From the NCBI GenBank assembly GCA_002269645.1, contig NIVC01001187.1:1-64000 (forward strand): a DNA stretch of 64,000 bases, given 5' to 3'. This stretch comes from Macrostomum lignano. Its lineage: Eukaryota. The translations under genes were made by a program, and so were the position numbers. Of the stretch, positions 1-64,000 are shown in pieces; within the stretch, counting starts at the first letter, position 1; each line of letters starts with the position of its first letter. The notes beneath the pieces were generated by a model, which searched no databases, was not told the DNA's origin, and worked only from the letters and a program-made list of their open reading frames with translations.

Positions 1-246
1 GGTCACGAGTGCGGGAATGACATCTGCACGAGTGCGCGCTAGCGCACGAGTGCACGATGTCCTTCACGCACGAGTGAACGTGAAGGAATTCCATTGTCGG
101 ATGATTCATCGTGCAGGAATGCCACAAAACCGTGCAGGAATGCATTTCTGCGCCTAATGCTTTTTCAGTGAGATTTTACCATAGACATCCATTCCTGCAC
201 GCAAAAGAGTGCAAGAATGCCATTCTTGCATGGAAAATCAGCCGAC

Positions 247-499
247 AATGCTCAATCAGCGATTTTATGAAATTAAACTGCGTAGAAATAGATATGCGTA
301 CCAACTACTAATCCGGTGAAGAAACATAAGTAGCCATAGACTATTACTCAAATGTTACTGACTTAATAAGTTAGGCGGTCTTGTGCTGCACATTTGAGTA
401 AATAGTCTATGGCTACTTATGTTTCTTCACCGGATTAGTAGTTTGTACGCATATCTATTTCTACGCAGTTTAATTACATAAAATCGCTCATTGAGCATT
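247..499. repeat. Foldback inverted repeat: ~110-bp arms (247-355 / 390-499) with a 34-nt loop
   Basis: Left arm aatgctcaatcagcgattttatg...ctattactcaaatgt is the reverse complement of acatttgagtaaatag...cgctcattgagcatt, with only about 4 differences. No clear TSD. Confidence 0.85.
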
Positions 500-599
500 C
501 TGGGTGTGTAACACTGGTACTGACATTCCTTCACATTTCCTGGTGTAACTCCTAACCGAAACCAGATAGAAAGGAAATTCAAATGACAAGTTTTTTCGT

Positions 600-699
600 T
601 GAAAAATTATCTTTAGTTTGACACATAAACCATAAAAATTGGTCAAGGTACTGAGGAGCTGGGGCAAAGATTCCGGGAACTTTTGGGACGCCCCTCGTA
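600..699. mobile_element. Isolated Tc1/mariner-type right terminus
   Basis: cttttgggacgcccctcg|TA (679-699) reads TA|cgaggggcgtcccaaaag on the other strand, closely matching the TIR ends of the elements at 21104 and 26732. No partner end is seen. The inner boundary is approximate. Confidence 0.45.
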
Positions 700-1856
700 T
701 AATTTGAATTCATGCCGTCTGATCCTATAGACAGCTACCGGTAAATAATTTAGAAAAATGGCCACGTATCTCCTACTTGATACATAGAGTCAGACGCGTC
801 TATTACCAAATTTCACTGGATGTCTCTGTGGAAGTAGTCAAGCCTTCTTTAAACATAGCTTTTTGTTTATCTCTGTTAAAGCTTGAATACGTGGGGACTG
901 GAATACAATCCACACAGGTTGAAGCGTGCAACCAGAGCTGCAAGCCGTCTACTTATTTCGACTTTGGGAACACTGCCTCGAGAAGGGTATCTCTGTTTTG
1001 AAAGGCGAGCTCAAATTGTGGAAGTCTGGCATACGAATAAGCAGTTTTGCGTTGATGAAACAGCTGCAGGCAAACCCAATGATGACTTAAAGAGTCGTCC
1101 TTGGGCAAACCATGCATGAACATTGAACAGGTACATGAAAACTGAAAGACGCTTAAATCGTGACAATGTCGCGAGACTGCAAGTTGGCGAGACTGCAATT
1201 GGCGAGACTGCAAGTTTTCAGTTTTTTACTAAATTCCCAACATCTCACTGCCTAGCCGCACTTCCGAAGTCCAAATCAAGCAAGTGTGTGAATCGTTTCG
1301 ATTGAGGTGAACTCAAAAGTTAGTTGAAAGTTTGAAAAAGCAAGATTATTCGAGAACTGCAACGCTCAAACTACAGATGTGCTTTCTAAACGGATTTTGC
1401 TAAGATTTGTCTTTTGCATTGCGCTGAATGGGGGGTTCGCCATAGACATTGTTTGTCGAGAAATCTGTCTAATTGCCGGTCTCCGGAAGCATTTCCGGCA
1501 AAGGGTCCTAAAGCGTCCGGTAAAGCGTGACAAATTACTAAGAAGATTGAAGCAGAGCAAGCAACTCGCCAAAATACGAGTACAAATCTGGAACGGCAGG
1601 TGAAAAAAGTTTGAAGTATAACGAGCACGTTAGCTGCTGCTTACGGGCGTATTTTCCGCTAAACCGGTCAAACAAGACTCCCAGACGTGAACAAAGCAGG
1701 TTTTCCATTGAGGGAAATTCCATTCCAGCAGAGACGCTTCTTTTAAAGTTAATTTGCAAACCTTTGGCCGAAGTGGAATTGGGTTTCGGAAAAGCTTTTA
1801 GAAAGCTGTCACGTGCAGTAAACCAGTGTGGTCAACGTGCCGCGAGCTAAGCAGAC

Positions 1857-1863
1857 TATTTAA
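1857..1863 (+). promoter_or_regulatory. TATA-like box upstream of the secreted repeat-protein gene
   Basis: TATTTAA lies ~90 nt upstream of the ATG at 1952. Confidence 0.3.
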
Positions 1864-1951
1864 CCCTGACGACCAAGTAGAGTATTGGCATGGTTAGAGC
1901 TGCATCTTTTTCTATTTGCTTCTAGCTAGGATTCAAAAGAACTGCTTAGTA

Positions 1952-3307
1952 ATGGCGAAGAGACTAAGGCTGTATCTTCTAGTCCTTTGTCTGACTGCTG
2001 TAGCCTGCGGAACGGATCAAGCCTTCGGATATCCAGCCAGCAGTGAAGGAAAAGAATGGAGCATTCACGGAAGCAGCAGCGGTGGAGGCGGCAAGGAGTG
2101 GAGCAGTCACGGAAGCAGCAGCGGTGGAGGAGGAAAGGAGTGGAGCAGTCACGGAAGCAGCAGCAGTGGAGGCGGCAAGGAGTGGAGCCGTCACGGAAAC
2201 AGCAGCAGTGGAGGAGGAAAGGAGTGGAGCAGTCACGGAAGCAGCAGCGGTGGAGGCGGCAAGGAGTGGAGCAGTCACGGAAGCAGCAGCGGTGGAGGCG
2301 GTAAGGAGTGGAGCAGTCACGGAAGCAGCAGCGGTGGAGGCGGCAAGGAGTGGAGCAGTCACGGAAGCAGCAGCGGTGGAGGCGGCAAGGAGTGGAGCAG
2401 TCACGGAAGCAGCAGCGGTGGAGGCGGCAAGGAGTGGAGCCGTCACGGAAACAGCAGCAGTGGAGGAGGAAAGGAGTGGAGCAGTCACGGAAGCAGCAGC
2501 GGTGGAGGCGGCAAGGAGTGGAGCAGTCACGGAAGCAGCAGCGGTGGAGGCGGTAAGGAGTGGAGCAGTCACGGAAGCAGCAGCGGTGGAGGCGGCAAGG
2601 AGTGGAGCAGTCACGGAAGCAGCAGCGGTGGAGGCGGCAAGGAGTGGAGCAGTCACGGAAGCAGCAGCGGTGGAGGCGGCAAGGAGTGGAGCCGTCACGG
2701 AAGCAGCAGCGGTGGAGGCGGCAAGGAGTGGAGCAATCACGGAAACAGCAGCAGTGGAGGCGGCAAGGAGTGGAGCAATCACGGAAGCAGCAGCAGGGGA
2801 GGCGGCAAGGAGTGGAGCAGTCACGGAAGCAGCAGCAGGGGAGGCGGCAAGGAGTGGAGCAGTCACGGAAGCAGCAGCGGTGGAGGCGGCAAGGAGTGGA
2901 GCAGTCACGGAAGCAGCAGCGGTGGAGGCGGCAAGGAGTGGAGCAGTCACGGAAGCAGCAGCGGTGGAGGCGGCAAGGAGTGGAGCAGTCACGGAAGCAG
3001 CAGCGGTGGAGGCGGCAAGGAGTGGAGCCGTCACGGAAGCAGCAGCGGTGGAGGCGGCAAGGAGTGGAGCAATCACGGAAACAGCAGCAGTGGAGGCGGC
3101 AAGGAGTGGAGCAATCACGGAAACAGCAGCAGTGGAGGCGGCAAGGAGTGGAGCAGTCACGGAAGCAGCAGCAGTGGAGGCGGCAAGGAGTGGAGCAGTC
3201 ACGGAAGCAGCAGCGGTGGAGGCGGCAAGGAGTGGAGCAGTCACGGAAGCAGCAGCGGTGGAGGCGGCAAGGAGTGGAGCAAAGGTGGTTCCTGCGGTAT
3301 CTGCTGA
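1952..3307 (+). CDS. Intronless secreted Gly/Ser/His/Trp-rich tandem-repeat protein, 451 aa: signal peptide + 29 full 14-aa units (30 KEWS motifs) + C-terminal CGIC
   Basis: ATG at 1952 starts MAKRLRLYLLVLCLTAVACG (basic n-region, hydrophobic core, small-residue cleavage site). The unit is 42 bp with no indels. Variants GGC>GGA/GGT are synonymous in this frame but not in the other open plus frame. AATAAA at 3417. Confidence 0.85.
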   Translation: MAKRLRLYLLVLCLTAVACGTDQAFGYPASSEGKEWSIHGSSSGGGGKEWSSHGSSSGGGGKEWSSHGSSSSGGGKEWSRHGNSSSGGGKEWSSHGSSSGGGGKEWSSHGSSSGGGGKEWSSHGSSSGGGGKEWSSHGSSSGGGGKEWSSHGSSSGGGGKEWSRHGNSSSGGGKEWSSHGSSSGGGGKEWSSHGSSSGGGGKEWSSHGSSSGGGGKEWSSHGSSSGGGGKEWSSHGSSSGGGGKEWSRHGSSSGGGGKEWSNHGNSSSGGGKEWSNHGSSSRGGGKEWSSHGSSSRGGGKEWSSHGSSSGGGGKEWSSHGSSSGGGGKEWSSHGSSSGGGGKEWSSHGSSSGGGGKEWSRHGSSSGGGGKEWSNHGNSSSGGGKEWSNHGNSSSGGGKEWSSHGSSSSGGGKEWSSHGSSSGGGGKEWSSHGSSSGGGGKEWSKGGSCGIC

Positions 3308-3416
3308 TCTCTGATCCGTGGTGTCAGTTTTCCTTTGTCTTGTGCTTTTACTGCAGATTTAGACTACATTATTAATGTTAACAAATTTTAAGGTGAGCAC
3401 TGCTCATAACTTTAAC

Positions 3417-3422
3417 AATAAA
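3417..3422 (+). terminator. Polyadenylation signal AATAAA of the repeat-protein gene
   Basis: Canonical hexamer 110 nt after the stop, followed by a T-rich stretch. Confidence 0.5.
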
Positions 3423-3953
3423 CTTGGAATCGGTTATTTCGCATCAATTTTCGTTTTCGTAAAGTTCGTATTCTTTTTTTCGGCAAGTTAATTTCTGCCC
3501 AGCACTGGAAGTGGCTCATGCTTCCTGCAGATTTCTTTCTGTCAGCAATGCCTGCTACCTGCAGTATGATTAGGGCCCGTTATCTCTGCTGTGAAATTGC
3601 GAGTTGCCTCCTTTATTAAGCGGCAAGCAGGCAGTCCGAGGATATACAATTCGCTAAGCAAACAGCACTCAAAAAGTCTATTGTACTGCTCATGCACAGC
3701 TCATGTACGCGCTACGATGGTTGGACTGAGCTGTGCTCACAGGGAGAAGTGTTTACAGGGAGCTTTGATGCGCTGAGCCAATGAGAAAGCAAATGGCAGT
3801 TTTGGAGAGGAGAGACTTTATAGACCCCTGCACCGGCGCGCTGCTCACAAATGCTCTGAGCGCACTGAAACCTGCATAAGCCAACGACTCATATTTTGGA
3901 ATTCGGTCTCAAGTTTTAGCTGCCTAATAGCGCTGCGGCTGAAGAGGCTCCGG

Positions 3954-5432
3954 ATGAGAGTGGTCGATGAGGCGTCTGGCTGTGCGCTGCTGCCGCTGCT
4001 CATTCTGGCATCGATGGCCCTTCTCTGCCGTGAGTACGGAACCCTCATGGCCAATATACAGAGCTGCATGTTGCCGCTTTAATTCACCTGGATGAGGACT
4101 CGTTTTCATGATGCTCGCTGTGAAACAGTGCCTGCTATTCTAGACGTGGCTTCTCTCTTCCATCAAACTTCACACCGCCTCATCATCAGCCTCTCTGAAA
4201 TTCTGATGGGCTGATGAGGCTGAGCAGCTGAATTGCGGCAAGCTAAGTTTCAAAACAACTGCTCAAGCCTGTAGAGCAGTGCAAACACAGCTGCGGTTTT
4301 ATAGCGGGCGAATTAATTATTCAGGAATCGCCCACCTTCATACAACGGGCCATCCTCTGTCACGTGACAATGCGACCAAACCCCAGCCTCTGCTCAGCCA
4401 GGTATCCCCTTTAGCCATGTTTCTCGTTTCCTACTTTTCAACCTCTCTCCGGCCGAGCCCCCAGAAGCATTTCTACCCCTGTCTGCTTCAAGAACAGCAG
4501 TGGAGAGTGAGCGGAGGTCTGGGACTGTTTGCCGGCCTGCACATGCATATCTCGCGCTCTCCTCGCTGAATATTTATGCCTCCAGATGGGCAGACTGCTG
4601 ACGGCCTGACTTGCTACAAGTGCAGCAACTCCCGCGACCTCAGCGTCTGCCTTTCGCGCACTGAGACCTGCTCCGGCAGCGAGTCCTGCTACAAGGCAGA
4701 GACAGCCGGCTCAATGACAGGGGTGGTTGAGAAATATTCCATGGTGAGGATGCGATCAAATTTTGTGAAATCAACTCGCATCCCCGACTGCTTCTTGCTT
4801 CACTTGATCACTCCACCTACATGCAGTACCTGATCTCTCCATCACCTACAGTACCTGATAACTCCTCCACCTGTATACAATACCTGATCACTTCTCCACC
4901 TGATCACTCCTCCACCTGATCACTCCTCCACCTGATCACTCCTCCACCTGATCACTCCTCCACCTGATCACTCCTCAACCTGATCACTCCTCCACCTGAT
5001 CACTCCTCTACCTGATCACTCCTCCACCTGATCACTCCTCCACCTGATCACTCCTCCACCTGATCACTCCTCCACCTGATCACTCCTCCACCTGATCACT
5101 CCTCCGCCTACATACAGTACCTGATCACTCCTCCATCTATATACAATCCCTGAGCACTTCCTCACCTACCTGGTCACTCCAACAGCAGCACCATTATCTG
5201 TCTCAATCTCATTCGCCAAACTATGCAATCTCAGGGCTGCATGGACACCACCACGTGCGCCCGCCAGCCGCAGTCGACCGCTTGCGACCTCTGCGATAAC
5301 GCCGGGCAGACCTGCTACAGCTGCTGCCGGGACCGCAGCTATTGCAACAGCGGCACCAGGCCGGCGATCGACCTTCGCCAGGTGGTCGTCGCTCTGGCCA
5401 TCGCCTGCTGCCTGCCTGGACTCCGCGCCTGA
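3954..5432 (+). CDS. Ly6/uPAR (three-finger) GPI-anchored protein, 143 aa; exons 3954-4029, 4586-4743, 5235-5432
   Basis: Hydrophobic signal exon (LLPLLILASMALLC); LTCYKC start; CC-RDRSY-CN signature; hydrophobic C-terminal tail (VVVALAIACCL). GT-AG junctions are phase-compatible (1, 0). Confidence 0.85.
4883..5106. repeat. Intronic 16-bp minisatellite (cctgatcactcctcca)n in Ly6 intron 2
   Basis: Direct tandem copies seen. Confidence 0.95.
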
Positions 5433-5602
5433 TGCGCTATAGTATTCACTGCAAAGCTGTGCTTTTGCCCACCTACTCTTCGATTAGTATTCCAACTGCA
5501 AATTTTAACCACGTACTCGTATGTTTTCTGTAATATTGTACTTCTGTGAATGCTGCACCTGCGCCTCTGACACTTTTAGCTGTTAATGAATGCGCTCTCT
5601 GG

Positions 5603-6320
5603 GTGACGCTTTGGTTCCTGAGTGACGCTTTGGTTCCTGAGTGACGCTTTGGTTCCTGAGTGACGCTATGGTTCCTGAGTGACGCTTTGGTTCCTGAGTG
5701 ACGCTTTGGTTCCTGAGTGACGCTTTGGTTCCTGAGTGACGCTATGGTTCCTGAGTGACGCTTTGGTTCCTGAGTGGACGCTTTGGTTCCTGAGTGACGC
5801 TTTGGTTCCTAAGTGACGCTTTGGTTCCTAAGTGACACTTTGGTTCCTGAGTGACACTTTGGGTTCTGAGTGACGCTTTGGTTCCTGAGTGACACTTTGG
5901 GTTCTGAGTGACGCTTTGGTTCCTGAGTGACGCTTTGGTTCCTGAGTGACGCTTTGGTTCCTGAGTGACGCTTTGGTTCCTGAGTGACGCTTTGGGTTCT
6001 GAGTGACGCTTTGGTTCCTGAGTGACGCTTTGGTTCCTGAGGGACGCTTTGGTTCCTGAGTGACGCTTTGGTTCCTGAGTGACGCTTTGGTTCCTGAGCG
6101 ACGCTTTGGTTCCTGAGTGACGCTTTGGTTCCTGAGCGACGCTTTGGTTCCTGAGTGACGCTTTGGTTTCTGAGTGACGCTTTGGTTCCTGAGTGTCGCT
6201 TTGGTTCCTGAGTGACGCTTTGGTTCCTGAGTGACGCTTTGGTTCCTGAGTGACGCTTTGGTTCCTGAGTGACGCTTTGGTTCCTGAGTGACGCTTTGGT
6301 TCCTGAGTGACGCTTTGGTT
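5603..6320. repeat. 19-bp minisatellite (gagtgacgctttggttcct)n downstream of the Ly6 gene
   Basis: About 37 tandem copies with occasional point variants. Confidence 0.95.
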
Positions 6321-8312
6321 ACCGGGTGCCACTTTAGTCCCTGCAGTTCTAACTCATATCTGATACTCTGAGTACGAGCTATGTTCGTGAAATGCGATTC
6401 TGTACTTTTATTGAAAAGCAGCTTAATATGCAGTCCGTTTCGCTTTCTAAAAATAACACTGTAAGGAATTATCTCAGCGCGGTATGACTGCTCTATTGGG
6501 AAGCCTTTTTAATGAGCGCTTGACTCAAGTCTGCTCGCCGCACTCGGCACTCATCGTCGCGTTGTTGTTGCTTGCCTTTCTCGAGATGAGACCCGAGTTT
6601 AACATCGGCCTCGGCTTATAGCATAATTGAGCAAGAGAAGAACAGTATTAAAGCAGCGAGCCCAAGCGCCCACCTGTCAGCTCATTCATGCAGTTGCTCC
6701 GTGTGGACATCGCGCTTGTTCTTTCTTGCAGCGAAAGAAAATCTCGATTCTGAATGGCATCATTTGAGCTAGTGGAGCGACTGCGACCTTGGGCTCAACT
6801 TGGGTTTCATAAACTATTCAACCGCCTACAGTGCCGCTCCGCAAAGAGTTCGTGGCTGCCAAAGCCAACGGAACAATTGTGCGGCAAGAAACCAGATGCG
6901 CATTGCAATTATAACTCAATTACATACAACTAAAACAAATATACGCCTTAAGGGTCTTTTAGAAGGCAGCGTCGGAGGTTGCACGTTGCAGGTCGGAACT
7001 CTGGTTGAAACTCTACAACTCCGGTTTTTCAGTTTACAATTTTACAACACAGCTGCAGTCGGAGAAAGCAGCTGCATGCTTTTTGCGAAATTCTCTGGCA
7101 GCAACAAGCCATGCAGACTGGCAAGCGGAAAACTCGAGAACTAAAAAAGACACGCAGCTATAGTCTTGTCTTACTAGATAAAGAAGCTACAGCTTAGAGC
7201 AAACGCAGTGATAGAGGACAGCATGTGCTTGCAAAAGTGCACAGCCATTGGAAAGGCAATTTTAACTCGTCCACAGTGTGGCATTCTCCCACCGTGAGGA
7301 CTTCTATATACATCGTGTAATTATAAATACATGTATGAGTATGTGGCTTAAAGGGAGTTGCTGCATGGGCAACAATTCTCGAGTTGCACTCAATTTTAAT
7401 ATTCTCAAGGCCATGATTGCCTACTGAAAGTAAAAAAGAGCGCCATGCAGGAACATTAAAGAATGATCATTACTGATCGTACGTTTTGAATAGCATACAA
7501 TAAATGAATAAACAAATGCAGAAATGGATAGCAAATCCAGAAAAAAATCTGTTTTAGCATACTTGACTACAGCTGTTAGTGTGCATGCAATAAAGTTATG
7601 TACGCTAATTCGTCTTTGAAATGTATAATATCGAATAATTCGAGCAATCGCGCATGGTCAGCTTAAAGTAAACATGCAGGTAATCTGTGATATGCATGTT
7701 TCCTCTTTGTCCCTATATATGTTTTCACTGCCAGGCTGGAACAAAAAATGCTTTTTTACACTGTCAAGAGATTCCAACCACGAACCAATATTTTTAATCA
7801 TAATAATTTCTCATGCCAGACACTTTCGTTTTTTTCGTCTCTCCATTTATATTAAATAATTAATTAAGGCGTGTAAATTGGAGGGCTCAATTGATTTCGG
7901 CATTAAAGATCCTTTCGATAAACGACATAATTTTTTATAAAAACAATCATAATCGGTTTAACTTAGCAGTTTTGTTACAAGTACTGCAAGCTGGAACCTA
8001 AAGTTAAACACCGTTAATGACAAACGAATTAAACAAAAGTAATAAGTGCTAGCTTTATTATTTAATTTTTTCGTAAAAATATTCTTAAAAATTAAAGATA
8101 ATATTTATTAAATGTGATCATAGTTGTTTTAGTCCAGGTTTTTTGCGTTGCATATTTGTATTCCATAGAAATATGATTTCTTCAATTTAGCATCAATAGT
8201 AGCATAATTTTGACGTTCGTTAAATGAATGCATATTGAAATTCGTTAGTGTTAGCGTCAGGTCAAATATTTTTAGCTTAACACGGAGCTTTGTTCGTATT
8301 CCCGTACTGAAA

Positions 8313-11300
8313 ATGCTTCGACGCCAAGCAGCAAGGAGAGCAGGTAACCGTTTTTTACTTTTTTAGCTTTTTTGTTTTCTTAAACCTTCACACCTTATAT
8401 ATAACCTCTTTACGAGTTAATATATAAATAATATAAAATCTATAAACCTGAAACTTATTTTACTGGTAGGCATAGCATATCTACATGGATACATTGAAAC
8501 ATTTCCTTTTAATTATATTATTTATAGACTTTATCTATTTATTTCATGACTATTTAAGCTTAAGCATAAATTTACAGCAAAAAATGATACTTTCTCTGCT
8601 CGATTTTTCTTGCATTTTAAGCCAACATAGTGTACTTGTATAAGTCGAAATTTAAGTAACTTTTAGGAAAATTGAAATATTAATACACTATCTTTGCTAC
8701 AGGCTTTTGCAATATTCTAATGTTTTAATGCTTTTAATCTATTTGCATAACATTTTGGTCGTATTGATAAAAAATATTGAGCATTGCATGAACTTCTACC
8801 TAAAATGTACTTCAATCGAAAGAAGCATACAGTGAAGGACCGGATTTTAAATATAGAATAACTAAAACTGCTAATTGAGCACATACACCTATGTCCAGAA
8901 ACTTTTGTCATTAAATTACTTTTACTGTTAAAAATAATTAAACTAGTACGAGCGTAAATAACGTATTGTTTGTTTTAATTTGTCGGATCGCGCAGAAGAT
9001 GAGGCGGCGGAACCCGATGACTTGTTCGAGGAAGAGGACGAGGAAGAGGAGGAGGAGGAAGAAGATGACGAAGAGGAAGATGACGCGAGCTGGTGCCGTC
9101 ACCAGCGACAGAAGAAGCCGACGCCCGGCGAGAAGCCGGAGCCGGGGCTGATGCGCGTTGCCCTGGATCGCGGTGAGCGGAGCAGCGGCCAGGAGCAGCA
9201 GGCCATGCTGGAGGCGCTCAACATGTTCCTCATGCGCAACACCAACGCAAAGTACGAAGGCGAGAAGCTGCTGCGGGACGATGTCCAGGTGAGAAACTTG
9301 GGCTGAACGCCATTCAACTTGTTGGTTCATTTAAAAGAAAATGGCTTCAGATAAATCATCCCTTCAGGGATCGATCCCCATGATGAATAAGTCTTTGCGA
9401 ACACTTTATCGAATGCCCGCCTACGCTGCTCCGCAGGGGGCCGCCCGCTGGCGCCCGGTGCCCACGGCCAACTCGGTGCCGCCGCACGAGCTGATGGTGA
9501 CGCAGATCGACCAGACGCACGACCTGCTGCGCGTCTCCGGACTGGAGGTAGGCGCCGCCGAGCAGCAGAGCACCCAGGAGTGGCTGCAGAGGCACAGCGT
9601 GGAGGCCCTGCGCCTCACCGTGAAGGACCTCGTGCAGCTCGGCAAGCTGACCAAGCCGAAGCCGGACGCGGAGACCGGCAAGCCGATGCCGCACCTGCAG
9701 TTTGACGCGGCCGACGTCATCCAGTTCGAGTACCGGCTGCACCAAGCCGTGCAGGCTTACACCGAGCGCATCAAGTGGTGCCTCCGCGGCTCCAGGAAGC
9801 TGTTCGGCCTCGTCCAAGGCGAGCGGGTCGCCGTCTGCGTAGACTGCTCGGACGCCAACATGAGCTTCGGCCGGGCTGAGACACTCCAGCAGGCGCTGCT
9901 GCACCTCATCGACGAGCAGTTGTCCAGCAAGCAGTCTGTGTACATGATGTCCTTCGGTACGGAGTTGCAGCTGCTCTGGCCGAACGTCATGGACGTCAAC
10001 TGCAGAACTCTGGAGGAGGCCAAGATGTTCGCCATGACCAGACAGGTGAGGACAGGGGCTCGATTCCGAATTGCTCATTTAGAATGGAAAAATGCTGATC
10101 GAACAAGTTTTTAGGCCGTTTCCGAAGAATTCGTTGAGTACACCAACGAACTTGGATTCCGTCTCAGCATGCCTTGGATCTTAGTGCCTGTCTGGATGTG
10201 TCTTAGTGCCTGTCTGGATGTGTCTTAGTGCCTGTCTGGATGTGTCTTAGTGCCTGTCTGGATGTGTCTTAGTGCCTGTCTGGATGTGTCTTAGTGCCTG
10301 TCTTGATGTGTCCTAGAACTTGTCTGGATATGCCTTAGCACCTGTCTTGATGTGTCGTACTGCAAGTCTCATTGACAAGTCGTTGCTGAAAACACAGCAA
10401 GGGTTTTGCACAATTGATAAAAGTCGCTTCGTAATGAATAAACGGTTGAAAAAATGTCAAACGCTACCCAACAGCATTGTAAAACTTACTGCCAGTTTTT
10501 AAATAAGCACTGAGCTTTGACCCGAATTGACCTCGCCATCGCAGGCTGCCGGCGGTTGCAACCTGCTCAAGGCGCTGCGCCATCTCTCCAGACTCCGCGG
10601 CGTTGACTCCATTCTCATCGTCGTAGGCTCCACGCCGGATCAGCCGGCCGACATTCTCGAAGACTTCGCCCTCCAGCTGAGCGCCGGGCGCGACCTTCGG
10701 CTGCACACCGTGGCCTTCGACTGCGCCAGCCAGATCAGCAACTCCGGCCTGCGCCGCCTCGCCGAGGTCACCGGCGGCCGCTTCCACTGCTACTCGGCCA
10801 CCTCGGACGAGCTCATCTACGCTTCATCGGACATCAGCGGCCTGCTGCAGGAGATCGACACCACCCAGGAGGTGCTGAAGAAGATCGGCGAGATGCGGCA
10901 GGGGATGCTGGACAGCACCCTGGTCAGCATCATGAACGAGATCAGCATGGAGGTCGACAAGCTGCCGCAGTCCCGCTTCCTGCCCCGGCCGCCCGGCCAT
11001 GACGAGCCGCTGAAGGTGGAGCCGGCCAAGTTCCAGCCGGCCAGCAGCATCGACTGGCTGATGGAGAACGGGCTGAAGGCCAACAAGATGGACCTGTACC
11101 AGATCCTCGCGCCCAACGCCTACTCCTACTGCGAGGGCTTCGTCCCGATCATCCGCAAGACGGTGCAATCTCAGGTGCACGAGAAGGTCATGGCCCAGTT
11201 CCCCTGGCACGACGGCTCGGTGAAGAATGTACACGTGGACCTGGCGCAGCTGTTCGAGTACCAGAAGCAGCTGGGCCACCTGGTGAAGCTGTACGAGCAG

Positions 11301-14300
11301 CGCATCAACTGGCTGGCCAGCTCCAGCAGGAAGATCTTCGGCACCATCGTGGAGAGGAACATGCTCTTCCTGCTGGACATGTCGGCGGCCAACGTGAACT
11401 ACCTGGTGCACATCCAGCACTCCATGCGGATGCTGATGGAGCAGCAGATGTCGAACAAAGACTACTTCAACTTGGTTGCGTTCGGTAGTGAGGTTCGCTT
11501 CTTCAGCAAAACCATGGTCAAGGTCAGCGAGGCCTCGCTGCAGGCCGGCTGGAAGTGGATTCTGGGACTCGAGTGCGCCGGCTCACGCAACCTGCTGGGC
11601 GCCCTGCGGAAGGTGCTGGAGAACGAGGAGGAGGAGAAGCACCGCGTGTACCCGGAGGGCCTGTACCTGTTCACCTCGGGCATTCCGGACCAGGGCGCCG
11701 AGCAGGTGAGTTTCGGATTAGGATATTCGAGCCTGATTGCCGCTGAGGATCTGGGGCTGCAGTGACTGATAGCTGGCTGGGGTGTCAGGCACCGGGCTGA
11801 GGTGTTTTGGAGCTGGCTGGGGTGTCAGTCAGGCACCGGGTTGGTGTGTTTTGGAGCTGGCTGGGTGTCAGTCAGGCACCGGGCTGGGGTGTTTTGGAGC
11901 TGGCTGGGGTGCCAGGCACTGGGCTGACTGGTGTGTTTTGGAAGTGCGCTTGGCAGTCCGCTACTTCTCCTCCACTCCACGCAACAAACTATTCCAGGTG
12001 AGCGCCTACCTCGAGGAGAAGGCCGTCGGCCGGGACCTGCGGCTGCACTGCGTGCTGTTCAACGTGGATGACTACGACAAGGACGGCGCCATCCCCGGCA
12101 GGTACGCCAGCATCACCAAGACCGCCGACTCGCTGCGCTTCCTGGCGCACTGCACCGGCGGCCGGTTCCACTGGTTCCGCGAGACCGGCATCATCGAGTC
12201 CGACGACATCCGGCTGATCATGTCGGAGATCGACAAGGCCGTGAATTTCTCGCGCCGGGCGAAGACGCTCATCGATGCCGTCCGCTCCAAGTACGAGGAG
12301 ATGTTCCCCGACAAATACCCCAAGGCCCTTGGCGGGGGCAGCGGCCCGGAGTCCGGTGGCGACGACGATCCCGATGGCGGCAGCGGAGGCGACGGCGGCG
12401 GAGGCGGGGGAGGCGGCGCCAAGCCGAAGGCGCTGCCTCCACCGAAGCCGACGGCGAAAAGCCTGGCCCGACAGTCGTTCGTGCGCGACGCGCTGGACTC
12501 TGAGCCGCCGGTGCCGAAGGCGCTCGGCCTGCGGCCGGGTGCCGCCAGTTCCGTCAAGGCGGAGCCGCTCGAGAGCGTCCGCCTGAACCGGCGCTGCGTG
12601 AAGTCGGCCTTCTACACGGGCGAGCGGAACCGCAAGGGCCAGGTGATCTCCGACTACCAGGGCGGCAAGTCCGTCCGCAAGGCGGTGGGCCGGGCGGAGA
12701 TCCCGGACAAGGAGGACCAGGTGACGTCCAAGGCCTGGTTCAAGCGGTACAGCCTGGCCAAGCTGGGCCTGGACCTGTACCGCCTGGTCTCCGGGCCGGA
12801 CTGCCGGCACGAGGAGAAGCTGGTGAAGCCGCTGGGCAAGACGGTGTCGGCCAAGTACTGCAGCGGCCTGTTCCCCACGGTGAACGTGAGAGGCGTCACC
12901 AAGCACCTGCAGTACACGCCCGTGGAGCTGCAGTCCTACGATGCGGAATGCGTCCGTGCGCTGAAGCGCTACCTGCAGCGGTTGCACTGGCTGCTGTCAG
13001 GCAGCCGGCGGCTCTTCGGCGTCGTGGTGGAGACCCGGGCGGTCTTCCTTGTCGACGTCTCTGGCTCGATGGCGCCGTACATGGAGGAGCTGAAGCTGGC
13101 GCTCAAGGCGCTGGTCTGGGAGCAGCTGTACAAGTTTCGGGTGGCCTTCAATCTCATCGCCTTCAGCAGCGGCCTGCGCGCCTGGAGCCCCGGCCTGGAG
13201 CCCGCCGAGGAGGACAGCTGCCACGCCGCTGTGGCCTGGATTGACCGGCTGGAGTCCATGGGCAACACGGCCACGCTTGAGGCGCTAGAGGCCGCCTTCG
13301 CCACCAAGTGAGCGGCCATTAGCCAGTGCCCCACCTGACTCAGCCAGTGTCCCACCTGACTCAGCCAGTGCCCCACCTGACTCAGCCAGTGTCCCACCTG
13401 ACTCAGCCAGTGTCCCACCTGACTAAGCCAGTGCCCCACCTGACTCAGCCAGTGCCCCACCTGACTCAGCCAGTGCCCCACCTGACTCAGCCAGTGCCCC
13501 ACCTGACTCAGCCAGTGCCCCACCTGACTCAGCCAGTTCCTCACCTGTATCATCAGCCAGTTCCACCTGTATCATCAGCCAGTTCCTCACCTGTATCATC
13601 AGCCAGTTCCTCACCTGTATCATCAGCCAGTTCCTCACCTGTATCATCAGCCAGTTCCTCACCTGTATCAGCCAGTTCCTCACCTGTATCATCAGCCAGT
13701 TCCTCACCTGTATTATCAGCCAGTTCCTCACCTGTATCATCAGCCAGTTCTTCAGCTGTATCATCAGCCAGTTCCTCACCTGTATCAGCCAGTTTCTCAA
13801 CTGTATCATCAGCCAATTCCTCACCTGTATCAGCCAGTTCCTCACCTGTATCAGCCAGTTCCTCACCTGTATCATCAGCCAATTCCTCACCTGTATCAGC
13901 CAGTTTCTCAACTGTATCATCAGCCAGTTCCTCAACTGTATCATCAGCCAATTCCTCACCTGTATCAGCCAATTCCTCACCTGTATCAGCCAGTTCCTCA
14001 ACTGTATCATCAGCCAATTCCTCACCTGTATCAGCCAGTTCCTCACCTGTATCAGCCAGTTCCTCACCTGTATCAGCCAGTTCCTCACCTGTATCATCAG
14101 CCAGTTCCTCACCTGTATCAGCCAGTTCCTCACCTGTATCAGCCAGTTTCTCACTGTATCATCAGCCAGTTCCTCACCTGTATCAGCCAGTTCCTCACCT
14201 GTATCATCAGCCAGTTCCTCACCTGTATCAGCCAGTTCCTCACCTGTATCAGCCAGTTTCTCAACTGTATCATCAGCCAGTTCCTCACCTGTATCAGCCA

Positions 14301-14848
14301 GTTCCTCACCTGTATCATCAGCCAGTTCCTCACCTGTATCAGCCAATTCCTCACCGCTCATATCAAATATGCCATAAAAATGCAACCACAACCGAATCTG
14401 CTCCAGGGAGCCGGTGGACGCGATCTACCTGCTGACGGACGGCAAACCGGACACCTCCACCAGCACCATCCTGCGCAGCATCAACCGCCTGGACGCAGGC
14501 AGAAACATCGCCATACACACCATCAGCTTCAACTGCTGCGACGCCACCGCCAACAACTTCCTGCAGTGCCTGGCCTCGGAGACCGGCGGCCGCTACCACA
14601 AGGTTGTGGAGGAATTCGACGCCAAGCTGTTCGCCCACCGGCTGCTGGAGGAGTCGCAGCTGGACGACCCAGAGTACCCCAACCTGCCCGCATTCGAGGG
14701 CGACGACCTGAGCCGGCTGGCCAAGGAGATCGACTCGGCCAGGCGCTTCCTAGCGAAGTCCAAGTACTTCAAGGACCTCTACTACGAGACCAAGCGGCTG
14801 CGCACGGAGAACCTGGGCGCCCGGGAGAACCGGATGGTGCCCGCCTGA
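8313..14848 (+). CDS. VWA3A: von Willebrand factor A domain-containing protein 3A-like, ~1304 aa; exons 8313-8343, 8996-9288, 9368-10045, 10545-11705, 11998-13307, 14407-14848
   Basis: Repeated VWA3-type modules (SRKLFGLVQGERVAVCVDCS, SRKIFGTIVERNMLFLLDMS, SRRLFGVVVETRAVFLVDVSGSM; DAIYLLTDGKPD; IHTISFNC). All junctions are GT-AG and phase-compatible, total 3915 nt. 3A versus 3B is by resemblance only. Confidence 0.8.
10190..10340. repeat. Intronic 22-bp minisatellite (cttagtgcctgtctggatgtgt)n
   Basis: About 6 tandem copies in VWA3A intron 3. Confidence 0.9.
11770..11945. repeat. Degenerate ~40-bp tandem repeat in VWA3A intron 4
   Basis: Repeated ggggtgtcag(tcag)gcaccgggctggggtgttttggagctggct. 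Confidence 0.75.
13320..14350. repeat. Compound 21/24-bp minisatellite filling VWA3A intron 5
   Basis: (cagccagtgccccacctgact)n switches at ~13535 to (cagccagttcctcacctgtat[cat])n. Confidence 0.95.
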
Positions 14849-15469
14849 GCTGATTAAAGTACACCCTGCTCTATTGGCGACATGGCAGTCGAATTATATA
14901 GCTTACGGTCTGCTCCACAATCACCACAAAGACTAATTTGTACATATAGCCGGTACAGTTAACATACACAGCCGTTATGAACAATCTATTTGAATTAGTC
15001 TTCATATATTTATTCCAATCTTGGCTATCCTGTATTCGACACGCTTAACCACATTGCTTAGAGTCAATTTGGCCGCACAAATACATGATGATGATGCAAC
15101 TGAGCTCTGTTATGAGAGGCCGCACCTCTGAGTAAATTACGAGTATGAAATGGAAAACCTCACAAGTGGAAAGAAATTTGATTTCTGCAGCAATCAGACG
15201 TTCACAATGTCGATCAGCACTTGCTCAGCATCAATTGAATTTTATTCTCAATAACTGCGTTGGCATCGCGAATCACGGAGCAGTTTGGTGATCACAGAAA
15301 GTAGACACACGAGTATAGTGATAATTCTAATTAGAAAATCTTATTAACATACATTTTTGTAAGCGATGACTACAGGTATACTCAGGGGGAATTATTGTAC
15401 ATCACTGCACCGAATATGACTGAATAATCATGTACGAGTCAGGCTTCACAGCCTGCGATCAAATGTGCC

Positions 15470-15925
15470 AAATTAGTGAATGAGTGAATCAGACAGCGTG
15501 AATGCGTGAAACAGACAGCGTGAATGAGTGAATCAAACAGCTTGAAAGAGTGAATCAGACTTCGTGAATGAGTGAATCAGACATCGTGAATGAGTGAATC
15601 AGACATCGTAAATGAGTGAATCAGACATCGGGAATGAGTGAATCAGACAGCGTGAATGAGTGATTCAGACATCGTGAATGAGTGATTCAGACATCGTGAA
15701 TGAGTGAATCAGACAGCGTGAATGAGTGAATCAGACATCGTGAATGAGTGATTCAGACAGCGTGAATGAGTGAATCAGACATCGTGAATGAGTGATTCAG
15801 ACATCGTGAATGAGTGAATCAGACATCGTGAATGAGTGATTCAGACAGCGTGAATGAGTGAATCAGACAGCGTGAATGAGTGAATCAGACATCGTGAATG
15901 AGTGAATCAGACAGCGTGAATGAGT
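15470..15925. repeat. 22-bp minisatellite (gtgaatgagtgaatcagacatc)n immediately 3-prime of the CCDC93 stop
   Basis: About 20 tandem copies, starting ~8 nt after the minus-strand TAG. Confidence 0.95.
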
Positions 15926-15932
15926 TAAGACG

Positions 15933-18900
15933 CTACGCCGCGCTGAGGGCACTGAGCCGCTCATTCTTGGCGGCCTCGGCCCTGAAGTCCTTCACCAGCT
16001 TGTTATACCGCCGCTCGCTCTCCACCAGCCGCAGGTACTCAGAGTTCAGGCCGTCCCGCTTGGCCTTCTCCGTGGTCAGCCGCCGCTCTGCTTGGCTCTG
16101 GTTCTGCCTGGCGCTCTCCACGATCTTCTCCAGCTGGCCGGCCAGCTCCTGCCTGCCTGCCGGTGACCGCTCCGTCTGCCTGTAGTTGTCCTCCACCGAT
16201 GTCAGCAGTTGGATCTCGCGCTCCAGCAGTTCGCGAAGCGAGCAGGCAGAGTTGTACAGGCAGTAGAACTGCTTGGTCTGACGGTGCAGTGTGGCCGCCT
16301 GCTCAGCCAGCTCAAGCAGCCGCCGCATGTACTGGCTGGCCTCCTCCTGGGGGATTGGTCATGATGAGATTAGTCATGATGAGATTGGTAATGATGAGAT
16401 TGGTCATGATGAGATTGGTCATGATGAGATTGGTAATGATGAGATTGTTCATGATGAGATTGGTCATGATGAGATTGGTAATGATGAGATTGGTCATGAT
16501 GAGATTGGTCATGATAAGATTGGTCATGATGAGATTTGTCATGGGGGATTTGGTCATGATGAGATTGGTCATGATGAGATTGGTAATGATGAGATTGGTC
16601 ATGATTAGATTAGTCATAAGATTGGTCATGATGAGATTAGTCATGATGAGATTGGTCATGGGGAATTTGGTCATGGGGAATTTGGTCATGATGAGATTGG
16701 TCATAGAAGATTTGGTCATGATGAGATTGGTCATGATGAGATTAGTTATGGGGAGATTGTTTATAGGGATTGTTCACGAGATTGGTCATATGGATCGTTC
16801 ATGGGGAGATTGATCATGGAGATCGGGTCATGTTGGTCATGGGGAATTGGTCATTGGAGACTGATAATACACCTCACCTGGCTGGGGAACTCATCAATTC
16901 TGCGGCGCAGCGAGGCGCAGGCGCGGCTCGCCTCGGCCAGCTGGGCGCGGGCCGCCGCCAGCCGCTCGGCCGCCGCAGCCGCCTGCTCGGTTGCCTTGGC
17001 AACGCGCTCGCTGTTCGCCGCCTCGGCTTCAACGTCGCCGGCAGCGGCCGCCCGGTCCCGCAGCCTGGCCAGCTCAGCCTCCAGCTCGGCCGCCTCGGCC
17101 CGAAGCGTCGCCTTCTGCTCGGCCTCGCGCTGCCGCAGCTCCTCGGCTGCCGCCACCAGGCGGTCAAGGCGGGCCGCGGCACGCGGGTCCTGCGCCACCG
17201 CGCCGAGCGCCGATAGTTGCGCCGCGAAATCGGCGCGCTGCTGCTCGGCCGCGGCAACTCGAGCGACTTCGACATCTCGGCGTTCGCGAGCTGCCCGCTC
17301 TCGCTCTGCCGCCTGCTCCGCCTGCTGCCTGCGGGGAGGACAGCGTCAGTGCTGTGTGAGCAGTGATGGAGTCTCACAGGCTGTGTGAGCAGTGATGGAG
17401 TCTCAGGCTGTGTGAGCAGTGATGGAGTCTCACAGGCTGTGTGAGCAGTGATGGAGTCTCACAGGCTGTGTGAGCAGTGATGGAGTCTCACAGGCTGTGT
17501 GAGCAGTGATGGAGTCTCACAGGCTGTGTGAGCAGTGATGGAGTCTCAGGCTGTGTGAGCAGTGATGGAGTCTCAGGCTGTGTGAGCAGTGATGGAGTCT
17601 CAGGCTGTGTAAGCAGTGATGGAGTCTCATGCTGTGTGAGCAGTGATGGAGTCTTACAGGCTGTGTGAGCACTGATGGAGTCTCATAGACGGCTCACCTC
17701 GCGGTTTCCAGCCGCTCCTCCATGCCATCGCGCACCCGCTGCTGCTGCTCGGGGCTCAGCTGCCGAAGGCTCTCCATCTGCTGTGCCAGCTCCGTCTGCT
17801 TGACCCCGAAGTCCAGCAGGGCTCGTTGAATGTCGGCCGACTGCAGGCCGACGATGGTGCCGACGAGGCTGGCCGCCAGCCGCTTTTGCTGCCCGGCTTC
17901 GCCCATCTCGGCGAGCTCCGAGGCGGCACCGCTACCGGCTCCACCAGCACCTGTGGCGCCAGCAGCACCAGTTCCTGCACCGGTGACCCCTGTGCCGAGT
18001 CCGCCATTGTACTCTAGCAAAGTAGTTCGCACCTGGCCGACAAGTTTGAGGATCTCTTGATAGCGGAATCCCATGCCATTTCTGACACCTGGGCTCAGAG
18101 TGCCATTTCTGTAATCTGTCACCTGGCTTCAGAGTGCCATTTCTGACACCTGACTTCAGAGTGCCATTTCTGACACCTGGGCTCAGAGTGCCATTTCTGA
18201 CACCTGGGCTCAGAGTGCCATTTCTGACACCTGGGCTCAGAGTGCCATTTCTGACACCTGGGCTCAGAGTGCCATTTCTGACACCTGGGCTCAGAGTGCC
18301 ATTTCTGACACCTGGGCTCAGAGTGCCATTTCTGACACCTGGGCTCAGAGTGGCATTTCTGACACCTGGGCTCAGAGTGCCATTTCTGACACCTGGGCTC
18401 AGAGTGCCATTTCTGACACCTGGGCTCAGAGTGGCATTTCTGACACCTGGGCTCAGAGTGCCATTTCTGACACCTGGGCTCAGAGTGGCATTTCTGACAC
18501 CTGGGCTCAGAGTGGCATTTCTGACACCTGGGCTCAGAGTGCCATTTCTGACACCTGGGCTCAGAGTGCCATTTCTGACACCTGGGCTCAGAGTGGCATT
18601 TCTGACACCTGGGCTCAGAGTGCCATTTCTGACACCTGGGCTCAGAGTGCCATTTCTGACACCTGGGCTCAGAGTGCCATTTCTGACACCTGGGCTCAGA
18701 GTGCCATTTCTGACACCTGGGCTCAGAGTGGCATTTCTGACACCTGGGCTCAGAGTGCCATTTCTGACACCTGGGCTCAGAGTGCCATTTCTGACACCTG
18801 GGCTCAGAGTGGCATTTCTGACACCTGGGCTCAGAGTGCCATTTCTGACACCTGGGCTCAGAGTGCCATTTCTGACACCTGGGCTCAGAGTGGCATTTCT

Positions 18901-20027
18901 GACACCTGGGCTCAGAGTGCCATTTCTGACACCTGGGCTCAGAGTGCCATTTCTGACACCTGGGCTCAGAGTGGCATTTCTGACACCTGGGCTCAGAGTG
19001 GCATTTCTGACACCTGGGCTCAGAGTGCCATTTCTGACACCTGGGCTCAGAGTGCCATTTCTGACACCTGGGCTCAGAGTGCCATTTCTGACACCTGGGC
19101 TCAGAGTGGCATTTCTGACACCTGGGCTCAGAGTGCCATTTCTGACACCTGGGCTCAGAGTGCCATTTCTGACACCTGGGCTCAGAGTGGCATTTCTGAC
19201 ACCTGGGCTCAGAGTGCCATTTCTGACACCTGGGCTCAGAGTGGCATTTCTGACACCTGGGCTCAGAGTGCCATTTCTGACACCTGGGCTCAGAGTGGCA
19301 TTTCTGACACCTGGGCTCAGAGTGGCATTTCTGACACCTGGGCTCAGAGTGCCATTTCTGACACCTGGGCTCAGAGTGGCATTTCTGACACCTGGGCTCA
19401 GAGTGCCGCATCCCCAGCCCAGAAGATGCTCACCTGCGTCTCCTCCGGCACCTGCGCGCCCCGATACGCGGCCGGCTTGCGCAGCCGCCGCTGAGTTGGA
19501 AACGCCGCCTTCAGCTGCGCCCGCCGATCCGCGAGCGCCGCCGCGGCCGCAGCCAGCTCGGGCTGACTGGCGGGCTGGTGAGCAGCGCTGGGCTGCAGCA
19601 GGCGGTACTGCTCAACAGCGAACTGGCGCCAGTCGGCAGTCATCTGGTCCCGCCTGCCGATCACCTGGGTGACCAGCCACTGCACCACGGGGAACACGTG
19701 GACGAAGTCGCGGCCCTGGATCTGGTGCGGCTCGATGGCGTGCGGACAGCGCATCCTGCGGAGGGCTCGCACGATTTTCTCTGTGAGGGCGATCTTCTGC
19801 CCGATGCTGGAGCCCTCGTGGAACAGCAGGTCGGCGTCAATGTCAACGCTGCAGCCCTGCACGCACCAGCAGAGGCCGCCTACCAGCTTGTCGAAGGCGG
19901 AGAGGCCACGGATTCTGGCACGGAAGTAGCCAGCAGAGACCAGCAGCTGAAGGCACTCGGCCTCCTTGGCCTCCTGGTCCTCATCCTTGCGGATGTCATA
20001 CTCGCCCTCTCTGTAGCGATGGGCCAT
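15933..20027 (-). CDS. CCDC93: Coiled-coil domain-containing protein 93 (Commander/CCC complex), ~597 aa; exons 20027-19434, 18032-17698, 17328-16878, 16346-15933
   Basis: N-terminal LQLLVSAGYFRARIRGLSAFDKLVGGLCWC and IEPHQIQGRDFVHVFPVVQWLV; C-terminal TKQFYCLYN...EREIQLLTS...YNKLVKDF match the recalled CCDC93 family sequence. Phases 0/2/0 are consistent, total 1794 nt. Confidence 0.93.
16352..16860. repeat. Intronic 15-bp minisatellite (gagattggtcatgat)n
   Basis: Fills CCDC93 intron 3 and degenerates toward the donor end. Confidence 0.95.
17350..17690. repeat. Intronic 27/29-bp minisatellite (gctgtgtgagcagtgatggagtctc[ac]ag)n
   Basis: Fills CCDC93 intron 2 almost edge to edge. Confidence 0.95.
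18070..19407. repeat. Intronic 27-bp minisatellite (ctgacacctgggctcagagtg[c/g]cattt)n, ~48 copies
   Basis: Fills CCDC93 intron 1. The body of the array has essentially a single dimorphic position (C/G). Confidence 0.97.
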
Positions 20028-21103
20028 GCCTGGCTGCAAAGTTTAAACCAAAAAGTTGAATTAAACAAAATGAAACAATAAAGCATAATAATTTAAAATG
20101 AAATTGAAGTCATTCTATATATTTTTATGATCATGCCCCCCTAGCTATAACACTAAATATAAACTGTAATTATAATATGGTAATTTATTTTCATTTTTTG
20201 ATAGTCAGATTCATAGTCTAGTTCTTATATATATAGATATAGCTTCTCTATTTATACTAGCCATGCAACTTAGTTTTCACTTTAACATATTTTTTTACAT
20301 TTTAAAGCACAATGTAAATAAAAAATATCAACAGAAAAAGAGACTATTTATTGTATATAAACAAAATATCCATTTTAGAAAATAGATGGCTATCAATATA
20401 AATAAATAAATCATATAGTTTCCTCATAGCTATGAAAATGACAATGGGAAATTACATGACTGTATAGATTTGATAGAATATACTACTATAAATTTGGTTA
20501 AACAAATATAAAATTTTATATATAGTTCCTAAGCCAGGGTGGAATAGTAAAGCCTAGAAAAAAATGAATTTTGCCAGTTTTAAAGCTTTTGTAAAAGGAT
20601 AAATTCAATGCCATATGTATATCATTTAGTTATAGTCTATATTTGGTATTTGGGTAAGAAGTACATACCCTAGAAATTTATAGGAATAGTCAAGAAATTT
20701 GGAATATATGTTGCTGTACAAAAAGTGATTTAGGGTTTTTAACATAAAATTTTAATATTTTGGTACATGATACATACTAAAAATAAAAAATTACATTAAT
20801 CAATAATAAATATAATATTTTTCCATGACAATATAACCCTAAAATTTGATGTTTCATTAGGCCTAATGCCAAACTGACCTCTACAATTTTAAAAGGTAGG
20901 GGTTTATTTTTGAAATTGCCTAACTTTTGAAATTTCACTTGGCTATATGATTTACTTTTTGACCAAAAATGCTATTTAACTTATGAAAAACCCCAAATAA
21001 AGCAAAAATTAATATAATTTTGGGTAAATGGCAAAAGTAGGCCTCGTAACTATATATAATTATATGATTAAGAATAAATGTCTTGTCATCTAATTAGGTA
21101 CTA

Positions 21104-21908
21104 CGAGGGGTGTTTCAAAATTAACGAGAATTTTGTAATAACTTTTGATTGGATGAATATATGAACCTGGAATTTTCACCTAACAATTTTACACATGAAC
21201 AACTAATAGCTTTATATTTTAAGCCTTATATAGCTGCACGCAACTGTGTAATCATAAATGAAAGATCATGCCTCAAAATTTTAAATTACAATTTTTGTCT
21301 ATGGCAAAAGACAAAAGTAACCAAGTTTGAATGTGTTCATCAAGTCAAAAATCCAGCACCATTTTTCATTTCTTCAGCAATTTCAGCAAGCTCTACAAAG
21401 CTGCCATTTATCTAGATACCCTTCTCGCAGCAATGCACCAGTTTTGTTAATTTCCTCCTCTAAAAAAACTTACAGATTTTTGGACCATCTATAGTCTCAG
21501 TTAGAAAAATTTGAGCCACTTTCACAGAATATTCTGTGGCCACATAAGTCAGAAATTGCAGCTTTAATCAGGAATGCTATGCAGCTCAAAACTGCAAGAT
21601 TATTCCCAAGCAACTTTGCCCATATAGAAAGCAGAAAGAGTGGGCCCTTGTGAGAAGTAGCCAAATTTAGCAGCAAAAGTTTAAAAGCCTTTAAATTTTA
21701 AACTTTTTGAGTCTTTTTGCCAGACAAAAATTGTAATCTTCAATATCGAGGCATGGACCTTCATATACAATTACATAATTGCATACAGCTATATAAGGCT
21801 TAAAATATAAAGCTATTAGTTGTTCATATTAGGTGAAAATTTCAAGTTCATATGTTTATCCAATCAAAAGTTATAACAAAATTCTTGTTACTTTTGAAAC
21901 ACCCCTTG
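21104..21908. mobile_element. Tc1/mariner-type MITE with ~200-bp imperfect TIRs and TA TSD
   Basis: TA|cgaggggtgtttcaaaattaacgagaatt... and ...aattcttgttacttttgaaacaccccttg|TA. The arms align over ~200 bp. No transposase ORF. Confidence 0.85.
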
Positions 21909-23149
21909 TACTATTTTCTAGGTTGGCATTTTTGCAGCTTAGTTGGACTTACCTTAGCTAGACTATTCACCATTAGCTTAATTGGCTGAAATTTGCTATA
22001 TTATAATATGGAAATTGATATAAACTCCTATAGTTAGCTAAGAATTATAAAATAGATTTATAAAACCAAGGAATAAAGCCAAACCATGCCATTTTTTATA
22101 TTTCTATTCATAGGAAATACAATTAGGCCCTATATAATATATTCAATATAAAATTAATAAGATTTTCTCCCTAGTTTTCTAACCAAAAAGCTTAAAAAAT
22201 ATTGACACAAGTTTTTAGGAATATCAATAGGGTACCACACACTCCAGATCATATGGTATACACACAAAAATTTGGGCATGCATTGACCTTGCATGCCAAA
22301 AGTAAGTGTGCAAAGTTGGCGTGTATCACTCCTAAAAAATAGTGTGCATGCATACCTAGCCTGCACTTCATAGAATCATGTGGAAGAGTTATTGTAAAGT
22401 ATAAAAAAGATGAAAATGGGTTCATTTTAAGCATAAATATCAAGCCTTCCAGGTTTTTAAGCCTGTAATAAAGCATTTAAACAAATCTGTATGTATTAAT
22501 TTTCCACTATAAATAGTACTATAGTAGGCCTAGTATCAAAAAATGAAAAATGACAAAAATGACAAAAAATGAACCAAATTATTTGCCAAAAAGGTTCATT
22601 ATGCAATTCAAAAAAGGTAATTTATGGTCACGTCATAATGTAAAAAAGTCATTTATTGTCACAACACTGGCATAGTTTTGAGAATAGGCATGTATTCAAT
22701 TTTTTGCATGCTATTTTTAATTAATAAATTTTTGTTTGGGTGTGCATCTAGCATGATTTGGACTATGGAAGATAGGCCTACCTAATAAAATGTAGAATCT
22801 GCAATAGGCCTAGAATTAGAATAGAATAGAATAGCATAAAAATGTAGAATCCATAGCGGAATGGTAAATTGTGGAATAAATTGTGGAATCTATTAACTTA
22901 GAGATAAAAATGCAAAATATTAGAATAAAAAATTGTAATTCTAAATACATAGGCCTATACTATAGTGTAGAAGGGCCTATGTTTATTCTAAGAAATTTAG
23001 TATCTTTTTTGCAAAATTAAATCTCTGCCAAAATAACAACTATCATATAATTTGTTTTAGTGTATGATTTTTTTTACCAAATAATTTTTGTTTTAATGAT
23101 GCAAATAATTTGTTTTAGTTTATTGATTGTTTTAATGCACAATACGTGA

Positions 23150-23840
23150 GCCAATAGGATGAGACGTTAACTACTATAAATACAAGGCAAAAATTATATT
23201 CTTTCTTTAACCTCGACCTTTCGGGTTCCTAACTCAGTTAACAGGAAATTAAGATTTCTTGGTTCTTCTGAATTAGTTATTTGAAGCAGTATTGCAAGTT
23301 AAATTACCGTGTTGGATAGAGTTGAGAGTGTCTTGTCAAAGCAGAGATTGCTAGTCAAGCGTGGTGCCCAGTAAAAGAGTGGAATACCCAATATAAAGGG
23401 TGAAATACCTAGTGTAAAGGTTGGATTACCCAGGAAGGGAGAATTTTCAGGCTGCTCCAGGTTAGCGTGATGCAGTTCTAAGTTGTGAGAGACAGTACTT
23501 AAAGAAGCTAGAAACCCCTCAGTCTGTGGTAAACGCCATGTCTGGACTGGACCATTTTAGGAATTTAGCAGTAGTTAGCAGTGTCTTGCTGCTTGGGCAC
23601 TGAAGCTACCAAGGGTAATTTGTAGGGACGATAGCCCATAATGTAAAAGTACATCTAAGTATAGAAATAGGATTCTTAGAAATAGCAAATTTAGCTAATT
23701 TAGTACAGTTTGACAATGATTAAACTTTAGAATTAAATAGAGAGAGCCAGTAGGCTTGCTACAACTTGGTGATTCAGTGGTGGAATTATAAGCTAGAAAG
23801 TAGAACCCCCCTGCGACAACTTGGTATCAGCTGTAGGATC
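23150..23840 (+). mobile_element. Possible LTR remnant with primer-binding-site-like junction
   Basis: CCAAT and TATAAA-like motifs at ~23150-23190; the region ends ...gcgACA-act-TGGTATCAGCTGTAGGAT (23822-23839), resembling a tRNA-complementary PBS. A similar gctACA-act-TGGTG motif occurs at ~23758. No 5-prime LTR boundary, TSD or gag/pol found. Confidence 0.35.
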
Positions 23841-24667
23841 CAATAGAAATAGAGAGAAGCACCTAGGCCTACAACAATAGCTATACCTATTTACTATATA
23901 GCAATGTGACCATGAAAAGGATGTATAAGGAAATTTTAGTATGATTTTATAGAGGCAAACTTAACTAAAAATAGTAGCATTTATTAGGCCTACTCAAAGT
24001 AGTAAGTATAGGTTCTTTCATGAATAATATGGCCAATAGGTGTTGAAAATATTTCCATAATTTTCTCTCTAGTAGGGGCCTACTAGCAGTTTGGTCAAAT
24101 TTTGAAGGCTTTATTGTTGTAAGATTATATATATAGTTCATAGTGCACTTCTGCTACCCTGCATATGCATTTTACTTAAATTTAGTAGAATCCATAGTTC
24201 ATTCCACTTAGTTCATTACGGTTATCATTCTACTGTGGATTCTGCACGAGGTTTGACCGCCGTTTCCTGGCTGTCTATTTGAATAGTCCTTGTTGGTGAT
24301 ACTATTCTTAAGTACAATTAAAGGAAACCAATGTGAATTCCACCTAAACAATTTACATTGCGGTTTTAGCATACTTCTTTACTGCGCATTCTAGCACCTA
24401 CCTTACATCGTCCACCGGTCGTAATAATGTTCCTAATCCCATATCCGAAACACTAATTTATAATTTCATATAAAAGTACTATTTAAAATTTAGCCTGACT
24501 CGCTTTTCCTGACTTTTTATCAAAAATATTCGTACATCAACATAAAATTTGCAAACTGCTCTCTTATAAGTACTTTCTCAAGTAAAAAAATTAAATAATA
24601 AATTAGCCAGTATTACTTTGCTATGTTGTATTGTACTTATTTTTCTAGAATTTTCCTTTTTCCGAAG

Positions 24668-24925
24668 GGGCCTTTTCATATTGCTTGTCTGGTTCCAGAA
24701 CCAGAACCAATTTGTGAAGTATAACTTTTTGTCTCCATAACTAGAGGGAGATACGTGCTAAAAGTTTTTATTATTGAACGAAAATCGCCAAGAAGAAAGT
24801 GAAAAATTGTGCCAAGTTAGGTTGTTAAGGCAGTCAAATATTAACAGAGTTTAATGGTTATACTGCTGTTTTTCTTGGAATTCCGAACCGATTCTGGTTC
24901 TGGAATTGGTAATATGAAAAGGCCC
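24668..24925. mobile_element. PIF/Harbinger-like MITE, 258 bp
   Basis: 15-bp perfect TIR GGGCCTTTTCATATT / AATATGAAAAGGCCC, an inner inverted ttccagaaccagaa, and a 3-bp direct flank AAG on both sides. Confidence 0.7.
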
Positions 24926-25723
24926 AAGGAATGGGGTTGGTGGGTGTGGAGTGGTCTTGGTTTATCATTTGCGTAATAGGTACACTAGGGAAACCACGTG
25001 GGTGACATAATTAACTTTTTATGTTTTCAAGCCTTTCAGACTTTTATGGAGTCGGCCTGGGTTAAGTTTTTCATTTTTTCAGATTTTTCAGTATTTTTCA
25101 ATATTTTTGTAGCTAATTAATGTAGGCCCTACTAAGGCACTATGTTGCAATTTTATCTTTAAATTCAATTAAAGTTCCACTAGTCTGCTATGATATGGCA
25201 ATAAGAAGCCATGGATATAAAGGTTTTTAGACAGATCATATAGATATAAATATGGTTAGGCCTAGGCCTATAAGAACAATTTTTATAGGCCTAAATACTA
25301 AAATACCTCACTAAGCTCTTATATCTAGATCACTCAATAACTTGAAGACTTAAGACATCAAATACCAATTACCATTGAAGCCATTGCTTTGATATGTAGG
25401 GGTAGATCAGTAAAAATGCTTTTGAAATATATGAATGTTTTAAATTTCAAAGCTTTTATAAGATTTTGTTAGCTAGGCCTAGCCTACCTAGGTCTATTGC
25501 TATATTTATTTGCCTTGTAGGTTGTAGGCTATAGCATAATAGATTAATGTAGCCCCCCTTATTTGAAATAGAAGAGCAGTTCCAATAAGCTCTTAAGTCC
25601 CCAAGAATAGGAACTCAAGCAATAAAGAATTTTCCATATCCATATTATAATAATTAGGGTAGGCCTAATAGGGCTAAAATTGAGATAAATATTTTCATTT
25701 TCAAATGCAAAGGAGCTCTTAAG

Positions 25724-26252
25724 TAGGGATTGCTGCAATATCCCAGATTTTTGTGATCCTGGGATTTAATCCCAGATTTGGCCAATCCTAGGATTGAATC
25801 CCGGGATCAGAATAATACAGATTTTTATGCTTCCAGGTTGAAATTTTAAGGCAAAATATGTGCTTATTGCTTTTTTGCTTACTTTTTTATTATTAGACTA
25901 TAGAGATAGGCCTAATGATCTATTTGTAAATGAAAAACAGCATTGTCTTGTGACCTATTAAAGTAAATAGTATAAATATACTAATTAGTAAAGAAGCAAA
26001 TCATATCAAAATTTAAATGGGAATTAATTTCATATTTGAATCTGTGATGTGGGGTTTAAAAAGGTGCCACATGACGTGAGGCAATTAATGGAAATTAGCA
26101 CAGTATAATAAACTAGTTGTGGGCCTAATTATGTTTATATTATAGCATTTTTTGTAAAAATATTAGCAAAAATTGTCCTGGGATTTAGAGTCCCAAATTT
26201 AGGCCCAATCCCAGGATTTCAGGATCCTGGGATCCTAGGATTGCAATCCCTA
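25724..26252. mobile_element. hAT-like MITE, 529 bp
   Basis: TIR TAGGGATTGC / GCAATCCCTA, subterminal (a)tccc(a/g)gga motifs at both ends, and an 8-bp TSD ctcttaag / ctctcaag (7 of 8 identical). Confidence 0.8.
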
Positions 26253-26731
26253 CTCTCAAGTCCATAGGATAAGGATCTAAACAGTAGAAATTTTGATAAT
26301 GCATGCACATTGGGATAGTAAGAGGCATAAATTAAGATAAATAATACCAATAAAGAGGCTGCCTAGTATTTACTACTACTAAAGAGGCTATATTGAAAAT
26401 AATTCAATGTTTTTGATGGGCCTATTCTATATTCTTAAGAACACATTTATAAGTAGACCATAACTCTTACAAAAGATCTTATTAAACATAGAAGATTTTG
26501 TTATTTTATTGGTTACTTAAACATAAAAAGAGAGGGCCAAAAGGAAAGAAAAAGAGAGAAGAAAAGCAAAAAAGAAAGGAGAAAAAGAAAAGAAAGAAAA
26601 GTGGTAAAAGAAAAGAAAAGAAAGACATAGAGAGAACTGAGAAAGGAAAGAAAGAAAAAAAAGAAAGAAAATATTGAAAAAGACAATCAAGTTAATGGGT
26701 ATTGAACATCAGATATGTTCTAAATTACCTA

Positions 26732-27695
26732 CAAGGGGTGTCCAAAAAGTAGTGATACTTTTAACCGTAGCTCTCATTCTATACCTTCCTGTGATTTAAA
26801 ATTTTATGAACTGATAGCGGAAAATCTCTTCTACAGACTGCTTTTTAAATTTTTAAAATTGATACTAGAGAACAAAAGTTATACCCACGAAAGTAACAGT
26901 ACCTATACCATAGAGTTACACAAATTATATCGAAATTTATAATAGTCGACTTCTGCACTCATTCATTAAGAAGGCATCGATAAATGTCTTGTTAAAGCAA
27001 TACCAAACCCCAATTGCAAAATGATACTCACTGTGACTGACTGAAATTTATCTATGGACGGGATCAGGTGCAGAAAAATAAAGCATTAAATAAAGCAAAC
27101 AGAGGAGCTTGCATTTTGCGATTCGTTTATGATTTCATTGCCCATACTCAACAACACACAAGGATGTGCACTCAGTTGTTGCTCAGCAAAGTACCATCTT
27201 CACTCTTTGGGGCGCTGGCCATGGTGCCTCAGAAATTCACGCAAAACTTTGCTCTGCGCACGGATCCTCTGCGGTCAGCAAAATGGCAGTTTATCGATGG
27301 ATGGAGCAGTTCAGCGAGGGAAGGACTGACTTGGCAGATCAGCATTGGATGGGGCGGCCATACGTTCATCGACCTGATGTACTAGCGGACTCCATTCTGG
27401 ATCTTCTTGACCATTAGAGAGATCGCTGACAGGTTGGACAAGACAAAATCAACAATTCATCGAAGCTTCCTCGGCATGGATCTCGTGAAGCTCAGCCTAT
27501 AATTTGTGTAACTCTGTGGTGCGGGTACTGCTGCTTTCGTGGGTGTAACTTTTGTTCTCTGGTATCAATTTTAAAAATTCAAAAAGCAGTCTGTAGAAGA
27601 GATTTTCCGCTATCAGTTCATAAAATTTTAAATCACAGGAAGGTATAGAATAAGAGCAACAGTTAAAAGTATCACTACTTTTTGGACACCCCTCG
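26732..27695 (+). mobile_element. Internally deleted mariner element with ~200-bp TIRs and a transposase N-terminal HTH remnant
   Basis: TA|caaggggtgtccaaaaagtagtgatac... and ...gtatcactactttttggacacccctcg|TA. The internal frame (~27160-27480) reads GHGASEIHAKLCSAHGSSAVSKMAVYRWMEQFSEGRTDLADQHWMGRP, typical of a mariner HTH ending in the GRP motif. It has a stop codon and no DDD domain. Confidence 0.88.
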
Positions 27696-28244
27696 TACAA
27701 AACACTTTTCAATGTTGCATTTTTGCAACTATAATAGCTAGCAGCAAGAGGTCCTAATGACCCATCTATGATATAACTTTCTTGTTATAGTTAGTGCACT
27801 ACTAGCCAGTGGCACTTGGCAAGAATAAGAAATAGAAAATTCACTAATTATAGATATAGATAGGCTACAGGAAAAATTTAAGATATGGCTACAGCTATGG
27901 ATATAGAAATAAATTTTAATATAATAGAACTTTAAATTTATAAAAGTATATTTGATGTCATTAGTTGTTGCTATTTCCAATAAAAATCAATCTGGCTTTT
28001 GTGGATAGGTTTATTATTTATAAAGTTTTCATTTTTGGACTTTAGAATTATAATGGCTATAAGAGTCTATTTTTGTCTTTTAAAATTATATTTATTCATT
28101 TATATGTGCCTGGAACTCTTGTTTTAGGATTTGTATTCATTTTATCCCACTATAGGTTTATTTAAATTATATGAGCTAAAATATAATTTTAAGCAATATT
28201 CTTTTGATATTACTATAAATAAGCTATATGGGTATTGTGTAGTT

Positions 28245-28400
28245 CAAGGGTTGGCAACCTTTGGCCATGGCCAGATCTGGCCCGCAGACTTTCTATGCGG
28301 CCTACAAACTTCTTCTATCTTCATTATTATAATCTGGCCTGCACCATTGTAATCAACTTCATTTTTTGGCCCATAAAAGTTTTGTGCATTGAAAATAAGG
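28245..28400 (+). mobile_element. Possible 5-prime end of a hAT/Charlie-type non-autonomous element
   Basis: caagggttggcaacctttggccatggccagatctggcccgc resembles the CAGGGGT-GGCAA...GGCC...GGCCCGC termini of Charlie-type MITEs. No matching right end found. Confidence 0.35.
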
Positions 28401-29204
28401 AATTTCTCTCTGCCCAATTGTCAATTTTAATTATAAATTTGTAATGAGACACAGACTAAGTCTGAGTGGCTGTTTACAAAGTCTGTTTTTAAAGTTTTCA
28501 AAGAAAGACAGCATATCAGTTCAAAATTTTGAATAGAATAGAAATAGGGTAACTGGCAGCAAAGGAAAGTGAGGTGGTAGCTAGCCAACAATGGGGATAC
28601 AAATTTAGTGCATTGATTGGGCTGACTGTGCAATAGAATCAAACTTTCTAAGAATGCATCAAATTATTATAAACTTGTTTTTAATTCTGTGTCTTCAGCA
28701 TCAAATTATATTTTAGCGCATCAGTGGTGCAACCAGAGACCCATGGGGGATTTTGGAGGGTAAAGACCCAGGGAGGGGCGGGGTAATAGGGGCAACCTGT
28801 GGCCCATGTACTTGAACTGAAAACCTCATCTGGCCCTCAAGTGGAGAAGGTTGCTGACCTTTGGTGTAGTTATTTTGAAAATTTTCTTTAATATTCAAAA
28901 AGATTACAACAGTACAGGAAAAATAATATTGATAAAACTCTGAATTCCAAAAATAAAAAGTGTTCTCTTAAAAACTGCTTTGCGAAATTATAATTTGCAT
29001 TTAACTTTGGTTGTAAGGCTTGAACAAACCAAAGTTCATATAGAATCTCAGAGGGTTGTATAATCGGTTATATGTATGTCATTTTTAGTGTATGAATGTT
29101 ATTAAGTATAAGATGCTCAAATACCTAGATCAGTGTAGTATTGTATTGAGCAAACTGTTAGACTAAACTTATCTGGCCACTGCAGACCAAACAGTTCAGC
29201 CGCC

Positions 29205-31359
29205 ATGTCATCAGCCGCTGCATTGGAAAATCAGAGGCTCGACCTTCAGGAGCTGCGCGAACTTCGCGCCAGCAGCCAGCGGCCGCGGGTGCAGGACCTG
29301 CTGGACCTGCAGATTCGCCGCATTGAGACGGACTTGGCCGCTGCCGCAGAGGCCGCCGGCGGCGACCAGCCAGCGGGCAAGTCGGCCGGCTCGGCCGCCA
29401 GCCAGTCGGACAGGTCCTTCACCACCGAGATCAAAACCTACGCCTGGGACGACTCGGACAAATTCTGCAAGCTCTATGTGTCCGAGGGCCTGTCCGGGGT
29501 GGGCAGCCTCGACAAGGACGCCGTGACGGCCGAGTTCACCGAGAACTCCGTGCTGCTGCGGGTTTGCGGCCTGAACGGTCGTGACAGGGAGCTGCGAATT
29601 CCCCGCCTGTACGACCGCATCCTGCCGGACAGCTGCTCGTTCAAGGTCAAGTCCGATCAGGTGCTTCTGAGCCTGCGAAAGGCCGCCTGCAACAGGTGGG
29701 TCCATGCTTGCTTGGCTGTGGGACATAAACTCGGGTAGAAGAGGGCCATGACCATATGCAGTCAGGCAGAAGAGGGCTATGACCATATGCACTCAGGTAG
29801 AAGAGGGCCATGACCATATGCACTCAGGTAGAAGAGGGCCATGACCATATGCACTCAGGTAGAAGAGGGCCATGACCATATGCACTCAGGTAGAAGAGGG
29901 CCATGACCATATGCACTCAGGTAGAAGAGGGCCATGACCATATGCACTCAGGTAGAAGAGGGCCATGACCATATGCACTCAGGCAGAGGGCCATGACCAT
30001 ATGCACTCAGGCAGAGGGCCATGACCATATGCAGTCAGGCAGAGGGCCGTGACCATATGCACTCAGGCAGAGGGCCATGACCATATGAAGTCAGGCAGAG
30101 GGCCATGACCATATGCAGTCATGCAGAGGGCCATGACCATATGCACTCAGGCAGAGGGCCATGACCATATGCACTCAGGCAGAGGGCCATGACCATATGC
30201 AGTCAGGCAGAGGGCCGTGACCATATGCACTCAGGCAGAGGGCCATGACCATATGCACTCAGGCAGAGGGCCATGACCATATGCTGTCAGGCAGAGGGCC
30301 GTGACCATATGCACTCAGGCAGAGGGCCATGACCATATGAAGTCAGGCAGAGGGCCATGACCGTATGCAGTCAGGCAGAGGGCCATGACCATATGCAGTC
30401 AGGCAGAGGGCCATGACCATATGCAGTCAGGCAGAGGGCCATGACCATATGCAGTCAGGCAGAAGAGGGCCATGACCATATGCAGTCAGGCAGAGGGCCA
30501 TGACCATATGCAGTCAGGCAGAGGGCCATGACCATATGCTGTCAGGCAGAGGGCCGTGACCATATGCACTCAGGCAGAGGGCCATGACCATATGAAGTCA
30601 GGCAGAGGGCCATGACCATATGCAGTCAGGCAGAGGGCCATGACCATATGCAGTCAGGCAGAGGGCCATGACCATATGCAGTCAGGCAGAGGGCCATGAC
30701 CATATGCAGTCAGGCAGAAGAGGGCCATGACCATATGCAGTCAGGCAGAGGGCCATGACCATATGCAGTCAGGCAGAGGGCCATGACCATATGCAGTCAG
30801 GCAGAGGGCCATGACCATATGCAGTCAGGCAGAGGGCCATGACCATATGCAGTCAGGCAGAGGGCCATGACCATATGCAGTCAGGCAGAGGCCATGACCA
30901 TATGCTGTCAGGCAGAGGGCCATGACCATATGCAGTCAGGCAGAGGGCCATGACCATATGCAGTCAGGCAGAGGGCCATGACCATATGCAGTCAGGCAGA
31001 GGGCCATGACCATATGCAGTCAGGCAGAGGGCCATGACCATATGCAGTCAGGCAGAGGGCCATGACCATATGCAGTCAGGCAGAGGGCCATGACCATATG
31101 CAATCAGGCAGTCAGGTGAGCCTCCCCCATTTCGCACTGCAGGTGGGAATTCGTCACCGAGCACGAGCGGCGGGCCAGCGAAGCCAAGAAGGCGGCCAGC
31201 AGCAAGAAGGCGCCGGGCGCTGACGAGGACCCCAGCGCCAGCATGATGGGGCTGATGCGCCAGATGTACGAGGAGGGCGACGACGAGATGAAGCGGACCA
31301 TCGCCAAGGCGTTCTCGGAGTCGCAGAGCAAGCGAGGCGCGGGCGATCCGGGACTTTGA
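29205..31359 (+). CDS. CACYBP: Calcyclin-binding protein (Siah-interacting protein), 235 aa; exons 29205-29695, 31143-31359
   Basis: N-terminal helical hairpin (DLQELRELR...RPRVQDLL), CS domain (IKTYAWDDSDKFCKLYV...KVKSDQVLLSLRK) and SGS domain (DPSASMMGLMRQMYEEGDDEMKRTIAKAF). Phase-2 intron, total 708 nt. Confidence 0.93.
29735..31110. repeat. Intronic 31/28-bp minisatellite (agagggccatgaccatatgca[c/g]tcaggc)n
   Basis: Fills the single CACYBP intron. 31-bp units at the 5-prime end, mostly 28-bp units afterwards. Confidence 0.97.
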
Positions 31360-31753
31360 ACTGCAGGGCCGCTGGAGTGTTTGGAGTCTTAGTTTATTCA
31401 AGACCACCTCTGTGGTTTATTTTCTATTCAGCCAATTATTTTCTACTGAAATCGCGTCTGCATGCGAATTCGTGTCAGTTAATGTTTTCTATGTTGCTTC
31501 AATCGTGTCAGCCGTAATAAAGTTACAGTTGCTGGCGGCCCGTCAGTATGGCGCCTTTGGAAATTTGAATTCTTGTCCGGTGGAACTGCCAGGCCGCTTT
31601 TAGGCTTGCTGTTTGTTGTAAATCTGGTCTGTTGTGATTTGCGTCTTTTACAGACTTGACCTGCTTTAGAATTGAATTTAGGCCAATTAAACCGACTATT
31701 TTTGTCCTCATCCCGTTCGGGAAACCAGTAAGTCATGATCACTTCCGTTCAGG

Positions 31754-34220
31754 CATGACCATTAGGGAAACCAATCACCCATGACCATTATGGAAACCAA
31801 TCTATGACCATTAGGGAAACCAATCACCCATGACCAATAGGGAAACCAATCTATGACCATTAGGGAAACCAATCACCCATGACCATTAGGGAAACCAATC
31901 ACCCATGACCATTAGGGAAACCAATCACCCATGACCAATAGGGAAACCAATCACCCATGACCATTAGGGAAATCAATCACCCATGACCATTAGGGAAATC
32001 AATCACCCATGACCATTAGGGAAACCAATCATCCATGACCATTAGGGACACCAATCACCCATGACCATTAGGGAAACCAATCTATGACCATTAGGGAAAC
32101 CAATCACCCATGACCATTAGGGAAACCAATCTATGACCATTAGGGAAACCAATCACCCATGACCATTAGGGAAACCAATCACCCATGACCATTAGGGAAA
32201 CCAATCTTCCATGACCATTAGGGAAACCAATCTTCCATGACCATTAGGGAAACCAATCTTCCATAACCATTAGGGAAACCAATCACCCATGACCATTAGG
32301 GAAACCAATCACCCATGACCATTAGGGAAACCAATCTTCCATGACCATTAGGGAAACCAATCTTCCATGACCATTAGGGAAATCAATCACCCATGACCAT
32401 TAGGGAAACCAATCACCCATGACCATTAGGGAAACCAATCATCCATGACCATTAGGGAAACCAATCACCCATGACCAATAGGGAAACCAATCTATGACCA
32501 TTAGGGAAACCAACCACCCATGACCATTAGGGAAATCAATCACCCATGACCATTAGGGAAACCAATCACCCATGACCATTATGGAAACCAATCTATGACC
32601 ATTAGGGAAACCAATCACCCATGACCAATAGGGAAACCAATCTATGACCATTAGGGAAACCAATCACCCATGACCATTAGGGAAACCAACCACCCATGAC
32701 CATTAGGGAAACCAATCACCCATGACCATTAGGGAAACCAATCTATGACCATTAGGGAAACCAATCACCCATGACCATTATGGAAACCAATCTATGACCA
32801 TTAGGGAAACCAATCACCCATGACCAATAGGGAAACCAATCTATGACCATTAGGGAAACCAATCACCCATGACCATTAGGGAAACCAATCACCCATGACC
32901 ATTAGGGAAACCAATCTTCCATGACCATTAGCGAAACCAATCTTCCATGACCATTAGGGAAACCAATCTTCCATGACCATTAGGGAAACCAATCACCCAT
33001 GACCATTAGGGAAACCAATCACCTATAACCATTAGGGAAACCAATCACCCATGACCATTAGGGAAACCAATCATCCATGACCATTAGGGAAACCCATTAC
33101 CTATGACTATTAGGGAAATCAATCACCCATGACCATTAGGGAAACCAATCACCCATGACCATTAGGGAAACCAATCATCCATGACCATTAGGGAAACCAA
33201 TCACCCATGACCATTAGGGAAACCAATCATCCATGACCATTAGGGAAACCAATCACCCATGACCATTAGGGAAACCAATCATCCATGACCATTAGGGAAA
33301 CCCACTACCTATGACTATTAGGGAAATCAATCACCCATGACCATTAGGGAAACCAATCACCCATGACCATTAGCGAAACCAATCTATGACCATTAGGGAA
33401 ACCAATCACCCATAACCATTAGGGAAACCAATCTATGACCATTAGGGAAACGAATCATCCATGACCATTAGGGAAATCAATCACCCATGACCATTAGGGA
33501 AACCAATCATCCATGACCATTAGGGAAACCAATCACCCATGACCATTAGGGAAACGAATCATCCATGACCATTAGGGAAACCAATCACCCATGACCATTA
33601 GGGAAACCAATCATCTATGACCATTAGGGAAACCAATCATCCATGACCATTAGGGAAACCAATCACCCATGACCATTAGGGAAACTCATCCATGACCATT
33701 AGGGAAACCAATCACCCATGACCATTAGGGAAACCAATCTTCCATGACCATTAGGGAAACCAATCATCCATGACCATTAGGGAAACCAATCACCCATGAC
33801 CATTAGGGAAACCAATCACCCATGACCATTAGGGAAACCAATCACCCATAACCATTAGGGAAATCAATCACCCATGACCATTAGGGAAACCAATCATCTA
33901 TGACCATTAGGGAAACCAATCACCCATGACCATTAGGGAAACGAATCATCCATGACCATTAGGGAAACCAATCACCCATGACCATTAGGGAAACTCATCC
34001 ATGACCATTAGGGAAACCAATCACCCATGACCATTAGGGAAACCAATCTTCCATGACCATTAGGGAAATCAATCACCCATGACCATTAGGGAAACCAATC
34101 ACCCATGACCATTAGGGAAACCAATCTATGACCATTAGGGAAACCAATCTATGACCAGTAGGGAAACCAATCACCCATGACCATTAGGGAAACCAATCTA
34201 TGACCATTAGGGAAACCAAT
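31754..34220. repeat. 2.5-kb 26/23-bp minisatellite (catgaccattagggaaaccaatcacc)n between CACYBP and THUMPD1
   Basis: Roughly 95-100 copies. Most units carry one TTAGGG and one CCAAT. Confidence 0.97.
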
Positions 34221-34398
34221 CCAGTTGATGTTAATAAAAATTTACAATGCAATTAACTACAAACCGGCCATGCAGTGGCCCAGCGAGCGCAAATCCTTGC
34301 TGTTTTTCGCAAGTGAACAGAAAACCGAGATAGCCTACCTAAATTAGTAGCAATACAGGCGTGCAATCTCCCACCGCCCCTCCGCGATTGCGATTCAG

Positions 34399-37098
34399 TC
34401 GGGCCGCCAGCTGGACAAGCGCAAGCGGAAGGCCGCCTACCGCCGGCAGGCCGCTCTGGCCGCCAAGAGGCCGCGGGGCGGCCGCCAGCAGCTGCTGACC
34501 GCTGGCTGGCGCGGCCTGCTGGTCACCTGCAACAAGCGGGAGCGCGAGTGCGTCGGCGAGGCCCTCGACCTGCTGGACACTTTCCTGCCTGACGATCCAG
34601 CTGAAGACAACGAAGGCGCCGAGGAAGATGCTGATGATGGCGACAACGCTGAGGATGACATCCAGCGGTGCCTGGAGCGGGAGCGGGCTCGCGGCGGCGG
34701 GCTGGGCCTCCGGGCGGCCGCTGCGCAGCCGTGCGAGCACCTGCCGACTAAGGCGAGTGTTGACGCCGAGTGAGACTCACTGCTGGCGCTGAGGCAATTC
34801 TGCCTCCTGCCGCGGACTTTCTAATAGTCAACGCCGAGCCTAGAAATCTGGAGTCAGCGGACTTGGGCATGACTGGTCTTCCCCTCCCTGCCTCTGGTCA
34901 GCTTGTGGCAGTGCACACAGCCCCACCCCCCCCCCTGCGAACCGTCCCAGGCCGCGACCTTCCACCCCTAACTCCCACCGCCTGCTCATGATAGTTTTCG
35001 ATACATATCGCTGACCTCACGCCGCCGGCTAATTCGCGCAGGTGCCGAACTGCGTATTCGTCGGCGTCTCGCTGCCGGACTCGCGCCTGCCGTGGCTCTT
35101 CGATGTCACCGACGCTGTCTTTGAAGCGGCTGTGGCGGCGGCCGCCCGAGGCGACGGCAGTCGCGGCGTCGGCGGCCGCCATATCCTGCGGCTGCTGCCG
35201 GTGGAGGCCACCTGCGCCTCCGGCCTGCAGGACATCGGCGAGGCCTTCGAGTCGCTGTGGACCGCCTTCGTGGCTGCTGATCGAGTCACAGGTAAGCTGG
35301 CCCGCTTTTTTTGGTAGTCACGAGCACGAGATTTCCCCCAGGAACTTCTCCCACCCAGATTCTCCTACTGAGATTCTCCCACCGAGATTCATCCACAGAG
35401 ATTTTCCCACAGAGATTCATCCACAGAGAGTCTCACACCGAGATTTCCCCATCAAGATTCTCCCCAGAGATCCTCCCACTGAGATTCTCCCACAGAGATT
35501 CTCACACCGAGATTCTCCCACCGAGATTCTCACACCGAGATTCTCCCACCGAGATTCTCACACCGAGATTCTCCCACCGAGATTCTCACACCGGGATTCT
35601 CACACCGAGATTCTCCCACCGAGATTCTCACACCGAGATTCTCACACCGAGATTCTCACACCGAGATTTTCCCACCGAGATTCTCCACAGAGATCCTCCC
35701 ACTGAGATTCTCCCACAGATTCTCACACCGAGATTCTCCCACAGAGATTCTCGAACCGAGATTCTCCCACAGAGATTCTCACACCGAGATTCTCCCACAG
35801 AGATTCTCGAACCGAGATTCTCCCACAGAGATTCTTACACCGAGATTCTCCCACCGAGATTCTCACACCGAGATTCTCCCACAGAGATTCTCACACCGAG
35901 ATTTTCCTACAGATTCTCCCACAGAGATTCTCACACCGAGATTGTCCCACAGAGATTCTCACACCGAGATTCTCACACCGAGATTTTCCCACCGAGATTC
36001 TCCACAGAGATCCTCCCACTGAGATTCTCCCACAGATTCTCACACTGAGATTCTCCCACAGATTCTCACACCGAGATTCTCACACCGAGATTCTCCCACA
36101 GAGATTCTCACACCGAGATTCTCCCACCGAGATTCTCACACCGAGATTCTCCCACAGAGATTCTTACAACGAGATTCTCCACAGAGATCCTCCCACTGAG
36201 ATTCTCCCACAGAGATTCTCACACCGAGATTGTCCACAAAGATCCTCCCACTGAGATTCCCCCACCAAGATTCTCTCCAGAGATCCTCCCACTGAGATTC
36301 TCCCACCAGATTCTCCCACTGAGATTCTCCCACAGAGATTCTCACACCGAGATTGTCCTAAAGAGATTATCCCACAGAGATTCTCCCACCAAGATTCTCC
36401 CCAGAGATCCTCCCACTGAGATTCTCCCACGAGATTCTCCCATCGCGATTCTCAAGAAAAACTAAAAAATGGGGGAAGTTCATGCGGGAGAATCTCAGAA
36501 GCTCGCGGTTGACAGCATCCAAATATTGGTTACGCACGTTAAAGTACACATTGTCCTCTGTATCCACGCAGCCGAATAAGATGCGCCTCCGCCCACCCTC
36601 TGGCCAACAGCCGCTAAGCCGACTTTCACGGTACACTTCAAGGCGCGCAACTTCGACAAGCTGGAGCGTCAGGATGTCATCAACCGGGTCTTCACCGCTG
36701 TGAAATCTGTCAGTCCCGACTGGTCAGTTGACCACGACCGCGCCAGCGTTGTCATCGATGTCAACGTGCTGCAGCGGGTCACGTGTCTCAGCCTGCTGCG
36801 CAACTTTCGCCGCTACCGCAAGTACAACCTCAGCGAGGTGGTCGCGCATTCCGCGGGCACGGAGGCTGCGACGACTGATGCGGCGGAGTCTGGGAAGACT
36901 GATGCAGCGGAGGCTGGCAAGACTGATGCGGCGGAGTCTGGGAAGACTGATGCGGCGGAGGCTGGCAAGACTGATGCGGCGGAGTCTGGGAAGACTGATG
37001 CGGCGGAGTCTGGGAAGACTGATGCGGCGGAGGCTGGGAAGACTGATGCGGCGGAGGCTGGGAAGACTGATGCGGCGGAGTCTGGGACGACTCCTTGA
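34399..37098 (+). CDS. THUMPD1: THUMP domain-containing protein 1 (Tan1 homolog), 363 genomically encoded aa with no initiator ATG; exons 34399-34752, 35042-35291, 36611-37098
   Basis: KRKRKAAY...GWRGLLVTCNKRERECVGEALDLL, acidic linker, NCVFV, RHILRLLPVEATC, TFTVHFKARN, CLSLLRNFRRYRKYNLSEVV match the THUMPD1 family. Intron 1 needs a GC donor (AAG|GCGAGT). An in-frame TAG lies 45-50 nt upstream of the first acceptor with no ATG in between. Confidence 0.88.
35330..36450. repeat. Intronic 14-16-bp minisatellite (gagattctc[a/c]cac[c/aga])n
   Basis: Fills THUMPD1 intron 2. Confidence 0.95.
36872..37090 (+). repeat. Coding 24-bp repeat encoding (TDAAE[S/A]GK) x 9 at the THUMPD1 C-terminus
   Basis: In frame within the last exon, ahead of the TGA at 37096-37098. 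Confidence 0.85.
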
Positions 37099-37394
37099 AC
37101 TGCTGCATCCTACTTAATATTGCCTGGTTGAGTTGTAATACCATTATGTATCTGAAAATGAAAAAATACATTTGTGTCTATGAACTGCATTTTTTGTCTG
37201 CTCTACAAAAGAAACTGTATCTCTTTGCTTTTTCAGCTTGTGTTTTTCCTGATTTACATGAAAATCTCCTAAACTTCATATGGCAGTTTAATAGGAAAGG
37301 GCTTTAAGAGTAAACTTCTTGCTGCCGGGAGAGAAGCCAAGTTAATGAAAGCTTCTCGAATTTGATTTGATGCAGCGGAAACTGCTGAAATTTG

Positions 37395-37655
37395 TTGGAA
37401 GTTAGTGGAAACTGCCAGAATCTGTTTAAAGACAGCGGAAACTGCCAGAATCTACTGAGGGACAATGGAAACTGCCAGAATCCAATGAGAGAAGGTGGAA
37501 ACTGCCAGAATCCAATGAGAGATGGTGGAAACTGCCAGAATCCAATGAGAGATGGTGGAAACTGCCAGAATCCAATGAGAGATGGTGGAAACTGCCAGAA
37601 TCCAATGAGAGATGGTGGAAACTGCCAGAATCCAATGAGAGATGGTGGAAACTGA
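37395..37655. repeat. 30-bp minisatellite (ggaaactgccagaatccaatgagagatggt)n
   Basis: About 8 copies downstream of THUMPD1, degenerate at the 5-prime end. Confidence 0.9.
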
Positions 37656-38306
37656 AGATCTAGCTATGAAGGTGAAAACTTGCCTGGACTAAAATTTAAT
37701 TTTTTCTGTGACGCAAATTCCCAAGGTCGGATTAGGGACACTAATCTTCAACAGTTGAAGAATCAAAATTGTTGCTGATGGCAGCGAATGTCCCAGTAAC
37801 CCACTCGAGCCCGGCAGAGCTGATTAATGCTGGATTTTCAGCTCCGGATTGCGGAAGCAAGCGGGTTCGACTTTGACCACTCGAAAAGAATATTCTGGTT
37901 GTCCAGCTGAGCACCCACTTCAGATTTTGCTCCCAGTGTTGCAAGCTTTCTGCTGTAATCTGCTTCAAGTTGTTGCTTCAAGAAACTTGCCTGTCAGCAG
38001 TTTTCACATTTTAATTCTGCTCCTAAATTTGATCCGATCGGTAAAGTTTTCGAAACGAGAAAGTTTTTTCTCTTTGAAGTGCTTGTGACAGCAGCTGGTG
38101 GCATCTGGCGCCGACGCCCCCGCGCCCCCGCGCCAGGCTATTTAGCTGCCAGAGGGCCGCCCAGCCCGAGCTTCTGCAGTCCGACTTGGCTCAGCAACTC
38201 CCGCAAGCCAATCGAAGCTTTGATTCAAACCAGCAAATTCCCATAGCGAGATCTCGCCTTGCTACTTAACTCCAAAACAGCATCGAACTGTCAGCTGCGC
38301 TTCCTC

Positions 38307-50920
<12,614 letters not shown>

Positions 50921-51298
50921 NNNNNNNNNNNNNNNNNNNNNNNNNNNNNNNNNNNNNNNNNNNNNNNNNNNNNNNNNNNNNNNNNNNNNNNNNNNNNNNN
51001 NNNNNNNNNNNNNNNNNNNNNNNNNNNNNNNNNNNNNNNNNNNNNNNNNNNNNNNNNNNNNNNNNNNNNNNNNNNNNNNNNNNNNNNNNNNNNNNNNNNN
51101 NNNNNNNNNNNNNNNNNNNNNNNNNNNNNNNNNNNNNNNNNNNNNNNNNNNNNNNNNNNNNNNNNNNNNNNNNNNNNNNNNNNNNNNNNNNNNNNNNNNN
51201 NNNNNNNNNNNNNNNNNNNNNNNNNNNNNNNNNNNNNNNNNNNNNNNNNNNNNNNNNNNNNNNNNNNNNNNNNNNNNNNNNNNNNNNNNNNNNNNNNN
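50921..51298. other. Assembly gap (378 N) at the centre of the inverted duplication
   Basis: Run of N. Confidence 1.

Positions 51299-64000
<12,702 letters not shown>

Follow-up and report, generated by a model that had tools for sequence, protein, structure and literature searches.

A putative secreted repeat protein with one Trp and one His per unit at a 42-bp tandem array of Macrostomum lignano

Does an open reading frame that runs through a 42-bp tandem array of Macrostomum lignano encode a secreted protein, or is the array a minisatellite that merely happens to be open? We addressed this question in the first 64,000 nucleotides of contig NIVC01001187.1 (hereafter the window), in which the frame occupies positions 1952-3307. 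On balance, and with modest confidence, we favor the reading that 1952-3307 specifies a lineage-restricted, secreted, disordered protein of the sticker-and-spacer type, pH-switchable through its histidines. The locus would then most likely be an orphan, intron-less M. lignano gene, and a role of the putative protein as gland or matrix material is plausible.

Layout of the open frame and its surroundings

The ORF listing and its translation place a putative single-exon coding sequence on the forward strand (1952..3307), with a start ATG at 1952 and a TGA stop at 3305-3307, comprising 451 codons plus stop and encoding 451 amino acids; all features given below lie on the same strand. A first-pass annotation of the DNA had described this frame as opening on a signal peptide, continuing through 29 indel-free 14-aa units and closing on GGSCGIC, all of which we found in the sequence.

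The signal-peptide-like N-terminus MAKRLRLYLLVLCLTAVACG (1952..2011) combines a basic n-region with a hydrophobic core of 12 residues and an A-x-G at -3/-1, with cleavage predicted between ACG and TDQ, and our heuristic parsed it as MAKRLR / LYLLVLCLTAVA / CG. Applied to the 479 ATG-started ORFs of the window, this heuristic passed about 5 distinct sequences (~1%), among which the h-region hydrophobicity of the present one (2.9) was the highest. A unique linker, TDQAFGYPASSEG (2012..2050), leads into 29 tandem 42-bp / 14-aa units with the consensus KEWSSHGSSSGGGG (2051..3268), delimited by TRF, unit parsing and a probe. TRF reported a period of 42 at 2057-3281 with 29.2 copies, 96% matches, 0% indels and a score of 2219, unit parsing yielded 29 complete 14-aa units, spaced 14 residues apart throughout, and a truncated 30th, and a 20-nt unit probe gave 29 matches against 0 expected from shuffles. 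Higher-order duplications are present within the array, units 4-9 being equal to units 10-15 and units 16-17 to units 24-25. The truncated 30th unit, the C-terminal tail KEWSKGGSCGIC and the stop occupy 3269..3307, so that the protein terminates in Cys-Gly-Ile-Cys.

Several compositional statements of the earlier annotation were borne out by our parsing: each unit carries one Trp, one His and a Lys-Glu pair, a Gly precedes every repeat Lys, Gly is encoded in the array by a synonymous mix of GGC, GGA and GGT, and Tyr is absent from the repeats (two in total, both outside). The units differ at three positions, and N-S-S sequons arise in five variant units. Digestion of the putative ORF product with trypsin or LysC would be expected to yield the peptide EWSSHGSSSGGGGK. 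The product contains 142 Gly, 142 Ser, 32 Lys, 31 Glu, 30 Trp and 29 His, Gly and Ser together making up two-thirds of the protein, with a computed mass of ~41 kDa, a GRAVY of -1.32 and a single Gln; the mature form has one Pro, one Thr and two Cys. AF2 returned a mean pLDDT of 33.8 with the signal peptide as sole helix, and thus predicts the whole protein to be disordered, with no predicted fold. The computed net charge is +38 at pH 5 and drops to +7 at pH 7 and +3.4 at pH 8.2. From the AF2 model and the computed charge, the product thus combines predicted disorder and Gly richness with a recurrent His and a loss of charge near neutral pH.

Upstream of the frame, a TATA-like TATTTAA (1857..1863), 95 nt 5' of the ATG, occurs nowhere else within 1701-4000 and is unchanged across all three genomic copies of the locus described below; from its position, we assigned it as a putative core promoter. 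An in-frame TAG at 1895 makes the ATG at 1952 the first in-frame ATG downstream of it, and the bases at -3 and +4 are A and G; the TAG and this context are conserved in the three copies. A putative AATAAA poly(A) signal (3417..3422), likewise single within 1701-4000 and invariant in the three copies, lies 112 nt past the stop and is followed by T-rich tracts. The array sits between a zinc-finger gene and a Ly6/uPAR gene, and within no intron of any neighboring gene. The Ly6 gene, directly 3', is in its spliced form 99% identical to BOX15_Mlig033387g1 of M. lignano, and its transcript model begins near 3864, 3' of the AATAAA site. We rejected the possibility that the signal peptide under study is exon 1 of this Ly6 gene with the array as its intron: the Ly6 gene has a signal-peptide exon of its own (3954-4029), whose GTGAGT donor is paired with a polypyrimidine acceptor at 4585/4586, so the one at 1952 is not borrowed.

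Coding sequence or open minisatellite

The first-pass annotation had treated the frame as a self-evident gene, and this part did not stand. The repeat itself is far above chance; the length of the open frame is not. The array is open in four of six frames, and the window, with 54 TRF rows, holds non-coding minisatellites that are equally indel-free and open, so an open frame alone proves nothing here. An example is the 27-bp array at 18115-19407 in an intron of CCDC93 (47.9 copies, 0% indels), where two frames stay open and contain ORFs of 430 and 512 aa. About 15% of the M. lignano genome consists of tandem repeats (PMC5730564). GenBank GCA_002269645.1 carries no gene model over the ORF, which is uninformative because the annotation left out transcripts overlapping repeat annotations (PMC5730564).

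Two further genomic copies were identified, L001 with 22 units and L002 (on NIVC01000365.1) with 28, against 29 in the window copy, all three having identical unique ends: the signal-peptide-like N-terminus, the linker and the tail region (3269..3307) are the same throughout, and five substitutions fall within the 12 nt just past the stop. The frame is intact in L001 as in the window copy; in L002, unit 5 lacks one nucleotide of a CC dinucleotide and the frame is lost, which could reflect either a pseudogenized copy or a long-read assembly error within the repeat. The locus thus exists in at least three paralogous or allelic copies of 22-29 units. Their flanks are 96-99% identical, and this divergence among copies (0-4%) is too low for constraint on the unique ends to be demonstrable.

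The units themselves were more informative. Across the 79 units of the three copies, this frame makes 7 of the 13 distinct unit variants synonymous, versus 18% expected (P=0.004, or P=0.015 when stratified by transition/transversion, from a small sample), and only 3 of 13 are synonymous in the other open frames. Lys, Glu, Trp and His are invariant through all 79 units, and an edge unit carries two synonymous changes. Within this small sample, the pattern is the one that frame-specific purifying selection would be expected to leave. Codon usage does not discriminate the putative coding frame: relative to neighboring genes, the log-odds were -0.24 for frame 0 and +0.61 for frame +2, and the unique N-terminal codons scored -12.3.

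It is rather unlikely that the locus is no gene at all and that a minisatellite with a 42-bp unit, stop-free in four frames, happens to follow a chance ATG and hydrophobic stretch. The abundance of tandem repeats in the window and genome, the frequent openness of arrays whose period is divisible by 3, the frameshifted copy, the uninformative codon usage and the lack of an annotation, homologue or transcript match in the searches made all agree with this account, and the array resembles non-coding M. lignano minisatellites in its 96% unit identity, lack of indels, block duplications and variable copy number (22, 28 and 29 units). It differs from them in lying outside introns and in having a start codon with a signal peptide, a poly(A) signal and a frame-specific synonymous excess. 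Against a non-gene also stand the rarity of such a start, found here downstream of an in-frame stop and immediately ahead of the array, in its frame, the suitable placement of TATTTAA, ATG context and AATAAA with their conservation in the copies, and the confinement of the synonymous excess to this one frame. If the ORF is unexpressed, the locus is an ordinary minisatellite.

The two outcomes bear on M. lignano annotation more widely. With repeat-overlapping transcripts removed, repeat-built secreted proteins are systematically invisible in the public annotation, and intronic minisatellites also yield many spurious long ORFs; separating real from spurious repeat ORFs needs frame-specific tests, such as the count of synonymous variants used here. 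If expressed, the protein would add a Trp/His variant to secreted sticker-and-spacer materials, so far mostly based on Tyr, DOPA and His, in a species well suited to its study, since transgenesis, RNAi and in situ screens are standard practice in M. lignano.

Searches and readings of the product

The first-pass annotation had recognized no family, and our searches concur. Pfam returned 0 matches to the protein, PDB sequences gave no match below E=0.46, and a word-indexed search of 5.8 billion proteins with the full-length query gave none at E<=1e-3. Run exhaustively against 1.84 billion representatives, HMMER produced 112 matches, ten of which, including those of highest identity, were inspected and proved to be unrelated repeat proteins with a 14-aa period, with no true relative among them; the ETSSHEESQSAGGG repeats in PLC-X-like proteins and other 14-mers were discarded as look-alikes in periodicity only. 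Exact-sequence look-ups with all three copies came back empty, as did a scan of metagenome DNA for the coding sequence of the signal peptide. Sequence databases, literature full texts and paper supplements yielded no transcript, EST, peptide or orthologue: peptide and DNA strings of the protein matched nothing in full texts, nor in the supplements of the M. lignano positional RNA-seq, seminal-fluid and adhesion papers, and its peptides were absent from the adhesion footprint and pull-down mass-spectrometry tables among the rows listed. Scans for bacterial promoters and terminators, Rfam families and tRNAs gave irrelevant results or none.

In the reading that we favor, the protein would be a sticker-and-spacer material, located outside the cell or in secretory granules. 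Its Gly/Ser stretches would serve as flexible spacers, and the Trp stickers would form multivalent weak cross-links, with Lys through cation-pi contacts, alongside Lys/Glu salt bridges. In acidic granules, the 29 His would turn the protein into a strong polycation (~+38 at pH 5), soluble or complexed with polyanions; upon release into sea water (~+3 at pH 8.2) it would be left with almost no charge and might condense or gel. Through its terminal Cys pair, the protein could dimerize by disulfide bonding or be tethered to a Cys-rich partner. Candidate tissues are the mucus, rhabdite, cement, shell and prostate glands. At a sticker density of one Trp in 14 residues, and with so much Ser, the protein may nevertheless stay soluble, and we consider it doubtful that the product is, more specifically, a Tyr-free, Trp/His-based, pH-switchable coacervating gland material, a granule polycation that condenses in sea water and is perhaps a component of rhabdites, cement, shell or releasing glands; such an account would include the quick evolution of repeat number between genomic copies. 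The first-pass annotation had likewise leaned towards a sticker-and-spacer structural or glue protein, a proposal consistent with the signal-peptide-like start, the disorder predicted by AF2, the computed drop in charge and the two C-terminal Cys.

It had set against this a precursor of amidated peptides, and we agree in ranking that option lower. Such a precursor would deliver ~29 copies of EWSSHGSSSGGG-amide or of WSSHGSSSGGG-amide, as neuropeptides or secreted signaling or defense peptides, a function that we regard as very improbable; the processing route it calls for, a cut after each Lys with amidation through the preceding Gly, we likewise give very little credence. The signal peptide and the many near-identical copies, each with Gly-Lys ahead of it, would suit a precursor, GGGG-K in every unit offers a C-terminal Gly as amide donor, and invertebrate multi-copy precursors with unusual processing exist. 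Yet the cleavage site is a lone Lys at P1, with Gly at P2-P5, Ser at P6-P8 and Glu at P1', which is neither a dibasic site nor a usual monobasic one, cleavage at the latter as a rule involving a basic residue upstream (P4, P6 or P8). Spacer peptides are missing, the predicted peptide is Gly/Ser-rich with no hydrophobic or aromatic C-terminal signature, the units differ at three positions and range in number from 22 to 29 among copies, and a CxxC tail is not typical of precursors. Size and the same want of processing sites tell against a glycine-rich antimicrobial or defense protein secreted onto the epidermis or into mucus, which is far larger here than such peptides usually are; its very low hydrophobicity (GRAVY -1.32), a net charge of only ~+3 in sea water and the lack of homology in protein searches leave this reading with a very small probability, even if it would suit a secreted, Gly-rich product with recurrent His and Trp and a predicted positive charge below neutral pH. 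Gly/His/aromatic-rich peptides of arthropods and nematodes are comparable in composition only.

Improbable, if less so than these, is a proteoglycan or heavily glycosylated core in which the Ser-Gly-Gly-Gly of each unit is a glycosaminoglycan (xylosylation) or O-glycan site. The product would resemble serglycin as a proteoglycan of granules or matrix, bearing up to 29 chains, and its function would reside mainly in the glycans. SSSGGGG in each unit fits an SGxG-type attachment motif and resembles the bikunin acceptor (...GSGGGQK), and the signal peptide, the disorder and the N-S-S sequons in five variant units are in keeping with it; but the acidic cluster usual beside xylosylation sites is missing, there being one Glu per unit, and the strict conservation of Trp and His would be left unexplained. 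Four further candidates were rejected: the signal peptide contradicts both an Argonaute-hook GW protein and prenylation of CGIC as a CAAX box, which require the cytosol, the C-terminus is not hydrophobic as a GPI anchor needs, and no WxxW/C motif is present for Trp C-mannosylation.

Comparison with known repeat-built materials

Loricrin and the end domains of keratins share with the putative protein Gly/Ser runs broken by single aromatics, and Cys for cross-linking. These glycine-loop proteins reside in the cytosol, carry no signal peptide and owe their cross-links to transglutaminase, which acts on Gln and Lys; unlike them, the M. lignano product has one Gln in total and is unrelated to vertebrate sequences. 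Gel-forming mucins and the Mlig-ap proteins are set apart by the vWD, C8, TIL or other Cys-rich multimerization domains that Pfam did not detect here, and by Pro/Thr/Ser-rich glycosylated repeats, the mature product having one Pro, one Thr and two Cys. Closer in composition are the Gly/Ser-rich cement proteins of barnacles, those of the sandcastle worm and the low-complexity GRK regions of Mlig-ap1, which, like the sequence studied here, are secreted, repetitive and dominated by Gly/Ser with Lys, His or aromatics. M. lignano glue proteins are already known to carry low-complexity repeats (PMC8621496). The product differs from Mlig-ap1 and Mlig-ap2 in lacking vWD, TIL, EGF and lectin domains, and from marine adhesive and cement proteins in general in having no Tyr/DOPA chemistry and no homology to them.

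The histidine-rich squid-beak proteins HBP-1 and HBP-2 provide the remaining comparison. Unlike these GHGxY pentarepeat proteins, the M. lignano sequence has Trp in place of Tyr in its repeats and thus no GHGxY module; its unit is 14 aa long, with longer Ser/Gly spacers and a sticker density about three times lower, it has a Lys/Glu pair and a terminal CxxC, and it comes from a different phylum with no homology. What the two have in common, on prediction for the M. lignano product, is a secreted, disordered, Gly-rich chain of short tandem modules and, by analogy, a recurrent His pH switch paired with a recurrent aromatic. In the squid-beak proteins, deprotonation of His followed by aromatic clustering leads to liquid-liquid phase separation near pH 6-7 (PMC6884462), and it is over the range in which they phase-separate that the computed charge of the M. 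lignano protein collapses.

The repeat ORF and its genomic copies

The first-pass annotation had described a repeat ORF at 1952-3307 (+), and the translation, from ATG to TGA, bears this out with 451 codons, 29 full units and no indels; all its claims on composition were also correct when checked on the translated ORF. The ORF encodes, on the plus strand, a signal-peptide-like start (MAKRLRLYLLVLCLTAVACG), a unique 13-residue linker (TDQAFGYPASSEG), an array of 29 full 14-residue units of 42 bp each (consensus KEWSSHGSSSGGGG) and a truncated 30th unit continuing into the C-terminal tail KEWSKGGSCGIC. TRF reported a period of 42, 29.2 copies, 96% matches and 0 indels for the array, and a 20-nt unit probe yielded 29 matches versus 0 in shuffled sequence. 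The array comprises 11 distinct DNA units, 14 units being identical to one another, and contains higher-order blocks (units 4-9 recur as units 10-15, and units 16-17 as units 24-25), showing that it evolves by unequal exchange.

Both public loci of assembly GCA_002269645.1 that hold the downstream Ly6/uPAR gene also carry the ORF at the same position (L001, NIVC01001187.1; L002, NIVC01000365.1). The window differs from each by 2-3%, which points to a third copy of the locus and fits the redundancy already known for the M. lignano genome (PMC5730564). These three copies are too alike for gauging constraint on the unique ends of the ORF. In unit 5 of L002 (8297-8338), a 1-nt deletion in a CC dinucleotide (AGCCGTCAC to AGCGTCAC) breaks the frame and moves the ORF into a RSGAVTEAAAVEAA frame, which is open until a stop 7 nt past the normal one, so that this locus still has a 451-aa ORF. 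The deletion may mark a dead copy or be a long-read error within the repeat.

Neighbouring genes and minisatellites

The genes found in the window were Ly6/uPAR, VWA3-like, CCDC93, CACYBP and vWD/TIL mucin-like. For the Ly6/uPAR (three-finger) gene, located 650 bp downstream of the ORF, we built a three-exon model (3954-4029, 4586-4743 and 5235-5432, +) that is 99% identical to Macrostomum lignano BOX15_Mlig033387g1, so that the earlier guess of a flatworm proved correct. The model includes a separate signal peptide and, as a tail, a GPI-type hydrophobic stretch. The public L002 model BOX15_Mlig019315g1 (86 aa) is probably mis-annotated, since it uses a different ATG frame and skips exon 2. 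One position with the expected Cys in the window (STACD) is Arg in both public copies (STARD). The Ly6 signal peptide has an exon of its own and the transcript model starts at ~3864; we therefore ruled out the repeat ORF as an intron or exon of this gene.

The vWD/TIL mucin-like gene is present as an inverted duplicate, 41750-50920 (+) and 51299-64000 (-), around a 378-N run (50921-51298); this arrangement may reflect palindromic misassembly or be a genuine inverted duplication. It contains near-identical tandem repeats of 657 bp (219 aa) and resembles in architecture Mlig-ap2, where an N-terminal vWD/TIL part is followed by 221-aa repeats (PMC6410801); the 219-aa repeat strings had no match in the supplement text searched for that paper. 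A second strong signal-peptide-like ATG start at 38307 (+), with a 19-bp minisatellite behind it, probably represents exon 1 of a further gene for a secreted protein, possibly the downstream vWD gene.

Minisatellites are very abundant (54 TRF rows, many intronic) and occur in almost every intron and intergenic stretch, with further examples at 13317-14355, 16353-16759, 29740-31111 and 31754-34221. An AT-rich block (20000-28000, GC 29-35%) is flanked by GC-rich gene bodies, in which GC reaches 63%.

Coding gene or open minisatellite

A long open frame alone is no evidence for a gene here, because 4 of the 6 frames are open across the array and a 27-bp array at 18115-19407, in an intron between CCDC93 exons, likewise has no indels and ORFs of 430 and 512 aa. 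Several window arrays with a period divisible by 3 contain certainly non-genic ORFs of 200-500 aa, making M. lignano minisatellites a general trap for ORF-based gene calls in this genome. We nevertheless consider it probable that the ORF is a real coding gene, and unlikely that it arose fortuitously inside a minisatellite. No other in-frame ATG lies between an in-frame TAG at 1895 and the start at 1952, whose context is A at -3, G at +4. The encoded N-terminus has the most hydrophobic h-region among the signal-peptide-like hits of a heuristic scan passed by ~1% of the 479 ATG-started ORFs in the window. Unchanged among all three copies are a single putative TATA-like box (TATTTAA, +, 95 nt upstream of the ATG) and a single AATAAA (+, 112 nt past the stop), the latter with T-rich tracts behind it. 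A 12-codon upstream ORF (ATGGTTAGAGCT...TAG, 1890-1925, +) separates the TATA-like box from the main ATG, and may fall at or just ahead of the transcription start.

Unit variants were classified over 79 units from the three copies, giving 13 distinct types. Seven of these are synonymous in the ORF's own frame, versus 18% expected (binomial P=0.004; P=0.015 with transitions and transversions treated separately), and just 3/13 in the other open frames. K, E, W and H are invariant across these units, and an edge unit outside homogenisation carries two synonymous changes. Other findings, like the frame break in L002, are neutral or count against a gene. Codon usage did not set the ORF's frame apart from frame +2, and codons of the unique N-terminus scored poorly. 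Exact-sequence look-ups, metagenome DNA and literature full texts with supplements gave no transcript or peptide match. GenBank GCA_002269645.1 has no gene called over the ORF, which says little since its annotation explicitly left out transcripts overlapping repeat annotations (PMC5730564).

Predicted protein, rival readings and closest analogue

The first-pass annotation had recognised no family, and searches agreed: neither Pfam nor PDB sequences matched the protein, and a word-indexed search of 5.8 billion proteins returned nothing at E<=1e-3. Scanning 1.84 billion representatives exhaustively with HMMER produced 112 hits, and the 10 inspected, including those of highest identity, were unrelated proteins with 14-residue-period repeats. 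Two of the proteins found (P0065 and P0066) are unrelated, PLC-X-domain-like and end in an array of ETSSHEESQSAGGG, which lacks Trp but matches our unit in period and at 9 of 14 positions, hence spurious E-values down to 1e-18; the likeness seems to have arisen by convergence among low-complexity repeats. AlphaFold2 predicted structure for the signal-peptide helix alone (mean pLDDT 33.8).

The predicted mature chain (431 aa, 41 kDa, GRAVY -1.32) consists of 33% Gly, 33% Ser and ~7% each of K, E, W and H, with a computed net charge of +38 at pH 5, +7 at pH 7 and +3.4 at pH 8.2. Of the two interpretations offered earlier, a putative secreted sticker-and-spacer material protein is the most likely, and is partly supported. 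The other, a multi-copy precursor of amidated peptides, had already been doubted and is very improbable, because its cleavage site would be a lone Lys with Gly/Ser rather than a basic residue at P4, P6 and P8, and with Glu at P1'. A Gly-rich defence protein, which the composition might suggest, has an equally slim chance. Every unit also holds SGGG, which could serve as a glycosaminoglycan or O-glycan attachment motif, and a core protein for such chains is somewhat less improbable than these two, while still doubtful.

As a sticker-and-spacer material, the protein would be a polycation in acidic granules, soluble or bound to polyanions, and nearly neutral in sea water, where it could condense through multivalent contacts of Trp, Lys and Glu; disulfide pairing would be possible through the terminal Cys-x-x-Cys. 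Orphan, repeat-built secreted proteins are a known kind, and the novelty is modest, lying in the unusual Trp/His chemistry. The closest working analogue is the family of squid-beak His-rich proteins, in which His deprotonation and then aromatic (Tyr) clustering lead to phase separation (PMC6884462). We rejected membership of that family: homology is absent, and our protein uses Trp instead of Tyr, in a 14-mer unit with a lower density of stickers.

What the first reader, a model, noticed from the sequence alone, without database searches (positions are those of the whole stretch)
34340..34470. THUMPD1 has no start codon: its ORF begins exactly at a splice acceptor, in frame for an AUG supplied by a trans-spliced leader
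Seen: the conserved THUMPD1 N-terminus (SGRQLDKRKRKAAY...) starts at ttcag|TCG (34399) after a pyrimidine-rich tract. Reading upstream in frame reaches TAG at ~34348 with no ATG. The nearest ATG-bearing candidate exon (34270-34312, A|GTGAA) ends in phase 1 and cannot join this phase-0 acceptor. Established: flatworm spliced leaders end in AUG, and that AUG can act as the initiator Met. Inference: SL trans-splicing builds M-SGRQ..., giving ~364 aa, close to the usual THUMPD1 size. An essential tRNA-acetylation cofactor would then be translatable only after trans-splicing.
Basis: partly seen in the sequence, partly recalled or inferred. Interest (0 to 1): 0.85.

Follow-up and report, generated by a model that had tools for sequence, protein, structure and literature searches.

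The report
Spliced-leader AUG starts Macrostomum THUMPD1
In the flatworm Macrostomum lignano the THUMPD1 gene has no ATG of its own, so its start codon almost certainly comes from the AUG at the end of the trans-spliced leader; this mechanism has been known in flatworms since 2006, so the case is clean but ordinary.

Summary
The window is bases 1-64000 of Macrostomum lignano scaffold NIVC01001187.1 (assembly Mlig_3_7). The THUMPD1 reading frame opens at 34399, right after ...gattcag. In-frame TAG TAG stops lie 16 codons upstream, with no ATG between. I also found that the whole 363-codon CDS has no in-frame ATG. GenBank annotates this copy and two other copies as "partial" proteins that start at this exact base. 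A published table flags the gene TRANSSPLICED. The M. lignano spliced leader ends in ...TTGCATG, so joining it gives M-SGRQLDKRKRK, which matches the length of orthologue N-termini. THUMPD1 is gene 2 of a two-gene transcriptional unit behind a calcyclin-binding-protein gene (CACYBP); a 2.5-kb satellite has stretched the spacer between them. An ATG at 34247, with the donor at 34313, joins 34399 in phase 0. That 22-codon exon has non-coding composition (GC3 9/22, against 21/22 just after the acceptor), and no annotated transcript includes it. Use of the leader AUG as initiator was shown in Schistosoma in 2006. This is therefore a new member of a known kind. Trans-splicing is documented; initiation at the leader AUG is inferred.

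The parts
29186..31359 (+). Upstream cistron: calcyclin-binding-protein (CACYBP) gene, BOX15_Mlig027504g1. The acceptor is ctgcag|A at 29185/29186 and the gene's own ATG is at 29205. Exons are 29186-29695 and 31143-31359, with stop TGA at 31357-31359. The intron holds a 28-nt tandem repeat (29740-31111).
   Evidence: Gene call with Siah-Interact_N and CS domains. Spliced model of 241 aa is an exact match to PAA71033.1, 'BOX15_Mlig027504g1, partial'. Tandem repeat.
31516..31521 (+). AATAAA, the probable poly(A) signal of the CACYBP mRNA, 157 nt after its stop codon.
   Evidence: Read directly from the sequence. Its use is inferred.
31754..34221 (+). 26-nt satellite (about 97 copies, consensus CATGACCATTAGGGAAACCAATCACC) filling most of the spacer between the two cistrons. 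Its copy number differs among the three genomic copies.
   Evidence: Tandem Repeats Finder. The distance from the end of the upstream CDS to the acceptor is 946 nt in L001, 1419 nt in L002 and 3039 nt here.
34222..34398 (+). Unique segment just upstream of THUMPD1, removed by trans-splicing (GC 46%). It contains AATAAA at 34233-34238, ATGs at 34228, 34247 and 34270, a GTGAAC donor-like site at 34313, in-frame TAG TAG at 34345-34350, a pyrimidine-rich tract, and the acceptor AG at 34397-34398 (TTCAG, fitting the published TNCAG core of the trans-splice acceptor motif).
   Evidence: Motif from PMC8629364. The segment is 98-99% identical in the other two copies.
34247..34312 (+). Hypothetical cis 5' exon (the rival): ATG plus 21 codons, MQLTTNRPCSGPASANPCCFSQ, phase 0 to the acceptor at 34399 across an 86-nt intron. 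Judged not to be coding.
   Evidence: Enumeration of ATG/donor/acceptor combinations. GC3 is 9/22, against 78% for the CDS, binomial P about 2e-4. It is absent from the annotated transcripts.
34399..34752 (+). THUMPD1 exon 1. Its first base is the trans-splice junction. It encodes SGRQLDKRKRKAAY...LPTK (118 codons, GC 72%). The donor is a GC type (AAG|GCGAGT).
   Evidence: The annotated CDS starts at 34399. The annotated proteins read ...LPTKVPNC..., which confirms the junction.
35042..35291 (+). THUMPD1 exon 2 (VPNCVFVG...DRVT, ends in phase 1).
36611..37098 (+). THUMPD1 exon 3. It holds the THUMP-domain C-terminal part, followed by a 24-nt coding repeat (AESGKTDA-like, 36860-37092). Stop TGA is at 37096-37098.
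   Evidence: The annotated CDS ends at 37098.

Best explanation
THUMPD1 of Macrostomum lignano is the second gene of a two-gene transcriptional unit (CACYBP, then THUMPD1). The pre-mRNA is cut into two mRNAs. The 35-nt spliced leader is trans-spliced onto the acceptor at 34398/34399. Because the leader ends in AUG, the mature mRNA reads ...UUGCAUG|UCGGGCCGCCAG..., which gives M-S-G-R-Q-L-D-K-R-K-R-K. The leader AUG lies 32 nt from the cap, is the first AUG on the mRNA, and is the only in-frame AUG in the whole message, so it serves as the initiator. Without trans-splicing no AUG-initiated THUMPD1 can be made.

Shown: the gene structure, the lack of any genomic in-frame ATG, the leader sequence (from the literature), the published trans-spliced status, and the annotated 5' end at this base.

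Inferred: that ribosomes actually initiate at the leader AUG, and that both genes are transcribed from one promoter.
For: 1. The window is identical to M. lignano NIVC01001187.1.
2. The frame opens at 34399 after an acceptor, with in-frame TAG TAG upstream and no ATG between.
3. There are 0 in-frame ATGs in 363 codons. At a Met frequency of 1.5-2.2% the chance of this is about 3e-4 to 4e-3. The next AUG on the mature mRNA is 232 nt downstream and out of frame.
4. The leader ends in ATG in two independent reports.
5. PMC5816591 supplementary table: Mlig006645.g2, Mlig027504.g2 and Mlig012469.g2 are THUMPD1, flagged TRANSSPLICED. The mRNA length of 1213 nt equals the 1116-nt CDS plus 97 nt, which leaves no genome-encoded 5' UTR.
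6. In GenBank all three copies are 'partial' and start at the same base. The TBONE pipeline places 5' ends at peaks of leader-containing reads.
7. Composition switches at the junction: GC 46% upstream against 72% in exon 1, and GC3 is 21/22 in the first 22 codons.
8. M+SGRQL before DKRKRK matches orthologues, which mostly have Met plus 4-8 residues before this motif.
9. The upstream gene is g1 of the same transcriptional unit in all three copies. The spacer is under 1 kb once the satellite is subtracted, which meets the published operon criterion.
10. Precedent: more than 40 S. mansoni cDNAs need the leader AUG.
Against: - I saw no raw leader-containing reads, cDNA, ribosome-profiling or peptide data. 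The trans-spliced status rests on a published annotation table and on the position of the annotated 5' end.
- The leader AUG has a weak Kozak-type context (U at -3, U at +4).
- On the neighbouring CACYBP mRNA the same AUG would be out of frame with the real start. Ribosomes must therefore often scan past it, so initiation at the leader AUG may be inefficient.
- A phase-0 cis exon is possible on paper. Acceptors shared between cis- and trans-splicing are reported in parasitic flatworms.
- The four available copies are 98-99% identical in the upstream segment, so conservation says nothing about constraint.
Confidence: 0.82

Rival explanations
1. A short cis-spliced 5' exon supplies the start codon. 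Transcription would begin near 34222-34246. The ATG at 34247 opens a 22-codon exon (MQLTTNRPCSGPASANPCCFSQ), which is spliced from CAA|GTGAAC (34312/34313) to the same acceptor at 34399 in phase 0. This would be either the main mRNA or a minor isoform alongside the trans-spliced one.
For: - The combination is open and in phase, with an 86-nt intron.
- The segment is intact in all four copies.
- Acceptors shared between cis- and trans-splicing are described for parasitic flatworms.
Against: - The annotated mRNA/CDS of all three copies begins at the acceptor, is flagged TRANSSPLICED, and has no 5' exon.
- GC3 of the candidate exon is 9/22, against 78% for the CDS and 21/22 just after the acceptor (P about 2e-4).
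- GTGAAC does not fit the GT[G/A]AG donor motif found at 65% of M. lignano donors.
- It would put 27 residues before DKRKRK, where flatworm orthologues have 5-9.
- The extension has no homologue among the hits.
- The exon sits 9 nt after an AATAAA and directly after a satellite, with no evidence of a promoter.
Confidence: 0.08
2. Translation starts at a near-cognate codon, for example the CUG at codon 5 or an AUU/AUC in the retained upstream segment, rather than at the leader AUG. It could do so on trans-spliced or on unprocessed RNA.
For: - Near-cognate codons exist: CTG at codons 5, 20, 32 and 33, and ATC and ATT in the 16 codons upstream.
- The leader AUG has a weak sequence context.
- Non-AUG starts on leader-bearing mRNAs are reported in nematodes.
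Against: - An AUG that comes first on the mRNA, 32 nt from the cap and in frame, is normally strongly preferred over near-cognate codons.
- A start at the codon-5 CUG would lose only 4 residues, so it could be no more than a side product.
- Upstream near-cognate codons are removed by the documented trans-splicing.
Confidence: 0.05
3. The ATG-less copies are untranslated duplicates or pseudogenes, and a functional THUMPD1 with its own ATG lies elsewhere in the genome.
For: M. lignano is a hidden polyploid with many duplicated genes. The copies are too similar to one another for a real test of selection.
Against: - All three copies keep the full open frame with every conserved motif.
- Differences between copies are 3-6 synonymous against 1-3 non-synonymous.
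- The gene is expressed, and it sits in the table's 'Neoblast, stringent' class.
- The protein search returned no other M. lignano THUMPD1 cluster.
Confidence: 0.03

Closest known systems
[quoted passage not shown]
   Same: A flatworm leader ending in AUG. The acceptor is in phase 0 with a conserved ORF that has no genomic start codon of its own. The leader AUG is the first AUG on the mRNA.
   Different: - The organism is a free-living macrostomorph, not a parasitic trematode.
- The whole CDS is free of Met codons, so there is no downstream AUG to fall back on.
- Translation from the leader AUG was tested experimentally in Schistosoma. It has not been tested here.
M. lignano SL trans-spliced operon genes (Wudarski et al. 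2017; Ustyantsev & Berezikov 2021)
   Same: - The downstream gene lies in the same annotated transcriptional unit as an upstream gene on the same strand.
- The acceptor has the TNCAG core.
- The spacer is inflated by repeats and is under 1 kb after repeats are subtracted.
- The gene is conserved and neoblast-enriched, as those papers report for trans-spliced genes in general.
   Different: Those papers do not discuss genes whose only start codon is the leader AUG. The satellite-stretched spacer here (3.0 kb raw) is at the long end.
THUMPD1 / yeast Tan1 (adaptor of NAT10/Kre33 for tRNA ac4C formation)
   Same: THUMP domain, the N-terminal basic KRKRK stretch, and the LVTCN, LP(V)xATC, FK(A)RN and RKYNL motifs all align with animal THUMPD1.
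   Different: - Only 28-35% identical to other animals.
- A C-terminal (AESGKTDA)n repeat of variable length.
- No genomic ATG and no internal Met, whereas the trematode orthologues are intronless with a genomic ATG and 5-8 Met.

Membership tests
SL trans-spliced mRNA of M. lignano | [quoted passage not shown] | tested here: met
   ...ctcccaccgcccctccgcgattgcgATTCAG|TCG at 34398/34399. Five of the six motif positions match (TNCAG fits; position -6 is A). Motif from PMC8629364.
SL trans-spliced mRNA of M. lignano | Leader-containing transcripts or reads that end at this acceptor | tested here: met
   Met through published data only. The gene is flagged TRANSSPLICED in the PMC5816591 supplement, and the annotated 5' end of all three copies is at this base. 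I did not see raw reads.
SL trans-spliced mRNA of M. lignano | No competing cis donor used upstream of the acceptor | tested here: inconclusive
   A GTGAAC donor-like site lies 86 nt upstream. Its use cannot be checked without reads. It does not fit the GT[G/A]AG motif.
ORF initiated by the spliced-leader AUG (Cheng et al. 2006 class) | The leader ends in AUG | tested here: met
   From the literature...TTTATTGCATG. There is no SL RNA gene in the window.
ORF initiated by the spliced-leader AUG (Cheng et al. 2006 class) | The first base of the acceptor exon is codon position 1 of the conserved ORF | tested here: met
   TCG at 34399 is the first codon of SGRQLDKRKRK.
ORF initiated by the spliced-leader AUG (Cheng et al. 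2006 class) | No genomic in-frame AUG able to produce the conserved N-terminus | tested here: met
   No ATG between the TAG TAG at 34345-34350 and 34399, and none in any of the 363 codons.
ORF initiated by the spliced-leader AUG (Cheng et al. 2006 class) | Translation demonstrably starts at the leader AUG | not testable with these tools
   Needs initiation-site ribosome profiling, N-terminal proteomics or a reporter assay.
Operon (polycistronic transcriptional unit), downstream gene | An upstream same-strand gene in the same transcriptional unit, a repeat-adjusted spacer under 1 kb, and a trans-spliced downstream gene | tested here: met
   The g1/g2 names are shared in all three copies. The 3039-nt spacer minus the 2468-nt satellite is 571 nt. 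TRANSSPLICED flag. Criterion from PMC8629364. The polycistronic precursor itself was not seen.
THUMPD1/Tan1 | THUMP domain plus conserved N-terminal module; best hits are THUMPD1 | tested here: met
   PF02926 at 2.5e-08, above the cut-off. The named hits are nearly all THUMPD1/Tan1. Conserved columns in the alignment. The published table gives it as the reciprocal best hit of human THUMPD1.
THUMPD1/Tan1 | Acts with NAT10 in tRNA ac4C formation | not tested
   Function is inferred from orthology only.

The most novel reading that the evidence does not exclude
Translation of M. lignano THUMPD1 depends wholly on trans-splicing, because the gene lost its genomic ATG (and every Met codon) in the Macrostomum lineage; trematode orthologues keep a genomic ATG at the same place. 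Within one operon the same leader AUG has opposite effects. It is the only start for cistron 2 (THUMPD1). On cistron 1 (CACYBP) it opens a 47-codon out-of-frame upstream ORF that overlaps the real start. How efficiently ribosomes use the leader AUG would then set the relative protein output of the two genes, in a gene that is enriched in stem cells (neoblasts).
Probability: 0.25. Interest if true: 0.45.

Novelty: new member of a known kind. Interest (0 to 1): 0.3.

Why it matters
- Annotation: it explains why GenBank lists M. lignano THUMPD1 as a 'partial' protein. The protein is complete once the leader's AUG is added, so pipelines for flatworms should add that Met instead of marking such genes as truncated.
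- Test case: M. lignano is the flatworm with working transgenesis, and this CDS has no other AUG. That makes it a clean natural substrate for measuring how well the leader AUG initiates. The neighbouring CACYBP mRNA is an internal contrast, because the same AUG is out of frame there.
- What it does not do: it does not change what is known about the mechanism, which was established in Schistosoma in 2006.

Tried and rejected
- Rfam scan of the whole window at gathering thresholds: no hits.
- Search for the leader sequence in the window with up to 3 mismatches: none, so no SL RNA gene lies here.
- Direct transcript evidence from the protein collection: the THUMPD1 cluster holds only the three GenBank genome-derived models and one unrelated 54-aa ENA fragment. 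There is no leader-bearing transcript contig and no other Macrostomum species.
- Full-text search for the gene identifiers: nothing. PMC8629364 has no held supplements. The Wudarski 2017 supplements hold no gene tables. CACYBP/g1 is not in the held part of the PMC5816591 tables.
- Conservation among paralogous copies as a test of the cis-exon rival: the copies are 98-99% identical in the upstream segment and in intron 1, so the test has no power.
- An ATG created by a G-to-A change in copy L002 (equivalent to window 34361): it is out of frame and lies in the removed segment.
- Alternative acceptors at 34351 and 34359, and distant upstream ATG/donor pairs inside the tandem repeats: mechanically possible, but they have weak or no pyrimidine tracts, or are repeat-derived, and nothing supports them.
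- An alternative GT donor for intron 1 (34757 or 34770): it breaks the frame. The GC donor at 34753 is the one that reproduces the annotated protein.
Full report
**What the window is.** A 22.7-kb locus fetched from GenBank assembly GCA_002269645.1 (Macrostomum lignano Mlig_3_7, scaffold NIVC01001187.1, positions 24399-47098) matches window 24399-47098 at 100%. Window coordinates therefore equal scaffold coordinates, and the organism is the free-living flatworm M. lignano.

**The observation.**
- The sequence at 34368-34410 reads ...tctcccaccgcccctccgcgattgcgattcag|TCGGGCCGCCAG.
- From 34399 the frame encodes SGRQLDKRKRKAAYRRQAALAAKRPRGG....
- Upstream in the same frame there are 16 codons without ATG, then TAG TAG at 34345-34350.
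- The gene model that reproduces the GenBank protein is:
  - exon 1, 34399-34752, with a GC-type donor (AAG|GCGAGT);
  - exon 2, 35042-35291;
  - exon 3, 36611-37098, ending in stop TGA.
- The product has a THUMP domain (Pfam 2.5e-08). Its best hits are THUMPD1/Tan1 of trematodes and vertebrates.
On the mature mRNA the next AUG after the junction is 232 nt downstream and out of frame. At Met frequencies of 1.5-2.2%, a Met-free protein of this length has a chance of about 3e-4 to 4e-3.

The ATG at 34270 does give a 43-nt, phase-1 exon. But the ATG at 34247, in another frame, is open for 22 codons up to the same donor-like site (CAA|GTGAAC, 34312/34313) and joins 34399 in phase 0. So the sequence alone does not rule out a cis-spliced start. 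Three things argue against it:
- Its GC3 is 9/22. The CDS overall is 78%, and the first 22 codons after the acceptor are 21/22 (binomial P about 2e-4). Overall GC jumps from 46% to 72% at 34399.
- GTGAAC does not fit the GT[G/A]AG donor motif reported for M. lignano.
- It would place 27 residues before the DKRKRK motif, where flatworm orthologues have 5-9.

**Evidence for trans-splicing.**
- GenBank holds three copies of this gene: PAA71034.1 at this locus, PAA71038.1 and PAA84641.1. All are labelled "partial" and all begin with S-G/D-R-Q.
- In all three loci the annotated CDS starts at the base after the CAG.
- The annotation paper states that mRNA 5' ends were set by mapping leader-containing reads and cutting transcriptional units at those peaks (PMC5730564).
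- A supplementary table of Grudniewska et al. 2018 lists "Mlig006645.g2, Mlig027504.g2, Mlig012469.g2 - THUMPD1" with the flag TRANSSPLICED, in the "Neoblast, stringent" class. The mRNA length is 1213 nt. That equals the 1116-nt CDS of that copy plus 97 nt, which leaves no room for a genome-encoded 5' UTR.
- The leader is CGGTCTCTTACTGCGAAGACTCAATTTATTGCATG (PMC8629364; the same 3' end is given in PMC5173321).
- Joining the leader to 34399 gives AUG UCG GGC CGC CAG..., that is M-SGRQLDKRKRK. The result is 364 residues, with Met plus five residues before DKRKRK. Orthologues mostly have Met plus 4-8 residues there.

**Context: an operon.**
- The next gene upstream on the same strand is a calcyclin-binding-protein gene (CDS to 31359). 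My spliced model matches PAA71033.1, "BOX15_Mlig027504g1", exactly, and THUMPD1 is "g2" of the same unit. The same g1/g2 pairing holds in the other two copies.
- After the CACYBP stop there is an AATAAA at 31516-31521. A 26-nt satellite then runs from 31754 to 34221, followed by 177 nt of unique sequence up to the acceptor.
- The spacer is 3039 nt here, 1419 nt in L002 and 946 nt in L001. The satellite-subtracted spacer is 571 nt.
- This fits the published picture of M. lignano operons, in which spacers are inflated by repeats and the repeat-adjusted threshold is 1 kb.
- CACYBP appears to have a trans-splice acceptor too (ctgcag|A at 29185/29186) and its own ATG 19 nt downstream. On that mRNA the leader AUG is out of frame and would open a 47-codon upstream ORF overlapping the real start. 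So ribosomes must often pass the leader AUG, which has a weak context (U at -3). This is the main reason I do not put initiation at the leader AUG on THUMPD1 above about 0.85.

**Comparison with relatives.** The THUMPD1 genes of Paragonimus, Fasciolopsis and Echinostoma are intronless. They have a genomic ATG four to nine residues before the (D/N)K(R/Q)KRK motif, and they contain 5-8 Met codons. The ATG-less state is therefore not general to flatworms. It arose on the Macrostomum side. No other Macrostomum sequences were available to date the loss.

**What is known.** The mechanism is established. All reported flatworm leaders end in AUG (PMC12582326). Cheng et al. 2006 found the leader AUG in frame in 28% of trans-spliced S. 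mansoni transcripts and required by more than 40 cDNAs (as summarised in PMC9851317). The terminal ATG of the Macrostomum leader has been noted as a likely start codon (PMC10468722). I found no paper that singles out THUMPD1 or lists M. lignano genes that depend on the leader AUG.

**Verdict.** It is a new example of a known kind, not a new mechanism. Trans-splicing at this site is documented by published annotation. Use of the leader AUG as initiator is a strong inference, not a demonstration. Calling THUMPD1 "essential" is not justified; from my own knowledge, yeast tan1 mutants are viable.

Noticed in passing
window 29186-29345: On the upstream CACYBP mRNA the leader AUG would be out of frame with the native ATG (29205). 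It would open a 47-codon upstream ORF (MTKQFSRHVISRC...) that overlaps the real start. GenBank also labels this gene 'partial', only because its frame stays open to the trans-splice site.
   Followed up: partly
window 34753-35041: THUMPD1 intron 1 is a GC-AG intron (AAG|GCGAGT ... cgcgcag|G). The nearby GT alternatives break the frame, and the annotated proteins confirm the junction.
   Followed up: yes
window 36860-37092: A 24-nt coding repeat ((A/S)ESGKTDA-like) at the THUMPD1 C-terminus varies among copies, giving products of 331, 371 and 379 aa in GenBank. The genomic reading at this locus gives 363 aa, but the GenBank model for this same locus has 331 aa. The annotation therefore skips 96 nt inside the repeat, probably an alignment artefact.
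   Followed up: partly
window 29740-31111, 31754-34221, 35346-36453, 37403-37600: Long tandem arrays fill the CACYBP intron (28-nt unit), the spacer between the two genes (26-nt unit, about 97 copies) and THUMPD1 intron 2 (14-nt unit). A further array lies downstream (30-nt unit). Copy numbers differ between the three genomic copies.
   Followed up: partly
window 61513-64000 versus 43851-45883; L001 = scaffold 67850-90569, reversed: The scaffold carries a second copy of the whole CACYBP-THUMPD1-VWD-gene block in inverted orientation, 93-97% identical. The window's right end already reaches the inverted copy of the VWD-domain gene. This could be a real inverted segmental duplication or an assembly join of duplicated chromosome copies.
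   Followed up: no
window 43746 onward (+ strand); also 38300-43000: A large downstream gene encodes repeated VWD, C8 and TIL domains (mucin- or zonadhesin-like; 726 aa called before the locus end here, and a 1493-aa product called in the sister copy L001, also running over the end of its locus). EGF-like Cys-rich ORFs and further tandem repeats lie before it.
   Followed up: no
window 20001-28000: A block of low G+C (29-35%) stands out against the 45-63% of the rest of the window. I did not examine it.
   Followed up: no
L004 2990-3003; L008 2993-3003: In Paragonimus (ttacag|ctg|ATG) and Echinostoma (aaacag|a|ATG) an acceptor-like CAG sits 3 nt and 1 nt before the genomic THUMPD1 start codon. 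This hints that a trans-splice site next to the start codon may be old in this gene.
   Followed up: no
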